This document shows, in pieces, positions 1 to 64,000 of a DNA stretch of 64,000 nucleotides. A program made the translations under genes and the position numbers. The notes beneath the pieces are model-generated. The model saw only the letters and a program-made list of their open reading frames with translations, made no database searches and had not been told where the DNA came from. The first letter of the stretch is position 1. The number at the start of each line of letters is the position of its first letter. The stretch covers positions 5,568,001 through 5,632,000 of the forward strand of contig OZ253462.1 in assembly GCA_965261395.1 (NCBI GenBank), read 5' to 3'. The DNA comes from Candidatus Latescibacterota bacterium. Lineage in GTDB: Bacteria; Latescibacterota; UBA2968; UBA8231.

Positions 1-63
1 CAACGGCTTTGGTGCTGGGTACGCAGCCGCTCAGATCAACCGCCGCCCCAGCCAGCATCCCGA

Positions 64-672
64 ATGATCCACATCGCCGTACTGGCCGGCGGCCAAAGCC
101 GACGCATGGGCCGCGACAAGGCCCTCCTGCCACTAGGCGACCAGACCCTAATTGAACGAGTTATCGCCGCGGCTCGCCCTCTCGCCTGTCCCTGCCTCAT
201 CGTCGGCGATCCCGCCACCTATGCCCACCTTGGGCTACCCGTCCATCCCGACCGCCACCCCGGGCTCGGACCCCTAGGCGGTCTGCACACCGCACTTGGC
301 CAGACCGCCGCGCCCGTGCTCCTCCTCGCCTGTGACTTGCCCTTTCTCACCCCGGACTTCCTCCGCCACCTCGCCAGCCGACGCGGGCCGCATCAAGCGG
401 TCGTGCCCTACACGGCCGCAGGACTGCAACCGCTCTGCGCGCTCTACGAGCCGTCCTGCTTGGCGGCCGTAGAATCCGCCATACAGGCCGGCCAACTCGG
501 CATGCGCAGCCTGCTGCACAATCTAAATTTGGATTTGGTAAGGGAAAAGGACTGGCGGCCCTACGACGAGCACGGCCTGCTTTTTGCCAATCTCAACGCG
601 CCCGAAGAGTACGAGCGGGCGCAAGCCGCACTCCTAAAATCCGGCATCCACCACGCTCAACACCAACAATAG
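64..672 (+). CDS. mobA: Molybdenum cofactor guanylyltransferase
   Basis: LAGGQSRRMGRDKALL, GPLGGL, LACDLPF, QPLCALY and NLNAPEE motifs; 202 aa. Confidence 0.92.
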   Translation: MIHIAVLAGGQSRRMGRDKALLPLGDQTLIERVIAAARPLACPCLIVGDPATYAHLGLPVHPDRHPGLGPLGGLHTALGQTAAPVLLLACDLPFLTPDFLRHLASRRGPHQAVVPYTAAGLQPLCALYEPSCLAAVESAIQAGQLGMRSLLHNLNLDLVREKDWRPYDEHGLLFANLNAPEEYERAQAALLKSGIHHAQHQQ

Positions 673-1493
673 CGGCAGATAGAGCACCGAGGCCTTGAGC
701 AGCCGCCGCGCACTGGTCACCGAGCGCGAGCAGCTAAGCGCGAGACCGGAGGCGAGAAACAGCGCGCCCAACACCAGCGCCCCGACCAGATAGAACGGCC
801 CGGTGAGGCCCATGAACGAAGGCAACACCGAAAAAATCAGCAGCAGCACCAAGTAGCCCATGATCTGCCAGCAGGTGCTGTTCCCATCCGGCTCGACGAC
901 GGGTAGCATCTTGAAACCGCCGCGCCGATAGTCGTCGCGGAAGATCCAAGCAATGGCATAGAAGTGCGGGTGCTGCCAAGCGAAGAGAATGAGAAAGAGG
1001 ACCACGGCTCCCGGGTCAATCGAGCCGGTCGCCGCCGTCCAGCCCCCCACCGGCGGCAGGGCACCCGGCACGGCCCCCAGCGAGGTGTTGAGCCAATTTT
1101 GCCGCTTCATCGGCGTGTACACCACCACGTAGAGAAACGCGGAGAGCAGCGCCAAAAACGCCGTCAACAACCCAGTGGTAAAAAGCAGAAAAACACCCCG
1201 ACCAACACCAGCGCAAAACCCATCGCCAGAGCCGTACCCGGCTTGACGCGCCCGGCTGGCAAGGGCCGGTTGCGGGTGCGCTTCATCAAACCATCGACAT
1301 CGCGTTCCAGATACTGGTTGAGCACCGACGAGCCGCACGTGGTCAGACCTGTGCCGACGAGCAGGCAGCAAAAAAGCAGCGGCGCGTGGATGCCTTGCCC
1401 GCCCCAGAAAAACCCCAAGGCGGCCGTAACCAGCACCAAAAAGGCAATTCTCGGTTTAGTCAGTTCCCAGTAGTCGTGCCAAGTAGCAGTCAT
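634..1493 (-). pseudogene. cyoE: Protoheme IX farnesyltransferase (heme O synthase), split by a frameshift
   Basis: The N-half (from ATG 1493: LTKPRI...NQYLERDVDGLMKRTRNRPLPAG) and the C-half (YTPMKR...GAVPGALPPVGGW...WQHPHF...DYRRGGFKML) lie in different frames. They join at the T5 tract (plus-strand A5, 1189-1193), where one extra T restores the frame. Confidence 0.8.
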
Positions 1494-1591
1494 ATCTATC
1501 TCGTTCCGCGACAAAAATATAAAGCTGGATCTATTAACGGACAATAAGACGAGGCGAGTTGACGCTTGGTTCGGTGCCCCGCCTATCGTAA

Positions 1592-4050
<2,459 letters not shown>

Positions 4051-4058
4051 CTCCTAGA

Positions 4059-5495
4059 TCAGGCCAACGACGCAAATTCCCATTCCTCCAATTCCACCAT
4101 CCCATCCACTGCCACCGGCACTCCCACCCCCAAACCCGCCACTTGCAGCGACCCTACCTCGATCTTTCCTCCCTGCACATCCAAGGCTACCAACCCACCG
4201 CCCACCGCCCGATAGAGCTTCCCGTGCGTGGCTAAGCAGGCCGCTTGCTCGTCTGCGGTCAAGTGATCCAATCCCCGCACGTAGTGGTGCCCGTTGCGCT
4301 CGACGTGCCCGATCCCCAGCGCCGCCACGTGCGCCAAATCCTGGTGCAGAGGCACCACCGGCAAGTTCATCAGGTCCTCGCCCGAGAGAAAACAGCCCTC
4401 CCGCCGCCGCGCCAACGCCAGATTGGCCAGCGCCTTGACCAGCCCTTTGCACGCCTTGGACGAAACGCCCTCGTATCCCAGCGCCAAGGCTTGGGGGAAG
4501 GTGTCCAGCGCATCGTCTGACTCGTCGATGAGCAAGGGACGACGCGCCGCGGCGGCCCGGATGCCCGCCTCTAGTGCAGCATCCAAAGCCACGCTCCGCT
4601 CTAGGGGCTGCTCGACGTAGAGAATGCGCTCGTACAAACGCGGCTGCTTGGCTGCGATGCCATCGATCAAACCAATGAGCGAGTCCATTTCCCGGTATTG
4701 CTCGTTGCCGTCGAGCGTGACCTTGTATTCAGCGTCGCGCCCGTCCAACAGCTCGGCAATCGCGGCCAACCGCTCCAAGTCGGCCTCCAAGTCGCCGTTC
4801 ACCTTGACCTTGAAGTACGCCAGCCCTTGGCACTCGACGCAATCGGCCAGCGACTGCGGCAACCCATCGTCCAATCGCTCCTCGGGCGCAATATCGCTTG
4901 GGACAATCGGATCGGCCAATCCCACTGTGTGCCGCACGTGCAGTTGCGCGAGCGGCGCAGTACCTATCACTTGGCCGGGCTCCACGCCTTGCAGCTCGGG
5001 GTGAATCGCCCCCAGATCCAATCCGAGGAGATTGGCCTTGAGTAACTCGAAGTAACTCGCGCCCACACCGCATCCCACCGCGTCGATCAGGGCGCGCTCC
5101 ATCAGCGTACTGCCGTGGACGGCCGTCAACCGATTCAGGCCGTGCGCATCGCCAGCGGATACCGTCTGGGCATAACCGGCCTGCCATATTGAAAAGAACG
5201 ACTTGGGCGACCGCGCCGCATCCAAATACGCTGACCGCGCCGACCGCGCCGACCACAGCAAGTCGGCGACATTGTCTTCGTAGCTTTTGGCCGGGTCCTT
5301 GTCGAACCACTTAGGTGGAAGAATGTCGGCGGCAACTCCTTGTACCGGAGTGCCGTTTTTTAGCACGCCCTGAGCCACTACGTGAAGAATTGGCACGGCA
5401 GTCAGCACGGCCGCGCCGTATTTGAAGGGCATGCGGGTATGCACATTCCGCATGTAGAACCGCACGTCCTCAAGCCTTATTTCTACGGCATTCAC
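4059..5495 (-). CDS. Enolase-superfamily (mandelate racemase/MLE-like) protein, paralog 2
   Basis: YFKVKV (KxK), LDGNE, EQP and IDES metal-ligand motifs; GTGA overlap with paralog 1. Confidence 0.8.
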   Translation of the reverse strand: MNAVEIRLEDVRFYMRNVHTRMPFKYGAAVLTAVPILHVVAQGVLKNGTPVQGVAADILPPKWFDKDPAKSYEDNVADLLWSARSARSAYLDAARSPKSFFSIWQAGYAQTVSAGDAHGLNRLTAVHGSTLMERALIDAVGCGVGASYFELLKANLLGLDLGAIHPELQGVEPGQVIGTAPLAQLHVRHTVGLADPIVPSDIAPEERLDDGLPQSLADCVECQGLAYFKVKVNGDLEADLERLAAIAELLDGRDAEYKVTLDGNEQYREMDSLIGLIDGIAAKQPRLYERILYVEQPLERSVALDAALEAGIRAAAARRPLLIDESDDALDTFPQALALGYEGVSSKACKGLVKALANLALARRREGCFLSGEDLMNLPVVPLHQDLAHVAALGIGHVERNGHHYVRGLDHLTADEQAACLATHGKLYRAVGGGLVALDVQGGKIEVGSLQVAGLGVGVPVAVDGMVELEEWEFASLA

Positions 5496-6919
5496 GACAA
5501 TTGCGCCTCCGCCAGCGGCTGCATAGCTGCGATATCGACCGCGCCATCAACCCCGAGACCAGGCCGTTGTAGGGAACCGACGGCGATCTGGCCTTCGCGA
5601 ATGTCGAGGAAGCCGCTCTGGCCTGCGGAGCGGTACAGATCGCCGTGCCGCTCAAAGCACCACGCCCGCTCAGCGGCCGACAAGTGGTCCAGCCCCCGCA
5701 CGTAGTGGTGCCCATTGCGCTCGACGTGCCCGATCCCCAACGCCGCCACGTGCGCCAAATCTTGGTGCAGCGACACCACCGGCACCGCGGTCAAATCCTC
5801 GGCCGCGACAAAACAGGGGCGGCCCGCGGCCGTGCGCTGCCAAGCGAGCGCGCTATTGGCCAGCGCCTTGACCAAACCCTTGCAACTCTTGGACGAAACG
5901 CCGCTGTAGCCCAAGTCCAAAGCGCGGCGGAAGGAATCCAAGGATTCGTCCGACTCGTCGATCAGCAGGGGCCGTTTCGCCGCCAAAACCTCGAGTTCTT
6001 TCTTTAGCGCGAGGTCGAGGGAAAGAGCGCGGTCCATGGGCTGCTCGACGTAGAGGATGCGGTGGTAAAACGCCCCCAGAGCCTTTTCAACCCGCTCCAG
6101 CAAGGCCAGTAAATCGGCCGCGTTGCCGTACTGTTCGTTGCCGTCGAGCGTGATGTGGTACTCCGCGCCGCTCTCGTCTAGGAGCGAGGCGATCTCCGCC
6201 AAGCGCTCGAAATCGGCCGCAGGGTCGCCGCCGATCTTGATCTTGAAATAGCGCAGACCCTGGCGCTGAATGCACTCCTCCAACGACTGCGGCAACCCGT
6301 CGTTCAACCGCTCCGCAGGCGCAATCGCGGCCGTGCGGATGGGATCGACCAAGCCGACCGTATGGCGGATGTACAGCGAGCGCACCGGCGTCGCCGGTAG
6401 CACTGCCGCAAGCTCCAACCCTTCTAATTCTGGGTGAATCCTCTCCAGCGCCAATCCGAGGACATTGTCCTGCAACAGCGCAAAATAGGGCTGCCCCAGC
6501 GCGACCCCCAAGCCGTCGATGAGCGCCCGCTCCATCAGGGCCGCGCCGTTGGACGCCAGCAGGTCGTTCGTGCCCCGCGCCCGACCCCACGCTCGATTGG
6601 CCTCGTAGCCCGCCTCCCAGATTGCGAATGGGGTCGCGCTGGCGCGACCCGACTCCCGATACGCGGTGGCGGCGGTTTGCGCTCCATCCACCAAGACCCG
6701 GATGCCCTCGGCCATCGTCTTGCTTGGGTCTTTGTCGAACCACCTAGGCGACAGCATGTCCGCAGACCAGCCCCGCGCCCGCTGGCCATTGCCCAACTCT
6801 ACGTCCATAGCCACGTGCAGCGCGGTCAGGCTATCAGCGACCACATTGCCAAACTTAAACGGCATGCGCATCCGCATCTCGCGCACGTAAAATTCAATGT
6901 CTTTAATCGTCACTAGCAT
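5492..6919 (-). CDS. Enolase-superfamily (mandelate racemase/MLE-like) protein, paralog 1
   Basis: Start re-called at ATG 6919 (MLVTIKDIEFYVRE), which aligns with paralog 2; YFKIKI, LDGNE, EQP and IDES motifs. Confidence 0.8.
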   Translation of the reverse strand: MLVTIKDIEFYVREMRMRMPFKFGNVVADSLTALHVAMDVELGNGQRARGWSADMLSPRWFDKDPSKTMAEGIRVLVDGAQTAATAYRESGRASATPFAIWEAGYEANRAWGRARGTNDLLASNGAALMERALIDGLGVALGQPYFALLQDNVLGLALERIHPELEGLELAAVLPATPVRSLYIRHTVGLVDPIRTAAIAPAERLNDGLPQSLEECIQRQGLRYFKIKIGGDPAADFERLAEIASLLDESGAEYHITLDGNEQYGNAADLLALLERVEKALGAFYHRILYVEQPMDRALSLDLALKKELEVLAAKRPLLIDESDESLDSFRRALDLGYSGVSSKSCKGLVKALANSALAWQRTAAGRPCFVAAEDLTAVPVVSLHQDLAHVAALGIGHVERNGHHYVRGLDHLSAAERAWCFERHGDLYRSAGQSGFLDIREGQIAVGSLQRPGLGVDGAVDIAAMQPLAEAQLS

Positions 6920-6924
6920 TTGGT

Positions 6925-8310
6925 TCAACTCCCGGCCAAGGCCTGCCGCGCCTTCTCCATCTGTTCGGCCACGGCCTGCGGGCCGGTGCCACCCTCTATG
7001 TTGCGGCGCGCCAAGCTGTGGCGCACGTCGAGCAGGCCGAGCGCGTCCTCGCCAAAATCTGCGCTGTGTGCGCGCAGATCGTCCAAGTGGAGGTCGGTGA
7101 GAGCGCGGCCATGCTCTAGCGCGGCCCGCACCAAGCGGCCAACGACGCGATGAGCCTCGCGGAAAGGCACACCTCGGCCGACCAAATAGTCGGCCAGATC
7201 CGTGGCCAAGGCCGTGGAATCCACCGCGGACTCCATCCGCTCGGCCCGCACCTCCATGCTCTCCCAAGCACCGGCGAAAACCTCTAGGCAAATGGCCGAC
7301 GTTTCCAGCGCGTCAAAGAGCGGCTCCTTGTCTTCTTGCAGATCCTTGGAGTATGTCAACGGCACGGCCTTCATCGTCGTCAGCAACGCCATCAGGCTGC
7401 CGTACACCCGGCCAGTCTTGCCGCGCACCAGCTCCAGCGCGTCCGGGTTTTTCTTTTGCGGCATCATGCTAGAGCCGGTGGCAAAGAGATCGTCGAGCTC
7501 GACAAAGCCAAACTCCGCCGACGACCAGAGGATCAAATCCTCGCAGAAGCGGCTCAAGTGCATCATTAGGATTGCCAGCGCGGAAAGAGTCTCGAGCAAA
7601 AAATCCCGGTCGCTGACCGCGTCGAGGCTGTTGGGGGTCACCTGTGAGAACCCGAGTTCGCGGGCGAGGAACGCCCGGTCGAGCGGAAACGCGCTCCCGG
7701 CCAATGCCCCGGAACCCAACGGCAGAAAGTCGGCCCGCCGCCAAGCGTCACCCAGCCGCCCTAGGTCGCGCTCCAGCATCCAGAACAGCGACAGCGCGTA
7801 GTGGGAGAAAAGAATCGGCTGCGCCTGTTGTAAGTGAGTGTAGCCGGGCAGCACCACGCGGCTGTGCTGCTCGCCCGACGCCAAGAGCACGCCTTGCAGG
7901 TGGCGGATTTGAGCCTGAAGCGACGCAATCGCGCCCCGCAGGTAGAGCCGCTCATCTACGTTGACTTGGTCGTTGCGGCTGCGCCCGGTGTGCAGCTTGC
8001 CCCCGACCGGGCCGATCAGCTCGGTCAGCCGTTGCTCCACCGCCATGTGGATATCTTCAAGCGCGTCGGGGAGCGCGCAGTCCGGGGCTGAAAATTCTTC
8101 CTGCACCTGCTTTAGCCCCACTTCGATCTGCTGCAGCTCTCCAGCTCTGAGGACGCCGGCCCGCTGCAGGGCGCGGGCGTAGGCCACGCTGCCCGCAATA
8201 TCGGCCTCCAACAGCTTGCGGTCGAAGCCAATAGAGGCGTTGAAGCGTTCCATCAGCTCGGCCGGTGCGGACTGAAACCGCCCGCCCCAAGGCGTTTGTA
8301 CCGCGGCCAT
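6925..8310 (-). CDS. argH: Argininosuccinate lyase
   Basis: WGGRF, LHTGRSRNDQ, PGYTHLQ and GSSMMPQKKNPD signature. Confidence 0.97.
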   Translation of the reverse strand: MAAVQTPWGGRFQSAPAELMERFNASIGFDRKLLEADIAGSVAYARALQRAGVLRAGELQQIEVGLKQVQEEFSAPDCALPDALEDIHMAVEQRLTELIGPVGGKLHTGRSRNDQVNVDERLYLRGAIASLQAQIRHLQGVLLASGEQHSRVVLPGYTHLQQAQPILFSHYALSLFWMLERDLGRLGDAWRRADFLPLGSGALAGSAFPLDRAFLARELGFSQVTPNSLDAVSDRDFLLETLSALAILMMHLSRFCEDLILWSSAEFGFVELDDLFATGSSMMPQKKNPDALELVRGKTGRVYGSLMALLTTMKAVPLTYSKDLQEDKEPLFDALETSAICLEVFAGAWESMEVRAERMESAVDSTALATDLADYLVGRGVPFREAHRVVGRLVRAALEHGRALTDLHLDDLRAHSADFGEDALGLLDVRHSLARRNIEGGTGPQAVAEQMEKARQALAGS

Positions 8311-9506
8311 CAGACACCTTGGCGCAGGATCTCGTCGAATACATCTACTGCCTCGTCAATGCGGTCCCGCTCGACGACTAGAGGCGGCAGAAAGCGCACC
8401 ACATCTACCCCAGCCGTGGCCACCAAGATGTCGCGCTGGCGGAAGGCGGCCAGATAATCGGCGGCCGGCTGGCGGGTGACCGCGCCGGCGATCAGCCCTT
8501 TGCCGCGAATTTCGGTGATGTGCTCAGGCCAGCGCTGTTGCAGCTTTTGCAGGCGGCCGATCAGGTGTTCGCCTTTTTCGCGCACCCCGTCGATAAAACC
8601 CGGCTCCAGCAGCTTGCCCAAGACCGCGGTCGCCGCGGCGCAGGCCACGGGGTTGGCACCGAACGTCGCGGCGTGGTCGCCGGCCTCAATGGCATCGGCG
8701 ACCTTTTGCCGCAAGAGCGCGACGCCGATCGGCAAGCCGCCGCCGAGGGCTTTGGCCAAGGTCATAATATCCGGCTCAACCTCGTATTGCTGATAGGCCC
8801 ACAGCGAGCCTAAGCGTCCGCATCCCACTTGGATCTCGTCGAAGACCAGCAGCATCTCCCGCTCGTCGCACAGGTGCCTCAGCCCGGTGAGAAATTCCCC
8901 AGTCGCGGCGTGAATCCCACCCTCGGCCTGCAACGGCTCGACCAATATCGCGCAGGTCTGATCCGAGACCAGCGATTCCACGGAGGCCAAATCGTTGAAA
9001 CGGGCGAAGTCGATGCCCGGCAGCAGCGGCTCAAACCCCTTGTGGTACTTGGGCTGGCCGGTCGTCGAGATGGATCCATACGTCCGCCCGTGAAAGGAGT
9101 TTTCAAAGGCGATGAGGCGATTTTTGGGCGAGTCGTGGGTGGTGTTGCCCCACTTGCGGCAGAACTTGAGCGAAGCCTCCCACGCTTCGGTGCCGCTGTT
9201 GCAGAAGAACACCCGATCGGCAAACGAGTGCTCGACCAGTCGCTTAGCCACCTCGACTGAGGGGATCGTATGGTAGAGGTTGGACACATGCATCAGCTTG
9301 GCGGCTTGGGTCTCAATGGCCTTGAGCACTCCGTAGTCGCCGTAGCCCAAGGCGTTGACCGCCAAGCCGCTGACAAAATCGAGGTAGCGGTTGCCGTCCA
9401 TGTCGAAGAGATAGACCCCATTGCCCCGCTCTAGTACGAACTCGGGCCGACCGTAGGTCTGCAAAATGTATTGTGCCTCGCCCTCGATAATGTCTTCGGT
9501 TTTCAT
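8310..9506 (-). CDS. argD: Acetylornithine aminotransferase
   Basis: FCNSGTEA, FHGRT, EPLQAEGG, DEIQVGCGR, AKALGGG; start re-called at MKTEDII; arg context. Confidence 0.92.
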   Translation of the reverse strand: MKTEDIIEGEAQYILQTYGRPEFVLERGNGVYLFDMDGNRYLDFVSGLAVNALGYGDYGVLKAIETQAAKLMHVSNLYHTIPSVEVAKRLVEHSFADRVFFCNSGTEAWEASLKFCRKWGNTTHDSPKNRLIAFENSFHGRTYGSISTTGQPKYHKGFEPLLPGIDFARFNDLASVESLVSDQTCAILVEPLQAEGGIHAATGEFLTGLRHLCDEREMLLVFDEIQVGCGRLGSLWAYQQYEVEPDIMTLAKALGGGLPIGVALLRQKVADAIEAGDHAATFGANPVACAAATAVLGKLLEPGFIDGVREKGEHLIGRLQKLQQRWPEHITEIRGKGLIAGAVTRQPAADYLAAFRQRDILVATAGVDVVRFLPPLVVERDRIDEAVDVFDEILRQGV

Positions 9507-9522
9507 GGTTTTCTCCGTCGTC

Positions 9523-10413
9523 CTACTGGACAATTTGGGTGCCAATGCCCTGCCGGGTGTAAAACTCTAGTAACATCGCATGGGGCACGCGCCCGTCAAT
9601 GACGTGGGTTTTGCGCACGCCGGCTTTGACGGACTTGACACAGGCTTCGACTTTGGGAATCATCCCACCGCAGATCACGCCTTGGTCAACCAGCTCGCCC
9701 ACCTCAGAGACGCGCACGGTTGATAGCAGGGACGCATCGTCTTTGAGATCGCGCATAATGCCCTGCACATCCGTTAAAAAAACTAATTTCTCGGCGTGCA
9801 GGGCCGCAGCAATTTGCCCGGCCGCCGTATCGGCATTGACGTTGAAGCTCTCGCCCTCCGGGCCGCGACCAATCGGCGCAACCACCGGGATCATGCCCTT
9901 GCCTATCAAGTCCAACAAAGGCGCGGTATCCACGTATTCGACATCGCCGACATAGCCGATATCCATAGCGCCGCTGTCGGTCTGAGCCCAGTGCTTGCAC
10001 ACCTGCATGATCCCAGCGTCCTTGGCCGAGACGCCCACGGCCCGCCCGTCTAGTGCGCCAATTTCGCGGACTATCCGAGCGTTGACCTCGCCAAAGAGCA
10101 CATCCTCAACCACCCTCATCGTCGCCGCGTCCGTCACCCGCAGCCCATCTACGCGCTGGCTCTCAATGCCTAGTGCTTGCAGGCGGCGGTTGATAGCCGG
10201 ACCGCCGCCGTGGACCACGACTGGACAGATGCCAACCACCTGCATGAAGACGATATCCTTGTGTACGGTGTCCCCGCCACCCATGGTGCTGCCGCCGTAT
10301 TTGACGACCATCACTTTGCCGCGAAATTCCTGTAGGTAAGGCAACGCCTCGATCAGGGTCTCGGCTTTATCAATATGGGCCTGCAAGCCCTGTAAGACCT
10401 CGACGTCCATCAC
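9523..10413 (-). CDS. argB: Acetylglutamate kinase
   Basis: EALPYL, KYGG, VHGGGP, GLRVTD, NVNAD and GGMIPKV motifs. Confidence 0.95.
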   Translation of the reverse strand: MMDVEVLQGLQAHIDKAETLIEALPYLQEFRGKVMVVKYGGSTMGGGDTVHKDIVFMQVVGICPVVVHGGGPAINRRLQALGIESQRVDGLRVTDAATMRVVEDVLFGEVNARIVREIGALDGRAVGVSAKDAGIMQVCKHWAQTDSGAMDIGYVGDVEYVDTAPLLDLIGKGMIPVVAPIGRGPEGESFNVNADTAAGQIAAALHAEKLVFLTDVQGIMRDLKDDASLLSTVRVSEVGELVDQGVICGGMIPKVEACVKSVKAGVRKTHVIDGRVPHAMLLEFYTRQGIGTQIVQ

Positions 10414-10877
10414 TTATCCTCGCCGCACACCGCGTTGATCTTATCGACTAACTGCGCCGCGTCTTGTTCTGAACGGGAGACGATAAAGATCGTGTTTTCG
10501 CCGGCAATCGTGCCCGCGACCTCGGTCCAACCAATGCGATCAATGGCCTCGCAGACGCTTTGAGCGTGCCCCGACGAGGTCCGCACCAGCACCATGTTGA
10601 TTACCTGTTCGGTCTGGACCAAAAAGTCCTGCAGCTCTCTCTCTAGGATGTGCAGGTCGCGCAGCGTAGCCCCGGCTTCGGGCAGCGTATAGCGAAAACC
10701 CCCATCGGCCTGCGGCACCCGCACCACGCCTATTTCGCGCAAGTCTTTCGACAAGGTCGATTGGCTGACCTCGATGCCTTGTTGCTGGAGGACCTCGGCC
10801 AATTTCTCGTGTGTATCAATGACTCTTCTATAGAGCAGTTCCCGTATGCGGGTCTGCCGCATCTGTTTGTTACGCAT
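10410..10877 (-). CDS. argR: Arginine repressor
   Basis: SQSTLSKDL winged HTH and C-terminal GTIAGENTI motif. Confidence 0.93.
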   Translation of the reverse strand: MRNKQMRQTRIRELLYRRVIDTHEKLAEVLQQQGIEVSQSTLSKDLREIGVVRVPQADGGFRYTLPEAGATLRDLHILERELQDFLVQTEQVINMVLVRTSSGHAQSVCEAIDRIGWTEVAGTIAGENTIFIVSRSEQDAAQLVDKINAVCGEDK

Positions 10878-10939
10878 AATTTTTATTATTTAATTGAAAT
10901 AAAAATTTCTAAATTAGAGTACCGCCGAGACCGTGTCAA
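10876..10939 (-). promoter_or_regulatory. argR operon promoter with tandem ARG-box-like palindromes
   Basis: Minus-strand TTGACA (10939-10934)-17 bp-TAATTT (10916-10911). Palindromes GAAAT-AAAA-ATTTC (10896-10909) and ATAAT-TTTT-ATTAT (10876-10889) are 20 bp apart. Confidence 0.7.
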
Positions 10940-10955
10940 GCAAAGCGTAGCCGCG

Positions 10956-11738
10956 CTACGCTCGGCCCGAAGCCATCTGCTCTTGCAGGCGCAGCTTGAG
11001 TTGCCGGCGATCCAGCCCCCGCCAAAAGACCCCGCCAATGGCCAGCGAAATGGTGCTGTTCTCCTCGGAAACGACGATGACTACCGCATCCGATTCCTGC
11101 GATAGACCCAATGCCGCCCGATGGCGGGTTCCCAGCCGCTGGTCCTCGATCTCTTCCGCCAAAGGCAAGGTGCAGCGGGCCGCCACCAAGCTCTCGCCTT
11201 GGATAACGACGGCTCGGTCGTGCAGCGGGGTGCGTGGGCTGAAGATCGTGGCTAGCAAATCGCCCGACACCTCCGAGTTCAGGGGCACCCCAGTCTCAAT
11301 GACCGGCCTGATCTGGACTTGGCGCACCAGCACGATCAGCGCCCCGTACCCCAAGTCGGCCAAGCGCCCGACTCCACCGACGACCTCGTCAATGACCCGG
11401 GACGGCTCGGCCTTGTAAAACCAGCGGAACGCCGGGGTCTGCCCCAAGACTTGGAGGAGCCGCCGTAACTCGGGCTGGAAGAGGATGACTAGTAGGATTA
11501 ACAAGATGGAGCGCGCCTGCTCCAACAGCCAAGACAGGGCGTTCATATTGAGCCAAGGCGCGGCCAAAGCCACGATCACCATTAGCAGTAGCCCGGCGAC
11601 CATGTGCGCGGCTCGGGTGTCCTTGATTAGGGAGAGCAAGCGAAAAAAGATAAAGGCCACCAGCAGGATATCCACCAAGGAGGTCAGCGAGACGGGCAGA
11701 AAGCCAAAGAGGTGGAACAGGACCGGGTCTTTTAGCAC
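10956..11738 (-). CDS. cdaA: Diadenylate cyclase CdaA (DGA motif altered to DRA)
   Basis: Three TM helices, FQPELRR, TPLHDRA and GTRHRAALG; folP-cdaA synteny. Confidence 0.9.
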   Translation of the reverse strand: MLKDPVLFHLFGFLPVSLTSLVDILLVAFIFFRLLSLIKDTRAAHMVAGLLLMVIVALAAPWLNMNALSWLLEQARSILLILLVILFQPELRRLLQVLGQTPAFRWFYKAEPSRVIDEVVGGVGRLADLGYGALIVLVRQVQIRPVIETGVPLNSEVSGDLLATIFSPRTPLHDRAVVIQGESLVAARCTLPLAEEIEDQRLGTRHRAALGLSQESDAVVIVVSEENSTISLAIGGVFWRGLDRRQLKLRLQEQMASGRA

Positions 11739-12580
11739 GATACTTGGCCCCGCACAGCCTCGACTAAGCGGACGGCCCGCAGCGTCGCGGCCACATCATG
11801 GACCCGCAGCACGTGGGCGCCCGCCCCAGCCGCGAGGGCAGCCGCCGCCAAGCTGCCCTCCAAGCTCTCGGCAGCCGAGAGCCCGAGCGTCTTCCATATA
11901 AAGGACTTGCGCGAGGCTCCCACCACCAGCGGGCACGCCAAGCCCAAGAAGCGCTCTAACATCCCCAATAAAGCGAGGTTGCCCTCCGGCGACTTGCCGA
12001 ACCCCAAGCCCGGATCCACGGCCACGCGCTCGATGCCCTGGGATTGGGCAACGCGTACGCGTTCTGCTAAAAAAGCGTACACTGTCCCGGGCAAGTCGTC
12101 GTAGTGAGTATTCCGCTGCATGGTAGCTGCCGTGCCCCGGCGGTGCATCAGTACCACGGGGGCCTTGGCCTGTGCGGCGACCTCAGCCATGGCCGAATCG
12201 TGCCGCAGGGCGCTAATGTCGTTGATAATATCGGCCCCCGCCTCAAGGGCTCGGCGCGCCACCGCGGCCTTGACCGTGTCAACCGAGATGGGCACATCGC
12301 TCTGGCGGCGGAGGCCCTCGACGACCGGGAGAACCCGGCCGCATTCCTCGGCGACCGAGACGTCCTCGGCGACCCCGTACATCGGCGGACGCGACGATTC
12401 GCCACCTATATCGACGATCGCCGCCCCTTCCTCCACCATCTCCAAACCGCGTTCCACCGCAGCCCTCGGCGCGCAGTAGCGGCCTCCGTCGTAAAATGAA
12501 TCGGGCGTCGCATTGAGGACGCCCATGATCTGTACTTGGTCGCCAAAGTGGAGGGTGCGGCCTCCCAACTCCCAGATCAC
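11732..12580 (-). CDS. folP: Dihydropteroate synthase
   Basis: MGVLNATPDSFYDGG, DIGGESSRP, DPGLGFGK, GASRKS and RVHDV motifs. Confidence 0.96.
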   Translation of the reverse strand: MIWELGGRTLHFGDQVQIMGVLNATPDSFYDGGRYCAPRAAVERGLEMVEEGAAIVDIGGESSRPPMYGVAEDVSVAEECGRVLPVVEGLRRQSDVPISVDTVKAAVARRALEAGADIINDISALRHDSAMAEVAAQAKAPVVLMHRRGTAATMQRNTHYDDLPGTVYAFLAERVRVAQSQGIERVAVDPGLGFGKSPEGNLALLGMLERFLGLACPLVVGASRKSFIWKTLGLSAAESLEGSLAAAALAAGAGAHVLRVHDVAATLRAVRLVEAVRGQVSC

Positions 12581-14514
12581 GCCTCATCCTCGTCGCTCAA
12601 GGCGTGCACCGGTTCGCGGGCGAGAGACTCTCCGGCCAAGACTTGGTCGATCTCCGCGTCGTCGAGCACCTCGTACACGCGGAGGGCACGGGCCAAGGAG
12701 TGGAGCTTGTCCTCGTTTTCCCCGAGAATGCGCAGTGCGATTTCCTCGGCCTCCACCACTAGCTTGCGGATCTCGCGATCAACGGTTTGGGAGGTCTCCT
12801 CGCTCACGTGGGGGCTGCGGCCGAATTCCTTGCCGAGGAAGACCTCCGTGTCGCCGCCACCCAACGAAAGGGGGCCAAGCTTTTCGTTCATACCCCAATC
12901 ACAGACCATCGAACGGGCCAAGCGCGTCACTTGCTGGTAGTCACCTTGGGCCCCCGTCGAGCGCTCGGCAAAAACCAATTTCTCGGCAGCGCAACCGCCC
13001 AGCGCCGTGGCCAAGTGCGCCTTTAGCCGCGTCTCGGTCAGCGAACGCCGCTCGTCGGCCAGAAAGGAAACCATGCCCATAGCTTGCCCTCGCGGGATGA
13101 TGGTGGCCTTGCCAATGGTCGGGCCGCCTTTGATGCTCTTGGCGACTAAGGCATGGCCCGCTTCATGGTAGGCCGAAAGCCGCTGATCCTCTTCGGTCAG
13201 GACCATGCTACGGCGCTCGGCTCCGAGCATCACCTTGTCCTTAGCCGCCTCAAAGTCGCCCATGTCAACGGTCTTGTGATCGCGTCGCGAGGCCAGCAAG
13301 GCCGCTTCATTGACCAAGTTCTCCAAGTCAGCTCCGGAAAGCCCGGGCGTGCCCTGCGCCACCTTTTGCAAATCGACGTCCGGATTCAGCGGCACCTTGC
13401 GCACGTGGACCTTGAGGACGCCCTCCCGACCCCGGACATCGGGTAGGTCAACCACCACCCGGCGGTCGAAGCGACCGGGCCGCAAAAGCGCCGGGTCGAG
13501 TACGTCTGGGCGGTTGGTCGCGGCGATGAGAATGACGCCGTCGTTGGACTCGAAACCGTCCATTTCTACTAGCAGCTGGTTGAGGGTCTGCTCGCGCTCG
13601 TCATGGCCGCCGCCAATGCCCGCGCCTCGGTGGCGGCCCACCGCGTCGATCTCATCGACGAAGATTAAGCACGGAGCACTGGCCTTGCCCTGTTCAAAGA
13701 GGTCGCGCACGCGCGAAGCTCCGACGCCGACGAACATCTCGACGAAATCCGAGCCGCTAATCGAAAAGAAGGGCACCCCCGCTTCGCCGGCCACCGCACG
13801 CGCCAAATGCGTCTTGCCCGTACCCGGCGGCCCGACCATTAAGACTCCCTTGGGAATCCGCCCGCCGAGGCGCTGGAACCGTTGAGGATCCTTGAGAAAT
13901 TCAATGATCTCCTCCAGTTCTTTCTTGGCCTCGTCGGCCCCGGCCACGTCGGCAAAGGTCGTTTTGCGCTTGTCTTCCATCAGGAGCTTGGCCCGGCTTT
14001 TGCCAAAGGAAAACAGCCCGCGTGCACCGCCCTGCATCTGCCGCAACATGAATACCCAGAAGGCGATAAACAGCAGCCACGGCAAAAAGCTGAAGAGGAA
14101 ATTGTACCATCGGAAGGGTTCTTCCTCAAAGCGAAAATCGATCCCTTGTTCCTCCCACTCGCGCTTGGTCTCCCCGTCTATTGGACCCAAGTTGACCACA
14201 AAGCGGGTCCGGTCCTGCAAGACGCCTTCGAACTCGCGCTCGCCGACGATGACCGCCTCGGCGATGCGGCCCTCCTCCAAGTATTGGCGGTATTCCTTGT
14301 AGGAAACGAGCTGGGGGTCGGAGGGTTTGCTACCAAAGAACTTAGCGGCGAAGATCATCACCAACACAAAGAAGAGCCAAAACGCCTGAGTCCGTGAGGG
14401 GCGGCGCCAGCGGCGCGGCCTGTCTTCGCCGTCGGCCTGCTGACGATCCGACCCGGGGTCGTCCCTAAAGCGCGTGGGTCGCTCCTCCTGGTCCTGCTTT
14501 TTTCGTCCCTCCAT
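12577..14514 (-). CDS. ftsH: ATP-dependent zinc metalloprotease FtsH
   Basis: Two TM segments, [17 protein letters not shown] motif [19 protein letters not shown] and HEAGH. Confidence 0.98.
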
Positions 14515-14529
14515 GACAGATGCTCTAGG

Positions 14530-15918
14530 TCAATCGCCGTCCCAGCGCCTCAGCGTGCACAAGGCGATGCGGCTCGTAGTGGATTTTATTCTGAAGGCAT
14601 GACTAGAACGCAGAGGCGCGACCCAGGCTATTTCCTCTCCCCGGGTCAGCACCAGCACTTCGTCGCGCGAGATTTTCGGCCACTTGGCGTCGATGAGAAA
14701 GTCGCTCAGTTTTTTGTGCCCTTCCATGCCCTGCGGCTGGAAGCGATCGCCCGGCCGCAGGCTGCGCACTTGCACCCGCTCGCCGAGGCGATCCGCGTCT
14801 AAAGCCACCTGTGCGCCCCCTAGCTGGGCCTTGTCGAAGTGCTCCGGGGAGACGACTTGGACGCGAATTTTCACTCCGTGCTCTCTTAGCACTAGTGCTC
14901 CGGGTATGTCGAGACAACGCGCGACCGGCGGCCGCCGCCCATGGCGCAGGATATAACGCGTGCCACAGCCCTGCCCCATTAGCCCGGCCCCCAACACCTG
15001 CAGGCGCTTGTCGCCGGCCCCAATCCAGCTCCGCACTTGCTCAATGCGGACAAAATCAAAAGGGTTCTCTGTAGCGGCGAGGCCCTGGAGTACGGCGCGC
15101 AGCATGCGCCTTTGTACGGCTATATGATAAGCGAGAAGCTTAGTACTATCAAGGGTCACCTTGTCGTTACAACGCTCACAAATCACTGTATCTAAAGCCT
15201 CTTGGGTTAGCTCAGCGAGCAAGTCGTCTTCGGCCTTGAGAAGCGCGGCCGTGCGATTTAAAACTTCGGCGATCTTGGTATTATAGCTCTCCAACAAGGG
15301 CATTAGTTCCCCGCGCACCCGATTGCGCAAAAATCGCGGGTCGCGGTTGGATGGATCCTCTCGGTAGCGCAAGCCCCGCTGGCACGCGTATTTTTTAATC
15401 TCAGCGCGTCGCACGCGCAGCAGTGGCCGCAGATAGCGGCCCTCGCGCGCAATCTCCATCCCCCCTAAGCCGGTGGCACCACTGCCGCGCAACAGGCGCA
15501 TGATCACGGTCTCGGCTTGGTCGTCGGCATGGTGCCCCAAGGCGATGAATTCGGACCCGACCCGACTGGCTACTTGGTCGAGAAAGGCGTAGCGCTGCCG
15601 CCGACCTGCTTCCTCCAGCGACAGACCCTCGGTTCGGGCGCAAGCCCCCACGTCGCGCCGCTCTACCGAGCAGGGCAGCCCGCGCCGCTTCGCCCCATCG
15701 GCGACAAAGCGGCTGTCGGCCGCCGAATTCGGACGCAGCGCGTGATCTAAGTGCGCCACGTGCAACCGGTACCCTAAGCCATCCAAGACATCGAGCAGCA
15801 CGGTCGAATCGACGCCGCCTGACGCGGCGACGACTACACTAGCACCGGCCTGCAACCCTGCCTCCTGTAACACCTGCCGCACACTGGCGACTATGGCTTC
15901 CATGGCCGTCGCTCCCAT
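14530..15918 (-). CDS. tilS: tRNA(Ile)-lysidine synthetase
   Basis: SGGVDS PP-loop, GHHADDQAET, RPLL, EDPSN and RNRVR motifs; tilS-ftsH synteny. Confidence 0.95.
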   Translation of the reverse strand: MGATAMEAIVASVRQVLQEAGLQAGASVVVAASGGVDSTVLLDVLDGLGYRLHVAHLDHALRPNSAADSRFVADGAKRRGLPCSVERRDVGACARTEGLSLEEAGRRQRYAFLDQVASRVGSEFIALGHHADDQAETVIMRLLRGSGATGLGGMEIAREGRYLRPLLRVRRAEIKKYACQRGLRYREDPSNRDPRFLRNRVRGELMPLLESYNTKIAEVLNRTAALLKAEDDLLAELTQEALDTVICERCNDKVTLDSTKLLAYHIAVQRRMLRAVLQGLAATENPFDFVRIEQVRSWIGAGDKRLQVLGAGLMGQGCGTRYILRHGRRPPVARCLDIPGALVLREHGVKIRVQVVSPEHFDKAQLGGAQVALDADRLGERVQVRSLRPGDRFQPQGMEGHKKLSDFLIDAKWPKISRDEVLVLTRGEEIAWVAPLRSSHAFRIKSTTSRIALCTLRRWDGD

Positions 15919-15985
15919 CGTGCGAAAATAGAAAAATCCCCTGAATAAATAATGAAAAAGGGCAAATTAGACGAAGAGGTGCTCC

Positions 15986-16034
15986 TTGACAAATGAACTG
16001 ATGTGCAGTATATATAAGTTCAGGTTGCTGTTCA
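15986..16034 (+). promoter_or_regulatory. lexA promoter with candidate SOS box
   Basis: TTGACA (15986)-17 bp-TATATA. TGAAC-N4-GTGCA at 15994-16007 lies between -35 and -10; extra GTTCA half-sites at 16018 and 16030. Confidence 0.6.
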
Positions 16035-16061
16035 TCTTTCCTCCCCAATGGAGTCACACTC

Positions 16062-16688
16062 ATGCCCAAACCCCTAACTGAGCGCCAACAGGCGATTTAC
16101 GACTTCATCGCCAATGCCATTCGCTCCGGGGGCCCCCCCACCATCCGCGAGATTATGGATGTCTTTGACATCAACTCCACCAATGGCGTACGCACCACCT
16201 TGGAGACTTTAGAGAAAAAAGGCTACATCCGCCGCCGAGCGCGGCGCTCCCGGGGCATAGAGCTCGTCGATTTCGTCAAGCCTGCCTCCCTTCCCACCGA
16301 CCTGCGCGAAGTGCCCCTAATTGGCCGGGTCGCCGCAGGCACCCCCATCCTCGCGACCCAAAACATCGAGAACACGCTCAACGTCGATGCATCGCTCGTG
16401 CCCGCTTCGGGCGATGTCTTCGCGCTGCGCATCCACGGCGAGAGCATGTGCAACGCCGGGATTCTCGACGGTGACATCGTTATAGCCCGCCAGCAAGACC
16501 GCGCCGAGCGCGGCGATATCGTCGTCGCGCTGCTCGGCGACGAGGCCACGGTCAAGCGCTATGCTCCCGATCCCGACGGCATCCGGCTGCTGCCTGAAAA
16601 CGAGGCGTTCGACCCCATCGTCGTCCCGCCCGACGCCGACGGGTTCAGCATCGCCGGCAAAGTAGTAGGCCTCATGCGCCGCTTCTAG
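16062..16688 (+). CDS. lexA: SOS repressor LexA
   Basis: LTERQ...PPTIREI HTH, VAAG cleavage site, GESM (Ser) and ATVKR (Lys). Confidence 0.96.
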   Translation: MPKPLTERQQAIYDFIANAIRSGGPPTIREIMDVFDINSTNGVRTTLETLEKKGYIRRRARRSRGIELVDFVKPASLPTDLREVPLIGRVAAGTPILATQNIENTLNVDASLVPASGDVFALRIHGESMCNAGILDGDIVIARQQDRAERGDIVVALLGDEATVKRYAPDPDGIRLLPENEAFDPIVVPPDADGFSIAGKVVGLMRRF

Positions 16689-16699
16689 GGTGCGCTTAG

Positions 16700-18028
16700 G
16701 TGGATGCTGCTTTGCGGCGCGCTCATGCGCGCGCCATTTTTGACGCCGGGGTCGCTGCCGCCGATCCCGGCCGTTGCATCCACCAAACCCTCGCGGTCGC
16801 AGGCGATGAGTTGCGCTGTGGCCCGCTCCGCTTTCCCCTCGATACCATCTCCAGCCTGCGCCTAGTCGGCGCTGGCAAGGCCACCGCGGCCATGGCCGCG
16901 GCCGCTGAAGCGATCCTCGGCGACCGCATTGAGTGCGGGGCCATCAACACTAAGTACGGCCACGCGCGGCCATTGACGCGGGTAGAGACCTTTGAAGCCG
17001 GGCACCCGGTCCCGGACGAAGCCGGCGTGGCTGGTGCGCGCCGTCAGCTTGCGCTGCTAGCGAACTTGGCTCCCGACGCACTGGTCCTCGGCCTCTTCTC
17101 CGGCGGCGGCTCTGCCCTGCTGCCCGCCCCAGTCGAGGGCCTGACCCTCGCAGAAAAGCAAGAGACCACCCGCCTCCTGCTCGCCTGCGGCGCGACCATC
17201 GACGAAATCAACGCCCTGCGCAAACACCTCTCGGCCATCAAGGGCGGGCTGCTAGCCCGCGCGACTGCGCCCGCCCGCGTCGTCGCCCTCATGCTCTCGG
17301 ACGTCATCGGTGATCCCCTCGACACCATAGCCTCCGGCCCGACCCACCCCGACGCCACAACCTTTGGCGATTGCCTAGCGATCGTCGATCGCTACGACCT
17401 GCGCGGTCAGCTCCCCTCTCCAGTCCGTCAGCACCTCGAAGCCGGTGCCCGAGGGGAGCGGCCGGAAACCCCAAAACTCGGCGACCCCTGCTTTGCCCGC
17501 GCCGAGAGCTTAGTCATTGGCAACAGCCGCTTGGCCATCGACGCAGCCGCGCACAAAGCCAGCGCGCTCGGCTACGAGGTGCTCGTCCTCACCAGCCGCT
17601 TACAGGGCGAGGCGCGCCAAGCCGCGGCCGCGTTGGTCTCTATCGCCCAAGAAACTGCCGAAGCTGACCGTCCCATCGCCCGACCCGCCTGTCTAATCGC
17701 CGGCGGCGAGACGACCGTCACCTTGCGCAACAACGGCAAGGGCGGGCGCAACCAAGAATTGGCCTTAGCCGCGGCCCTGCAACTCGACGGTTGGCCCGCC
17801 ATCACTCTGCTCTCCGGCGGCACCGACGGCACCGACGGCCCCACCGATGCCGCCGGTGCCCTAGCCGACGGCCAGACCTTGAGCCGCGCCCTTGCCCAGG
17901 GTCTCGACGCCCGCGCCTTTCTCGATCGCCACGACTCCTATCCCTTCTTCGCGGCGTTGGACGACCTCGTCATCACGGGCCCTACGGGCACCAACGTCAT
18001 GGATCTGCAAATCGTCCTCATAGCCTGA
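16700..18028 (+). CDS. Glycerate 2-kinase (MOFRL family)
   Basis: GAGKA, GHPVPD, SGGGSAL, SDVIGD, GGETTV, GGRNQE, TDGTDG and GPTGTNVMD motifs. Confidence 0.92.
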   Translation: MDAALRRAHARAIFDAGVAAADPGRCIHQTLAVAGDELRCGPLRFPLDTISSLRLVGAGKATAAMAAAAEAILGDRIECGAINTKYGHARPLTRVETFEAGHPVPDEAGVAGARRQLALLANLAPDALVLGLFSGGGSALLPAPVEGLTLAEKQETTRLLLACGATIDEINALRKHLSAIKGGLLARATAPARVVALMLSDVIGDPLDTIASGPTHPDATTFGDCLAIVDRYDLRGQLPSPVRQHLEAGARGERPETPKLGDPCFARAESLVIGNSRLAIDAAAHKASALGYEVLVLTSRLQGEARQAAAALVSIAQETAEADRPIARPACLIAGGETTVTLRNNGKGGRNQELALAAALQLDGWPAITLLSGGTDGTDGPTDAAGALADGQTLSRALAQGLDARAFLDRHDSYPFFAALDDLVITGPTGTNVMDLQIVLIA

Positions 18029-18068
18029 AGATTCCCCACCCTTGCGGGCGATGATGCAGCGAGCCGAT

Positions 18069-18097
18069 TTGACACTCCGCCCCCCTTCCGCTAGCTT
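18069..18097 (+). promoter_or_regulatory. Sigma70-type promoter for the PorV-like/era/purD/fol/panC operon
   Basis: TTGACA-17 bp-TAGCTT; the same architecture occurs at 46097-46125. Confidence 0.55.
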
Positions 18098-18107
18098 TTT
18101 GTATCTC

Positions 18108-19034
18108 ATGCCCAAGAGCTTTCTTCCACTTACATTAGCCCTGTTGCTGACCGGGGCTGCACACGCTGCCTCGCGCTACGCTGGCGAGTTCCTCAGCTTG
18201 GGCGCGGGTGCCCGCGCTGCGGCCTTGGGCAGTGCCTATGTGGCCCTCGCGGATGACGCCACCGCGGGCTATTGGAATGCGGCTGGCCTATCCGCCCTCA
18301 GCGGTCGCCAAGCGCATCTGACGCATGCCGAGCGCTTCTCCGGCCTCATCCAGCGCGATTTTATCGCCGTCGCCCGGCCGGGTCGCCTCTTGCACGGCAT
18401 GGCCCTGAGCTTGGTCCGCATGGGCATTGGCGACATCCACTTTACCGAACTGCCGGATCCTCTGCAGCCTCCAAGCACCGACAACCGTCCTCGCATCGCC
18501 TCGACCGAGCAAAGCGCAGATTACGCCCTGTATCTGTCGGGCAGTCGCCGGCTCGGTACGCGCCTCTCCCTCGGGCTAAGCGCCAAGGCCATCTACCGCC
18601 AAGTCGCCTCCTTCAACGCCTACGGCTTCGGCCTCGACCTAGGCCTGCGCTACCAGTTGAGCCACCAGATCGCGTTGGCGGCTAACGTGCGCGACATTAC
18701 CACTACGCCCATCGTCTGGAATACGGACAGCACCGATCGCATCCAACCCTCGCTGCTATTGGGCGTAGCGTACGCCATACCCATTGCCGGGGGCCAAACC
18801 ACCGCCCTCCTAGCCACTCGCTCCGGCGGCGACACTGCGACCGCCGACGTCCCGCTCAACGCCGGCCTAGAATACCGCCACCATTATATCGCCCTGCGGG
18901 CTGGGTTGGAGGAGGGCCGTCAGTCCTTTGGGCTAGGGCTTACTCCACACCGCAGCCTCGACCTCGACCTCGCCTATTTGCAACACGATGCACTCGAAGC
19001 AACCTACCAGTTGTCCGCCGGCTTCCGCTTCTGA
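18108..19034 (+). CDS. PorV/PorQ-like (UPF0164/FadL-like) outer-membrane beta-barrel
   Basis: Signal peptide MPKSFLPLTLALLLTGAAHA, FLSLGAGARAAALGSAYVALADDATAGYWNAAGL and terminal aromatic GFRF. Confidence 0.75.
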   Translation: MPKSFLPLTLALLLTGAAHAASRYAGEFLSLGAGARAAALGSAYVALADDATAGYWNAAGLSALSGRQAHLTHAERFSGLIQRDFIAVARPGRLLHGMALSLVRMGIGDIHFTELPDPLQPPSTDNRPRIASTEQSADYALYLSGSRRLGTRLSLGLSAKAIYRQVASFNAYGFGLDLGLRYQLSHQIALAANVRDITTTPIVWNTDSTDRIQPSLLLGVAYAIPIAGGQTTALLATRSGGDTATADVPLNAGLEYRHHYIALRAGLEEGRQSFGLGLTPHRSLDLDLAYLQHDALEATYQLSAGFRF

Positions 19035-19914
19035 GCAACCCCGCGTCGGCTACGTAGCCCTAGCCGGTCGCCCCAACGCGGGTAAATCCACCCTCTTCAA
19101 CGCCTTCTTGGGCCAGCGGCTCTCCATCGTCACTGCCAAACCGCAGACGACTCGCAGCCGCATCCTCGGCATCCTCACCCGTCCGCAGAGCCAGATAATT
19201 TTCTTGGACACGCCGGGCTTGCTCGACGCCTCCTACAAGCTGCACGAGACCATGGCGAGCCAGATCGACCAAGCCGCCCGCCAAGCCGACCTAGTCTTGC
19301 TGCTGTTCGATGCCTCCCACCCCAAAGACCGCAGCGCACTGGTCAAGCACTTCTTAGAGCGCGCACGGGTACCTGTCTTGGCCGTGCTCAACAAGATTGA
19401 CCTAGTACAACCCGCCCAGCTAGACGCCTTGCAAAAAAGCCTCGTCGACGAGTTCGGTATCGCCAGCCCGATCCCGGTCTCCGCTCTGCGCGGCGACGGA
19501 CTCGGCAAATTGCTGTCGCGCCTAGAGGCCCAGCTACCCTGCGGCCCCAAGCTCTATCCGGACGATATGGTGGCCGAACAGCCCGAACGGTTTTTTGCCG
19601 CCGAGCGCATCCGCGAGGTAGCTTTTGAGCACCTTGAGGACGAGCTGCCCTACGCCATCAACATCCACATCGAGGAATTCCGCGAACGCCCAGGCCATAA
19701 AACCTACATTCGCGCCATTATCTACGTCGGACGCGAGAGCCAAAAGGGCATCGTTATCGGCAAGAAGGGCATGCGCCTGCGGTCCATCGGACGCCAAGCC
19801 CGCACCGCCTTAGAGGAACTACTCGACGCGCCCGTCTATGTAGAACTGTGGGTAAAAGTCCGCCCAGACTGGCGCAATAAAGAGCGCGATTTGCGGGAAT
19901 TCGGTTATCTCTGA
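18988..19914 (+). CDS. era: GTPase Era
   Basis: GRPNAGKST, QTTR, DTPG, NKID and KH domain SQKGIVIGKKG; start overlaps the upstream gene end. Confidence 0.96.
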   Translation: MHSKQPTSCPPASASEQPRVGYVALAGRPNAGKSTLFNAFLGQRLSIVTAKPQTTRSRILGILTRPQSQIIFLDTPGLLDASYKLHETMASQIDQAARQADLVLLLFDASHPKDRSALVKHFLERARVPVLAVLNKIDLVQPAQLDALQKSLVDEFGIASPIPVSALRGDGLGKLLSRLEAQLPCGPKLYPDDMVAEQPERFFAAERIREVAFEHLEDELPYAINIHIEEFRERPGHKTYIRAIIYVGRESQKGIVIGKKGMRLRSIGRQARTALEELLDAPVYVELWVKVRPDWRNKERDLREFGYL

Positions 19915-19927
19915 GCCTGAGAAAGGA

Positions 19928-21241
19928 ATGCCAATGAACGTCCTAGTCGTTGGCAAGGGGGGGCGCGAACACGCCCTCGTGTGGAAGCTGGCCCAGAGTC
20001 AGCGCATCGACAAACTCTACGTCGCCCCCGGCAATCCCGGCATGGCTGCCCTCGCTGAATGCGTCGATATCCGCGTCGATACGCCCGTGGCCGAACGCGA
20101 AAAACTCGCTGGCGAAATCGAGCGCCTAGTCGCCTTTGCCCACGAGCAGCAAATCGGGCTGACCGTCGTCGGTCCAGACGACGCCCTAGCCGGCGGTATC
20201 GTCGATCGCTTCCGCGCCAGCGGCCTGGCGATCTTCGGCCCCACTGAAGCCGCCGCCCGCATCGAAAGCAGCAAGGTCTTCGCCAAAGAACTGATGGAGC
20301 GCGTCGGCGTCCCCACTGCCCGGCACCAGAGCTTCACCGACAGCCAAGCCGCCAGCGCCTATATCCGCGCGCAGGGTGCCCCGATCGTGGTCAAGGCCAG
20401 CGGCCTAGCCGCCGGCAAGGGCGCGGTCGTCTGCCACAGTGTAGATCAAGCCCTCGCAGCAGCGCACGAAATGCTCGACGAAAACGTCTTAGGCGGGGCC
20501 GGCCACCAGATCGTCGTCGAGGAATACATGACCGGCGAGGAAGCCTCGCTCTTTGCAATCTGCGACGGCGAGCATTTTATCACCCTGACACCGGCTCAAG
20601 ACCACAAAGCCATCTACGACGGCGACCAAGGCCCCAATACCGGCGGCATGGGAGCCTACGCTCCAGCACCCGTGATGACGCCGGCCCTAGTGCGCGAAGC
20701 CGAGGAGCGCGTCATCCGGCCCGTGCTCGACGAAATGCGCCGACTGGGAACCCCGTACCAAGGAGTGCTTTACTGCGGGCTGATGTGTACCGAAGCCGGC
20801 GTCAAAGTCGTAGAGTTCAACGCCCGTTTCGGCGACCCCGAATGCCAGATTCTCATGCCCCTGCTCAAAACCGACCTCGTCGATTTGCTCTCCGCTGCCT
20901 GCGACGGTCGCTTAGACCAAGTGCAAGTCGAATGCGTTCCTGGGGCGGCCGTGTGCGTGGTCATGGCCTCGGACGGCTATCCGCAAGCCTATGACAAGGG
21001 CTTTGCGATCCGCGGCTTGGAGGCTTTTGCCGACCGCGACGACATCGTCGTCTTTCACGCTGGCACGGCCCAGCGCGAGGGTCGCTTCATTACGGATGGC
21101 GGTCGGGTGCTCGGCGTGACGGCCAAAGCCGCCGATATTCAAGCCGCCGTCGCCAAAGCCTATTCAGCGGTCGATCAGATCGCCTTCGACAACGCCTATT
21201 GCCGCCGCGACATCGCCTATCGAGCGTTGGTGTGCGCCTGA
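19928..21241 (+). CDS. purD: Phosphoribosylamine-glycine ligase
   Basis: GGREHAL, GLAAGKG, QDHK, GPNTGGMGAY, EFNARFGDPE and GGRVL motifs. Confidence 0.97.
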   Translation: MPMNVLVVGKGGREHALVWKLAQSQRIDKLYVAPGNPGMAALAECVDIRVDTPVAEREKLAGEIERLVAFAHEQQIGLTVVGPDDALAGGIVDRFRASGLAIFGPTEAAARIESSKVFAKELMERVGVPTARHQSFTDSQAASAYIRAQGAPIVVKASGLAAGKGAVVCHSVDQALAAAHEMLDENVLGGAGHQIVVEEYMTGEEASLFAICDGEHFITLTPAQDHKAIYDGDQGPNTGGMGAYAPAPVMTPALVREAEERVIRPVLDEMRRLGTPYQGVLYCGLMCTEAGVKVVEFNARFGDPECQILMPLLKTDLVDLLSAACDGRLDQVQVECVPGAAVCVVMASDGYPQAYDKGFAIRGLEAFADRDDIVVFHAGTAQREGRFITDGGRVLGVTAKAADIQAAVAKAYSAVDQIAFDNAYCRRDIAYRALVCA

Positions 21242-21250
21242 GTTTTTGCC

Positions 21251-21616
21251 ATGCCCAGCGACGTGCTCCGCCTGCGCAACATGCGCTTTTTTGCCTACCA
21301 CGGACTTTTCCCCGAAGAGACCGCGCTCGGACAGCACTACGAAGTTGATGTCGAACTCTACGGCGATTTTCGTCAGGCAGGGCGCAACGACGACATTGAC
21401 GCGGCGATCAACTATCCAGAGGTGTACGCGCTGGTGTCCGATGTAGTCACCGGCAAACCTTGCAAATTGGTCGAAGCCCTCGCCGAGCGCATCGCCGAGA
21501 AGGTCGGCACCCACTGCGCTCCGGTCGAACTCGTCGTCCGCGTGCGCAAACCCAATCCCCCGGTCGCCGCGCACTTCGACGGCATCGAAGTCGAGATACG
21601 CCGTTCCTATGCCTGA
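21251..21616 (+). CDS. folB: Dihydroneopterin aldolase
   Basis: FFAYHG...EE...GQ, INY, LVEALA and VRKP motifs. Confidence 0.93.
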   Translation: MPSDVLRLRNMRFFAYHGLFPEETALGQHYEVDVELYGDFRQAGRNDDIDAAINYPEVYALVSDVVTGKPCKLVEALAERIAEKVGTHCAPVELVVRVRKPNPPVAAHFDGIEVEIRRSYA

Positions 21617-22121
21617 GCGAGCCTACATCGCCATCGGCAGCAACCTCGGCGATCGCCGCGCATACCTCGAAGCCGGGATCAAAGAAGTCGCCGCACTCCC
21701 CAACACGCGCCTTGCGGCGGTCTCCCGTGCCTACGAAACCCGGCCACTAGGGCCGGTCGCGCAATCGGATTTCCTCAACGCCGTCTTTGCCATAGAAACC
21801 TCGCTCCCCCCCGAGCCGCTGCTGGCCGCTCTGCTGGCCGCCGAAAAAAAACACCAGCGGCAACGCCGCATTCACTGGGGGCCGCGCACCCTCGACCTCG
21901 ACCTGCTGCTCTATGGCGAGCGCGTCGTCGAGAGCGCGGATCTGACCCTGCCGCATCCGCGCATGAACGAGCGCGGCTTTGTGCTGATTCCCCTCTGCGA
22001 AATCGCTCCCGACCTGCACCATCCCATCACTGGCTTACCTTTCGCCACCCACCTCGCTGAACTCGCTGATATCGGGGACGCCAACGCCATCGGCCCTCTC
22101 GCCCTCCCCATCACCACATGA
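21609..22121 (+). CDS. folK: 2-amino-4-hydroxy-6-hydroxymethyldihydropteridine diphosphokinase
   Basis: IGSNLGD, FLNAV, WGPRTLDLDLL and LPHP motifs. Confidence 0.95.
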   Translation: MPERAYIAIGSNLGDRRAYLEAGIKEVAALPNTRLAAVSRAYETRPLGPVAQSDFLNAVFAIETSLPPEPLLAALLAAEKKHQRQRRIHWGPRTLDLDLLLYGERVVESADLTLPHPRMNERGFVLIPLCEIAPDLHHPITGLPFATHLAELADIGDANAIGPLALPITT

Positions 22122-23026
22122 AACGCATATACACAGTCGCGGAAATGCAGGATCAGTCCGACATTTGGCGCAGCGCGGACCTGTGCATCGGGCTGGTGCC
22201 GACGATGGGTTTTTTGCACGAGGGGCATCTCAGCTTGGTCGATCACAGCCTCGAAGCGGCTGACCGCACGGTCGTCAGCATCTTCGTCAACCCACTGCAA
22301 TTCGGGCCGCAAGAAGATTTCGCCATCTATCCGCGCGACATGGAGCGCGATCTCGACCTGCTATCCCACCGAGGGGTCGATGCGGTCTTCCATCCCCAAA
22401 CAGCGGAATTCTATCCCCCCGATTTCTCGACCTTCGTCGAAGTCGAAGAGCTAACCAAGGGCCTGTGCGGCCCCTTCCGCCCCGGGCACTTCCGCGGCGT
22501 CGTCACCGTAGTGACCAAGCTATTCACCGCCGTCAAACCACACCTAGCCGTCTTCGGCCAGAAAGACTACCAGCAGATAGCCGTCATTCGTCGGCTAGTG
22601 CGCGATTTGAACTTGGATTTGCGCGTCGAGGTTGCCCCTACCGTGCGCGAAGCAGACGGCTTAGCCATGAGTTCGCGCAACGTCCTTCTCAGCGCAGAAG
22701 AACGGCAGCGTGCATCGGCACTCTATGAAGCACTCACAATGGGCCGAGAACGGATCGAAAGGGGAGCAAGCGACGCCAGCCAAATCATCGCCGAGATGCG
22801 GGCGCACATCGAACGCGCACTCGACCCGCGCATTGACTACATTTCGATCGCCCACCCGGACACCCTCAAAGAAGTGGCCCATATCACCGGCCCGGTCGTC
22901 ATCGCCCTCGCCGTGCGCCTGTCCAACGTCCGGCTAATCGACAACATCGTCGCCGCGCCGGCCACTAGGCAGCCCACTCTTATAAAGGAGAACAAAACTC
23001 AATGGCTTCCAATATCGCCAAGGTAG
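22118..23026 (+). CDS. panC: Pantoate-beta-alanine ligase
   Basis: PTMGFLHEGH, SIFVNPLQF, RPGHF, FGQKDYQQ, AMSSRN and RLIDN motifs. Confidence 0.96.
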   Translation: MKRIYTVAEMQDQSDIWRSADLCIGLVPTMGFLHEGHLSLVDHSLEAADRTVVSIFVNPLQFGPQEDFAIYPRDMERDLDLLSHRGVDAVFHPQTAEFYPPDFSTFVEVEELTKGLCGPFRPGHFRGVVTVVTKLFTAVKPHLAVFGQKDYQQIAVIRRLVRDLNLDLRVEVAPTVREADGLAMSSRNVLLSAEERQRASALYEALTMGRERIERGASDASQIIAEMRAHIERALDPRIDYISIAHPDTLKEVAHITGPVVIALAVRLSNVRLIDNIVAAPATRQPTLIKENKTQWLPISPR

Positions 23027-23685
23027 ACAAGCGATTCTTGTGCCCTGGACCGCAGCCAAACGGAATCCAAGCCGCTCCCGACGGCCTGTGGGTCATCGAC
23101 CAAGCCGATAACAAAGTGTACAAGTTGGATTATGAAACCGGCGAGACCTTGTTCGCAGCCCAGACCGATACAGTCCACTCTAGCGGCATTACCGTGGGAG
23201 ATGGGTATCTGTGGATCGCCTCTACCTATGAGCTCAAAATCGCCAAACTAGAACTGGCAACGGGCCGCACCATCGCCAAATACGACTCGCCCGGTGCCGG
23301 CATCACAGCGCCTCGGGAGGGTATTGCAGACGCACGCACCACCGGCTCTCACGGCCTAGAATGGAAAGACGGCAAGCTGTATGTGGCCACGCCGCCTTCC
23401 CAAATGGTCCACGTCATGGGCCCCGACACCTGGGAAGAAGAACACCAATTTCGCACCCCCGGCTTTCGCAACCACGGCATCGCTTGGGGGCCGGATGGCA
23501 GGCTGTGGGTGGCCGACACCTCGGCCGGCACCGTCAGTCTGCTCGACACCAAGGATGGGCGGGTCTACGACGTCATTCGGGTGCCCGCCCCCGATGAGGT
23601 ACACGGATTGACCGCGCACCAAGGCGTCTTGTGGTACTGCGACGCCCACACCCGCGACATTGGCATCCTCGCATTGGAGGACTGA
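23002..23685 (+). CDS. Beta-propeller (NHL/Vgb/glutaminyl-cyclase-like) protein
   Basis: Repeated HG(L/I)xW..G.LW(V/I)AD blades; AGGAG RBS. Confidence 0.65.
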   Translation: MASNIAKVDKRFLCPGPQPNGIQAAPDGLWVIDQADNKVYKLDYETGETLFAAQTDTVHSSGITVGDGYLWIASTYELKIAKLELATGRTIAKYDSPGAGITAPREGIADARTTGSHGLEWKDGKLYVATPPSQMVHVMGPDTWEEEHQFRTPGFRNHGIAWGPDGRLWVADTSAGTVSLLDTKDGRVYDVIRVPAPDEVHGLTAHQGVLWYCDAHTRDIGILALED

Positions 23686-23739
23686 GTTTGCGGAGTATGG
23701 TAAAACTCTGATCGGTTCATTACCTATTTTTTAGCAGCA

Positions 23740-25401
23740 CTAGTTATCGTTGCGGGCCAAGTCGTCCCTAACTGCTTCTATTTTTTCCCGCAACTTGGCT
23801 AGAGCTTCAACGATATCTGGCCTTCTGCGAACCGGTCGTTCAAGCTCTTTCTGCCATTGCTCAAACTGCCGGAGGATGGTGTCGAAATGTCCCGAATTGC
23901 GCTTCAATACTTCATCTATAACCGTCAGCGTCGCACCCTTGCGGCTCGCATTAAGGCAGCAAACGGTCAGCATAAGGTCATCGCCTCCTAGGAGGTCGAG
24001 ATCCTGAGCGAGGCGTTCACTGTAGCCGGCATCGTGCGCCACGTTAGGTTCGGATGTATCTCCCTGTAAGACCGAATCGTCGAACACCATTGGATGCCGG
24101 GCGAATAACCGTCCGATGTGCGTCTCTATGCGCTCCGCCAAATGTGTCAACGATATTGTCAGCCAGCATTCCCGGGCTCCGTCGAACAATTCACGCCACA
24201 ATACTTTCGCTTTATCCGGTCGGCCATGCGATGGCGAAAGCAGCCAGTCGATACCCGATATTCCGATAGCTAGGAGGAATAAGGAAGGAGCAAGTGCGTC
24301 AGCATCATCCGTTTGGTTCCAGTGCTGGGCACGGCGTCGTTGCTCAATCAGCCGATTCCAGGATTGCCGCCATCGTTCGGCGGGTTCCTCTACATGCGCT
24401 AGCAGGTAACCGCAGCAGTTCACTGGCAGGTCACTGGTGCCGGAGTTCAGAAGGGATTCGACTTCGAAGGCTGGATCTCGCGACGCTAGTAAGGCATCGA
24501 GATAGTCAAGGAGCTTCTGCCCATCCTCGGTGGATGCATTGCCGATCATATGATCCATCAAAGCCATCATGGAAAGTGCTCCAAGGCGAGGCGGAGTTTT
24601 CTCATCGTCACATAACTCGGACCGCGCTGGCGCAAGTTCGCCAACGGCTGGAATCTCTGGAAAATCCACCAAGGCAGCGATTGTTCCGGCGGTAAGGCCC
24701 GCCTTGTAAAGACCGAGAGTAATCCATTCGATCAGATCATCCTGCCAGAGATATTCATGAGCCCGATCTCCAGCACGATCGCGACGCGCACGATCCAGAC
24801 GTTCGTCCTCGACTTTCATGAGCAGCCACTGAGGGCCGAGGAATTTGCCGTCCGGTCGGGCCATGACGACACGGCCAAGTTCTTCAAACCATGACGCAAA
24901 GATTTTCTTCATCTCCTCCCGGACTTCTGAGTCGTCATCGTCGAAGTTTTTCTCTTGATGCAATTCCTGCCATCGATCACGGCAATGCTCCTCGGCACTT
25001 TTCAGCACGAGTAAGGCCAACAAGCGGCCATTCCAAGATTGACCGTTCTCACTGCATCTCGGTGCTGCCTCCAGAGTGGCCGCGATCTCGTCACGATCAT
25101 GCAGGATCGTGTTGTGCCTGAGAACTTGGCGTATGGGATGTGGGAAATCGAAACGGTCTAATCGACCTAGGATAGCAGCCTTGTCTGTCGGTAGAAAGCC
25201 TGGGAGAAAGTCTAGTACATCATAATGGACTGGAAACGGATCTCCTTGAGCTTGCCACAACTCATTGATCGACGGACTCGAACGCCATGCCTCAACAGAC
25301 GCATTGAAGGCATCTCGGTCCCCCGCATAGGTCCCGATCCCCGGATTGGCATTAATGTCCCTGATCTTAGCCTCCAGATCCGATAGTATTGAATCACGCA
25401 T
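23740..25401 (-). CDS. Hypothetical protein, third gene of the low-GC cassette
   Basis: Long ORF (about 553 aa from ATG 25401, which overlaps the upstream stop and has GGAG upstream); no motif recognised; helical-looking composition. Confidence 0.75.
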   Translation of the reverse strand: MRDSILSDLEAKIRDINANPGIGTYAGDRDAFNASVEAWRSSPSINELWQAQGDPFPVHYDVLDFLPGFLPTDKAAILGRLDRFDFPHPIRQVLRHNTILHDRDEIAATLEAAPRCSENGQSWNGRLLALLVLKSAEEHCRDRWQELHQEKNFDDDDSEVREEMKKIFASWFEELGRVVMARPDGKFLGPQWLLMKVEDERLDRARRDRAGDRAHEYLWQDDLIEWITLGLYKAGLTAGTIAALVDFPEIPAVGELAPARSELCDDEKTPPRLGALSMMALMDHMIGNASTEDGQKLLDYLDALLASRDPAFEVESLLNSGTSDLPVNCCGYLLAHVEEPAERWRQSWNRLIEQRRRAQHWNQTDDADALAPSLFLLAIGISGIDWLLSPSHGRPDKAKVLWRELFDGARECWLTISLTHLAERIETHIGRLFARHPMVFDDSVLQGDTSEPNVAHDAGYSERLAQDLDLLGGDDLMLTVCCLNASRKGATLTVIDEVLKRNSGHFDTILRQFEQWQKELERPVRRRPDIVEALAKLREKIEAVRDDLARNDN

Positions 25402-26032
25402 GACATGATCTCCAACATTCATCGAAAAACTTCATCGCCTTTGTTCTAGTTACGGACCACGGTCCGCTCGCAGCGGTCAATCCCGGATGCCCTCCGCCGA
25501 CAGTTGAACCGAAATGCCAGAGGCCTCCGTCAACGATGGCGAAGCGATCGTGCAGAAACGGGAAAATGTGTTTGTCGAGGGTCGCCCTCCACAGAACCTC
25601 CATCTGAGGGCGATTTCGGTACAGGTTGCAATACTGCGTAAGCTCTTTTCTCTTTCGTTCCCTCTCCTTCCTCTCGATGTCGCCTCGACCAGTAAGCAGG
25701 CGCACGTCGCTTGCCTGACTGTTCGATATTGCGTCTTCTATGGCATGGAAGCCAACTATGTCAAAATGCAGATCTAGCACCAGAATACAAACTTCCGCTT
25801 TCATCACCGCCTCTTCGAATTCAACCAATTTAAGAACCGTGCCGTTCCTAGGTGCCTCATATCGTTCGTGGACATCCTGCCTGTTAGGGAAAAAGGGGGT
25901 GTCTTGATTTTCGATGCCCTTCCCATATTTGATCGATGGCCATAACAGTTGCGGCTTAACCGATGGCTCAGGAAGCTCCGGCACCAGAAATTCATCATGG
26001 ACATCCGTGGGCGGTCGTAGTATAGCGCTCAT
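25394..26032 (-). CDS. PLD-like (HDRF variant) single-domain protein
   Basis: ILVLDLHF...VRLLT...LHDRFAIVDGGLWHFGSTVG matches the HxK/R-x4-D-x6-GS PLD-fold pattern; ATGA coupling to the upstream gene. Confidence 0.7.
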   Translation of the reverse strand: MSAILRPPTDVHDEFLVPELPEPSVKPQLLWPSIKYGKGIENQDTPFFPNRQDVHERYEAPRNGTVLKLVEFEEAVMKAEVCILVLDLHFDIVGFHAIEDAISNSQASDVRLLTGRGDIERKERERKRKELTQYCNLYRNRPQMEVLWRATLDKHIFPFLHDRFAIVDGGLWHFGSTVGGGHPGLTAASGPWSVTRTKAMKFFDECWRSCHA

Positions 26033-27605
26033 CGGTAGCGGATAAATCCCATCAGACGGTTAACCCATACTCGGAGAGTCTTTTTCCAGGATGCCTCCGG
26101 TACCGGTCGATTGGATAACCAGTCGGAAAGGGAGGGTGCATCGCCCCAGAAGGCTTCGAGGCACACGATAACCGGTTCTGGATCGGGCAGCCTGACGATC
26201 ATTCCTGCGCGTTCGCCTATCGTGTGTAGGGAGTTCCCGGAAAACCAAACGGTCCCGTCAACAACCAAGAATCGGTCATGCACAGGAGGCGGGTCGCCTG
26301 TGAGGATGCGAACCTCTGGCTTTGTAGGATAGGACTCAAAGGTGCGGTCAAGGATAGCTAACAGTTGAGATCCAGAGTTGGCGTCAATAGCCAAGGTCGA
26401 AGTCAGAATCCGCAAATCTATGTCAGGCCGGGAAACTGCATGACCAAAGGCGAGCAGTTCTCGGCCGGCGAAATAAGGATCGACGATGAGAACCGTGTCT
26501 CGAGCACTACCTATTTTCTGTCGTATATATTGCGCTGCCTCGCTTGGTACATTGTGAAACCATTGCTGGTCGTAGTCTTTCGCAGCCTGACGGCGTGCCC
26601 GCTGATTCTCCGCCTCGGTAAGCCGCGAGACGATGTCAGCATCCTCCAATGCGTCGCCGATGGTTATCTTCCTTTCCTCTTCAAATTCATCCGCTTTGTA
26701 CTTGTACCCGGGCCGCTTGCGACCATCAACAGGGACATGAACCATCTTTTCGCGTCGGTGCAATTCCATTGTCATATGAATGGCCCTAAGGACTGGCTGA
26801 GGTTCGTGCCAGACCAGCAGGCCATATTTGGGATGCGTGATCGACCTCCCTTCCTTGTAGACTTTAGCCAAAAAGTCGAGAACCGCGATCGCATCATTAC
26901 CAAACTTGTGGATAAGCGTCATCCGTCCACGCAGACGTTCATTGACAATCTCCAAACGCAATCCGTCGAGGCATTGACCTTGTCGGGCCACGAGTTTATA
27001 TGCCACGGTTTCGGCCGCACCCTTCCTTGCCTGCTCAAAGTGGGATTTCTCGACTGACCGGAACAAGGGATTCGGAGCGACTAGACATATTGCGCCTTGA
27101 TAATCATAATATGCCTCGACGATATCGAAATTGAGCCACTCCTCCAACTTTGTCCGGTTTTTGTCCATTCCGATAATCGCGCTGACCTCTGGAGATAGGA
27201 CATCTTTCGGGAACAAGAAATGAGTGCGCGAATCCTGCATCCAGTCAGGTGCGAAAGCTAATTCGTTCGACGTGACAAAGTGAGGCCATGGTGGTTCCGG
27301 CTCGAACGGGCCACCTTCCAACTTCGCACCATCTCCCGATGTTGAGTGATTCGGATCGAGTGGAAGAACGATGTTGCCGTCGGCCATCTTCCGGTACCAG
27401 TCGATTGCATCCTCGACAGGCAGGACGAAACGTCGATAGTAGAGATATTTGCGGCCTTTGTTCCCGACGCGAAAGCCTTTCGGTGGGCAGCCTATGGCGT
27501 CGGGAAACTCATTCGGTCGCAATTCAACCATGCCGAACAGCAAATACCGAACTTGATCATCGCGGAACCAAGCAAGATGTATGATTGCCTGACGATATCC
27601 AGTGA

Positions 27606-28535
27606 GAAGCCGTCTGAAAACCCTCTGATGTAGCCGAATTTGAAAGGGCGTACTCATCGAGCCATATTCAGGTTTCACCACAAAATCTGAACAGAAAGGC
27701 TTGTATAATGAGTACGCCGCGTAGGCAATATGCCACCGATCTAACCGATGGACAATGGCAGCGGATCGAACCGTTGCTGCCCGCGCCGCGCTGGCGGCTT
27801 CACGGTCCGGGTCGGCCGCCGCGGGATCGACGCCAAATCGTCAACGGCCTTTTATATTTGAACAAGACGGGGTGTCCTTGGGCTTTGTTGCCTGCTTGTT
27901 TTGGGCCGTGGAAAACGGGGTATGATTACTTTCGTCGCTGGAGCCTGCAAGGGGTCTGGCCGCCGGTGTTGGATCGGTTGACCAAGCGGGAACGCCGCCA
28001 GAGCGGCCGGGCGGCGATGCCGTCGGCTGGCTGCGTCGATAGTCAGACGATTAAGACCGCAACGCATGGTAAAACAACCGGGTATGACGCCGGTAAAAAG
28101 ATCAAAGGCCGCAAACGGCATTTGTTGGTGGACACGTCGGGTTTGCTTCGACAGGTGGTGGTCACCGCCGCCGATGTCGATGATCGAGAGGGTTTGAAGC
28201 AGGTGTTGACCCGCTTGAAGGCCGCCGGAGTGGCTCGGTTACGCAAGCTGTGGGTTGATGGCGGCTACCAAGGCGAGGCCATCCGAACGTGGGTGGCCAA
28301 CCAAAAAAAGACGCACAAAATAGACTTGGAAGTCGTCGCCAAACAAGGCTCCGGATTTACCCTAGTTAAACGCCGGTGGGTCGTCGAGCGCACCTTGGCG
28401 TGGTTGATGAATTTTCGCCGACATGCGAGAGATTATGAGGTCTTGACCCGCCATAGTGAAGCCTTGATCCAGATTGCCATGATCCACTTGCTACTTAAAC
28501 GAATCAAATGAAAATTAGAGTTTTCAGACGGCTTC
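27606..28535 (+). mobile_element. IS5-family insertion sequence (IS1031-like), 930 bp
   Basis: Perfect 16-bp terminal IRs GAAGCCGTCTGAAAAC / GTTTTCAGACGGCTTC, TGA/TTA flanks, single transposase. Confidence 0.92.
27708..28511 (+). CDS. IS5-family transposase
   Basis: YATDLTDGQW N-terminus, VDSQTIK, GYDAGKKIKGRKRH, WVDGGY and RWVVERT DDE motifs. Confidence 0.95.
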   Translation: MSTPRRQYATDLTDGQWQRIEPLLPAPRWRLHGPGRPPRDRRQIVNGLLYLNKTGCPWALLPACFGPWKTGYDYFRRWSLQGVWPPVLDRLTKRERRQSGRAAMPSAGCVDSQTIKTATHGKTTGYDAGKKIKGRKRHLLVDTSGLLRQVVVTAADVDDREGLKQVLTRLKAAGVARLRKLWVDGGYQGEAIRTWVANQKKTHKIDLEVVAKQGSGFTLVKRRWVVERTLAWLMNFRRHARDYEVLTRHSEALIQIAMIHLLLKRIK

Positions 28536-28585
28536 TTAGATCCATGACCGTCTCCTCGCGGATTTGTATCTAAAAATTCAGTCTT

Positions 28586-30172
28586 TCACCGGACCAGCAT
28601 CAACCGGCGCGTCCGCATTTCCCCGCCGACCTTCAGCACGGCCCAATACGCCCCGCTAGCCGCGCGCTCACCGCTCCAATGCGCCAAGTGCTTCCCGGCC
28701 TTGAGCCGCTCCTCCATCAAAAGGGCCATGCGCTGGCCCAAGGCATTGTATATCGCCAGCTCGACGTCCGCTTCCCTTGCCAAGTGAAAGGGCAGGTTCA
28801 CCGCGCTGTTGGCCGGGTTCGGATAAGCCGGCTCCAAGTTGCTGGCCCCGGCTCGCTCCTCTGTCTGCATGGCTACGACTGTAGGCGTAACATACCGGGC
28901 CGCGAGGGCAAAATTCCCACCCGCCGACGAGGCTCTGCCGACGATGACCGCCGCGCTATCTACGTCCGCAGCCTGCACCTGCCCTGCGTTGTCCGCGCGA
29001 AGTTCCATCGCGATCAGCTCGCCGCGCTGGCCGCGCATGGCGTACACCCACACGGCATAGTCCCCCTCGGCCGCGCCGGCGAAATCAACGGCTACATCGC
29101 CCTCAGAGCGAATGACCACATTGGCCGCGCCCCATTGGCTGCCAACCTCACCGGCCAGTTCCGCGAAGGGCACCTCGGGTGCGGCAACCGCAGCGGCGCG
29201 GCGGCCGCGCAGAGCCTCGTACCCAGCCGCGTAGTTGGCCGCGATCCACAAACGCCACGCACCCGCGTAGTTCTCGACCCAGCTTTGGTTCTTAAAGGCG
29301 TCGTCAATGCCCAAAATGCCGTTGCGCGGCTCGGCGACGATTTGGCGAATCAGCCCCGGACCATAGTGCTCGGCTAAAAAAGAGGCGAACAGATAGGTCT
29401 TGCCGTAGCTCGCCGAATTAGACACCCAGTGCGTTAGATTGATGCTGGGATCCGCGAGAAAACTCGGCACCATGCTCGGGTCGGCCTCGGGGAAACCGAC
29501 TAGCTCCTCGGCGTACCCAGAAAGTCCCTCGTCGATCCATTCCTCCTCGTCGGAATCGCGGCCCCAATGGATGAGGTGCTGAAATTCGTGCGCTAAGGTC
29601 GCGTGGGCGAGGTAGGCGCTGAAGGCCAGCTTGCTCGCGTCGAGATAGACCGTATCGCGCCGCAGTTCGGGCAGCAGTACTTCATACACATTACCGTCAA
29701 AATAGCCGACTATGTTCTCGCCTGGCAGGTCCAAAATCAGAATGAAGATGCGGGGATCGCCGTCCTCATCGGCAGGCTCGCCAAAAGCATCGACCGCTAT
29801 TTCAAATACTCCGCGCTCGGGATCAGTCGGAGTCGCCGCGTCGAAAAGCGCGCCCAGCTTATCCACATCCGGCTGGGCCGCGATAATGTCCCACTGGCTT
29901 TCCTCGACGAAGATATAGCAGTGCGTTCCCTTGTAGCGGCAGGTAGCGAACTTGAGCACAGGTTCGAGCGGCGCGTAAAAGGCGAGCTGAGTCCCCACTT
30001 CAATGGGGCCTAGCTCTTGACTTGCGCCGACTGCCTTGACGGCTGGCGCAGGGAAAGACGCGCGGTTCTGCTCAAGCCAGCGAGTCCCGCATATCCGCTC
30101 TTCGGCTGCGACTGCCAGCGGCAGCGAGAGCATCCACGCGGTTAAGGCAACCCGCGGAAAAAAGCAGGCCAT
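28586..30172 (-). CDS. Secreted HEXXH metallopeptidase (M30/M6-like) with T9SS-type C-terminal domain
   Basis: Start re-called at 30172 (TGATG overlap); signal peptide, ICGT, AHEFQHLIH...WIDEGLS and CTD AYPNP...IYNALGQ...SGAY...RRLMLVR. Confidence 0.8.
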   Translation of the reverse strand: MACFFPRVALTAWMLSLPLAVAAEERICGTRWLEQNRASFPAPAVKAVGASQELGPIEVGTQLAFYAPLEPVLKFATCRYKGTHCYIFVEESQWDIIAAQPDVDKLGALFDAATPTDPERGVFEIAVDAFGEPADEDGDPRIFILILDLPGENIVGYFDGNVYEVLLPELRRDTVYLDASKLAFSAYLAHATLAHEFQHLIHWGRDSDEEEWIDEGLSGYAEELVGFPEADPSMVPSFLADPSINLTHWVSNSASYGKTYLFASFLAEHYGPGLIRQIVAEPRNGILGIDDAFKNQSWVENYAGAWRLWIAANYAAGYEALRGRRAAAVAAPEVPFAELAGEVGSQWGAANVVIRSEGDVAVDFAGAAEGDYAVWVYAMRGQRGELIAMELRADNAGQVQAADVDSAAVIVGRASSAGGNFALAARYVTPTVVAMQTEERAGASNLEPAYPNPANSAVNLPFHLAREADVELAIYNALGQRMALLMEERLKAGKHLAHWSGERAASGAYWAVLKVGGEMRTRRLMLVR

Positions 30173-30777
30173 CAGTAGAAATGCCGCACCAAGAAGAACG
30201 CCGCTCCCGCAGGCCCCACCGCCACCTTGGGCGCGAAGCCGGTCTGAGCTTGATCCGCGCGAGCCACCCGCGCCGCATGGATGGCGGACACGAGGTGATT
30301 GACGACCACCAATCCCGTCATATAGAGCGCCTGCCGTTGCGTGTGCTGGCTTGCATTGCGCAATTCGCGGTAGCGCTGGCGCGACTCGTCGCGATCCCAT
30401 TCCCAGAAGAAGTCCGCGTCCACAGGATAGAGCTCGGCGTCAGGGCCGTCCTTGTAGCGGGCGAACTGGTTGTGCTCCAGCCGGCTCGCATAAAACCCCA
30501 AGTCGTCGAAATAGGCGCGCCCCTTGCCCTCGGGCCGCGCACCCGCTCGTTCCGCCGCATGCGCCTGGTACTGATCGCGGCGCACTTGGCCCAACCACTC
30601 AAAGCCATAATAGCCCCCCCAAAGCGCTAACTCAGCGGCCAAAAAGCTACCGCCGCCGCCTCGGGCGTATTTCTGCCCCCAACCGGGTACCAGCAAGGAG
30701 CGCCAAAACGCCCCTTGGGACTTCCCGGCCTCAGCCACGCCGGGCAGCAGCAAAACCAACGCAATCCATCGCCACAT
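30172..30777 (-). CDS. DUF5683-like secreted or membrane protein
   Basis: Signal peptide from ATG 30777, RSLLVPGWGQKY and VVVNHLVSAIHA motifs. Confidence 0.6.
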   Translation of the reverse strand: MWRWIALVLLLPGVAEAGKSQGAFWRSLLVPGWGQKYARGGGGSFLAAELALWGGYYGFEWLGQVRRDQYQAHAAERAGARPEGKGRAYFDDLGFYASRLEHNQFARYKDGPDAELYPVDADFFWEWDRDESRQRYRELRNASQHTQRQALYMTGLVVVNHLVSAIHAARVARADQAQTGFAPKVAVGPAGAAFFLVRHFY

Positions 30778-30781
30778 CAGC

Positions 30782-31711
30782 TCAATCCAACGGTTTGTAC
30801 GCCATGAGCATGGGCACGCGCGCCCGCACCCAAGGCTGCATGACCAACGCAAAGCGCGTCCGCCGCCGCAAGGCCGCTTCGTCGGCACCCTCAGCGCGCG
30901 CCCGCGCCACCCGCGCCGCATCAATGGCGCTGATAACGTGGTTGATCAGGATGACCCCGCTTACCGTGGAGGCTCGCTTGAGAAAGCGATTGCTCTCGTC
31001 GCGCTGGTCTTCGTAGCGGAGCCGTCGCTCGGAATGGAAATTTTCGACCGAATCGACTTCGGTTGGCGCGACGGCATTGCCGGTACTGCGCCTCACTAGA
31101 TCGGTCCAACCGGATGCGAATTGGTCGTATTTGCCAAGTAGCTCGTAGTATTGCTGAATCTGGCTAGACTCGCACCCGCCAAAGGCCGCACTCCCCAACC
31201 CACTTGTTTGCTGCTGCTGCATCCACTCGTTTCGCGCCGGAATGTACACATTGACGACCTCGCTACTACAAGGTAGCGCATGCGTGATCGAGGAATTGTT
31301 CGAGATCGTCGAGCCGCGCCAAACCAAGTAGTTGAGCGGATCCCAGTGTTCGTCGGCCACCGCCCGGAACTCTTCCTCTACATCGTTGCCCTTGTCCTTC
31401 CAAGCCGCCCACATGCCTACCAGCGCGGCTTCGGCCCCGAAAAAAGCTAACGCCCGCTTCTTCGACCCCGCATACCACTCGCCCAACCCCGGCACCAGCG
31501 CGGAAAGCAAAAACGCCCGCTTTGACGACTTGCCCTTGCGCGTCTCTGTGCGCGGCATCGGTGCCGGCTCAGGATCAGCATCGCCTTCCACCGCCCGCAA
31601 TCCCACCAAGAACGCCTGTCCCTCCTCGCTCAAAATACTCGGCAATCCCTCGGCCCGGACGCCGGCGGCGGCTAGCACGGCAACCACCAGCGCGATTCCT
31701 GTCCTCGTCAT
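30782..31711 (-). CDS. DUF5683-like secreted or membrane protein (paralog)
   Basis: Signal peptide, LSALVPGLGEWY, QQYYELLGKYDQFASGW and ILINHVISAIDA motifs. Confidence 0.6.
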   Translation of the reverse strand: MTRTGIALVVAVLAAAGVRAEGLPSILSEEGQAFLVGLRAVEGDADPEPAPMPRTETRKGKSSKRAFLLSALVPGLGEWYAGSKKRALAFFGAEAALVGMWAAWKDKGNDVEEEFRAVADEHWDPLNYLVWRGSTISNNSSITHALPCSSEVVNVYIPARNEWMQQQQTSGLGSAAFGGCESSQIQQYYELLGKYDQFASGWTDLVRRSTGNAVAPTEVDSVENFHSERRLRYEDQRDESNRFLKRASTVSGVILINHVISAIDAARVARARAEGADEAALRRRTRFALVMQPWVRARVPMLMAYKPLD

Positions 31712-31751
31712 GCTTGCTCCTTTCTATTGCGGCAGCACCCAATCATCATCT

Positions 31752-32379
31752 CTACCTCCTCTGCATCACGACAATGCGGTTCGAATTAGTTCCGCGCTTG
31801 TTGTTGTCAACGCCCCACATATTCGAGGTCTTGGTAAACGTCTGTTCGTTGATTACGACGCAGACCGGTTTCCACGCCGTCTCTTGCGCAACCTCGGCAA
31901 CCACGCGATCGAGCAACAGCGATCCCCGCCGGATTTCGCCCACCTCAAATGCAAACACCCCACCAGGGTGCGCTATCCTCGGGCAGGGCCGGCGGGTCCA
32001 ACCGCGCCTCCACGAGAACGCGGGACAGGGGATTGACGTCGTTGCCGATCACGTCCCGGCCGAGCAAGACCGCTTCGAGCAATGTCGTCCCACGCCCCAT
32101 AAACGGGTCGAACACCACGTCGCCGGGGTCCGTCAGCCGCTCGATGAAAAAGCGCGGCAACTGCGGCTTAAAACACGCCCGATAGGAAACCTCGTGCAGC
32201 GAGTGCGCGGCGCGTTGCTTGGACGTCCAGAACTCATTGGCGAATACGGGAATGCCGTCGCATTCTTCAACGACCGTCTCCTTGTCGTAGCGCCGCCATT
32301 GTTCAAGCTCGCGTTTGAACTCGTCGAGCACCAGACAACCCTTACCAATAGAAGGGAACTGGTGTTGCAATTGTCGCAA
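31752..32379 (-). pseudogene. DNA amino-methyltransferase remnant with internal deletion
   Basis: N-part YRACFKPQLPRFFI...DPFMGRGTT...GNDVNP (SAM motif I) is joined out of frame near 31970 to a C-part (HPGGVFAFEVGE...GTNSNRIV); no S/DPPY catalytic motif is present. Confidence 0.7.
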
Positions 32380-32405
32380 TGTGCGCCCCTAACAATCTGC
32401 GTCCC

Positions 32406-35400
32406 CTACAAATACCCGAACAACACCGTAAAATAAGACTTCCACCGCCCCTTATCTTGCACCTCGTCAATCCCATACGCCACATCCACCTGCACCCGCG
32501 TCGGCACGCTGTAATAAGAAATCAAATCAAAGCGCAACTGCCCCCCCACATCCCGCAGTGGGCCGTCGCGTCCATACCGTTCGTTCCACTCGCCTATGTT
32601 TCGGTCCCAAGCCTTGCCCATACTGGTGTACACTGCGCCATATACTTTGTCGAAATACAACTGCGCAACGCGCTTGCCCAAATTCGGCAGCAGAGGAAAG
32701 CGCAGCGTCGCCGTGCCCATCAGAGCCTTGCGCCCCTCGATGCTATAAAAAGTATAGCCCTTCATAAAGTTGAGGCCGCCGAGGCGGTAGTCGAAGAAAT
32801 CGCCGACCCGCGACGTGTCGTTCACCGCGTCGTTGTCGATCCAGCCGCCGTACAGCCGCAGGCCCAAGCGGGTATTGCCGGGCATGGCCATGTATTCCTT
32901 CCAATCGACGGTAAACTGATTGTAAAAGAGCTTGATGTAGTTCTCGTCGATAAAGGACGCCTGCTCGTTAAAGCCGTCGATAAAATAGTTGAACATCCGG
33001 TCGTAGCGCGCGTAGAGCTGGCGGCCCACAGGGCTTATATCGCGGTCCCGCCGCCGCGCAATCATCTCCATCCGATAGGTCAGCCCCAAGCCAAAGCCAT
33101 TGAGATAGGTATAACCAAAGGGCCTTTGCCGCTGGCGCTCAAAGCCGAGGCCGCCGTCTCGGCGCGGCACAAAAGCCTCCCATTGGACGCTGGCATCGTA
33201 GCGTTCGTACGTGGCTGAGGCCGTCAGCTCCACATGGCGACCCAATTTACCGCGCACCCCCGCGCTGAGCTGGCTCAAGTTGAAGTTGATGGCGTTGACA
33301 ATGCCCGCCCGCGCCTCCGAGCTATCGCCGCGAGCCGAGCGCCGGCGCTGGTTGAATAGCTCTAAAAAGAAGGTGGGACGGAATCCCTTGAACTCGTATA
33401 TGGCGAACAGTTCGCGGTCGGCATTGGCCGGCGCAATGGCACCCCCGGCGAATATGCTCTGGCGGTTGAGCACATCGCCAGAGGTGAGGTACGCGCCCGC
33501 CTTGAAATTCCCCTCGTCCATGAACAGCCTCGGCAGGATTCCGGTCTTGAGGAAGTCGATGCCATACGCTTGGGGCGTGCTCGGCAAGGCGGGGGCCGAC
33601 GTGCCACGCCAATCCAGCGGCATGTCTTGGGAAAACCACGCCTCTTCAGCCGCCACCGGCGTCCCCTCGTCCTGCAACTGGCGAATCTCAAAGCCGGCCG
33701 ACGTATAAGCTGCAAAGACGACCTCGCCCTCCGAGCCGACCGATGGGCTGAACGCACCGCCGATAGTATTAGTTATCTGCCGCAGCGCGAGCGTTTCCAA
33801 GTTGAGGGCATAAATATTGAAAATGCCGCTGAAATCCGACGCAAAGACGATCTCCGTGCCGTCCGCGCTCCACGCTGGGTCCCGGTCCGTGCCAGGCGTG
33901 GCAATGTCGAATACCCCTTCGTCGAGCAAGGGCGTTGCAGCGGCGGCGTCCGCGTCTAGTTGCACCACGGCGATGTCGCGCTGTCCCTCGCGCGAGATCG
34001 CAAACGCCAGCTTGCGTCCGTCGGGCGAAAAGCGCGGCGTGTAGAGCTGGGTGCCATCCGCAAAGTGGGTTAGATAGCGCAGCCCCGTGCCGTCGGCCCG
34101 CATCATCGCCAAATTGTTGCTGGTGTCCTTGTTTTGCACGAAGACGATCCATTCGCCATCGGGCGAATAGGTCGGGTACAGTGCGCGCAGCCCGCGCGTC
34201 AGCCGCTTGACGCGCGGCGTCTCCGGTGCCGTGCCGCTAACCATAGCCGGCACCAACCACAGCATATTGCGCCAAAAACTAGGGCCAGCGGCAGCGGAAT
34301 TCCACTCGTAGATATCCGCCTGCCGCGAACCGTATTTGTCGGCCCGGTCGATGCGCGAAAAGAGCAGCTTGCGCCCGTCCGGCGACCAATCCACGGTCGA
34401 AGCCGCCGCTGGGAAGACTGCGACTTCCTCCTCGCCCGTAGCGAGGTCGCGCACGATCAAGCCGTGCGGGTAGTGGTGCCGCTTGCGCGTTGACAGATAC
34501 GCCAATTTCTCGCCGTTGGGTGCCAGCCGCGGCCGCAGATTGGAAAAGCCGACATCCACGATCCGCTCGCCCTCGCGCAGCGGCCCCAACGCCGCCACCT
34601 GCGCCCGATAGCCCTGCCGCAGGGACTCGATCCACTCGCCGTATAGCTCGTCCGCGCTCTTGCCCAAGACCTTTTTGCACGCCCCGTCAATGGCGAGCGC
34701 GTGCCACTGCGACGAGGCCCGGTACAGCGCGGCGATTTTTTCTTCACCGTACATCTCGGCGATATAGCGCACCAAGCCAAAGCCGTGGTCGTACACGTAT
34801 TCGTTGCCAAAGCCCTGCTTGCCAAAGACGCCCATCTGGTCGAAGGATAGCTGCTCGTCCGCCAGCACCAAGGAGCGGAGCACCATGTCGCGGTTGGCAT
34901 CCCAGCGGTCGTGAGTCGTAGTCGCAGTCCCGTACTGGGCCGCGCCCTCGGCCAGCCACATGGGCACCACCGTGCCCATCACTGGATAGGAAGCGATGAC
35001 ATCCGGATAGCCGATGAGAATGTCCGGTCGGTTTTTCTCTCGTTGGTAGCCAAAGTACTGCAAGTAGAGCGCGGGGACGCGCTGTACGCCTTTGCGCGCA
35101 GCACCGAGCGAAACGATGTGGGCAAATTCGTGGGTTATTACGTTGCGCAGCCAGTCTGAACTGCCGCGCAAATCGAAGTCGTGGTCGAGCGACGTGGCCC
35201 AGATCTCAATGGTGTCTTGATAGAAAAAAGCCGCGCCATTGGCGTAATCGTCGTGGTCCTTGAGCACGATCCGCACGCGCCCGTCGGGCGCGTACCCATA
35301 CAGCTCGGTAATGGGCGCGTACGCGGCTTCGGCAATGCGCGCCGCCCGCGCCGCCGCCCCATCCAGCCCCTCGTGATAGAAGATGCGGAAGTGCTCGGTC

Positions 35401-35516
35401 TCCACCACCTGCCACGCCAGCTCCGGGTGGTTTTGGGCAAAGGACGCGCTCGCCCAACTGAGCATCAGGCAAAGTACGCACAGCCCGGCCAGCAGCGGGG
35501 TGGTCAGTTTCCCCAT
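32406..35516 (-). CDS. Peptidase MA-like + TolB/PD40 propeller + Omp85/BamA-like barrel fusion
   Basis: Signal peptide, ETEHFRIFY, THEFAH...WLAEG, repeated (W/Y/F)SPDG blades and C-terminal LGG..FMKGY..IEG plus aromatic-rich barrel strands. Confidence 0.75.
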   Translation of the reverse strand: MGKLTTPLLAGLCVLCLMLSWASASFAQNHPELAWQVVETEHFRIFYHEGLDGAAARAARIAEAAYAPITELYGYAPDGRVRIVLKDHDDYANGAAFFYQDTIEIWATSLDHDFDLRGSSDWLRNVITHEFAHIVSLGAARKGVQRVPALYLQYFGYQREKNRPDILIGYPDVIASYPVMGTVVPMWLAEGAAQYGTATTTHDRWDANRDMVLRSLVLADEQLSFDQMGVFGKQGFGNEYVYDHGFGLVRYIAEMYGEEKIAALYRASSQWHALAIDGACKKVLGKSADELYGEWIESLRQGYRAQVAALGPLREGERIVDVGFSNLRPRLAPNGEKLAYLSTRKRHHYPHGLIVRDLATGEEEVAVFPAAASTVDWSPDGRKLLFSRIDRADKYGSRQADIYEWNSAAAGPSFWRNMLWLVPAMVSGTAPETPRVKRLTRGLRALYPTYSPDGEWIVFVQNKDTSNNLAMMRADGTGLRYLTHFADGTQLYTPRFSPDGRKLAFAISREGQRDIAVVQLDADAAAATPLLDEGVFDIATPGTDRDPAWSADGTEIVFASDFSGIFNIYALNLETLALRQITNTIGGAFSPSVGSEGEVVFAAYTSAGFEIRQLQDEGTPVAAEEAWFSQDMPLDWRGTSAPALPSTPQAYGIDFLKTGILPRLFMDEGNFKAGAYLTSGDVLNRQSIFAGGAIAPANADRELFAIYEFKGFRPTFFLELFNQRRRSARGDSSEARAGIVNAINFNLSQLSAGVRGKLGRHVELTASATYERYDASVQWEAFVPRRDGGLGFERQRQRPFGYTYLNGFGLGLTYRMEMIARRRDRDISPVGRQLYARYDRMFNYFIDGFNEQASFIDENYIKLFYNQFTVDWKEYMAMPGNTRLGLRLYGGWIDNDAVNDTSRVGDFFDYRLGGLNFMKGYTFYSIEGRKALMGTATLRFPLLPNLGKRVAQLYFDKVYGAVYTSMGKAWDRNIGEWNERYGRDGPLRDVGGQLRFDLISYYSVPTRVQVDVAYGIDEVQDKGRWKSYFTVLFGYL

Positions 35517-35615
35517 AGAAGAGTTCTCCTCAGCTCGAAATAAAATGATGCCTCTAGTACTAAGGCGATCTCACTGCTGCAAAGGCACTCCTCTCGCAAT
35601 GCCCACTTGGCGACC
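35477..35615 (-). repeat. Duplicated leader and signal-peptide module, copy A
   Basis: Nearly identical to 39453-39601, including AGTACTAAGGCGATCTCACTGCTGCAAAGGCA. Confidence 0.9.
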
Positions 35616-35633
35616 AGACAAAACGCCAACCCT

Positions 35634-38375
35634 TCACTGACTTACAGCCATTTTGACCACGGCTTCTCCCCGCCGCCCGTCGTCGCCGTGTGCGATCAAT
35701 CGGCATAGATACAGGCCGCTGGCAGAGCCTTCCACCGACCAAGTAATTTCGCGCTCACCGGCTGCCAAGCCGTTGCTGCGGTGCCGCCCAACGCGCCCGC
35801 CCAACGCATCAAACACCTCCAATTCGATGCGTCCGGCCGCGCTCAACGCAAAGCGCAAATGCGCATCTTCACCGGGGCCGACTGGATTGGGATAGCAATA
35901 GACCCGGCCTAGCAAGGCTGCCTCTGGCTCTACAACGGGCCGACCAGCTACCAGCGCAGCCCGCGACCCAGCCGCATCGGCACCCGCCTGCGGCCAATGA
36001 GCTGGCCCCCCAGCATACTGCGCCGCCACCTTAAGCAGATCCCACGCATACACGGCCGTGCCATCCAAGGCCGCTAACGCCAAGCGACCATCGCCGTCTA
36101 AGTCCAATACCACCGGCGACGCTGTCGGAGGGGCGGTCATCAGCAGGGGGAAGCCCGACAAGGGCCGCCCATCGTCGTCCACGCCGAAAATTCCACTGTA
36201 GCCGGCGACGAATATCTCCTGCTTGCCGTCGGCATCCACGTCGCAAAGCACCGGCTCAAAAACGAGATCGCCGATCTCGGCAAAGCGCGGGAAAGCAGCG
36301 GGAAAGTCGGCGTGGCGCAATCCGTCGGCTCGCAGGGCGTGTATCGCTCCATTCCGCGTAACCAGAACCACTTCCAACAGACCATCGCCGTCCAAATCGC
36401 CTAGGACCGGCGGCGCGGCTAGCGAATCGCCCAACTCGACTACATGCGATCCGATCGCGACCCGTCCTCCGGCCGTAGCGAAGACCCACTCGACTTGGCC
36501 ATCGCCATCCAAATCGCCGGCCGCCGGGGACAACGAGGCTATGGCCTCCAGCCGCTTTTGTTCCTTCAACTCGCCGCTTATGGCATCTACCACGTAGATC
36601 TGTTCCGCTCCGATAAGCAGCAGCGCGGCCTCCGCACTCGTGCTGAACTGCGCGTCTGACGGCACCTCGTCCAGCGCGAGCTGCCACAGCGGTTGGTCGG
36701 CCCCGGCGTCCCACGCGCTGACCTCTGCGTCGCGCCACAAGAAAAACTCGGGCCGGCCATCGCCGTCGCCGTCGCCAGCAGCCAGCAACCGCGCCCCAGG
36801 TACTCGCCACGCCGCCACGCCATCGCCGGTTGCATAGCCGACCCCACCCCCGGCCTCAAAGAGCAACTCATCCACTCCGTCGCCGTCCAAATCCGCAGCT
36901 TGCAGCCGGCCATCGCCCGGTAACTCCCGTGGCCAACCCGGACGGGCACGTCCAAAGCGTATGGCCACCTGCATAGTATCGCCAAGTGCGGAAAGCACTT
37001 CGATCTCAATGCCGGTCTCCCACTCCCGATTGCTGCGCGAATCGGGTTGAGTCGCCGAGCCGAACAGCGTTTGTCCACCGGCAAAGAACGGATCGTCGGG
37101 CGATCCCTCGATTTGCCGCTGCCGCTCAAAGACCGGATGGCCAATGTCGCGGTACCCATCGGCCTCTTCCAAGGCAATCCCCTGCCAATGGGCCTGATTG
37201 TTCGCGGTATTGGAGTCCGCAGCACGTGCCATCACGCCCTCATCTACATGCCATATCAGCACCCCCGACCCTGAGACAAAGGCGTCGTATTCCTCCATCG
37301 CGGTCCACACGCCTTGTTCTATAGTGATCTGCTCGGGGTCAATCCACACCTTTCCTTCGTCTTCGCCCTCCTCAACGCCGCGCTGCCCGCGCTGCTGCCT
37401 ATTCTCCAGCAAGAAGTATTCGCGCGCGTCAATGGGGATGCGCACGGCTTTGGGAAGATCGCCGCTACGGTCGGTCGCCAGCAGCGATAGTACGGTGTCG
37501 CGCCGCACCACCACCGGCTCAATCCACCCTAGCTGCATCTTGCTCCAAGCCATCGGATGCGGCGGCGCGAAGCCAACCACCCAAGCGAGACTGTCGGTCC
37601 GCACGTAGCCCGAAACGTTGGCCCCCACGTCCATCAGGCTCCAGCCTCCTAGGGCCGGCACACCGGCGGCGAAATTGGACAACCCAGGCAGGCCCAACTG
37701 GTGGCCAAAGAACTTGGCCAGCAAGCCATTGAGGCCGGCCCGGCCATTGATACTGGGCGACTCCGGCAAGATCCACGCCTGATCGATCGCTGCGTCGCCC
37801 ACGGTCAGCGGGCCGCCGTTAAAGTGCGCAAAATCGCTCTCCGCTAGGAAGACCGAGCGGATATCGTTCAGCTCGCCGGTCTCGTAGCCAACCCCGGCGT
37901 GGAACACGAGAAAGCTGTTGAATTCGTCCAAACGCGGGCCGTCGGGATCGGCCAGCGCGGCATGCAGGGCATCGCTCACCAGCTCGATCCACTTCACACC
38001 GATCTCCTCAGTCGTACGTCCGTTGCCGTAGTGGAGCATAGATTGGGGAAGCGTGTACGCCTGCCGAGCGGCGCGGGGGAACACCTCGGCGGAAATCGCC
38101 ACCTGACCGGCAGAAACGACCTCGTAATAGCGCGCCAGCGCAGTCAGGTGCCGCTCGAAATACGCGCGGTCGTGCGGCGGCACGTCGTAGGGAAGCGCGT
38201 ACTCTTCGGCTGCCTCCTCGGCCGAGCGCAGATCAAACGCGCCGGTGCCGGTCGTCGTGAACTCATCGGGATTTTCGCGCGGAAAATCGACGCGCAAGGC
38301 TAAGATTCGCCACTCGGCGTCGGCCGCGGTGGCCGCTGACAACAGCAGTGAGAAACAGAAGCCTAAGAGGAGCAA
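35634..38375 (-). CDS. M6 (InhA)-like degenerate peptidase domain + FG-GAP repeats + T9SS-type CTD
   Basis: ILALRVDF, VFHAG, AKFFGHQLGLPG, WSLMDVG, WSKMQLGW, EYFLLENR, several DLDGDG repeats and YPNP...SGLY CTD; start codon uncertain. Confidence 0.8.
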   Translation of the reverse strand: MLLLGFCFSLLLSAATAADAEWRILALRVDFPRENPDEFTTTGTGAFDLRSAEEAAEEYALPYDVPPHDRAYFERHLTALARYYEVVSAGQVAISAEVFPRAARQAYTLPQSMLHYGNGRTTEEIGVKWIELVSDALHAALADPDGPRLDEFNSFLVFHAGVGYETGELNDIRSVFLAESDFAHFNGGPLTVGDAAIDQAWILPESPSINGRAGLNGLLAKFFGHQLGLPGLSNFAAGVPALGGWSLMDVGANVSGYVRTDSLAWVVGFAPPHPMAWSKMQLGWIEPVVVRRDTVLSLLATDRSGDLPKAVRIPIDAREYFLLENRQQRGQRGVEEGEDEGKVWIDPEQITIEQGVWTAMEEYDAFVSGSGVLIWHVDEGVMARAADSNTANNQAHWQGIALEEADGYRDIGHPVFERQRQIEGSPDDPFFAGGQTLFGSATQPDSRSNREWETGIEIEVLSALGDTMQVAIRFGRARPGWPRELPGDGRLQAADLDGDGVDELLFEAGGGVGYATGDGVAAWRVPGARLLAAGDGDGDGRPEFFLWRDAEVSAWDAGADQPLWQLALDEVPSDAQFSTSAEAALLLIGAEQIYVVDAISGELKEQKRLEAIASLSPAAGDLDGDGQVEWVFATAGGRVAIGSHVVELGDSLAAPPVLGDLDGDGLLEVVLVTRNGAIHALRADGLRHADFPAAFPRFAEIGDLVFEPVLCDVDADGKQEIFVAGYSGIFGVDDDGRPLSGFPLLMTAPPTASPVVLDLDGDGRLALAALDGTAVYAWDLLKVAAQYAGGPAHWPQAGADAAGSRAALVAGRPVVEPEAALLGRVYCYPNPVGPGEDAHLRFALSAAGRIELEVFDALGGRVGRHRSNGLAAGEREITWSVEGSASGLYLCRLIAHGDDGRRGEAVVKMAVSQ

Positions 38376-38439
38376 GGGGGCTAAATCGCAGCGTTGCCGC
38401 GCAGCGCGGCAACAAAACCAGCGTCCGATTGGAACACCC

Positions 38440-39492
38440 TCAGAAAATGATGTTCAGGGAAATCGGCGTATTGTCTCCCACCACCGTGTCCTCGTTGCCG
38501 ATTATATACGCCACATCAAACTGGAAGCGATTGTACTTTAGCCCAACGCCAAAGGTCTTGGAATGTACCTCGCCGTCGGTGTCCTGAGAAAGGCCCGCCC
38601 GCAACGCGATGAACGCCTCGCCTTCGCGCGCGGAAAGCCCGTATTGGTATTCGCCACCCACGTGCAGATCCATCTCCTTGAACTCGTTGCTCAAGCCCTC
38701 GTCGGCCCATGCCGTGGCCAAGTTGCTGACAAAAGACCCATCGGCAATCAGAGGTTTGTATAGGTCAAAAGAGAGCATCAGGTCGTTGTATTGGGTATCC
38801 ATCACGTCGTAGGCCACCCCGACGACGATGTGCTGGGGCAGCGGATCGGCCTGTTCGGCGTCGATATAGGCGATTTTGGGGCCTAGGTTGCGCAGGGCCG
38901 CGCCAAAGCTGAGGCTGGGGACGGGCTTCCACAAAAATCCCAGATCCGCGGCAAAGCTGTTGCCCACACCCCGGCCCCGCTCAATGCCGGCCCCCACATC
39001 GGCCAAGTTGCTGCGGATAAACTTCAAGCCGATGCCAGCAGACGTATTGTCGCCAATATCTGCCCCGTAGGCCGCAGACATAGCCACGTCATAGCTGCGG
39101 AAGGTGCCTTGTTGGTTGCCGCGCTCGTCCGTGCGGATCTGCTCGCCTAGATTTAGCAGCGCGACGTTAAAGCCGAAGTTGCCCCACCCCTCCACGGGCA
39201 TGGAATAGGCCAAAAACTCGTAGGACAAGTCGTCGGCCAGCTTCGGCAGCCACTTGGTGTGCGAGAGGTGGATCTTTTTCTTGGTCTGCCCGACGAGGGC
39301 AGCCGGATTGAAGTAGCTGGCCGTGGCGTCGTCGGCCACTGCCACGTACGATTCACCCATGGCAATGGCACGGGAACCCGGCTCGATCAACAAAAGAAGC
39401 GGAGCACTTCGGCTCTCGGGCGTGGCCTGGACCTCATCGGGCAATGCACCCGCGCAAAGGCCGGCCAGCAGCAGGGTCGTCAGTTTCCTCAT
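38440..39492 (-). CDS. PorV-like outer-membrane beta-barrel
   Basis: LLIEPGSRAIAMGESYVAVADDATASYFNPA, HTKWLP, NLGPKI and DPLP motifs; terminal Phe; directly downstream of the PorU-like gene. Confidence 0.8.
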   Translation of the reverse strand: MRKLTTLLLAGLCAGALPDEVQATPESRSAPLLLLIEPGSRAIAMGESYVAVADDATASYFNPAALVGQTKKKIHLSHTKWLPKLADDLSYEFLAYSMPVEGWGNFGFNVALLNLGEQIRTDERGNQQGTFRSYDVAMSAAYGADIGDNTSAGIGLKFIRSNLADVGAGIERGRGVGNSFAADLGFLWKPVPSLSFGAALRNLGPKIAYIDAEQADPLPQHIVVGVAYDVMDTQYNDLMLSFDLYKPLIADGSFVSNLATAWADEGLSNEFKEMDLHVGGEYQYGLSAREGEAFIALRAGLSQDTDGEVHSKTFGVGLKYNRFQFDVAYIIGNEDTVVGDNTPISLNIIF

Positions 39493-39601
39493 AGCGGAGT
39501 CCTCCTCAGCTAAAAATAAAAATATAAAATGATGCCTCCTAAGTACTAAGGCGATCTCACTGCTGCAAAGGCATTCCTCTCGCAATGCTCATTTGGCGAC
39601 C
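39453..39601 (-). repeat. Duplicated leader and signal-peptide module, copy B
   Basis: Spans the PorU-like stop, the intergenic region and the first 13 codons of the PorV-like gene; nearly identical to 35477-35615. Confidence 0.9.
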
Positions 39602-42600
39602 TGCAAGACGGCGCGGCGCGCGACCGCAGCACCACTTCCCCGCTCGGCCTCTATCCGGTAAATATACGCACCGTTGGCCAAACCCGTCGGCGGTGTCCAA
39701 GGCACTTGGTTGTAGCCAGCGTGCGTCTGTCCGTCTAGCCGTTCTATCAGCCGACCGGCCAGCGAAAAAATCTCTATCTGCACAGCGCGCATGTCGTCTG
39801 CTAGCTCATACGTGAAGTAGCCGCTATCGCGCATGGGATTTGGGTAAAATAGAACATTGGCAAGGCCCGCGTCGCCTTCGTCGTCCCCGACCGCGACCGA
39901 CACCGTCGCACGCGACGAATTGTTGAAGTTGTCCCAGACCTTCAGGTGGAACTCGTGTTTGCCCGCTTCCAGTTCGGGCAGGGGAAATTCAATGACCCCC
40001 TGACGATAGTCTCCGCCCTGCACGCTGTAAAGCTCCGTCAATGTGAAGAACTGGCCATCGATGGCCAGCTCGATTTCGTGCCCGGTCTCTCCAGTGATGT
40101 TGATGCCGCTGGGATCCTCAATCGAGGCCAACAACACCGTTTGCCGCGGAATCGTGGTGCCTTTGGCCCCCTCGAAGCGCAGGGAGATTTCCGGCCCCTC
40201 CACGTCCGCTTCCACGCCTGCGGCCGTACCCGCTAGCACCAATCCTTCAGCCGCGCCAAAGGCCGCCGGGCTATCATCGCTCCAAACGTAGGCGCTGATG
40301 CGGCCGTTCTCCCCTCCGTAAGTAATGTCTTTAGGCACCCGAAACGCGGCGCGGAAGCGGCCCTCGGCTACTGGAAAGCGACCGCGAAAAATGGGGGCAC
40401 CGGTCTGCTGGTAGGTATAACCCTCCAAGACACTCTCTTCACTCGAATCAAATGCCTGCAACCACACTTGGCCCTCATAGGTGGTGGCCGGCGCACCAGC
40501 CGCGTCGAGAACTTGGCCGGCCAGAGCCACTTCGCCGAGGGCGTGGAGCGAGTCGGCCGCGTCGATCTGCACCTGAAAGCGCGGCATGGCCAAGCGCGTC
40601 GCCGGGTCGCCGAAGAGCGAGTAGCGCTGAATGTTGCGGAATGTACGGAATGCAGTGGGGCCACTGGGGGAATACAGCGGCAGCAGTAATTGCTTGGCCT
40701 CGGTGAGGGCCAGCCCAATCGGCACGTGCTTCCGCCCAGTGTAGTACATCTGCTCGTAGAACTGGTTGGCCAACCGGACATTGGTGTCGTGCCACCCCAC
40801 CCGAGTCGCGCAAATCATGCCGATCACGCCCCCATCTTCCTTCTTCAGGAGCGCCTCGGGAATGGAGATGCGCACTGGATCGTCGAACACCCCCACTTGA
40901 CTCGCGGCCGTGAAAAACAAGGGCAGGCGACCGCCGTTTTTGACATCGTCCAAATCGCGGGAAAGCAAGAACATCCACTCGTGGGCCAGGCGGTCGTAGG
41001 TGCCATGCCCCAGATAGGTCATAATGAGCGCACCCTTGTTGAAGAGCCGGATGAACTCGTCTCGCGCTCGCGGCTTAGTCTGTCCCTCTAAGGGGAATTG
41101 GGCGATGTAGAGCTTGGTCATGTCCAACGCCTTGGGCATGACGTTTTGGGCCATGTATTCGCTGTCGTTGAGAAAGTATTTCTCGACATTAAGCGGCTTG
41201 TCTCGATTGAACAAATCATCTGCAACAAGCGCCACTCGGCTCTGCCAAGGCCCCAATTCAGGTGCGCGGTCGTAGGCGATGATCTTGTCGGCGAGCGCGT
41301 CGGCCTCAGCCGCGGTCTGCACCGTCAGCCGACCAATGGCCATGTCGGGGAACAAATCATCCCCTACCACGCGCGTGTACCACTCGTCGTACGTGCTGTC
41401 TCCGTCTTGGAAGGGCGGGATCCAATTGCCCTGACTGAGGGCCGAATTGTTCTTGTAGTCGTACGAGCCATCGCCGACCAAGGCTACGAATAGGGGTGCG
41501 GGATCCCAGTGCTCGGCCGCATAGGCGAGAAAATTGCGAATCGCCGCTGGGTCCAAAAGTCCGCCGGAAAACTCGTCGTATATATCTTGTACGTCGATGG
41601 CCATTGTCCGCAGGGGCGGACCGAAGCGGTCGTCTTCAGCCCGCCATTGCGCCAAGCGCTCGGCCGCGGCGCGGAAATCGCGGTGGTAAATCGCCACCCA
41701 ATCGGCCCCCCAGCCCCCAATCGTCAAATCGCCGGGCAAATCGAGCTCGATCCGCACCGGTCGCTTCCAAGTCGCCGGGCCGCCCACTGTGTACTGACGC
41801 GGCACATCCCCGGGCCGATCCTGAAAAATTACCGTCCCAGCTTGCGCGTCGAACTCGAAGTCCACGACCTCGGCCAAGCCCGCAGAGACCTCAAAAGTGC
41901 GCGGCCGCTCGTCAGCAAAACTAGCGAGGCGGAATTGGGTGGTGCCCGTCAGCGGGTAGGTGAAGATCAACTCGCCGCGCTCGGCGACAAAGCCGCGGCT
42001 GTATTCCACCTCGTACCAATCGAAGCGGGACGGATTACCGGAGTGAACGATCCCCAAGTGGTTCAGCCCCTCCTGCGCCCCCATCGGTGCCCACAGCGTA
42101 TCGGATGCAACGGGCGTCTGACCAGATTCCCCTGGAATTGTAAAAGCCACCCTTCCGATAGTCTCTTCGTTCCAGCGCACCGAAAAACGCGGCCGCGTTT
42201 CGGGTGCCCCGATAAAGCCTAAGCGCACGGTCACCGGCTCGGGCACGGCCTGCCGCACCACCACCGGAAAATTGCGTGCATTGCCGCGAAAGTCCTCCCA
42301 GTACCAAGTGTAGCCGGACTTGATGCTATAAAGTTGATTGAGAACGAACTGCTCGGCTTCCTCGTGGATTCGCACCCGATAGCTCGTGGGCTGCTGCGGG
42401 TCGGACGCCACCAGAGCACCGCTCCTTTGCTCGGCCCGCCGTCCCTCGCCCCCACCGCCAAAACCCAGCCAGTACGCGTTCTCGCGCGTGTAGAGGTTGT
42501 GTCGATATTGAAACGAGCGGCTATCCAGCGCGTACTCCCAGCGGCTGACCGGCTCGGCCCAAAACAAGACGAAGTCGTCCGCGTCCAAGCGGCCATCGCC

Positions 42601-43314
42601 GCCGTCTTCTACCACCAAGCCCACTTCCGGCATGGCTTGAGGCGGGTTCACCGCGCTGAGGGACAAGGCTTTGCCGCCGCCGTAGTGCAGGCGCAAGCTC
42701 GCCGGATCGACGTCGCCGAGCGACACCCCGGCGGCCTCTAAGTCGGCACCCGCTATCCTGTACATTCCCTCTTCTGAGACGAAGATCCGCAGCCAAGTCC
42801 CTTCTTGCAACGCGGCCTTGCGCGCCGACCGCTGCTTGGGTGGCAATCGCCAGTTCCTAGCTTGCTCGGGATTGACGAGCGCCCCTTGGTAGAATGCTTC
42901 GCCCCAAGGGTCGGCAACGCGGGTGCCGCCATGGCCGGTCACATGCAGGTCAACGACGATGCGATCGTACAGGGTCCGCGTCCCGTCTGCTTCGACGCGC
43001 GGAGCAAACGCCACCGGAACGACGCGCTGGCGACGCGCAAAACCACTCTCGCCGAGGAAGACCGGCTCGGGCGTAGGCACATCGTCTTCAGCGGCGCGAT
43101 CCGTCCGTGCTACGTGGGCTTCGACCAACTCCAAACGAACCTGTCCGTCGATTGGGACGCCGATCAAGGCACCGCGCCCCTGCTCCAATTCTTGGCCCTC
43201 GGGGAGCCAAACCAACCGCAGGCGCTGTGGCGTCTGTTCGCTCACACGCAATTCCGCCGTGGCCGCACTCCCGCAAAAAAGAGCGAGCGCCCAAAAGCAG
43301 CATTTGAATCTCAT
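39589..43314 (-). CDS. PorU-like C25 (gingipain-family) protein with CTD
   Basis: IYDEFSGG..DPAAIRNF, LVGDGSYDYK, IGRL, YLGHG, FTAASQVGVFDD, LFGDPA, FRVPKDI, SGINITG..GH, KVWDNFNN and YPNP CTD. Confidence 0.85.
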   Translation of the reverse strand: MRFKCCFWALALFCGSAATAELRVSEQTPQRLRLVWLPEGQELEQGRGALIGVPIDGQVRLELVEAHVARTDRAAEDDVPTPEPVFLGESGFARRQRVVPVAFAPRVEADGTRTLYDRIVVDLHVTGHGGTRVADPWGEAFYQGALVNPEQARNWRLPPKQRSARKAALQEGTWLRIFVSEEGMYRIAGADLEAAGVSLGDVDPASLRLHYGGGKALSLSAVNPPQAMPEVGLVVEDGGDGRLDADDFVLFWAEPVSRWEYALDSRSFQYRHNLYTRENAYWLGFGGGGEGRRAEQRSGALVASDPQQPTSYRVRIHEEAEQFVLNQLYSIKSGYTWYWEDFRGNARNFPVVVRQAVPEPVTVRLGFIGAPETRPRFSVRWNEETIGRVAFTIPGESGQTPVASDTLWAPMGAQEGLNHLGIVHSGNPSRFDWYEVEYSRGFVAERGELIFTYPLTGTTQFRLASFADERPRTFEVSAGLAEVVDFEFDAQAGTVIFQDRPGDVPRQYTVGGPATWKRPVRIELDLPGDLTIGGWGADWVAIYHRDFRAAAERLAQWRAEDDRFGPPLRTMAIDVQDIYDEFSGGLLDPAAIRNFLAYAAEHWDPAPLFVALVGDGSYDYKNNSALSQGNWIPPFQDGDSTYDEWYTRVVGDDLFPDMAIGRLTVQTAAEADALADKIIAYDRAPELGPWQSRVALVADDLFNRDKPLNVEKYFLNDSEYMAQNVMPKALDMTKLYIAQFPLEGQTKPRARDEFIRLFNKGALIMTYLGHGTYDRLAHEWMFLLSRDLDDVKNGGRLPLFFTAASQVGVFDDPVRISIPEALLKKEDGGVIGMICATRVGWHDTNVRLANQFYEQMYYTGRKHVPIGLALTEAKQLLLPLYSPSGPTAFRTFRNIQRYSLFGDPATRLAMPRFQVQIDAADSLHALGEVALAGQVLDAAGAPATTYEGQVWLQAFDSSEESVLEGYTYQQTGAPIFRGRFPVAEGRFRAAFRVPKDITYGGENGRISAYVWSDDSPAAFGAAEGLVLAGTAAGVEADVEGPEISLRFEGAKGTTIPRQTVLLASIEDPSGINITGETGHEIELAIDGQFFTLTELYSVQGGDYRQGVIEFPLPELEAGKHEFHLKVWDNFNNSSRATVSVAVGDDEGDAGLANVLFYPNPMRDSGYFTYELADDMRAVQIEIFSLAGRLIERLDGQTHAGYNQVPWTPPTGLANGAYIYRIEAERGSGAAVARRAVLQVAK

Positions 43315-43405
43315 AAAGTGGTATAGGTGGGATTGGTCATTGGGTCATGGCGATTGGCACTTTTAAGGTCATTCCAAGCCCCCTTTTTGTCAAGGGCATC
43401 TCACC

Positions 43406-43434
43406 TTGACTTATCGACTCAGCACCGCTATGTT
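43406..43434 (+). promoter_or_regulatory. Sigma70-type promoter of rpmB
   Basis: TTGACT-17 bp-TATGTT followed by a GGAGG RBS. Confidence 0.55.
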
Positions 43435-43461
43435 TTACTGTTTCTTAACAGGGAGGCACTC

Positions 43462-43689
43462 ATGGCCAGACAATGCAGCCTGACCAACGTTAAGGGCCTA
43501 GTTGGCAACAAAGTCAGCCACTCGCAGCGCAAAACCAAGCGCGTCCAACAGCCCAACCTCATCAAAAAACGCATCTTCATTCCCGAGGAAAACCGCACCG
43601 TCACCCTACGCCTGACCGTCCGCGCCCTACGCACTTTAAACAAAAAAGGCGTCCATCAGTTCCTCAAGGAAAACGGGATCAAGGTCTAA
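43462..43689 (+). CDS. rpmB: 50S ribosomal protein L28
   Basis: MARQCSLT...GNKVSHSQRKTKR..PNL; start re-called after GGAGG. Confidence 0.95.
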   Translation: MARQCSLTNVKGLVGNKVSHSQRKTKRVQQPNLIKKRIFIPEENRTVTLRLTVRALRTLNKKGVHQFLKENGIKV

Positions 43690-43717
43690 GCGGGCAAAAC
43701 CCTCGCCCTACGCGCAC

Positions 43718-44833
43718 ATGAACCACGGCGACGACGTAGCCGACGCCATCCAAGAGCGAGTTCGCCAAGCTCTAGCCGAAAACGCGGCCTTAAAAATTTT
43801 TGCCGGCCGCACTAAGTCCTTTCTCGGACGCCGACACGATGGAATCCCACTCGACCTCTCCGCCCTGACCGGCGTCGTCAGCTACGAGCCAGACGAATTG
43901 GTTCTAGTCGCTCGCCCGGGCACTAAGCTGAGCGAAATAGAAGCCCTGTGCCGTGGCGAAAACCAGTACTTCGCTTTCGAGCCACCCGCTTGGGGTGCGG
44001 CCGCGACCATCGGCGGTACCGTGGCCTGCAACCTCTCGGGACCGCGGCGCTTCAAAATGGGCGCGTTGCGCGATCACTTGCTCGGGGCCGAGCTAATCGA
44101 CGGCCGCGGCGAGCGAATTCGCACCGGCGGCAAAGTCGTCAAGAACGTCACAGGCTACGATCTGTCCAAGGTGCTGGCCGGCTCCTTCGGGACGCTGGGG
44201 GTGCTTACCGAGGTATGCCTCAAGGTCTGGCCGCGCCCCGAAACCCAAGCAACCCTATTCATTCATGGACTGACGCCCGCAGAGGCGTTGGAGCGGATTA
44301 TCGACTGGGCGGCGCGGCCCCTACAGATCACGGGCCTAGTCTGCGACGCCGACCAATTAGCCACCCGCGTCGAAGGCCCAGCACCAGCGGTGCGGGCGCA
44401 GCTAGCAATGCTGCGCGAAGAAGAAACGGCAGAGTCCGAGATAATAGAAGAGGCAGAGTCGCACGCCTTCTGGCGGTGTTGGCGCGAGCTCGAATGGCTG
44501 TCCCCGACCGAGGGCCAACAGCGCTGGCGCTTTTCTGGACCGCCGACCAAGATGATGCAGCTAATGGAAGCGCTAAAGGCCGAGGGACTGAGTCGCTGGG
44601 GGCTGGACTGGGCCGGCGGCTTGCTATGGGCACTGTTGCCGGTAGCCGCCCAAGCCTCGCGCTTGCAGCGCACCGCAGCGCGCCACCAAGCCCTTGGCTG
44701 GCGTTTTGCAGCCGACGGGCACAACGAAGATGCCTTTACCCCGCTCAGCACTGGCGCGGCACGCATGAACCAGATGCTCAAGCGCGCCCTCGACCCACAA
44801 GACATTTTTAACCCAGGCAAGATGTACGCCTAA
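43718..44833 (+). CDS. glcE: Glycolate oxidase FAD-binding subunit-like protein
   Basis: YEPDELV, ATIGG, SGPRR, GGKVVKNVTGYDL..GSFGTLG and LDP..IFNPG motifs. Confidence 0.85.
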   Translation: MNHGDDVADAIQERVRQALAENAALKIFAGRTKSFLGRRHDGIPLDLSALTGVVSYEPDELVLVARPGTKLSEIEALCRGENQYFAFEPPAWGAAATIGGTVACNLSGPRRFKMGALRDHLLGAELIDGRGERIRTGGKVVKNVTGYDLSKVLAGSFGTLGVLTEVCLKVWPRPETQATLFIHGLTPAEALERIIDWAARPLQITGLVCDADQLATRVEGPAPAVRAQLAMLREEETAESEIIEEAESHAFWRCWRELEWLSPTEGQQRWRFSGPPTKMMQLMEALKAEGLSRWGLDWAGGLLWALLPVAAQASRLQRTAARHQALGWRFAADGHNEDAFTPLSTGAARMNQMLKRALDPQDIFNPGKMYA

Positions 44834-46014
44834 TATATCTGGCCTGGGCGATAGTTCGGCGGCGGCGTTTCCCGTTCGCTGAGCCACAGCGCCCGCCCAA
44901 CCCGCGCCTGGACGTATTGATAGTCATAGCTCGTGTCCGGAGCGGAGATGTTGCCCTGCGACGGGTATTGGGCAATCGCCTCCTCGACAAGGTCCACTCC
45001 CAGCCCGGGCACATCCGGCACCGCGATATGGCTATCGACGATCTCGGGCTGGCCGGTCATCACCTCGTAGCGCTGCGGCACATCATCGGCTAAGTGCTCC
45101 AAGATCAGAAAGTTGGGCAGCGTGGCCATTAGGTGTACGGCCGCCATTTCGGCCACCGGCCCCAACGAACCGTCGTGCGGGGCTACCATGCAGTAGTGGG
45201 CCTCGGCCATAGCGGCGATCTTCTTCATCTGCCACAGGCCCCCAGCGCGCCCTGTATCGGGCTGTACCACATCGATAATCTCGCGCTCAATCAGCTCCTT
45301 TACTCCCCAAATGGTAGCGTGGCGCTCGCCCGTGGCAATGGGAATGTCCACTGCGTCGGAAACCCGAGCGAGGGCGTCGATGTTTTCAGGGGCTACTGGA
45401 TCTTCGTAAAACAGCAGGTCGTAGTCTTCGAGTGCGTGGCCCAAGGCAATGGCATCGCGCGTCGTCAGCCAAGGCGGCCCGTGGACGTCGACCATGAGAT
45501 CCACCTCGTCGCCAACCTCTTTGCGAATGGCAGCGACCGTTTCGACGCAGTTTTTGATCCCCCCGGTCTTTATCGCCGTATAGCCTTGATCGACCAAAGC
45601 ACGCGCCCGCTCTTTCTCGTGCGCGTGAGCATATACTCTCACCCGATCGCGCATCTTGCCGCCCAACAGATTCCACACCGGCTGCCCAAGGGCCTTGCCC
45701 TTGATGTCCCACAGGGCCATCTCAATGCCGGTCATGGCACCAGAGCCGACAATGCCGGTCATGCCGTGCCCCATCATCGCCACCTGCATCTTGCCCCACA
45801 GCCGCTCGATGTGGAAGGGATCTTCACCGATCATCAAAGGCGTCAGGTCGTGGATGGCCGTTTCGACCACGCGCGGCCAGCCCGACGCCTCGCCCACTCC
45901 ATAGATGCCGGCGTCGGTCTCGACCTTGACGAAGAGCCAGTTGCGCGCCGACCAACCGCTCGCCTGCGGAGGTGCGCACTGCATTAAATAGGTCTTGATT
46001 TGGGTGATTTTCAT
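44830..46014 (-). CDS. Mandelate racemase/galactonate dehydratase-family enzyme
   Basis: NWLFVKVETD, ALWDIKGK, MVDVH, YEDP, ATGE, QPD and PGLG motifs. Confidence 0.85.
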   Translation of the reverse strand: MKITQIKTYLMQCAPPQASGWSARNWLFVKVETDAGIYGVGEASGWPRVVETAIHDLTPLMIGEDPFHIERLWGKMQVAMMGHGMTGIVGSGAMTGIEMALWDIKGKALGQPVWNLLGGKMRDRVRVYAHAHEKERARALVDQGYTAIKTGGIKNCVETVAAIRKEVGDEVDLMVDVHGPPWLTTRDAIALGHALEDYDLLFYEDPVAPENIDALARVSDAVDIPIATGERHATIWGVKELIEREIIDVVQPDTGRAGGLWQMKKIAAMAEAHYCMVAPHDGSLGPVAEMAAVHLMATLPNFLILEHLADDVPQRYEVMTGQPEIVDSHIAVPDVPGLGVDLVEEAIAQYPSQGNISAPDTSYDYQYVQARVGRALWLSERETPPPNYRPGQIY

Positions 46015-46096
46015 AGCGGTCTCCCCGTGTTGCGATGGAGCGACAAGTATAAGCCATAGAGTGAAATCAATCCATTGCCGGCACTCTGTGCGCAGA

Positions 46097-46125
46097 TTGA
46101 CAGGTATATTTTCAATACTTAGCTT
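46097..46125 (+). promoter_or_regulatory. Sigma70-type promoter upstream of the polyprenyl synthase gene
   Basis: TTGACA-17 bp-TAGCTT in an AT-rich intergenic region. Confidence 0.55.
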
Positions 46126-46173
46126 CTAAATTTTCTATTTATTAGGGATTTAATTCTGACAGATACCTTTCTC

Positions 46174-47142
46174 ATGGATCCCTGTATAGGTTTGATCGAT
46201 CAAGAACTGGCCCGGTTTGAAAAGCGGCTCAACGCCGAGCTCAACGCCGATGTCGAGCTGGTCCACGTCATTGCCCGCTACATGGCCACACTCAAGGGCA
46301 AGCGCCTCCGGCCGGCCCTCATCCTGCTCGTGGCCAAAGCGTCTGGCGATTGGAACGAACAGCTAATCGACACGGCCGTGGCTGTCGAGATGATTCACGC
46401 CGCTACCATGGCCCACGACGACGTAGTGGACTCAGCGACCGTGCGCCGGGGTCGAGAGACGGTCAACGAGCGCTGGAGCGGGCAGATCGCCGTACTCATG
46501 GGCGACTTTCTCCTCGCGCGGGCACTGCGCTTACTGATCGAAATCGGCAATCTACAGGTCCTGAGCGTGGTTGCGCACGCCACCGAGCGGCTGAGCACGG
46601 GCGAAATATTTGAAATTCAGATCGGCACTCAGTGCGATACGCGCGAAGAGTCGTACTTTGCCATGGTCAGCGACAAGACGGCTTCTCTGATCTCGGCCGC
46701 AACGCGGATTGGCGCGATCCTCGCCGGCGCATCGGACGATGTCGTACAATCTATGGGGCGCTACGGAGAGTCGCTCGGCCGCGCCTTCCAAGTCGCCGAC
46801 GACATCCTCGATCTCACTAGCGATCAGGCGACCATGGGCAAGCCCGTCGGACACGACCTGCGCGAAGGCAAGATCACCTTGCCATTGATACGCGCTTTAC
46901 AGGAAGCCCCCTCAGGAGCGCGGGTCGAGATGGAGGCTCTTTTGTCCCAACCGGACAAGGACGAAGCAGAATGGGGGCAGATCGTAGCCTTTGTCGATAA
47001 GCACCAAGGAGTCGCCGCCGCCGCCGAGACCGCGCACAAATACGCCGCCCACGCTCAAGAATGCCTAGAGGTACTGGCCCCTTCTCCGGCCCGCGCAGCG
47101 CTAGGACGAGCCGTGCAGCTCGTCGTCGAACGCAACAATTGA
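46174..47142 (+). CDS. Long-chain polyprenyl diphosphate synthase (IspB/HepT-like)
   Basis: GKRLRP, HDDVVD..RRG, KTASL, FQVADDILD and GKP.G.DL motifs. Confidence 0.92.
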   Translation: MDPCIGLIDQELARFEKRLNAELNADVELVHVIARYMATLKGKRLRPALILLVAKASGDWNEQLIDTAVAVEMIHAATMAHDDVVDSATVRRGRETVNERWSGQIAVLMGDFLLARALRLLIEIGNLQVLSVVAHATERLSTGEIFEIQIGTQCDTREESYFAMVSDKTASLISAATRIGAILAGASDDVVQSMGRYGESLGRAFQVADDILDLTSDQATMGKPVGHDLREGKITLPLIRALQEAPSGARVEMEALLSQPDKDEAEWGQIVAFVDKHQGVAAAAETAHKYAAHAQECLEVLAPSPARAALGRAVQLVVERNN

Positions 47143-47154
47143 CGCGACTAGCCC

Positions 47155-48198
47155 ATGCTCAAGCGCAGTCTGCTGGCCGTAGGCGGTTTGGCCGTGGTCC
47201 TGTACTTTCTGCCGTCGCCCCAGCCCGTCGCGCCGGTGCGCGCAGACCGCCTCTTGTTGGGAACCCTCGTCACGGTCAAGCTCTACGGAGACGAAGCAGT
47301 AGTTCGCCCGCACCTAGAAGCGGCGTACGCGGAGATCGCCCGCGTCGATTCGTCGATGAGCCACTACCGCGAGGACAGCGCATTGCGGCGACTGGAACAG
47401 CAGGCGCGGCTCGCTCCAACGCATGGCTCGGCCGGACTGATTGCGGTCTTGACGCGCAGCCAGCACTTTGCCGCGTTGACAGATGGAGCTTTTGACTGCA
47501 CGGTGGGAGCCTTGACGGGCCTGTGGAACTTCCCCGATGCAGTAGCGCCACCCACCTCGGCGCAGATTGATTCAGTGCTGGCGCTGATGGGCTACGAAGG
47601 GTTGGAAGTTGCGGCCCAAGCCCAGTCATTTCGGATCAACAGGCCGGGGCTGCGGTTGGATCTGGGGGCGGCGGCCAAAGGCTACGCGGTTGACCAAGCC
47701 GTGGCGGCGATGCAGGAGCTAAGGGTGGAAGCCGGGGTGATCGAGGCCGGGGGCGATATTCGCTATTGGGGCGAAAAACCGGACGGGCGGCCTTGGCTCT
47801 TTGGGGTCCAGCACCCGCGCGCCCCAGAGCAATACATAGCAGTCGAGGACCTCGGACTCGCGGCGATCGCGACCTCCGGCGACTACGAGCAGTACTTTAA
47901 TTGGGAGGGCGAGCGCTATCACCACCTGCTCGACCCCAAGACCGGCCATCCAGCACGGGAGTGCATAAGCGCAACCGTGTGGGCTGCGACCGCACTGGAT
48001 GCCGATATCCTGTCGACCGCAGTCTTCGTCTTAGGGCCTGACCAAGGGCTCGCGCTCGTCGAGGGCCTAACGGACGTCGAGGGCTTCATTTTTTTTGAGC
48101 GAGATGGGCAACTCATGCACCGGGCGTCAACCGGGCTGCGTGGCCGCTTTCGCTTTTGCAATAGCAATGAACTTTCGCCGGGCTGTGCTCGGCAATAG
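47155..48198 (+). CDS. apbE: FAD:protein FMN transferase
   Basis: LGT, GAFDCTVG, DLGAAAKGYAVD, GGD, ATSGDYE and HHLLDPKTG motifs. Confidence 0.92.
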   Translation: MLKRSLLAVGGLAVVLYFLPSPQPVAPVRADRLLLGTLVTVKLYGDEAVVRPHLEAAYAEIARVDSSMSHYREDSALRRLEQQARLAPTHGSAGLIAVLTRSQHFAALTDGAFDCTVGALTGLWNFPDAVAPPTSAQIDSVLALMGYEGLEVAAQAQSFRINRPGLRLDLGAAAKGYAVDQAVAAMQELRVEAGVIEAGGDIRYWGEKPDGRPWLFGVQHPRAPEQYIAVEDLGLAAIATSGDYEQYFNWEGERYHHLLDPKTGHPARECISATVWAATALDADILSTAVFVLGPDQGLALVEGLTDVEGFIFFERDGQLMHRASTGLRGRFRFCNSNELSPGCARQ

Positions 48199-48216
48199 CG
48201 GAGTAAAGACAAATTT

Positions 48217-50733
48217 ATGAAACGCAACCGGAAACTCGTGCTGATCTTGGCACTGATCGCCGCCGCAGTGTACTACCTGCTGCCGAGCGTGGAATTTTAC
48301 AGTATGACGAACGACGGGCGAGAAGCCTTGGGGCTGAAGGCCCCCGAACAGCTCGCCGATCTGAAAAAGCGCTCGCTCAACTTGGGGCTGGACTTGCAGG
48401 GCGGCATCCACCTCGTCCTAGAGGTCAAGACTGAGGGGATGGAGCAGCAGGAAGCCCAAGATGCGGTCGCTCAGGCGCAGGAAGTCATCCGCAACCGAGT
48501 CGATCAGTTCGGGGTAGCCGAACCGACCATCCAGCGCCAGGGCGATAACCGCATCATTATAGAGTTGCCCGGCGTCCAGGACGTGCAGCGTGCCAAGGAT
48601 CTAGTGGGCCAGACCGCACTCCTCGAATTCCAGCTCCTCGAGCCCTCTGAGGATCGCACTCGCCTGATCCAGCGCATCGACCAAGTGCTGGCCCCGGAAG
48701 AAGAAGAGGAAGAAGAAGACCTCCTCCTTTCCTCCACACCGGAAAGCGCCCCCCTCTCCTCCATGCTCAACCTCGCCGGCGAAGACCTCACAGTCTCGGG
48801 CCGCGACTTGCAGCGCGTCAAGAACTTGCTCAACACCCCAGAGGCCCAAGAGCTCATTCCCGCAGACGTGGAATTTATCTTTTCGAGCAAGCCTGCCGGG
48901 GCCGAAGGCAATGAGTTCTACTTCCTCTACTTGGTGGGCAAGAAGCCGGAGATGACCGGGCACATGATTCAGGACGCCTTTGTCTCCATCGGCCAAGTCG
49001 TCGAGTACATGGGCCAGCCCATCGTCAATTTCTCGACCACCGACGAAGGAGTGCGGCTCTTCAGCCGCATCACCGGCTCGCACATCGGCGAGCGCATGGC
49101 CATCGTCCTCGACGAATCAGTGTACTCGGCCCCAGTCATCCAGAGCAAAATCAGCGAGGGTCGAGGCATCATCACCGGCAGCGGCACCCAAGAAGAGGCC
49201 AAAGACCTCGCCATCGTCCTGCGGGCCGGCGCGCTACCGGCCGAGGTCGAAATCATCGAAGACCGCACGGTCGGCCCCTCGCTTGGACGCGACTCGATCG
49301 AGCAAGGCAAGACCGCAGCCATCTACAGCATGGTGCTGATAGCGATCTTCATGATCCTCTACTACCGTGCGACCGGGCTGATAGCCGACTTCGCCCTCCT
49401 GCTCAACATGCTCTTTATCATGGCGGTCCTAGCCGGTTTTCACGCCACCCTGACCTTGCCCGGCATCGCCGGCATCATCCTGACCATCGGCATGGCCGTC
49501 GATGCCAATGTGCTGATCTTCGAGCGCATCCGCGAAGAATTGCGCTCGGGCAAGACCATCCGCGCGGCCATAGATTCCGGCTATGGCCACGCGCTCTCGG
49601 CCATTATCGACGCCAACGTAACCACGTTCCTAGTCGGCATCGTGCTTTATCAGTTCGGCACCGGGCCGGTCCGCGGCTTTGCCTTGACCCTGTGCATCGG
49701 CATTATCTTCAGCCTCTTTACGGCCTTCTTTGTGACCCGCACAATTTTTGATTTGATTACCCGGAAATCGGAGCAATCGACCCTAAGCATCGGGCCAGTT
49801 GCCCTCTTCACCAACCTGAACATCCGCTTCCTCTCGTTGCGCAACATTGGCTTCGGTGCCTCGGCGGCCGTGCTGCTCATCGGCGTGGTCTCCATTTTGG
49901 GCATCAATGGCATCCGGCCAGGCATTGACTTCGCCGGCGGTACCTTGCTGGAGTTGCACTTCGAGCCAGCCGTACAAGTCGAGGATATTCGCGGCCAGCT
50001 CGACCGCGTTCCCGTAGGCGATGCCGAGATTGACCTGAGCAAGAGCGAGATCAAGCAGTTCGGGTCGGAAAACGACATCCTCATCCGCGTCACTGAGAGC
50101 GGGGAAGGCACCGAGGTGGCCGATGGCATTATGGAGGTGCTCGAGTCCGGATTTGCCGCCAGTATCGCGGAGATGGAGTGGATTCGACGCCAAGAAAAGG
50201 TCGGCCCCAAAATCGGCAGCGAACTGAGTAGCGCGGCCGTGCGCGCCGTGTTGGTGGCACTGGCGCTGATTATGCTCTACATGGCTTGGCGCTTCCACCG
50301 CTTCCTCTACGGAATCGCCGCGGTCGTCGCGCTCTTCCACGACGTGCTCATCACCCTCGGGCTGCTCTCGCTCTTTGACATTGAGATTACCCTCGCGGTG
50401 GTCGCCGCCCTGCTGGCCATTGTCGGCTACTCGCTCAACGACACGATCGTGGTCTTCGACCGCATCCGCGAAAACCTGCACACCGCCCGCCGACAGGGCT
50501 TTGACGGCACGGTCAATCAGAGTATCAACGAGTGTCTGAGCCGCACGCTGATCACCTCGGCGACGACCCTCTTGGCAGTGCTGGTGCTGATGATTTTTGG
50601 CGGTGAGGTCAACCGCGACTTCACCATCACCTTGATGATCGGCGTCGTGGTCGGTACCTATTCGTCTATATTCGTCGCCAGCCCGGTGCTCTACCTAGGC
50701 CAACAGCGGGCCGCCGCAAAAGGGGGCGATTAA
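48217..50733 (+). CDS. secDF: Fused protein translocase subunit SecDF
   Basis: LGLDLQGG, GVAEP, VGPSLG, GMAVDANVLIFERIREE, GIDFAGG and GYSLNDTIVVFDRIRE motifs. Confidence 0.96.
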   Translation: MKRNRKLVLILALIAAAVYYLLPSVEFYSMTNDGREALGLKAPEQLADLKKRSLNLGLDLQGGIHLVLEVKTEGMEQQEAQDAVAQAQEVIRNRVDQFGVAEPTIQRQGDNRIIIELPGVQDVQRAKDLVGQTALLEFQLLEPSEDRTRLIQRIDQVLAPEEEEEEEDLLLSSTPESAPLSSMLNLAGEDLTVSGRDLQRVKNLLNTPEAQELIPADVEFIFSSKPAGAEGNEFYFLYLVGKKPEMTGHMIQDAFVSIGQVVEYMGQPIVNFSTTDEGVRLFSRITGSHIGERMAIVLDESVYSAPVIQSKISEGRGIITGSGTQEEAKDLAIVLRAGALPAEVEIIEDRTVGPSLGRDSIEQGKTAAIYSMVLIAIFMILYYRATGLIADFALLLNMLFIMAVLAGFHATLTLPGIAGIILTIGMAVDANVLIFERIREELRSGKTIRAAIDSGYGHALSAIIDANVTTFLVGIVLYQFGTGPVRGFALTLCIGIIFSLFTAFFVTRTIFDLITRKSEQSTLSIGPVALFTNLNIRFLSLRNIGFGASAAVLLIGVVSILGINGIRPGIDFAGGTLLELHFEPAVQVEDIRGQLDRVPVGDAEIDLSKSEIKQFGSENDILIRVTESGEGTEVADGIMEVLESGFAASIAEMEWIRRQEKVGPKIGSELSSAAVRAVLVALALIMLYMAWRFHRFLYGIAAVVALFHDVLITLGLLSLFDIEITLAVVAALLAIVGYSLNDTIVVFDRIRENLHTARRQGFDGTVNQSINECLSRTLITSATTLLAVLVLMIFGGEVNRDFTITLMIGVVVGTYSSIFVASPVLYLGQQRAAAKGGD

Positions 50734-50767
50734 AGCCAACCGCTTGCGGGCGGGATCGCCTCTCGCC

Positions 50768-51979
50768 ATGAAAACGATAGTAGTAGCTGCCTTTGTCCTG
50801 CTCTTGATCTACTACGGGCCGCCGCAAGATCGCCCCAGCCCCTTTGACGCCGCGTGGATGCTGGGCGCTCTGGCCCTCTTGGCCGCAGCTGGAGGCCAAC
50901 TGGCGCAGGCGGTTCGCCTACCGGCGCTGGTGGGGTGGATCGGAGCCGGGATGTTGCTGGGCACCGGCGGCTTACAACTCGTCGATATAGACGCGTTCTC
51001 CTTGCACCAAATGCTCTTTCTCACAGCGGGCCTCGGGGTCGGATTCCAAGTGGGGCTGCACGCAGTATGGCCAGCGCACGCTTGGCGCACGCTTGGGTTG
51101 GTGGCAGTGGTGACCGCGCTGGCCTTTGCCGCTGTGACGACGATCACCACCTTGCTTGGTCTGCCTTTGGAGCAAGCCGTGCTCCTCGGCGCGTTAGCTA
51201 GCTTGTGGGGACCTTTCACTGGCGTGCCGGAATTTGGACGGCGCGGCGCGCTGGTGCTGGCCGTGTTGGGGTCGGGCTGTGCCCTCGTGGCGTTGGGGGG
51301 CGCACTGATCTGGCTAGAGATCGGGGCCGAGGGATGGGCTGGACGCGTCGTCCTCTCGCTTGTGGCCGGCGGAGGGCTGGGGCTGGGGCTGCGCTTTTTA
51401 GGTCGGTTCGCCACCCCGAGTGCGACTATAGTCTCCGGCCTAGTAGGAGCTTTTTTCTTAGCGGCTCTCGTGCTGGAAGCCCTCGGGCTGATGGCTCTCC
51501 CCTGCGGGCTGATGGCGGGATTGGTGCAAAACAAGCCGCAAAGCCGCCGCGTGCGGTTGCTGCTGCACCGGGGCGCGCCGGTCGCTTTCATGCTCTTTTT
51601 CGCACTCGTGGGGACCGCGCTCGACCTCGGCGCGCTGTGGCCTCCCGCAGCCGGACTGTACGAGGCCGCACTCGTGCTAGTGGCCGTACCGTTGCTTTTG
51701 CGGGGGTTGGCCCCCATGGCGTACTACCCGCTGCCCGGTTCCCATCCAGGGCGGCGCATTGGCTGGCGACTCTTGCCGCGCGGTGCGTTGCTGTTCGAGT
51801 TGTTCTGCGGCCCGCACGGGCTGGCTCCTTACGTAGAGGCTGGCGGTCTGTTGGCGCAGGCCGTGCTCTTGGACATTTTCGTTTCGACCCTGCTCTTCTC
51901 CTCCTTATCATCGCTCGTAGATGCGAGCCTTTTCGCGGCGGAAAAGGCTCGCTCCTCAGAAGACAGCGCAACGGCCTAA
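50768..51979 (+). CDS. Multi-pass membrane protein, divergent cation/proton antiporter-like
   Basis: About 11-12 hydrophobic segments, LPALVGWIGAGMLLG, FFALVGTALD and LLPRGA, resembling CPA transporters. Confidence 0.55.
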   Translation: MKTIVVAAFVLLLIYYGPPQDRPSPFDAAWMLGALALLAAAGGQLAQAVRLPALVGWIGAGMLLGTGGLQLVDIDAFSLHQMLFLTAGLGVGFQVGLHAVWPAHAWRTLGLVAVVTALAFAAVTTITTLLGLPLEQAVLLGALASLWGPFTGVPEFGRRGALVLAVLGSGCALVALGGALIWLEIGAEGWAGRVVLSLVAGGGLGLGLRFLGRFATPSATIVSGLVGAFFLAALVLEALGLMALPCGLMAGLVQNKPQSRRVRLLLHRGAPVAFMLFFALVGTALDLGALWPPAAGLYEAALVLVAVPLLLRGLAPMAYYPLPGSHPGRRIGWRLLPRGALLFELFCGPHGLAPYVEAGGLLAQAVLLDIFVSTLLFSSLSSLVDASLFAAEKARSSEDSATA

Positions 51980-52043
51980 GTGCGCCGCTGCTCGTTTGTG
52001 TCCAACTAGGCTGATTTGTATCTTTAACGGTCTAACATTTTGT

Positions 52044-52736
52044 ATGGACCACATTCGCGACAACTGGGAATTGCTGCGCGGCCGCATCGAGCGGGCATCC
52101 GCGCGTAGCGGGCGCACAGCGCACGCGATTGAGGTCGTTGCCGTCAGCAAAACGCGCAGCGCACGCGAGATCGAGGCCGCTTACGCCTGCGGCTTGCGCC
52201 TCGTGGGCGAAAACCGCATCCAAGAAGCAGCGGCCAAGCATCCGCAGGTCGCCGCGCCGCTTGCCTGGCACTTTGTCGGCCAGTTGCAGACGAATAAAGC
52301 CGGGCGGGCCGTCGAGCTTTTCGACCTCGTGCAGTCGGTCGATTCCGCGCGGCTAGCAAAGGCACTCAGCCGCCGAGCTGGACAGGCAGGTCGAACCATC
52401 GAGGTGCTCTTGCAGGTAAACACGGCCGGCAGCCTGAGCCAAGCCGGAGTGGTGCCCGACCAACTCGTTGATCTAGTCGCAGCCCTCGCACCGCTGCCGC
52501 ACTTGCGGATCCGCGGCCTGATGACCATTGCCGCTCACAGCGAGGACGAAGCCACAGTCCGAGGCTGCTTTCGGACTTTGCGCCAGCTCGGCGAAAAAGT
52601 CGCCGAGTGCGAATTTGCGGGTGTATCCATGGACTACCTGTCCATGGGCATGAGCGGCGACTTTGAACTCGCCATAGCCGAAGGGGCCAATCTGCTGCGC
52701 CTCGGCACGGCGATCTTCGGCCCACGGCCGACCTGA
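52044..52736 (+). CDS. yggS: PLP homeostasis protein
   Basis: VAVSKT, GENRIQE, WHFVGQLQTNK, GLMTI and LSMGMSGD motifs; start re-called. Confidence 0.94.
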   Translation: MDHIRDNWELLRGRIERASARSGRTAHAIEVVAVSKTRSAREIEAAYACGLRLVGENRIQEAAAKHPQVAAPLAWHFVGQLQTNKAGRAVELFDLVQSVDSARLAKALSRRAGQAGRTIEVLLQVNTAGSLSQAGVVPDQLVDLVAALAPLPHLRIRGLMTIAAHSEDEATVRGCFRTLRQLGEKVAECEFAGVSMDYLSMGMSGDFELAIAEGANLLRLGTAIFGPRPT

Positions 52737-52752
52737 TTTACAGGAGATACTC

Positions 52753-53046
52753 GTGTTCGATTTCGGCGGTTTTTTTACAGACGTCAAGGGCCTCCTCATC
52801 ACCCTCATCGAGATCTACAGCTATGTGGTCCTCATCCGGGTGCTGCTCTCGTGGTTCAACCCCAACCCCGACAACCCACTCGTCCAATTCCTGCGCGGCG
52901 TCACCGATCCGGCCCTCGATACAGTGCGCTCCTTCTTGCCGAGGTTTTTTTGGTCAACCGGAATAGACTTTACGCCGATAGTCCTGTTTTTCCTACTCAA
53001 GCTCGTCGTCATCTTTCTCCACCGTATCTTTCCCGCAGCCGGATGA
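52753..53046 (+). CDS. yggT: YggT-family membrane protein
   Basis: RVLLSWF.PNP.NP...TDP...IDFTPI motif. Confidence 0.9.
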   Translation: MFDFGGFFTDVKGLLITLIEIYSYVVLIRVLLSWFNPNPDNPLVQFLRGVTDPALDTVRSFLPRFFWSTGIDFTPIVLFFLLKLVVIFLHRIFPAAG

Positions 53047-56000
53047 GCATGGCACCCCAAACCCCTTTTGCCCCGGTCCCGTCCCAAGTGGACTTTCCCG
53101 CTCAGGAGCGCGATATCCTCGAGTTCTGGCGCGCCGGCGACCTGTATCGCAAATCCGTCGATGCCCGTCCCGTCGAGCAGCCCTTTCGGTTCTACGACGG
53201 ACCGCCCTTTGCGACTGGACTACCCCACTACGGACACCTGCTGGCGTCCATCACTAAGGACGTGGTGCCTCGCTACTGGACGATGCGCGGCTACCGGGTC
53301 GAGCGCCGCTGGGGCTGGGACTGCCACGGCCTGCCTGTCGAGAACGAAGCTGAACAGCAGCTCGGACTCGGGTCGCGGCGCGACATTCTCGCATACGGCG
53401 TGTCCCAGTTCAACGAGGCTTGCCGAGATTTGGTGCTGCGCTACACGGCCGAGTGGCAAAGGCTGATTGAGCGACTAGGGCGCTGGGTTGACTGGGACAA
53501 CCAGTACCGGACGATGGACCCCGATTTCATGGAGTCCGTGTGGTGGGTGTTCAAGTCGCTATGGGACCAGGGCCTTGTCTATGAGGGCTACAAGTCCCTC
53601 GCCTACTGTCCCCGCTGCGCGACACCGCTGTCGAACTTCGAGGTCAATCAGGGCTACCAGGACACTCAGGACCCGTCGATCACAGTGCGCTTCCGCGTCG
53701 CTGGCGAGCAGCGCCTGTCCCTACTCGCTTGGACGACGACCCCGTGGACGTTGCCCTCCAACATGGGCTTGGCCGTCGGCCGCGACATCGACTACGTGCG
53801 AGTCACCACCCGCGACGGAGAGCAGTTAATCCTCGCCGCTTCCCTCGTCGAAGGCCTCTTCCGCCGGCACGACAGCGAAGTCGTAGAGGTAACGCCGATC
53901 GCCGTCGAAGACCTCGTCGGGCTGCGCTACGAGCCTCTGTTCGACTACTTCGCCGACCGCGCCGAGGAGGGCGCTTTCCGCGTCGTGACGGCCGACTTCG
54001 TATCCACCGACGACGGCACTGGCATCGTCCACATTGCCCCAGGATTCGGCGAGGACGATTACCAACTCGGCCTAGCCGAGGGCTTGCCCGTGGTCTGCCC
54101 CATCGACGCCGACTGCTGCTTCACCGACGAGATCCTGGACTTTGCGGGCACTTTCGTGAAGGACACCGATACGCCCCTCATCCGCCGCTTGCGCTCCTCG
54201 GGTCAGCTATTCTCCGAAAGCTCCATTGAGCACTCGTACCCATTCTGCTGGCGCTGTGACTCACCCCTCATCTACCGCACGATCTCCACTTGGTTCGTAA
54301 AAATCGAAGGCGAGGTGAAGGAAAAGATGCTCGCCGCCAATCAGCAGATCTGGTGGATTCCTGAACACATCCGCAATGGCCGCTTCGGCAAGGGCGTTGA
54401 GTCGGCACCGGACTGGGCCGTAAGCCGCAACCGCTACTGGGGAACGCCGCTGCCGATCTGGCGCAACGAGGAAACGGGCGAAGCCATGTGCGTCGGCAGC
54501 CGCCAGGAGCTGTGCGAACTCACCGGACGCGACGTCGATGACCTGCACAAGCACTTCATCGACGATCTCGAGATCCCGGCACCGTCCGGGAACGGCTCGC
54601 TGCGGCGCGTGCCCGAGGTACTCGACTGCTGGTTCGAGTCTGGGTCCATGCCGTACGCGCAAAGCCACTACCCCTTTGGCCGACGCGAGGACTTCGAAGC
54701 CTCTTTCCCCGCCGACTTCATCTCCGAGAACCTCGATCAGACTCGCGGGTGGTTCTACACCCTGACGATCCTAGCTGCGGCGCTGTTCGACAAGCCGGCT
54801 TTCCACAACTGCATCGTCGGCGGCATGCTGCTAGCCGCCGACGGACGCAAGCTGAGCAAGCGCTTGAAGAACTATCCCGATCCGGCTGAGATGCTCGAGA
54901 CCTACGGCGCCGACGCCTTGCGCCTCTATCTGCTCAACTCGCCGGCCATGAAGGCCGAGGAGATGCGCCTTACCGAAGAGGGCATCAAGCAGAGCCTGCG
55001 CGATGTCATCATCCCCTTGTGGAATGCCTATAGCTTCTTTGTCACTTACGCGGCTATTGACGGTTGGACGCCAGACGAGAGCCGTGCGCAGACGCTCGAC
55101 CACCGCCTCGACCGCTGGATTCTTTCGGAGTTGCAGACCCTGCTCCGCGATCTCAACGCCGAAATGGAAGCCTACCGGCTCTATCGCACGGTGCCGGCGA
55201 TGGTGGCCTTTACCGAGAAGCTGACCAACTGGTACATCCGCCGCAGCCGCCGCCGCTTCTGGAAGTCCGAAGACGACCAAGACAAGGCGGCGGCGTACGA
55301 CACCCTCTATCGGGTGCTGGTGACCTTCATCAAGGCCCTCGCGCCGGTCTTGCCCTTTATCACCGAGACTATCTACCAGAACTTGGTGCGCCGCGTGGAT
55401 GCCGAGGCCCCCGAAAGCATCCATCTGTGCGACATGCCGCAGGCCGACGAACACTTGCGCGACGCCGCCTTAGAGCAGCAAATGGAACTGGCGACGCGGG
55501 CCGTAGTCTTGGGCCGCTCGCTGCGCAGCAAGCACGAGCTCAAGGTGCGCCAGCCGCTGCGGCACCTATGGCTTTTGCCCCCCAACGGACACAGCCATCA
55601 CGGGCTGGAGCAGATGACCGACCTCCTAGCCGACGAGCTCAACGTCAAGGAGATAGTGCTGGTGGAGGACGAGACCGAGTTCAGCGAGGTCTCCTACCGG
55701 CCCGACTTCCGCGCCTTAGGGCCGCGCTTCGGCAAGCGGATGCCAGAAGTCGCCGCCCGCATCCAAGCCCTAACGGCCGAGGAGGTACACCTCCTCGAAA
55801 ATGGCGGCCAGCTCTCCGTGGCCGGCGGCGAAATCGGGTTAGCCGACATCGCCGTGCAGCGCCGGGAGAAAGAGGGCGTGGTGGTAGCCCTCGACAACAA
55901 CCTCGGGGTGGGGCTGGACATCCAGCTCGACGATGAGCTAATCGCCGAGTGCACCGCGCGCGAATTCGTCAACCGCGTGCAGAACATGCGCAAAGATGCC

Positions 56001-56204
56001 GGGCTAGATGTCGCCGACCGCATCTGCGTCTGGATGCGAGGCGACGCCGCTTTGGAGGAAGCGGTTCAGCAGCACAGCTCGTACATCGCCGCCGAAATCT
56101 TAGCGCTGGCCCTCCGCACCGGAGACCTGCCTCAAGAGGCGCTCTTGCAGCAGGAGCGGCAGGTCAACGGTCTCGACGGCACCATTGCTATCGCTAAGGC
56201 CTAG
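53043..56204 (+). CDS. ileS: Isoleucine-tRNA ligase, type 2
   Basis: FYDGPPFATGLPHYGH, WTTTPWTLPSN, GTGIVH, WAVSRNRYWG, DQTRGWF and KLSKR; long type-2 C-terminus. Confidence 0.97.
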   Translation: MSMAPQTPFAPVPSQVDFPAQERDILEFWRAGDLYRKSVDARPVEQPFRFYDGPPFATGLPHYGHLLASITKDVVPRYWTMRGYRVERRWGWDCHGLPVENEAEQQLGLGSRRDILAYGVSQFNEACRDLVLRYTAEWQRLIERLGRWVDWDNQYRTMDPDFMESVWWVFKSLWDQGLVYEGYKSLAYCPRCATPLSNFEVNQGYQDTQDPSITVRFRVAGEQRLSLLAWTTTPWTLPSNMGLAVGRDIDYVRVTTRDGEQLILAASLVEGLFRRHDSEVVEVTPIAVEDLVGLRYEPLFDYFADRAEEGAFRVVTADFVSTDDGTGIVHIAPGFGEDDYQLGLAEGLPVVCPIDADCCFTDEILDFAGTFVKDTDTPLIRRLRSSGQLFSESSIEHSYPFCWRCDSPLIYRTISTWFVKIEGEVKEKMLAANQQIWWIPEHIRNGRFGKGVESAPDWAVSRNRYWGTPLPIWRNEETGEAMCVGSRQELCELTGRDVDDLHKHFIDDLEIPAPSGNGSLRRVPEVLDCWFESGSMPYAQSHYPFGRREDFEASFPADFISENLDQTRGWFYTLTILAAALFDKPAFHNCIVGGMLLAADGRKLSKRLKNYPDPAEMLETYGADALRLYLLNSPAMKAEEMRLTEEGIKQSLRDVIIPLWNAYSFFVTYAAIDGWTPDESRAQTLDHRLDRWILSELQTLLRDLNAEMEAYRLYRTVPAMVAFTEKLTNWYIRRSRRRFWKSEDDQDKAAAYDTLYRVLVTFIKALAPVLPFITETIYQNLVRRVDAEAPESIHLCDMPQADEHLRDAALEQQMELATRAVVLGRSLRSKHELKVRQPLRHLWLLPPNGHSHHGLEQMTDLLADELNVKEIVLVEDETEFSEVSYRPDFRALGPRFGKRMPEVAARIQALTAEEVHLLENGGQLSVAGGEIGLADIAVQRREKEGVVVALDNNLGVGLDIQLDDELIAECTAREFVNRVQNMRKDAGLDVADRICVWMRGDAALEEAVQQHSSYIAAEILALALRTGDLPQEALLQQERQVNGLDGTIAIAKA

Positions 56205-56238
56205 TGCAAACGGACGATGCGAAAAGAGGTAAAACAAA

Positions 56239-56643
56239 ATGAACAACAAACCCAATCAGATGGATAAAGAACATCTCGATTTTTTTAAGAAGTTGCTCCT
56301 CGAAAAAATCGCCCAGACTTCGGGCGACGTCGAAGCCATCGAAAACACCTCGCGCAACGACGCCCGGGAAACGGCCTCCGAGGACCGTTCGACCTACTCA
56401 CTACACATGGCCGACCACGGGACCGACGCCATGGAGCGAGAGAAATCCCTGCTCCTCGCCCAGCGCGGTGGCGATTACATCGACTACTTAAACGAGGCCC
56501 TGCAACGCATCGAGGACGGTACCTTTGGGATCTGCCGCACCTGCAAGGGGCCAATCGGCCGCGGCCGCCTAGAGGCCGTGCCCACCGCCACCCAGTGCAT
56601 TAGCTGCAAGTCCAAGCGCGAGGAGGCGTCGGACTTAGAGTGA
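56239..56643 (+). CDS. dksA: DksA/TraR C4 zinc-finger protein
   Basis: HMADHGT coiled-coil tip, ALQRIEDGTFGICRTC...RLEAVP..QCISC. Confidence 0.8.
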   Translation: MNNKPNQMDKEHLDFFKKLLLEKIAQTSGDVEAIENTSRNDARETASEDRSTYSLHMADHGTDAMEREKSLLLAQRGGDYIDYLNEALQRIEDGTFGICRTCKGPIGRGRLEAVPTATQCISCKSKREEASDLE

Positions 56644-57122
56644 GGTTCCTGTGGATCATACCGCTGGCCGTAGTCATCGATCAAGCGAGCAAATTCATCG
56701 TCCGCGGCTCCATGGCGCTGCACCAATCCGAGCCTGTGCTCGGCGACTTTTTCCGCCTGACCTACATCCACAACCCCGGCGCGGCCTTCGGGCTGAACGT
56801 GGGCAGCCCGCTTTTGCACACCGCCTTCTCGATCCTCGCGCTCGGCATCCTCGTGTACCTCTATCGCTCGCTCGCCGCAAACGAGCGGCTCTTGCGCCTA
56901 GCCCTCTGCCTAGTATTAGGCGGTGCTGTGGGCAACATCATCGACCGCCTGTACTTGGGGGAAGTAGTGGATTTTTTCGACTTCGGCCTCGGGGATTTGC
57001 GCTGGCCGATCTTCAACTTTGCCGATTCCTTCGTCACCGTTGGCGTCTTGCTCTTGGCCTTGGGCTACTCGCGCCGCGAAAAAGCCCCGGCTAGCCCCGC
57101 AGAAGAAGCCACCCCAAGCTAA
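56640..57122 (+). CDS. lspA: Lipoprotein signal peptidase
   Basis: DQASK, NPGAAFG, GAVGNIIDR, VVDF and FNFAD motifs. Confidence 0.96.
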   Translation: MRFLWIIPLAVVIDQASKFIVRGSMALHQSEPVLGDFFRLTYIHNPGAAFGLNVGSPLLHTAFSILALGILVYLYRSLAANERLLRLALCLVLGGAVGNIIDRLYLGEVVDFFDFGLGDLRWPIFNFADSFVTVGVLLLALGYSRREKAPASPAEEATPS

Positions 57123-57126
57123 CGCC

Positions 57127-58077
57127 ATGCACCTCGTCGTTGACGTCGAGGCTCCCGAGCGGCTCGATCTCTTTCTGCGCCCCCGCTGTCCCGAGCTTTC
57201 TCGGAGCCGCATCCAAACGCTGATCAAGTCCGGGGCGATTCGCGTCAATGGTGCGCAGACGCGCCCGGCGTACTTGGTCCAGCTCGGGGACGAGATCGCC
57301 GTCGAACTGCCCGAGCCCGAGCCGCTAGCCGCTTTCCCCGAATCGCTGCCCCTGTCCATCGCGTACGAAGACGACGACCTGCTAGTTGTGAACAAAGCGG
57401 CTGGCATGACCGTGCATCCGGCTCCGGGCGCGACCGAGGGCACCCTCGTCAACGCGCTGTTGCACCACTGTCGCGATCTGTCGGGCATCAACGGCACCCT
57501 CCGGCCAGGGATCGTCCACCGGCTCGATAAGGAGACGAGCGGTTTGCTCGTGGTGGCCAAGCGCGATACAGCCCACCGGGCGTTGGCCGCAAGGCTCCAA
57601 GCTCACCAAGTCGAACGCCACTACCTAGCCTTAGTATGGGGCGTCTTGCGCGAGGAAAGCGGCCGGATCGAGGCCCCGATTGGGCGCCATCCCAAGAATC
57701 GCAAAAAGATGGCCGTAGTCGAGGATGGGCGGGATGCGGCAACCAATTTCAGCGTCATCGAGCGCTGTCCCTTTACGACCTGGGTCGAGTGCCAGCTAGA
57801 GACGGGACGGACGCATCAGATTCGCGTGCATCTGGCCCACATCGGCCATCCCGTCTTCGGCGATCCAGTGTACGGCGGCCGCGACCAAGCCAGAGGGATC
57901 CGCCCCGAGTACCGGCGTCAAGCCAACTGGATGCTGAGTTTGATCAAACGCCAAGCCCTGCATGCAAAAAAACTGTGCTTCGCGCATCCGACTACCGGAG
58001 AAATGATGGAGTTTACCGCGCCACTGCCAGAGGATTTGCGAGCCGTATTAGAGGCGGCGCGGATGAAGAGCGGATAG
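57127..58077 (+). CDS. rluD: RluA/RluD-family pseudouridine synthase
   Basis: S4 domain RLD, NKAAGMTVHP, VHRLDKETSG, TGRTHQIRVH and QALHA motifs. Confidence 0.92.
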   Translation: MHLVVDVEAPERLDLFLRPRCPELSRSRIQTLIKSGAIRVNGAQTRPAYLVQLGDEIAVELPEPEPLAAFPESLPLSIAYEDDDLLVVNKAAGMTVHPAPGATEGTLVNALLHHCRDLSGINGTLRPGIVHRLDKETSGLLVVAKRDTAHRALAARLQAHQVERHYLALVWGVLREESGRIEAPIGRHPKNRKKMAVVEDGRDAATNFSVIERCPFTTWVECQLETGRTHQIRVHLAHIGHPVFGDPVYGGRDQARGIRPEYRRQANWMLSLIKRQALHAKKLCFAHPTTGEMMEFTAPLPEDLRAVLEAARMKSG

Positions 58078-58115
58078 TGCGCGACGCGATCGATAAACAA
58101 AGAGGAGGACTGCCT

Positions 58116-59477
58116 GTGGACTTTCGACTCAACGACGACGAGATGCTCGCCTTTATCGCGCGGGGGTACCATATCTTGCACCCCGCAATCGACGCGGATA
58201 TACACCAAGCGGTTTGCGCGCAGACCCGCGCCGCCTTTGTCCAAGGCGAAAATCCCGGCAACGCCATCTACGAGCAGGTCCCGGCACTTGCGCAGGTATT
58301 GTCGTATCCGCAGGTGGTGGGGGCGCTGACGAGCATCTTGGGCGCGGATTATCACCTGCTCTGCCACCGCCATGCCCACCTGACCCAACCCGGCCAAGCC
58401 GCCGGCGGGTTTCACCAAGACGGGACGCCGCGGGCCTTGCGGGGCTGGACCCGCCCTTGGCGCTATGGTCACCGGCCGCGCAAGGTGCTGCTGGTGTACT
58501 TCCCCCATGCGGTGCCCAAAGAGTTGGGGCCGACGACCTTGGCACCTGGGTCGCAATACTATCGGCAGCGGCCCGAAGCGATGGAGGCCTTGGAATGCGG
58601 GATCGAGGGCGAGGCCGGGGTGATGGCCATCTGCCATTTCTCGTGCTGGCACCGGGCCGGGGCTAATACAAGCGACACCGAGCGGATTATGCTCAAGTTT
58701 GTCTTCGACCGCCGGGGCGAGCCGCAAGGGCCTAGCTGGCAGGCCACAGCGAACTACAATCCCGATTTTGCCGCGACCGCGCGCCAATGGTCGGCACTTC
58801 CCGACGGACGCTTGTTGTGCCTGCCCAAGACTTGGCAAACCATGTGGAACTGGCTTGGCGGCCGCGGGGCCGAGCGGCTCGGTGGCACGGAGTCGGTGGC
58901 GTCGCTATTCAAAGGCTTAGCGTCGGACCAGGAACACGAGGCCCTGGAGGCGGCCTATGGTCTGGGTGGGCAAGTAGATGCCGATGGAGCGCGGGCTTTA
59001 GCCGCCCGGATGCGCCACGGGGGCGAGCAAGAGCGCGAGATGGCGGCGGTGGCACTGAGTGCGGCGGGCCGCGTTGCAGTGGATGCGCTGCGCGAGACGC
59101 TGGCGGACCCCGATCCCTATCTGCGAGCGATGGCCGCGGATATCGCGGGTGATCTGGGGAGCGAAAGCCTAGCGCTGGTACCCGATGTGGAACGCGCTAT
59201 AGACGACGAGGATGTCTGGGTGCGGCACAATGCGCTACAGACGCTGTCACTATGGGGCCGGGAGGCGCGCGGTGCGGAGGAGCGGGTAGTAGAGGCGCTA
59301 ACCGACGCCGAGCCTTTTGTGCGCTTTAACGCCCTCGGCGCGCTGATGAATATGCGTCCCTTGGATGCGCGTTGTGCCGAGTGGTTGCAGCATATCGCCA
59401 CCAACGATGCAGCGCACCCCCAATGGCAGGCACAAGATGCGTTGCGGCGGTGGGACAACGCGGCGTTGCGCTATTGA
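58116..59477 (+). CDS. Phytanoyl-CoA dioxygenase (PhyH)-like domain fused to HEAT/PBS repeats
   Basis: GTG start after AGGAGG; FHQDG (HxD), GPT..PGSQ, WHRAGAN; C-terminal helical repeats (DPDPYLRAMAA, DEDVWVRHNA, DAEPFVRFNA). Confidence 0.75.
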   Translation: MDFRLNDDEMLAFIARGYHILHPAIDADIHQAVCAQTRAAFVQGENPGNAIYEQVPALAQVLSYPQVVGALTSILGADYHLLCHRHAHLTQPGQAAGGFHQDGTPRALRGWTRPWRYGHRPRKVLLVYFPHAVPKELGPTTLAPGSQYYRQRPEAMEALECGIEGEAGVMAICHFSCWHRAGANTSDTERIMLKFVFDRRGEPQGPSWQATANYNPDFAATARQWSALPDGRLLCLPKTWQTMWNWLGGRGAERLGGTESVASLFKGLASDQEHEALEAAYGLGGQVDADGARALAARMRHGGEQEREMAAVALSAAGRVAVDALRETLADPDPYLRAMAADIAGDLGSESLALVPDVERAIDDEDVWVRHNALQTLSLWGREARGAEERVVEALTDAEPFVRFNALGALMNMRPLDARCAEWLQHIATNDAAHPQWQAQDALRRWDNAALRY

Positions 59478-59517
59478 TAGAGAACGACCAGAGCGAGTTG
59501 CGCTGAAAGGAAAAACC

Positions 59518-60933
59518 ATGCACGAGACCAACCTACTGAGAGCCGGAGCGGCGATGATCGACATTACTCCGCCTGCGGGGACGCATCTGGCGGGCAGCGG
59601 GGCTGGCGAGCACCGCCCAGCCCAAGCCGTGATGGATCCGCTCTTTGCCAAAGCCATCGTCTTTGAGTCGGGTGGGCAGCGCGTCTGTATGGTGATATCA
59701 GATCTGACCATTGTCACCGGCGACTACACGGACCAAATCCGCGCCGCCATCGGCGAGCAAACGGGCATCGCGCCGGAGGCGATCATGATCCAAGCGACCC
59801 AGACGCATTCCGCCCCGAGCCTCGGCTACTTTATGCTGGATCCAGATTTCCCATTGGAGACCACTGCGGAGACCGAGTATCTGCGCGGGGCCGAACGCGC
59901 CTACAGCGACCGGGCCGCTGCCGCCGCAGTCGAAGCCGCAGTCGAAGCGGTGAGTAAACTGCAACCTGTGCGCATCGGTTTGGGGCGCGGCGTGTTGGGC
60001 GACTTGGCTTTCAATCGCCGTGGCGTGCGCCGCGACGGCACCATTGCCATGCCCAAGCCGCAAGGTCGGGAACAGCAGCCGTTCGGGATCGCGGATATCT
60101 GCTATCTCGAAGGACCGATGGACCCGGAAGTCGGCGTGTGCTGCGTACAGGATATGAATATGCAGCCGCTGGCCTTTCTCCTGCACTACACCTGCCACCC
60201 GGTCAATGCGTTCGGGTACCGCGAGACCTACCGGGCCGTGTCGGCGGATTGGCCTGGCGCTTGGGCGCGGGAGATGCAGCAGCTATTCGGTGGCGACGCA
60301 GTGCCGTTGGTCGTCAACGGCTGCTGCGGCAACATCAACCCCTGGCATCCCTTCGACCCAGATTGCCGGCCGGACCACCAGCGGATGGGGCGCGAGCTAG
60401 CCCAGATGAGCGAACGAATCGTGCACAATATGGCCTTTGCCAACGATGCTGCGTTGGATTGTAGAATCGAAAAGGTCGGCCTACCCTATCGCGAGATTCC
60501 GGCCGAGCGGTTGCGAGAGGTCAACGCGATTCTCGCCAAGGATCCGCAACCGCCACGCGGCGCAAACGGCGAAGTGGATCCGCACTGGTTCCGGGCCGCA
60601 TCGACCCACAGCGTCGAACTAGCCCGGCAGCGGGACGCTGAATTCCCCTATGAGATCCAGGCTTTCCGCATCGGCGACCTCGGCGTAATTGGCCTGCCTG
60701 GCGAACCTTTTGTCGAAGGACAGCTCGCGCTCAAAACGAACTCAGCAGCGCCTTTTCTCTTTCCAGCGCACCTCACGACGCACTATGTAGGCTACCTGCC
60801 GACGCGGGCAGCCTACGCCCGAGGCGGCCACGAGGCCAACGAAGACGTTACCTACTGGGCCAAGCTCGCCCCCGGCAGCCTCGAAACGGTCGTCGAGCAG
60901 GCCCGGACGCTGGTGGAAGAACTGTTTGTATGA
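59518..60933 (+). CDS. Neutral/alkaline ceramidase-like hydrolase
   Basis: AGAA.IDITP, DPLFAKA, TQTHSAP, NRR, YTCHP, SADWPG, GCCGNINP and PGEPF motifs. Confidence 0.75.
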   Translation: MHETNLLRAGAAMIDITPPAGTHLAGSGAGEHRPAQAVMDPLFAKAIVFESGGQRVCMVISDLTIVTGDYTDQIRAAIGEQTGIAPEAIMIQATQTHSAPSLGYFMLDPDFPLETTAETEYLRGAERAYSDRAAAAAVEAAVEAVSKLQPVRIGLGRGVLGDLAFNRRGVRRDGTIAMPKPQGREQQPFGIADICYLEGPMDPEVGVCCVQDMNMQPLAFLLHYTCHPVNAFGYRETYRAVSADWPGAWAREMQQLFGGDAVPLVVNGCCGNINPWHPFDPDCRPDHQRMGRELAQMSERIVHNMAFANDAALDCRIEKVGLPYREIPAERLREVNAILAKDPQPPRGANGEVDPHWFRAASTHSVELARQRDAEFPYEIQAFRIGDLGVIGLPGEPFVEGQLALKTNSAAPFLFPAHLTTHYVGYLPTRAAYARGGHEANEDVTYWAKLAPGSLETVVEQARTLVEELFV

Positions 60934-61093
60934 GTTAGGGATCGCAGGCGTTCACGTACGGGAGGATGGGAGTCCGACGAACCCAACTTCACGCTCCCCT
61001 CTGTCGGCCGCTTCCTGAATGCGAATGACGTCACGCGTCGAGCGCAGCACGGCAGCGGTATCGAGTCCGTTGGCGGGCACTTTGTTAGTTTTT

Positions 61094-62796
61094 TTACTCA
61101 AAGGGATCGCCTCTCCGTCCGCCAAGATATTCGTCTGCAAGTTCTAGAAGCTCATCTGCTCTATCCAGCTTTGCAATTTTCAGACTCTCAATCCGTTCCT
61201 TCAGCGTTGCCTCGTCACCGTAAAGTTCGATCAGTTCATTCCAAGCTAAACGCGGAGAGCGTTGGACTGCCCGGCTTTCCATTGATTGACCTAAGGCTTC
61301 ACTCCGAGCAGCACGAAGCAGAGCTAACGTCAATTTAGGTGAATTGTCGATTGTGAACGGGCTTTCCGATGGACCAGCAGCCTGTTTCATACAAAGAAAA
61401 ATCCTTAAAAGTTCATGCTCATCCGCCAGAGTATCAACCGAGGCTAGTCGCACTTCGTCACGCCAATCCTTCTCAAACTCTGATGCCATTTGTTCCGCTA
61501 CTAACTCATGGCCAACGCCGTCTTGGTACCCGACAATGCTGATCAGTTCCAATTTCGAAGACAAGGACCTCAACTCAGGTAGGATCTGGCGTACTGCTTT
61601 TTCAACTTTAGCAGGGTCATTCAAAGATTTCAAGAGGCGAGAAGAGACATAAGGAACGGCCCGTCTAGAATGCAAATCAAACATGCTCCTCTGTCGCTCG
61701 GGAAGTGGCAAAAGATTAAGCAATACGATCGTTCCCGACACTACGTGTTCTGAGGCGAGCTGTTCCTCGAATACCTCTAACGATATTATAACATCCTGTA
61801 GTTGTGACGGATCGAGAGAACGCAAGTAGTTATCGAAGGCATCACGATCAGCGATGTATTTCCATGCCTGCTCTGCTCCCATAACGGCTTGCAGATTTTC
61901 ATTGGCGATACGCTCCAAGTAAAGCCGCAGAATATCCCCATGTGCGACGCGACGCTCCTTAAGCCATTTATTCTTCCAGCTACTGCCGTAGGCGTTGGGA
62001 ATATTACCAATACAATACTCCCCAACCGGAAAGAGTCTCCTAATCATACTTTCAACGATGTGCCTTTGATCTCTACCGGCCTCGATCAAGCCATTGACCT
62101 GTGCTTTAAGGTGAGTCGGATCGATGAGACCGACAGAGGCGGAATCGGATGTAAGACCGTCAATGGCACCGTGCAAGAGCTTGAAAACGTCTGGAAGGAA
62201 CATGCGAATGGCTTCGAGTGCTAGTAGGTCGGCAAGCTCGATTTGTCCATTAAGGGAGCTTACGGTACCATGGACGGCAGCAGCGTATCGTCTAACATCT
62301 CGCATATTTCGGATAAGTGGCTGGATGATCTCCATACGTATATCTGGCCAGACTTGCTCATCAAACGGGCCGGTATTTTCTATATTGTCAAGGGTTTTAT
62401 CCAAGGCCGAGGTTATCTGCTGGTGAAGCACATGACTAGGCACTACAGGCAAATCAACCACGTCTTGAAGGATTTTCTCAAATAGTCGCGCCCCGGTACT
62501 CCCTGCTCACCAAGTGCCTCTTCGACGCGCTCTCGGTCAAAGGCCACGATATAAATGATATGGGGAAAGTTAGCCGTCAGCCGAACCAGCTTGAAAACGT
62601 CTCGGATTTCAGATGTCTCCAACCGATCAATGTCGTCGAGTATCACTACAATCGGTTTATCGAGATCAGAAAGAGCTTTTTCGAGCTTGCTGCGCTGACC
62701 ACCAACACCTTCTTTCCGATGCTGAAGGAGCTTGCCTGTGATTTTCGTTGCACCGCGAAATCGATCAAGCCATGTACCGACAACAGGCAGCCATCC
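61094..62796 (-). pseudogene. KAP-family P-loop NTPase, frameshifted and 5'-truncated
   Basis: Walker B IVVILDDIDRL, YIVAFD, DYL|EKILQ..DLP split by a 1-nt deletion near 62480, NMRDVRR; the Walker A region is missing. Confidence 0.85.
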
Positions 62797-62962
62797 TATT
62801 GAGTCCTGCAAATATAAAGGAATGTTTTACAGTTTAAGTTGTGCATACTTGAAGAAGCCTCTAATCAGGTCGTTATCGTGATGCTGGGCGGTGATCGACA
62901 TGCAGACCGCATCTGCTACGTCGTCGATGTGGTCTGGAATGAAGTTGGCTAGATCGCCATAC
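62797..62962 (-). mobile_element. IS630-family right-end remnant
   Basis: Minus strand encodes YGDLANFIPDHIDDVADAV...LIRGFFKYAQLKL* (62827-62962), resembling IS630 transposase tails. It is followed by ...GCAGGACTCAATA ending at a TA that abuts the KAP gene. Confidence 0.6.
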
Positions 62963-62965
62963 TTA

Positions 62966-63866
62966 GAGTCTCTAACAAACCCTTTTTATGTCGTTTAGGC
63001 TGATCTATATTCATTTGTTCGGTATTGATGCTACTCCCTTGGTATGGAGGTTTGTTCATGGCCCAGCCCGTACTCGACGATGCGTTATGGGAACTCATTG
63101 AACCGGTTTTACCCCCCGATGTAGCCAAGCCCAAAGGCGGTCGGCCCCCGCTGGATAATCGTCGGGTGCTGACCGGCCTGGTCTTTGTGCTCAAGACGGG
63201 CATCCCTTGGGAGTATTTGCCGCAAGAGTTGGGGTGCGGCTCGGGGATGACCTGCTGGCGTCGGCGGCGGGCTTGGCAGCAAGCCGGGGTCTGGAAGCGC
63301 GTCCACCATATTCTGTTGAACCAACTACGGGCGGCCGACCGGATCGACGGGTCTCGGGCGGTGATCGATAGTGCCTCGGTGCGGGCGGTTGGGGGGGGGC
63401 GCACCCCGGTCCCAATCCGACCGATCGGGGCAAACCGGGCAGCAAACATCATGTAATCACCGATGCACAGGGGGTCCCGTTGGCCGCCAGCGTGACGGGG
63501 GCGCATCGGCATGATGTGACGCAGTTGTTGCCGTTGGTGGATCGCATCCCTGCGGTGGCCGGTCGAGTCGGCCGACCGCGTCGTCGCCCCGATCAGGTGC
63601 AAGGCGACCGGGCCTATGATTCGCAAGCGCATCGGCGCGCCTTGCAAAAGCGGGGCATCGGCGCGGTGTTGGCGCGGCGGGGACAAGCCCACGGCAGCGG
63701 CTTGGGCGTCTATCGGTGGGTGGTGGAACGGACGTTGGCGTGGTTGCATCAGTTTCGGCGGTTACGAGTGCGCTGGGAGCGGCGAGCCGAAATCCATGAG
63801 GCCTTCCTCGACATCGGATGTATACTCATCTGTTGGAACCACCTCAAAGAGTTTTGTTAGGAACTC
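62966..63866 (+). mobile_element. IS5-family insertion sequence (IS427-like, two-ORF), 901 bp
   Basis: Imperfect IRs GAGTCTCTAACAAA / TTTGTTAGGAACTC with TTA on both flanks. Confidence 0.88.
63058..63860 (+). CDS. IS5-family transposase expressed via a -1 frameshift
   Basis: orfA MAQPVLDDALWELIEP...IDSASVRA and -1-frame orfB GPNPTDRGKPGSKHH...GDRAYD...RWVVERT; G9 run at 63391-63399. Confidence 0.85.
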
Positions 63867-64000
63867 TTATAGTACATCCCCTCCATACTCGGGATGTCTA
63901 GGAAGCGCACCTCAATATCAAGTCGTTGGGCTAAGTCGTAGACACAGACGGCGCTATCCAAGCCGTAACCAGCGCTTCTACGCATACGGAGGGCCTTAGC
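63867..64000 (-). pseudogene. ImmA/IrrE-like metallopeptidase N-terminal part truncated by IS5 (partial at window edge)
   Basis: Minus frame AKALRMRRSAGYGLDSAVCVYDLAQRLDIEVRFLDIPSMEGMYY runs into the IS; HEXXH is not reached. Confidence 0.5.

Follow-up and report, generated by a model that had tools for sequence, protein, structure and literature searches.

A low-GC cluster of three genes lodged between two core genes raises the question of whether it encodes an anti-phage system and, if so, how that system relates to those already known. We refer to genes 1, 2 and 3 as A, B and C, and to the operon as A-B-C; the window is the whole 64,000-nucleotide stretch of DNA analyzed, and the coordinates of its features are collected in Table 1. 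In public records, two of the three genes are labelled only as hypothetical proteins. A-B-C is a conserved, horizontally mobile three-gene operon, and we put a probability of about 60% on its being a multigene relative of Juno (VPA1262). By our assessment, the operon probably defends against phages.

Table 1. Features of the island and its borders (positions in the window).
Feature	Position	Strand	Description
Left flank, beta-propeller gene	ends 23685	+	Convergent core gene
Accessory island	23688-28584		4,897 bp, low GC; three overlapping minus-strand genes and an IS5-type element
Gene 3 (C), 553 aa from MRD start	23740-25401	-	All-helical solenoid, short form
Alternative upstream ATG of gene 3	25422	-	Gives a gene 3 of 560 aa
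Overlap of gene 2 stop and gene 3 start	25394-25401	-	ATGCGTGA
Gene 2 (B), 212 aa	25394-26032	-	Stand-alone PLD-like domain preceded by a conserved N-terminal extension of ~55 residues
Gene 2 HxR-x4-D-x6-GS motif	25505-25552	-	HDRFAIVDGGLWHFGS; translation exactly as predicted
Overlap of gene 1 stop and gene 2 start	26029-26032	-	Shared ATGA
Gene 1 (A) ORF, 550 codons, native part ~528	26029-27681	-	25 leading codons from the IS
Gene 1 body, 525 codons + stop	26029-27606	-	VPA1262 N-terminal-domain protein
Gene 1 HxR-x4-D-x6-G motif	26230-26280	-	HDRFLVVDGTVWFSGNS; translation exactly as predicted
IS5-family insertion sequence, 936 bp	27605-28540	+	~16-bp terminal inverted repeats (GAAGCCGTCTGAAAAC)
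IS-derived 25-codon extension of gene 1 ORF	27607-27681	-	GTG at 27681, ATG at 27657; non-native
IS transposase, 267 aa	27708-28511	+	DDE_Tnp_1 4.8e-31; DUF4096 7.2e-28
Stranded native gene 1 start (ATG GA...)	28541-28545	-	Severed from gene body by the IS
Right flank, peptidase gene	ends 28586	-	Convergent core gene

The GC content of the island is 0.51-0.56, compared with 0.59-0.67 in its flanks. The co-orientation of the three minus-strand genes, their coupling, their lower GC content and their position between convergent core genes are all present as originally predicted, and the reading frames of genes 1, 2 and 3 are intact in the window copy. In 14 of the 18 other genomes of the same genus that were searched, the flanking genes lie only 20-790 bp apart and the cassette is absent. 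Contigs from the public runs X2 and X6 represent an empty site as well, joining position 23687 straight to 28585 and skipping 4897 bp. The island is an insertion between core genes and was horizontally acquired.

Homologs of the three genes keep the same arrangement elsewhere. We anchored 33 loci on B, drawn from Pseudomonadota, Binatota and Spirochaetota. Thirty of them have A upstream and 32 have C downstream; two of the three loci missing A are cut by a contig end. This fixed order of three conserved families in 30-32 of 33 independent loci is more than chance; the three-gene synteny at issue holds. The family is also broad: it comprises 265 clusters of B homologs (~205-225 aa, no Pfam family assigned to any) and 574 representative clusters of C (typically 650-720 aa), and its members occur in several phyla and on plasmids, in viral contigs and in a Tn7-like element.

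The surroundings of these loci bear on what the operon is for. A conjugative IncF plasmid from Klebsiella variicola carries the trio, as do three IMG/VR contigs, and at locus L021 a Tn7-like element has it between its TnsB and TniQ genes. The trio adjoins a Type IIG restriction-modification (RM) gene at locus L002 and a Type I S subunit together with Septu PtuA at locus L029, and neighbors of trio loci also match JetD, PDC-S01, PDC-S02 and PDC-S37. Defense-related or mobile contexts are thus seen in several loci. Given the plasmid, the Tn7-like element, the resolvase and IS neighbors and the many housekeeping genes among the flanks (for example chorismate synthase, SHMT and GroEL), one might argue that the trio is not an immune system but serves its carrier elements, through maintenance, addiction or an accessory role in transposition, or that it performs a niche metabolic function of the PLD superfamily. 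We consider this very unlikely: the 33 loci have no integrase or transposase in common, of the 132 genomes in the class only 3 have the trio, which speaks against a core metabolic role, the sole tested relative of A is the anti-phage protein Juno, and RM, Septu, Wadjet and candidate systems adjoin the trio in several loci. Tn7-like elements and such small islands commonly carry defense cargo.

The relationship to Juno rests on protein A. The resemblance of gene 1 to the VPA1262 family, which the original prediction had suggested, proved correct: A passes the NCBIfam model of the VPA1262 N-terminal domain (NF040700) with 204.9 bits (2e-60; cut-off 80), and the match spans profile positions 3-471 of 478 and A residues 80-507. 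In the numbering of the 550-codon ORF, a beta-rich N-terminal part is followed by an Ig-like domain (~204-299) and a C-terminal PLD-like domain (~366-528). A PLD fold had been proposed for this last domain and is indeed predicted by the AF2 model of A (pLDDT 85.3), in which residues 366-528 align to SauUSI with a Z score of 13.2 (2.7 Å over 146 residues), to Nuc and NucT with 12.9, to NgoAVII with 10.9 and to BfiI with 10.2. Foldseek returned 67 matches for A at E<=0.001, including NucT (2.4e-6), Nuc, Zucchini and PLD3/4. The VPA1262 family has been named Juno, a single-protein anti-phage system, in a preprint of August 2026, which reports phage protection for two full-length Juno proteins (bioRxiv 10.64898/2026.08.01.741415); therefore, the trio is a relative of a known kind.

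Gene 2 was likewise predicted to be a stand-alone domain of the PLD-like type found in gene 1, and the comparisons bear this out. hhalign matches B to the C-terminal domain of A at 97.2% (E 4.1e-11), and the gene 2 HMM matches all 23 gene 1 proteins. Judged from these sequence comparisons, B is a paralogue of A's PLD-like domain, and homology to that domain would place B in the PLD fold. The prediction of one HxR-type motif per protein was exact for both genes, and the motifs are strongly conserved. All 23 A homologs compared share the residues H, D, R, F, D, W, G and S without exception, and the 35 B sequences all keep H161, D162, R163, F164, D168, W172, G175 and further positions.

Whether these motifs are catalytic is a separate matter. 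They do not match the canonical H-x-K-x4-D-x6-G-S-x-N, as Lys is replaced by Arg in 23/23 A and 35/35 B sequences and the tail reads G-N-S in A and G-S-T in B. The His, Asp and Gly-Ser/Asn residues of both proteins nevertheless stand at exact HKD spacing (0, +7, +14, +15), and the motif is, on its residue pattern, a variant HKD motif and not an absent one. Pfam PLDc_2 scores A at 21.4 bits (E 2.4e-4), below its gathering score of 27, and does not match B. Non-catalytic PLD folds score against A about as well as nucleases do (Z 12.6 for FAM83B, 13.1 for BJ-TSA-9, 11.2 for TrmB and 9.6 for MITD1; Foldseek 2.3e-6 for TrmBL2). Given the Lys-to-Arg change in every member and the high scores of these non-catalytic folds, catalysis is not assured. 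The HxR PLD-like domains could instead be non-enzymatic binding modules like those of TrmB, FAM83 or MITD1; the system, whether or not it is defensive, would then act by other means, for example with A and B sensing a ligand or nucleic acid and C as effector or scaffold. The Arg found throughout the A, B and Juno sequences and the sub-threshold PLDc_2 score agree with this reading as well, but we regard it as distinctly unlikely, since the key residues are invariant at the HKD spacing, Arg can on chemical grounds provide the positive charge of Lys, and no catalytic domain other than the PLD-like one is visible in A, B or C.

Protein C matched no known family, and PADLOC-DB v2.0.0 yielded 0 families at E<=1. 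The AF2 model of a full-length C relative is all alpha (pLDDT 91.7, pTM 0.90). The window protein lacks a ~165-residue N-terminal helical subdomain that is present in most relatives; this short form occurs in 14 clusters and is a well-attested natural variant rather than damage. Structural alignment of C with the sensor region of Avs4 gave a Z score of 9.7 over 222 residues, where the chance level for helical repeats is ~13 according to the tool's note, and importins and designed repeats score against C about as well as Avs4.

The window copy itself is interrupted. Because the IS lies within the start of gene 1, the 550-codon ORF opens with 25 codons of IS sequence, and gene 1 homologs align only from codon 26 onward. 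The element sits just after codon 2, with the boundary at 27605/27606. In genome G310, which lacks the IS at the homologous site, the uninterrupted gene begins ATG GAT TTC ACT GAA TAT (MDFTEY...), whereas the window copy reads ATG GAT and then the IS end. By separating A from its promoter and start codon, the insertion makes it doubtful that A is expressed, and this probably holds for the entire operon. The original prediction hinted at the IS when it spoke of an IS-free cassette but gave no site for the insertion, which we now locate at the start of gene 1.

There is, accordingly, almost an even chance that the window cassette is an inactivated and decaying relic, whatever the function of its family. 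Its native ATG is stranded 0.93 kb from the gene body. The IS is present in at least nine copies with 100% identity in its own genome, and its identity to at least eight other copies indicates that the insertion is recent. A scan for sigma-70-like promoters revealed no outward promoter facing A from the IS end (5 sites versus 3.2 expected), although host promoters may depart from the sigma-70 consensus. The other two trio copies of the class are damaged too: in G310, B is deleted down to an out-of-frame remnant of its start and end, and in G331, B is truncated, stopping after residue 107. On the other hand, all three window frames are open, translation could begin at an in-frame GTG or ATG within the IS end and yield a protein missing only ~3-5 native residues, and IS ends often carry outward promoters. 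Furthermore, dN/dS between the window and G310 comes to 0.28 in A and 0.36 in C (0.05-0.21 for the flanking core genes, with similar dS), which reflects past purifying selection.

At the level of the family, the preferred reading of A-B-C as a multigene relative of Juno suggests a working model. A brings a Juno-type N-terminal module including the PLD-fold domain with its invariant H-D-R-[FY], and B brings a second PLD-like half-site. Nuc and BfiI build one active site from two chains. By analogy with one-motif PLD nucleases, which dimerise, we tentatively propose that the single half-sites of A and B may pair into one phosphodiesterase or nuclease center, a possibility that we hold to be less likely than not. 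C, an alpha-solenoid of ~650-720 aa in its usual form, might control this A-B center as a scaffold or sensor, which is slightly more doubtful; the original prediction had gene 3 or, alternatively, the N-terminus of gene 1 as the putative gate. In a bolder version, which we think rather unlikely, A-B-C would constitute a distinct and widespread immune family, in which two different Arg-variant PLD half-sites from adjacent genes make up an obligately heteromeric nuclease, with an alpha-solenoid sensor as its check. In this version, the N-terminal helical subdomain of C, lost independently at least four times with the remainder kept under selection, could act in regulation or be a target of phages, and its removal would retune triggering. 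If this were true, Juno-type defense would come in a split, modular form governed by a new principle of control.

Our findings indicate that the front module of Juno also occurs in a split, three-protein setting, where it is joined by a further PLD-like half-site and a large helical protein. The trio thus offers natural separation-of-function material for how Juno-type systems sense and kill, and it opens comparisons of A alone with A+B and A+B+C, and of long with short C. The invariant His-Asp-Arg at HKD spacing also raises the question of whether PLD nucleases can work with Arg where the catalytic Lys normally stands. In this genome the copy is interrupted by the IS, which lowers its biological weight here.

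Among known systems, STAND/Avs-type proteins resemble C in that their sensor arms are likewise long alpha-solenoids, a comparison of how they work and not a claim of homology; C lacks their NTPase domain. The one-motif PLD nucleases (Nuc, NucT, BfiI, NgoAVII R, the nuclease domain of SauUSI and Zucchini) have their fold in common with A (Z 10.2-13.2), and each of their chains has one HKD-type motif, spaced as in A and B. Profile searches of PDB sequences matched no PLD entry. Unlike these nucleases, A and B have Arg in place of the motif Lys, A has a large beta-rich N-terminal region, the two halves of an A-B pair would be supplied by different genes, and the trio has no methyltransferase or ATPase partner.

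The trio matched no named system in PADLOC-DB v2.0.0, as the original prediction required, and literature searches found no paper describing an A-B-C trio. Two profiles of the PADLOC candidate PDC-S05 match the PLD-like part of A (E 2.5e-8 and 7.7e-7), while B reaches only E 0.061 and C gives nothing. We rejected an assignment to PDC-S05, a single-gene model of ~285-306 positions, of which A matches only positions 169-273 of 285 (176-290 of 306). One PDC-S05 representative protected E. coli and is described with a Virulence_RhuM domain (bioRxiv 10.1101/2024.09.26.614923), which is absent from the trio.

The closest comparison is with Juno itself. The claim that the cassette is undescribed stands in part: the VPA1262 family of A already bears the name Juno, but the trio is not Juno itself and is unnamed in PADLOC v2. 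An N-terminal module is common to both, as hhalign against an alignment of 27 Juno proteins gave 96.4% (E 1.3e-9; A 178-513, Juno 185-542) over ~340 aligned columns that include the PLD-like domain. FDPYF and HDRY are present in the two Juno proteins examined, and DPYF and HDR[FY] are shared with A; unlike A, the Juno motif has no Asp at +7 (HDRYVLVM, HDRYLLVS). A is not Juno proper, as it scores 15.3 bits with the full-length model NF040699 (1026 positions; cut-off 325). Trio homologs from five other genomes score 22.9-51.1 bits, none above that cut-off, and B and C have no match to it. Juno is one protein of ~1,030-1,130 aa, whereas the trio divides into an A of ~530 aa and two further genes. 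The C-terminal ~500 residues of Juno have no detectable likeness to B or C: the alignment with B is confined to the PLD part of Juno, that with C reaches 2.2% in hhalign, and the PLD part is the sole match by blastp. Juno resides in mobile islands rich in defense genes (bioRxiv 10.64898/2026.08.01.741415), and the trio, in several of its loci, likewise lies in mobile islands with defense genes.

Genes A, B and C, the three genes of the candidate cassette (the trio), occupy overlapping minus-strand reading frames, with the overlap being ATGA between A and B and ATGCGTGA between B and C. The original prediction had described three co-oriented, translationally coupled genes of lower GC content inserted between convergent core genes, and its observation as a whole is confirmed. 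The island, comprising the trio and an IS5-type insertion sequence (IS) at the start of gene A, has a GC content of 0.51-0.56 versus 0.59-0.67 in its flanks; of the convergent flanking genes, one encodes a beta-propeller protein and the other a peptidase that has a T9SS-type tail; and both motifs quoted for A and B translate exactly as given. The accompanying interpretation was supported in part.

Positions of the trio and its insertion sequence in the window
Feature	Position	Strand	Description
Gene A	26029-27681	-	ORF
Gene B	25394-26032	-	ORF, 212 aa
Gene C	23740-25401	-	ORF, 553 aa counted from the MRD start
IS, IS5-family	27605-28540		936 bp; 267-aa DDE transposase upstream of gene A

In 14 of 18 other same-genus genomes, a DNA search of 30 relatives found the two flanks separated by just 20-790 bp and free of any insert; one genome, G310, of the same class, has a cassette at the same site. 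Contigs of two public runs join position 23687 to 28585, skipping 4,897 bp. Together with the empty site in relatives, these contigs therefore delimit the island to 23688-28584, and the cassette is an insertion between its flanks; no direct repeats were resolved at the island ends. Gene A is present in only three of the 132 genomes of the class, namely the window's own genome, G310 and a further one, G331. The beta-propeller gene to the left of the island (23002-23685) is variably placed among relatives. In nine of the 14 same-genus genomes whose flanks meet without the cassette, panC directly adjoins the peptidase gene, and seven of these nine carry a ~72%-identical propeller gene elsewhere. 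Genes seem to have been gained and lost repeatedly at this propeller/peptidase intergenic spot. Elsewhere in the window, a 144-aa minus-strand ORF (31945-32379) matches the N6_N4 DNA methylase family only C-terminally (positions 125-212 of 221, E 1.9e-14) and is likely to be a fragment of a methyltransferase; GC drops locally to 0.55-0.58 at 32250-33000.

The likeness of gene A to the VPA1262-like family, originally suggested, was borne out by NCBIfam NF040700 (VPA1262 N-terminal domain), which gene A passed at 204.9 bits (cut-off 80), while it fell below the full-family model NF040699 (15.3 bits vs 325). Pfam PLDc_2 was sub-threshold (21.4 vs 27), and PADLOC returned only a partial PDC-S05 match restricted to the phospholipase-D (PLD) part. 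The PLD fold foreseen for the C-terminal domain was also recovered: in an AlphaFold2 model built with 23 homologues (mean pLDDT 85.3), residues 366-528 matched SauUSI (Z 13.2), Nuc and NucT (12.9), NgoAVII (10.9) and BfiI (10.2), and Foldseek gave 67 matches to the model at E<=0.001. For residues 204-299 the model shows a generic Ig/FN3-like sandwich (Z 7-8). Because the structure-match lists were taken up by PLD and Ig-like domains, residues 26-200 were hardly sampled; an ESM Atlas look-up of residues 26-345 pointed to VPA1262 and PLD proteins in the 0.76-0.83 range, as leads only.

Gene B has 265 homologues of ~205-225 aa, and no Pfam family was detected in any of them. The gene B HMM matched the C-terminal domain of all 23 gene A proteins (E 3.6e-14 to 3e-3), and hhalign aligned B with A at 97.2% (E 4.1e-11). 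These profile comparisons show gene B to be a paralogue of the C-terminal PLD-like domain of gene A, and with the structural matches they establish the domain identities in the pair. PDB sequence searches with the B and A profiles retrieved no PLD entry, only chance-level matches to GTPase Der (E 0.011) and CCAR2 (E 1.3). Both proteins carry His, Asp and Gly-Ser/Asn at the exact spacing of HKD, the PLD catalytic motif, with Arg at the Lys position, and this pattern is invariant across 23/23 A and 35/35 B sequences.

Nuc and BfiI dimerise to build one active centre from half-sites. By analogy with these enzymes, the half-sites of A and B might come together in a single phosphodiesterase or nuclease centre, a proposal we rate as less likely than not. 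Complex prediction for gene A residues 345-550 with gene B, both supplied as alignments, scored 0.29 against a mark of 0.32, without controls, and so weighs neither way on binding. The PLD-like domains might alternatively serve in binding only, a role for which room is left by the Arg in place of Lys and by how well non-catalytic PLD folds score against the gene A model.

Gene C, originally described as an unknown partner, matched no Pfam, NCBIfam or PADLOC family; a Pfam TetR_C_13 hit at 17.6 bits (threshold 27) was taken as noise. The gene C family converges within two HMM iterations with zero decoy matches. At E<=1e-3 it comprises 574 representative clusters, whose members are typically 650-720 aa long, and the best 150 of the 574 include no fused forms. 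A full-length relative modeled from 81 sequences is confidently predicted to be all-helical (pLDDT 91.7, pTM 0.90). Foldseek against the PDB gave zero matches to this fold at E<=0.001, and the best Z in a wide VIA search was 10.9, among generic solenoids, which falls short of the ~13 that the tool marks as noise for helical folds. The modeled fold thus matches generic solenoids only, naming no family and excluding none. An ESM Atlas look-up returned leads only, in the 0.76-0.83 range.

Compared with most relatives, gene C of the window is without ~165 residues after its third codon, corresponding to the first eight helices of the full-length model. We considered a lesion private to the window and ruled it out because an identical junction is common to 14 protein clusters (544-562 aa, 64-100% identity), six of which lie on contigs equal in length to ones with a full-length gene B match. 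On a 44-sequence tree, at least four in-frame losses of this N-terminal helical subdomain are needed, and 0/200 bootstrap trees allowed a single change. The short-form clade to which the window copy belongs has radiated into 10 clusters. Two short-form groups have an identical junction, for which recombination could also account; it could lower the change count. Gene C of G331 has a junction of its own (locus L050, 4075-5739).

Scanning one genome per species with a gene B alignment yielded 33 loci (designated L plus number), from Pseudomonadota (Pseudomonas, Paraburkholderia, Chromobacterium, Janthinobacterium, Psychrobacter, Pantoea, Comamonas and others), Binatota and Spirochaetota. An HMM search of all ORFs >=100 aa placed gene A directly upstream of B in 30 of the 33, two of the three exceptions being cut by a contig end, and gene C directly downstream in 32, with L005 holding the only lone gene B. 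Twenty-two of the loci served to build the HMMs; the remaining 11 are independent detections. The three-gene synteny put forward for checking was thus upheld, and the coupling and co-inheritance of the genes are established. A few copies look degraded: L028 (943-5176) has its gene A in two separate ORFs and a gene C truncated to 297 aa, and L033 (6531-6977) has a gene B of only 148 aa.

The mobility of the trio is evident from its carriers, which include a conjugative IncF plasmid of Klebsiella variicola (L057, NZ_CP092633.1) and three IMG/VR contigs, two with the complete trio and one cut after gene B. On the plasmid, RefSeq names A 'VPA1262 family N-terminal domain-containing protein' and both B and C 'hypothetical protein'. 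The plasmid trio is preceded by genes for a 'TrlF family AAA-like ATPase' and a hypothetical protein of 1,069 aa (L057, 1-3835) and followed by genes for a recombinase, an IS6 transposase and a toxin-antitoxin pair of the DUF1778-GNAT type; these surroundings are a mosaic accessory region. In L021 (Rheinheimera sp. A13L), a TnsB-like ORF lies 5' of the trio (1169-3286) and a TniQ-like ORF 3' (9785-11287), so a Tn7-like transposon appears to carry the trio as cargo.

Among 103 neighboring ORFs, obtained by crude longest-ORF calling of two upstream and two downstream at 28 loci, PADLOC families included Type IIG RM, Septu PtuA and PtuB, Wadjet JetD, RtcR, PDC-S01, PDC-S02 and PDC-S37, and Pfam families included resolvases (two), IS66 and TnsE_C as well as housekeeping enzymes. 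Of ten neighbors scanned singly, five had no match. Directly upstream of the trio in L029 lie genes for a Type I specificity subunit and Septu PtuA, and a neighbor in L025 is weakly Avs1b-like. The picture is mixed, that of a small mobile cassette often but not always located among defence genes. On the grounds of its solenoid architecture and constant presence, C might be a scaffold or sensor, a role we rate as less likely than not.

The IS transposase matches DDE_Tnp_1 (4.8e-31) and DUF4096 (7.2e-28). At least nine IS copies at 100% identity occupy its own 6.5-Mb genome (the window and eight further places), a lower bound because nine were scored among 102 first-look candidates, so further copies may exist. 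Copies in same-genus genomes are 85-93% identical, and the element looks currently active. Whereas the uninterrupted gene A of G310 begins ATG GAT TTC ACT GAA TAT (MDFTEYRQAV), in the window ATG GAT abuts the IS end and gene A resumes with ACT GGA TAT CGT (TGYRQAI), which places the break in gene A after codon 2. Its native promoter and start lie 0.93 kb away, and the 550-codon ORF opens with 25 codons of IS sequence, within which an in-frame GTG or ATG could start a nearly full-length protein. A search with a sigma-70-like consensus, which may not be that of this organism, found no outward-facing promoter-like site, and promoter and terminator scans gave counts at shuffle level. No clear target-site duplication was resolved, and the IS-free joint 27605/28541 was absent from public-run contigs, which end at the repeat. 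The window copy of the trio is probably impaired by the IS.

All three copies in the class carry lesions, with gene B damaged in the other two. G310 has a full-length gene C and an out-of-frame remnant of the start and end of gene B (L049, 4930-5054), and G331 retains gene B residues 1-107 before running out of frame into gene C (L050, 5460-6074). Between the window and G310, dN/dS was 0.28 for A and 0.36 for C versus 0.05-0.21 for four flanking genes, and dS was similar throughout (0.34-0.49), as expected if the genes descended together and were formerly under purifying selection.

The VPA1262 family, a single-protein anti-phage system, has been renamed Juno according to a preprint (bioRxiv 10.64898/2026.08.01.741415). 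A description of the trio was not found among papers on VPA1262/Juno, PDC-S05 and PLD-like nucleases, in whose supplements such operons could appear. Given the Juno relationship and the genomic context, we estimate a probability of roughly two in three that the trio defends against phages. We compared it with two full-length Juno genes (1,127 and 1,027 codons) and 25 further proteins. Gene A aligned over Juno residues 185-542 (hhalign 96.4%, E 1.3e-9) and gene B over the same PLD part (90.6%), whereas gene C showed no likeness (2.2%); blastp and HMM searches found nothing outside the PLD part. DPYF and HDRY motifs are present in Juno, but the +7 Asp is absent. A split Juno is rejected for genes B and C. 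Since A aligns with the front of Juno, B only with its PLD part and C not at all, only the front module is detectably common. Judged by these alignments, the trio is neither a member of the Juno family nor a simple split of it, but a three-gene relative.

Follow-up and report, generated by a model that had tools for sequence, protein, structure and literature searches.

A conserved type IX-like sorting and attachment operon in Candidatus Latescibacterota, probably working without the GldK/L/M/N motor

The seven genes between positions 28586 and 43314 of the window, by which is meant the whole 64,000 nucleotide stretch of DNA analysed here, probably form a conserved outer-membrane sorting and attachment operon, part of a variant type IX secretion system (T9SS) that works without the GldK/L/M/N motor-and-ring. 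From the combined analysis this reading is given a probability of about three in four. In reviews, in their available passages, the T9SS is a machine of Bacteroidota driven by a motor; the genome analysed here is a Candidatus Latescibacterota MAG, 95.3% complete with 8.0% contamination.

The seven genes and their products

All seven genes are on the minus strand with short spacing between them, in the sequence PorU, PorV, M6i, Fus, D1, D2 and a HExxH protein that is CTD cargo, and the flanks of the cluster within the window are housekeeping genes. The sequence-only reading had described a co-oriented series of this kind, and every gene in it is real, with family and domain profiles, spacing and strand in agreement. 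A scan for promoters and terminators gave the same numbers as shuffled controls (4 vs 4.2; 18 vs 17.7). The three tails of the form YPNP...(N/S)G(A/L)Y... read as had been claimed, belonging to PorU, M6i and the HExxH protein, and these are the only CTD proteins in the window, against about 222 in the whole genome (222-225 by iterated HMM).

PorU (39589-43314) is a 1241 aa protein of the T9SS sortase type (NF033707, 618 bits vs 420; Peptidase_C25, 3.7e-79) which bears its own CTD, and a genome-wide profile search finds no other PorU in this genome. It retains the catalytic His (GHG, H770), with S805 at the column of the catalytic Cys of relatives, a column presumed to be catalytic from the clan-CD His-Gly / Ala-Cys pattern. 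Among the aligned PorU sequences this Cys is present in 3/3 of the GldM-type and 7/7 of the M6i-type from a second phylum, and in 4/13 from Latescibacterota. Because Ser replaces the catalytic Cys, the sortase chemistry in the lineage of the window may be different or lost.

The longest frame for PorV (38440-39492) extends to 39585, and the likely start is the ATG at codon 32, giving 350 aa, where relatives have 346-351 aa. It passes the PorV/PorQ family model NF033709 (233 bits vs 90; PF19572 PorV, 9.2e-17) and is below the equivalog cut-off of NF033710 (157 bits vs 250). The genome has this one orthologous PorV and 12 weaker paralogs of the family. Among the latter is the second PorV-like gene of the window, which had been placed at 18108 and is borne out at 18042-19034 on the plus strand, between glycerate kinase and era. 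This separate PorV/PorQ-family barrel scores 101 bits against the cut-off of 90 for NF033709, and its best model is PorV2 (NF052325, 152 bits against a cut-off of 325).

M6i (35634-38375) has 913 aa, made up of an inactivated M6-like metalloprotease domain, an FG-GAP propeller (FG-GAP_3, 6.4e-17; also TIGR03296) and a CTD. Its HExxH motif is degenerate (AKFFGH) in 20/20 Latescibacterota orthologs. The best model is NF052323, 'T9SS-dependent M6-like inactivated metalloprotease' (1.6e-85), with which it shares domain order, dead active site and CTD; however, it is matched in two stretches at 288 bits, under the equivalog cut-off of 600, and is a divergent relative and not a member of the NCBI family. 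In two other phyla NF052323 exceeds its cut-off, in 37/101 genomes of one and 11/31 of the other.

D1 (30782-31711) and D2 (30172-30777) are paralogs that align across their full length. D1 is an exported protein of 309 aa whose model (pLDDT 80) shows a long alpha-helical hairpin and, at the C-terminus, a beta-hairpin; a fold search with it returned generic helical hairpins at Z 6.6 or less and no informative structural relative. The longest frame for D2 reaches 30924; from the ATG at codon 50 it has 201 aa, as does the same-genus ortholog. The DUF5683 model PF18935 scores D1 and D2 at 16.4 and 16.5 bits, below its gathering score of 26.7 (E about 0.01), and the pair is called DUF5683-like from the family alignment, in which DUF5683 is found at E<=0.01 in 22/33 members (the best at 9.7e-6) and S70, P74, G75, E94, W202 and A265 are invariant. 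The literature found on 'DUF5683' gives no account of function. The HExxH/CTD protein (28586-30172) is the last gene, as it is in 13/20 loci of the phylum. Counted from the ATG at codon 77 this metalloprotease-like protein has 528 aa (its longest frame extends to 30400), with HEFQH at 271, a CTD match to TIGR04183 (28.8 bits vs 23) and an MXAN_6640 HExxH domain (2.8e-9).

The peptidase, propeller and barrel fusion

Fus (32406-35516) has 1036 aa and consists of a signal peptide, an MA-type zinc peptidase with HEFAH at 129, a TolB-like PD40 propeller at about 315-620 and a C-terminal Omp85-type barrel, with 16 long strands between 659 and 1033 in the model (pLDDT 81.4, pTM 0.82). The first domains are matched by PD40, Peptidase_MA_2 and TolB models, and the barrel is assigned from the predicted fold. 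In fold comparisons the propeller aligns with TolB 1c5k (Z 25.5, 241 residues) and with tricorn (Z 19.4), and the barrel with BamA of D. radiodurans (8xnb_B; Z 20.6, rmsd 4.9, 314 of 369 residues). A PDB sequence search with the Fus profile found propellers only, and propeller matches fill the Foldseek results for the whole model. Across the family PD40 is found in 31/31 proteins and Peptidase_MA_2 in 30/31 (E<=0.01), the copy in the window scoring 25 bits, below the gathering threshold of 32.4. Omp85 (PF01103) is matched in 11/31 aligned homologs (best 9.8e-9), the window protein having no match at E<=0.01.

The peptidase site, H129, E130, H133 and E190, is invariant in 31/31 aligned homologs. 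No POTRA was found by Pfam search or in the model, where the N-terminal 620 residues are peptidase and propeller. Since there is no POTRA and the HExxH...E site is invariant throughout, the sequences point to Fus being an enzyme, not a translocator, and the association of the peptidase with a PD40 propeller suggests gated peptide access. This is like TolB and the propeller-gated peptidases of the tricorn and S9 types, except that catalysis falls to an MA-clan zinc peptidase, that the unit as a whole is joined to a membrane barrel, and that Fus has no Tol-Pal context.

The fusion architecture has been known since 2014, when Heinz & Lithgow catalogued a 'WD40-like' Omp85 group with a TolB-like propeller on an Omp85 barrel (PMC4104836, available text). 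For one member, H1XQ58, the best matches given there are c4k3bA, a BamA barrel, c2ivzD, which is TolB, and c1z5hB, an aminopeptidase. Fus is built from these three parts too, which would suggest from architecture that the two families are one. The available text treats these proteins as BamA-BamB-like fusions of unassigned role, and mentions neither an operon nor the T9SS.

Conservation of the operon and the remainder of the T9SS

Gene order is strongly conserved among relatives. In 20 loci of the phylum M6i is directly upstream of Fus in all 20, with PorV present in 19/20, D1 in 19/20, D2 in 19/20 and PorU adjacent in 12/20. PorU is apart from PorV in 6/20, and in the five searched genomes of this kind there is only a longer PorU-like gene elsewhere (1874-1991 aa), which at 205-270 bits is below cut-off. 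The full PorU-PorV-M6i-Fus-D arrangement is present in 9/13 loci of a second phylum, where the gap between the stop of Fus and the start of D is at most 39 nt, or an overlap, in 11/11 loci, with a 4-nt overlap in 5; in a KSB1 genome M6i adjoins Fus. The order PorU-PorV-M6i-Fus-D(-D2)-cargo is thus found across Latescibacterota and also in at least two further groups of phylum rank, and is retained between 93% and about 30% protein identity, also across phyla.

The window carries neither SprA nor GldK/L/M/N, as had been noted from the sequence (0 model matches among 52 ORFs). The cluster is not self-contained, as the gene for a SprA translocon lies at a distance of 3.5 Mb (C1:2065172-2070727, a 2164-aa frame; TIGR04189, 595 bits vs 200), beside LptF/LptG and unrelated genes. 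In the phylum SprA is present in 100/101 genomes, Fus in 150/151 and GldM above cut-off in 0/101. PorZ_N has one weak match in the genome, to a propeller (25.8 bits, C1:5646359-5646610).

The TIGRFAMs for GldL, GldM and GldN, including TIGR03513 and TIGR03517, have no matches in this genome. Custom HMMs built on 8-9 genuine gldKLMN operons and applied without filtering to the full set of 22,999 six-frame ORFs reached E values no better than 0.18 for GldL, 0.27 for GldM and 2.6 for GldN. With GldK models the matches are all to FGE-sulfatase domains, none above 85 bits, and the neighbours of these genes are unrelated. A screen for a hidden motor was negative both for the neighbours of three GldK-like FGE-sulfatase genes and for four gene pairs whose transmembrane segments are laid out as in GldL/GldM. 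In terms of sequence profiles, then, GldL/M/N appear to be absent, and an unrecognisable structural analogue of the motor is possible. Because GldL/M/N are undetectable and the order is so strongly conserved, this genome does not combine a complete canonical T9SS elsewhere with an unconserved cluster.

The second phylum, sampled with 101 genomes, includes canonical gldKLMN genomes and so provides a positive control for GldM, which works there. GldM is present in 25 of these genomes and M6i in 43, with none having both. Full-length Fus is found in exactly the 43 genomes with M6i, the two being co-present or co-absent in 101/101. SprA is present in 80: the 25 with GldM, the 43 with M6i and 12 others. 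In two further phyla M6i is found in 61/61 and 30/31 genomes, with GldM in 0/61 and 0/31; two small samples of other genomes had GldM in 0/5 and 0/5. Since the order recurs, GldM and M6i are never found together and all 68 genomes with either have SprA, the architecture is, as judged from the genomes, a widespread motor-less T9SS, of which the window carries the sorting and attachment operon. The exclusion between GldM and M6i tracks lineages, and may reflect shared descent instead of functional replacement.

Compared with the T9SS of Bacteroidota (Por of P. gingivalis, Gld-Spr of F. johnsoniae; PorU-PorV-PorZ-PorQ, Sov/SprA), SprA, a PorV-family barrel, a C25-type PorU and type-A CTD cargo are shared, and porU likewise adjoins porV. 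The CTDs of PorU and M6i in the window recall those of PorU and PorZ, both of which bear their own according to the available part of a review (PMC5445135). In contrast, here GldK/L/M/N are undetectable, PorZ is one weak propeller match at most, the PorU of this lineage has Ser for the catalytic Cys, and M6i, Fus and the DUF5683-like proteins are extra conserved components. The proposal that this is a sorting module dependent on CTDs, within a T9SS that is not canonical, is supported. Literature pairing type IX secretion with Latescibacter was not found, and among the matches listed there was none on the T9SS with Zixibacteria, Calditrich*, Marinimicrobia, KSB1 or Latescibacter*, and no account of a motor-less T9SS. 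Pairing type IX secretion with 'immune inhibitor A' or FG-GAP found nothing related, and in the available text of PMC8542988 the T9SS appears in the reference list only.

Proposed function and other readings

If the analogy with Porphyromonas and Flavobacterium holds, cargo would pass the inner membrane via Sec and then go through SprA, from which PorV would take it and give it to PorU for removal or exchange of the CTD. M6i, in which a dead protease is combined with a propeller and a CTD, may by the same analogy be a PorZ-like surface partner of PorU and PorV. The Omp85-type barrel would anchor Fus in the outer membrane, with an active zinc peptidase gated by a periplasmic TolB-like propeller. 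Its role would be that of an accessory peptidase, which clears away CTD peptides or stalled cargo, and not that of a pore. D1 and D2 would be helical envelope proteins co-produced with Fus.

The sequence-only reading had instead built the cluster around the Omp85 fusion, as a dedicated component inserting barrels of the PorV/SprA type or moving CTD cargo across the outer membrane. The 16-strand barrel with its likeness to BamA, the Omp85 Pfam matches among homologs, the near-universal presence of Fus in the phylum at a fixed position within the operon, and its co-occurrence with M6i (43/43) and not GldM (0/25) in one phylum sample all speak for such a role. It is nonetheless unlikely, as the model is without POTRA, the invariant peptidase site argues for catalysis, and SprA in 100/101 genomes of the phylum makes a second pore unneeded. 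Two genomes (G152 and G351) keep PorU-PorV-M6i-D1-D2 without any Fus in the whole genome at E<=1e-30, so that the fusion is not what the cluster is built around, and a part for it as the central translocation or assembly component is not supported. The genome analysed here also has a full-length Fus paralog standing alone elsewhere. An N-terminal enzyme on an Omp85 barrel is also the layout of a type Vd-like autotransporter, which would export its own peptidase-propeller passenger to the surface, beside PorU, as the patatin-like PlpD is an Omp85 delivering an enzyme domain to the surface (PMC4104836, available text). That Fus acts in this way is very unlikely, given a passenger of about 590 residues that includes a full TolB-like propeller, and no POTRA between it and the barrel.

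It could be argued that the genes are neighbours by descent only, with Fus, D1/D2 and the HExxH protein serving general envelope housekeeping and having no role in the T9SS. The housekeeping surroundings, the stand-alone Fus paralogs and the occurrence of DUF5683 proteins also in P. gingivalis (PMC13744359, available text) would fit this, but it is extremely improbable with start and stop codons that overlap, an order kept to about 30% identity and across phyla, and Fus and M6i both there or both missing in every genome of the 101. A different proposal, that M6i, Fus and the DUF5683-like proteins replace GldK/L/M/N and free PorV-bound cargo from SprA in another way, is quite unlikely. A candidate route within it is engagement of a Tol/Ton-type inner-membrane motor by the TolB-like propeller of Fus; another would have the D proteins as a trans-periplasmic link, with E94 in a hydrophobic helix and a helical hairpin of about 40 residues. 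Were replacement true, the 25 genomes with GldM, 43 with M6i and Fus, and none with both would represent two alternative engines for one translocon.

On the preferred reading, of a sorting and attachment operon in a T9SS without the motor-and-ring, this genome has a full translocon, a shuttle, a sortase and about 222 proteins as its secretome, with no detectable motor, as do the operon carriers in every sampled phylum group. If secretion works there, then the motor is no intrinsic part of SprA-based export, or else there is an unrecognised energiser, for which the M6i, Fus and DUF5683-like operon is the obvious place to look. The operon also offers a concrete, testable context for the 'WD40-like Omp85' subfamily and for DUF5683.

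A paralog of Fus at the end of some operons was considered as a 'barrel-less' form, which was rejected; the protein is about 1020 aa and its barrel positions are matched.

The operon and its conservation

Between 28586 and 43314 the minus strand carries seven genes, assigned by family models and arranged one behind the other in the co-oriented series that an earlier sequence-only reading had described; they are transcribed in the order PorU, PorV, M6i, Fus, D1, D2 and a HExxH protein with a T9SS C-terminal cargo-sorting domain (CTD). PorU (39589–43314, 1241 aa) scores 618 bits with NF033707, where the cut-off is 420, and matches Peptidase_C25 at 3.7e-79; the PorV-family barrel that follows (longest ORF 38440–39585) scores 233 bits with NF033709, where the cut-off is 90. 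M6i (35634–38375, 913 aa) has an M6-like protease domain, then FG-GAP repeats and then a CTD, and its best model is NF052323, 'T9SS-dependent M6-like inactivated metalloprotease' (1.6e-85), with a score of 288 bits that is below the cut-off of 600. Fus (32406–35516, 1036 aa), a fusion of a zinc peptidase, a TolB-like propeller and an Omp85-type barrel, has Peptidase_MA_2, PD40 and TolB matches and is followed by the small paralogs D1 and D2, both of which match DUF5683 faintly. The CTD of the HExxH protein exceeds the TIGR04183 cut-off, and the three CTD tails noted earlier match their description. Inspection of start codons and the lengths of orthologs shortened three of the longest ORFs, to 350 aa for PorV, 201 aa for D2 (30172–30777) and 528 aa for the HExxH protein (28586–30172). 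With the starts so revised, 4 nt separate D1 from D2, D2 overlaps the HExxH gene by 1 base and the remaining intergenic gaps are 64–117 nt, except for that from Fus to D1, which measures 694 nt. A second PorV-family gene that had been placed at 18108 is indeed present in the window, but at 18042–19034.

Fus is found in 150 of 151 Latescibacterota genomes. When approximately 20 kb around Fus was compared in 20 genomes, in which Fus identity falls from 93% to 34%, M6i was directly upstream of Fus in all 20 loci, while PorV upstream of M6i, D1 and D2 were each present in 19, the missing case being in each instance a contig end. PorU is adjacent to PorV in 12 of the loci; two others are contig ends and six have no PorU despite the presence of upstream DNA. 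In the five of these six genomes that were searched, the sole PorU-like gene is elsewhere, in frames of 1874–1991 aa scoring 205–270 bits, below the cut-off. These long genes outside the operon (L165–L169, in genomes G007, G057, G063, G136 and G103) come from three Latescibacterota families. Of the 20 operons, 13 end with the gene for the HExxH/CTD protein and 5 with another full-length Fus that is divergent from the first. The source genome also carries a second full-length Fus paralog, at C1:5734117–5737515 on its contig (1132 aa, 582 bits with the family HMM), without T9SS neighbours.

Beyond Latescibacterota, comparison was made with 20 PorU-anchored loci from public records. The full PorU-PorV-M6i-Fus-D1-D2 order is present in one locus, labelled Gemmatimonadota, and PorU is alone in several short or KSB1 loci. 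Three loci have PorU-PorV-M6i-D1-D2 without Fus, one of them with about 2 kb between PorU and PorV; one of the three is labelled Latescibacterota and is therefore possibly not outside the phylum. No Fus was found genome-wide at E ≤ 1e-30 in two of these three genomes, and the third has a partial Fus match elsewhere.

SprA and the distribution of GldM, M6i and Fus

The source genome, a single contig of 6.55 Mb (completeness 95.3%, contamination 8.0%), belongs to the Latescibacterota, a member of the FCB group. It carries the T9SS translocon SprA at C1:2065172–2070727 (a frame of 2164 aa; 595 bits, cut-off 200), adjoining divergent lptF and lptG, both ORFs being named by eye, within C1:2062064–2071408. 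The genome has a single PorU and a single orthologous PorV, with 12 further, weaker barrels of the PorV family, and 222–225 proteins end in a CTD according to an HMM iterated from the three CTDs of the window. At C1:1109169–1112608 two neighbouring PorV-family barrels lie beside a CTD-tailed protein, which may be a private carrier-cargo set.

The TIGRFAMs for the motor and ring proteins GldL, GldM and GldN have zero matches in this genome, and that for GldK matched FGE-sulfatase domains alone. Four HMMs (K, L, M and N), built from the canonical gldK-L-M-N operons of nine genomes of a second phylum, were run unfiltered on every six-frame ORF of 80 aa or more in the source genome, 22,999 in total. 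The best E values were 0.18 for L, 0.27 for M and 2.6 for N, and K matched only sulfatase-modifying-enzyme domains, at no more than 85 bits. The neighbours of the GldK-matching genes are unrelated, and so are four gene pairs whose membrane layout resembles that of GldL/GldM. The sequence-only reading had seen neither these components nor SprA in the window; GldL, GldM and GldN are not detected by these profiles in the whole genome either, but SprA is present outside the window. Of 101 Latescibacterota genomes, 100 have SprA over the cut-off and none has GldM over it (one 20-bit match). No GldM was found in three phylum-level samples and ten single genomes, with a fourth sample, that of the second phylum, as the positive control (10 of 41 genomes match, 9 of them over the cut-off).

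The second phylum is presumably Bacteroidota in the broad GTDB sense, because canonical gldKLMN operons are present and one genome is labelled 'uncultured Ignavibacteriae bacterium'. The same sample of 101 of its genomes was searched four times, for GldM, M6i, Fus and SprA. GldM is over the cut-off in 25 genomes and M6i is found at E ≤ 1e-20 in 43, in 37 of them over NCBI's cut-off. The Fus profile identifies the identical 43 genomes, with best E values below 1e-100, and no genome of the 101 has GldM together with M6i and Fus, one M6i genome having a 36-bit GldM-like match. SprA is over the cut-off in 80, comprising all 25 GldM genomes, all 43 M6i genomes and 12 others. Of two further phylum samples, one has M6i in 61 of 61 genomes and GldM in 0 of 61; the other, which includes a genome labelled KSB1, has M6i in 30 of 31 and GldM in 0 of 31. 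As related genomes are not independent, all of these tallies describe lineages and are not a statistical test. The 12 SprA-positive genomes without GldM, M6i or Fus (G252, G257, G267, G285, G295, G299, G322, G326, G327, G331, G342 and G343), some with SprA scores equal to the level of the GldM-type genomes, may represent a third architecture or have divergent motors.

Around Fus, PorU-PorV-M6i-Fus-D is complete in 9 of 13 second-phylum loci, D being the single counterpart there of D1 and D2; of the other four, one keeps this order but with split frames, one is truncated by a contig end and in two M6i does not adjoin Fus. The start of D is no more than 39 nt from the stop of Fus, or overlaps it, in 11 of 11 loci, with a 4-nt overlap in 5. 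In three genomes (L183, L184 and L185) the operon abuts lptFG and sprA, LptF_LptG being confirmed there by Pfam. This adjacency is a hint that LPS export may be linked to T9SS attachment.

The gene content of the genome, the conservation of gene order and the either/or pattern with GldM stand as observed. The operon is probably, with about three chances in four, a conserved sorting and attachment operon of a T9SS variant without GldK/L/M/N. Candidate carriers of it among cultivable organisms are Ignavibacterium, Melioribacter and Caldithrix abyssi, the probable source of the Omp85-family protein H1XQ58.

The operon proteins and their possible roles

The structure model of Fus (pLDDT 81.4, pTM 0.82) starts with a signal peptide, followed by a peptidase domain of helices and sheets that carries HEFAH at 129, a propeller spanning about 315–620, a short, poorly modelled linker and 16 long strands between 659 and 1033. 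The propeller aligns with TolB (Z 25.5, rmsd 2.5, 241 aligned) and the barrel with that of Deinococcus radiodurans BamA (Z 20.6, rmsd 4.9, 314 of 369 aligned). All 31 aligned homologs (37–91% identity) keep H129, E130, H133 and E190, and Pfam identifies PD40 in 31 of them, Peptidase_MA_2 in 30 and Omp85 in 11. Heinz & Lithgow described this architecture in 2014 as the 'WD40-like' subfamily of Omp85 proteins (PMC4104836); in their supplement the best matches of the member H1XQ58 are a BamA barrel, TolB and an aminopeptidase.

All 20 Latescibacterota orthologs of M6i that were compared have a degenerate HExxH, and all 7 from the second phylum lack it. D1 is modelled (pLDDT 80) as a hairpin of two helices of about 40 residues with a small tip domain and a C-terminal beta-hairpin with a terminal aromatic residue; a fold search against solved structures gave nothing informative (best Z 6.6). 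S70, P74, G75, E94, W202 and A265 are invariant across 43 D1, D2 and D sequences, and DUF5683 is matched by 22 of 33 members of the family. A published table of vesicle proteins contains a DUF5683 protein of Porphyromonas gingivalis whose location is entered as 'unknown' (PMC13744359).

The GHG histidine of PorU is kept in 23 of 23 aligned sequences. The T-C-(D/E)-F motif has its Cys, which by the clan-CD pattern would be the nucleophile, in 14 sequences: 3 of 3 from GldM-type genomes, 7 of 7 from M6i-type genomes of the second phylum and 4 of the 13 from Latescibacterota. In the 9 remaining Latescibacterota sequences, including that of the window (S805), Ser takes this column, and these PorUs may be natural Ser-nucleophile sortases or inactive ones. 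PorU has been described as a cysteine peptidase and sortase-like transpeptidase (PMC5445135).

By analogy with characterised systems, cargo would be exported by Sec, pass via SprA and be handed over to PorV, and PorU would then remove or exchange the CTD. M6i may be a non-catalytic, CTD-bearing surface partner, as PorZ is for PorU (PMC8545088). Fus had been proposed from its sequence to be a dedicated assembly or translocation component, for which its Omp85-type barrel and tight operon linkage would speak. However, there are genomes without Fus, neither the model nor Pfam identifies a POTRA domain in it, its active site is conserved and SprA is always present, all of which makes such a role improbable. 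Fus would instead be an accessory, outer-membrane-anchored, propeller-gated zinc peptidase, with D as its co-translated partner. Its peptidase and propeller most likely face the periplasm, as judged from other Omp85 proteins, and it could, as a tentative suggestion at best, dispose of CTD peptides or of stalled cargo.

Reviews already mention components of the T9SS outside Bacteroidia (PMC11285876, PMC11205867), the M6i family has an NCBIfam model and the Fus architecture was catalogued in 2014. No published description of the present architecture was found in a literature search made mostly without full texts and excluding the supplements of other papers. New here are the absence of GldL, GldM and GldN with a control, the phylum-wide counts, the finding that within one phylum M6i and Fus strictly co-occur and exclude GldM, and the persistence of PorU-PorV-M6i-D without Fus, together with the DUF5683-like partner, the lptFG-sprA adjacency and the Cys-to-Ser PorU.

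An insertion in the operon and a low-GC islet beside it

The interval between Fus and D1 (31712–32405) contains, on the minus strand, an N6/N4 DNA methyltransferase fragment 144 aa long (31945–32379, N6_N4_Mtase 1.9e-14). At the same spot in a genome of the same genus (L044) there are 2.2 kb with longer ORFs, one of which looks methyltransferase-like by eye. Since the gap is absent in more distant relatives and the fragment is present here, this is a lineage-specific insertion inside the operon, and it looks like one that is decaying.

Outside the operon the window is housekeeping, save for a low-GC islet at 23.7–28.5 kb. This islet (23740–28511, GC 0.53 against about 0.62), directly downstream of the operon, has three unannotated genes and then a transposase. 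It includes a gene with a VPA1262-family N-terminal domain (26029–27681), and the transposase at its end is of the IS5 family (27708–28511).
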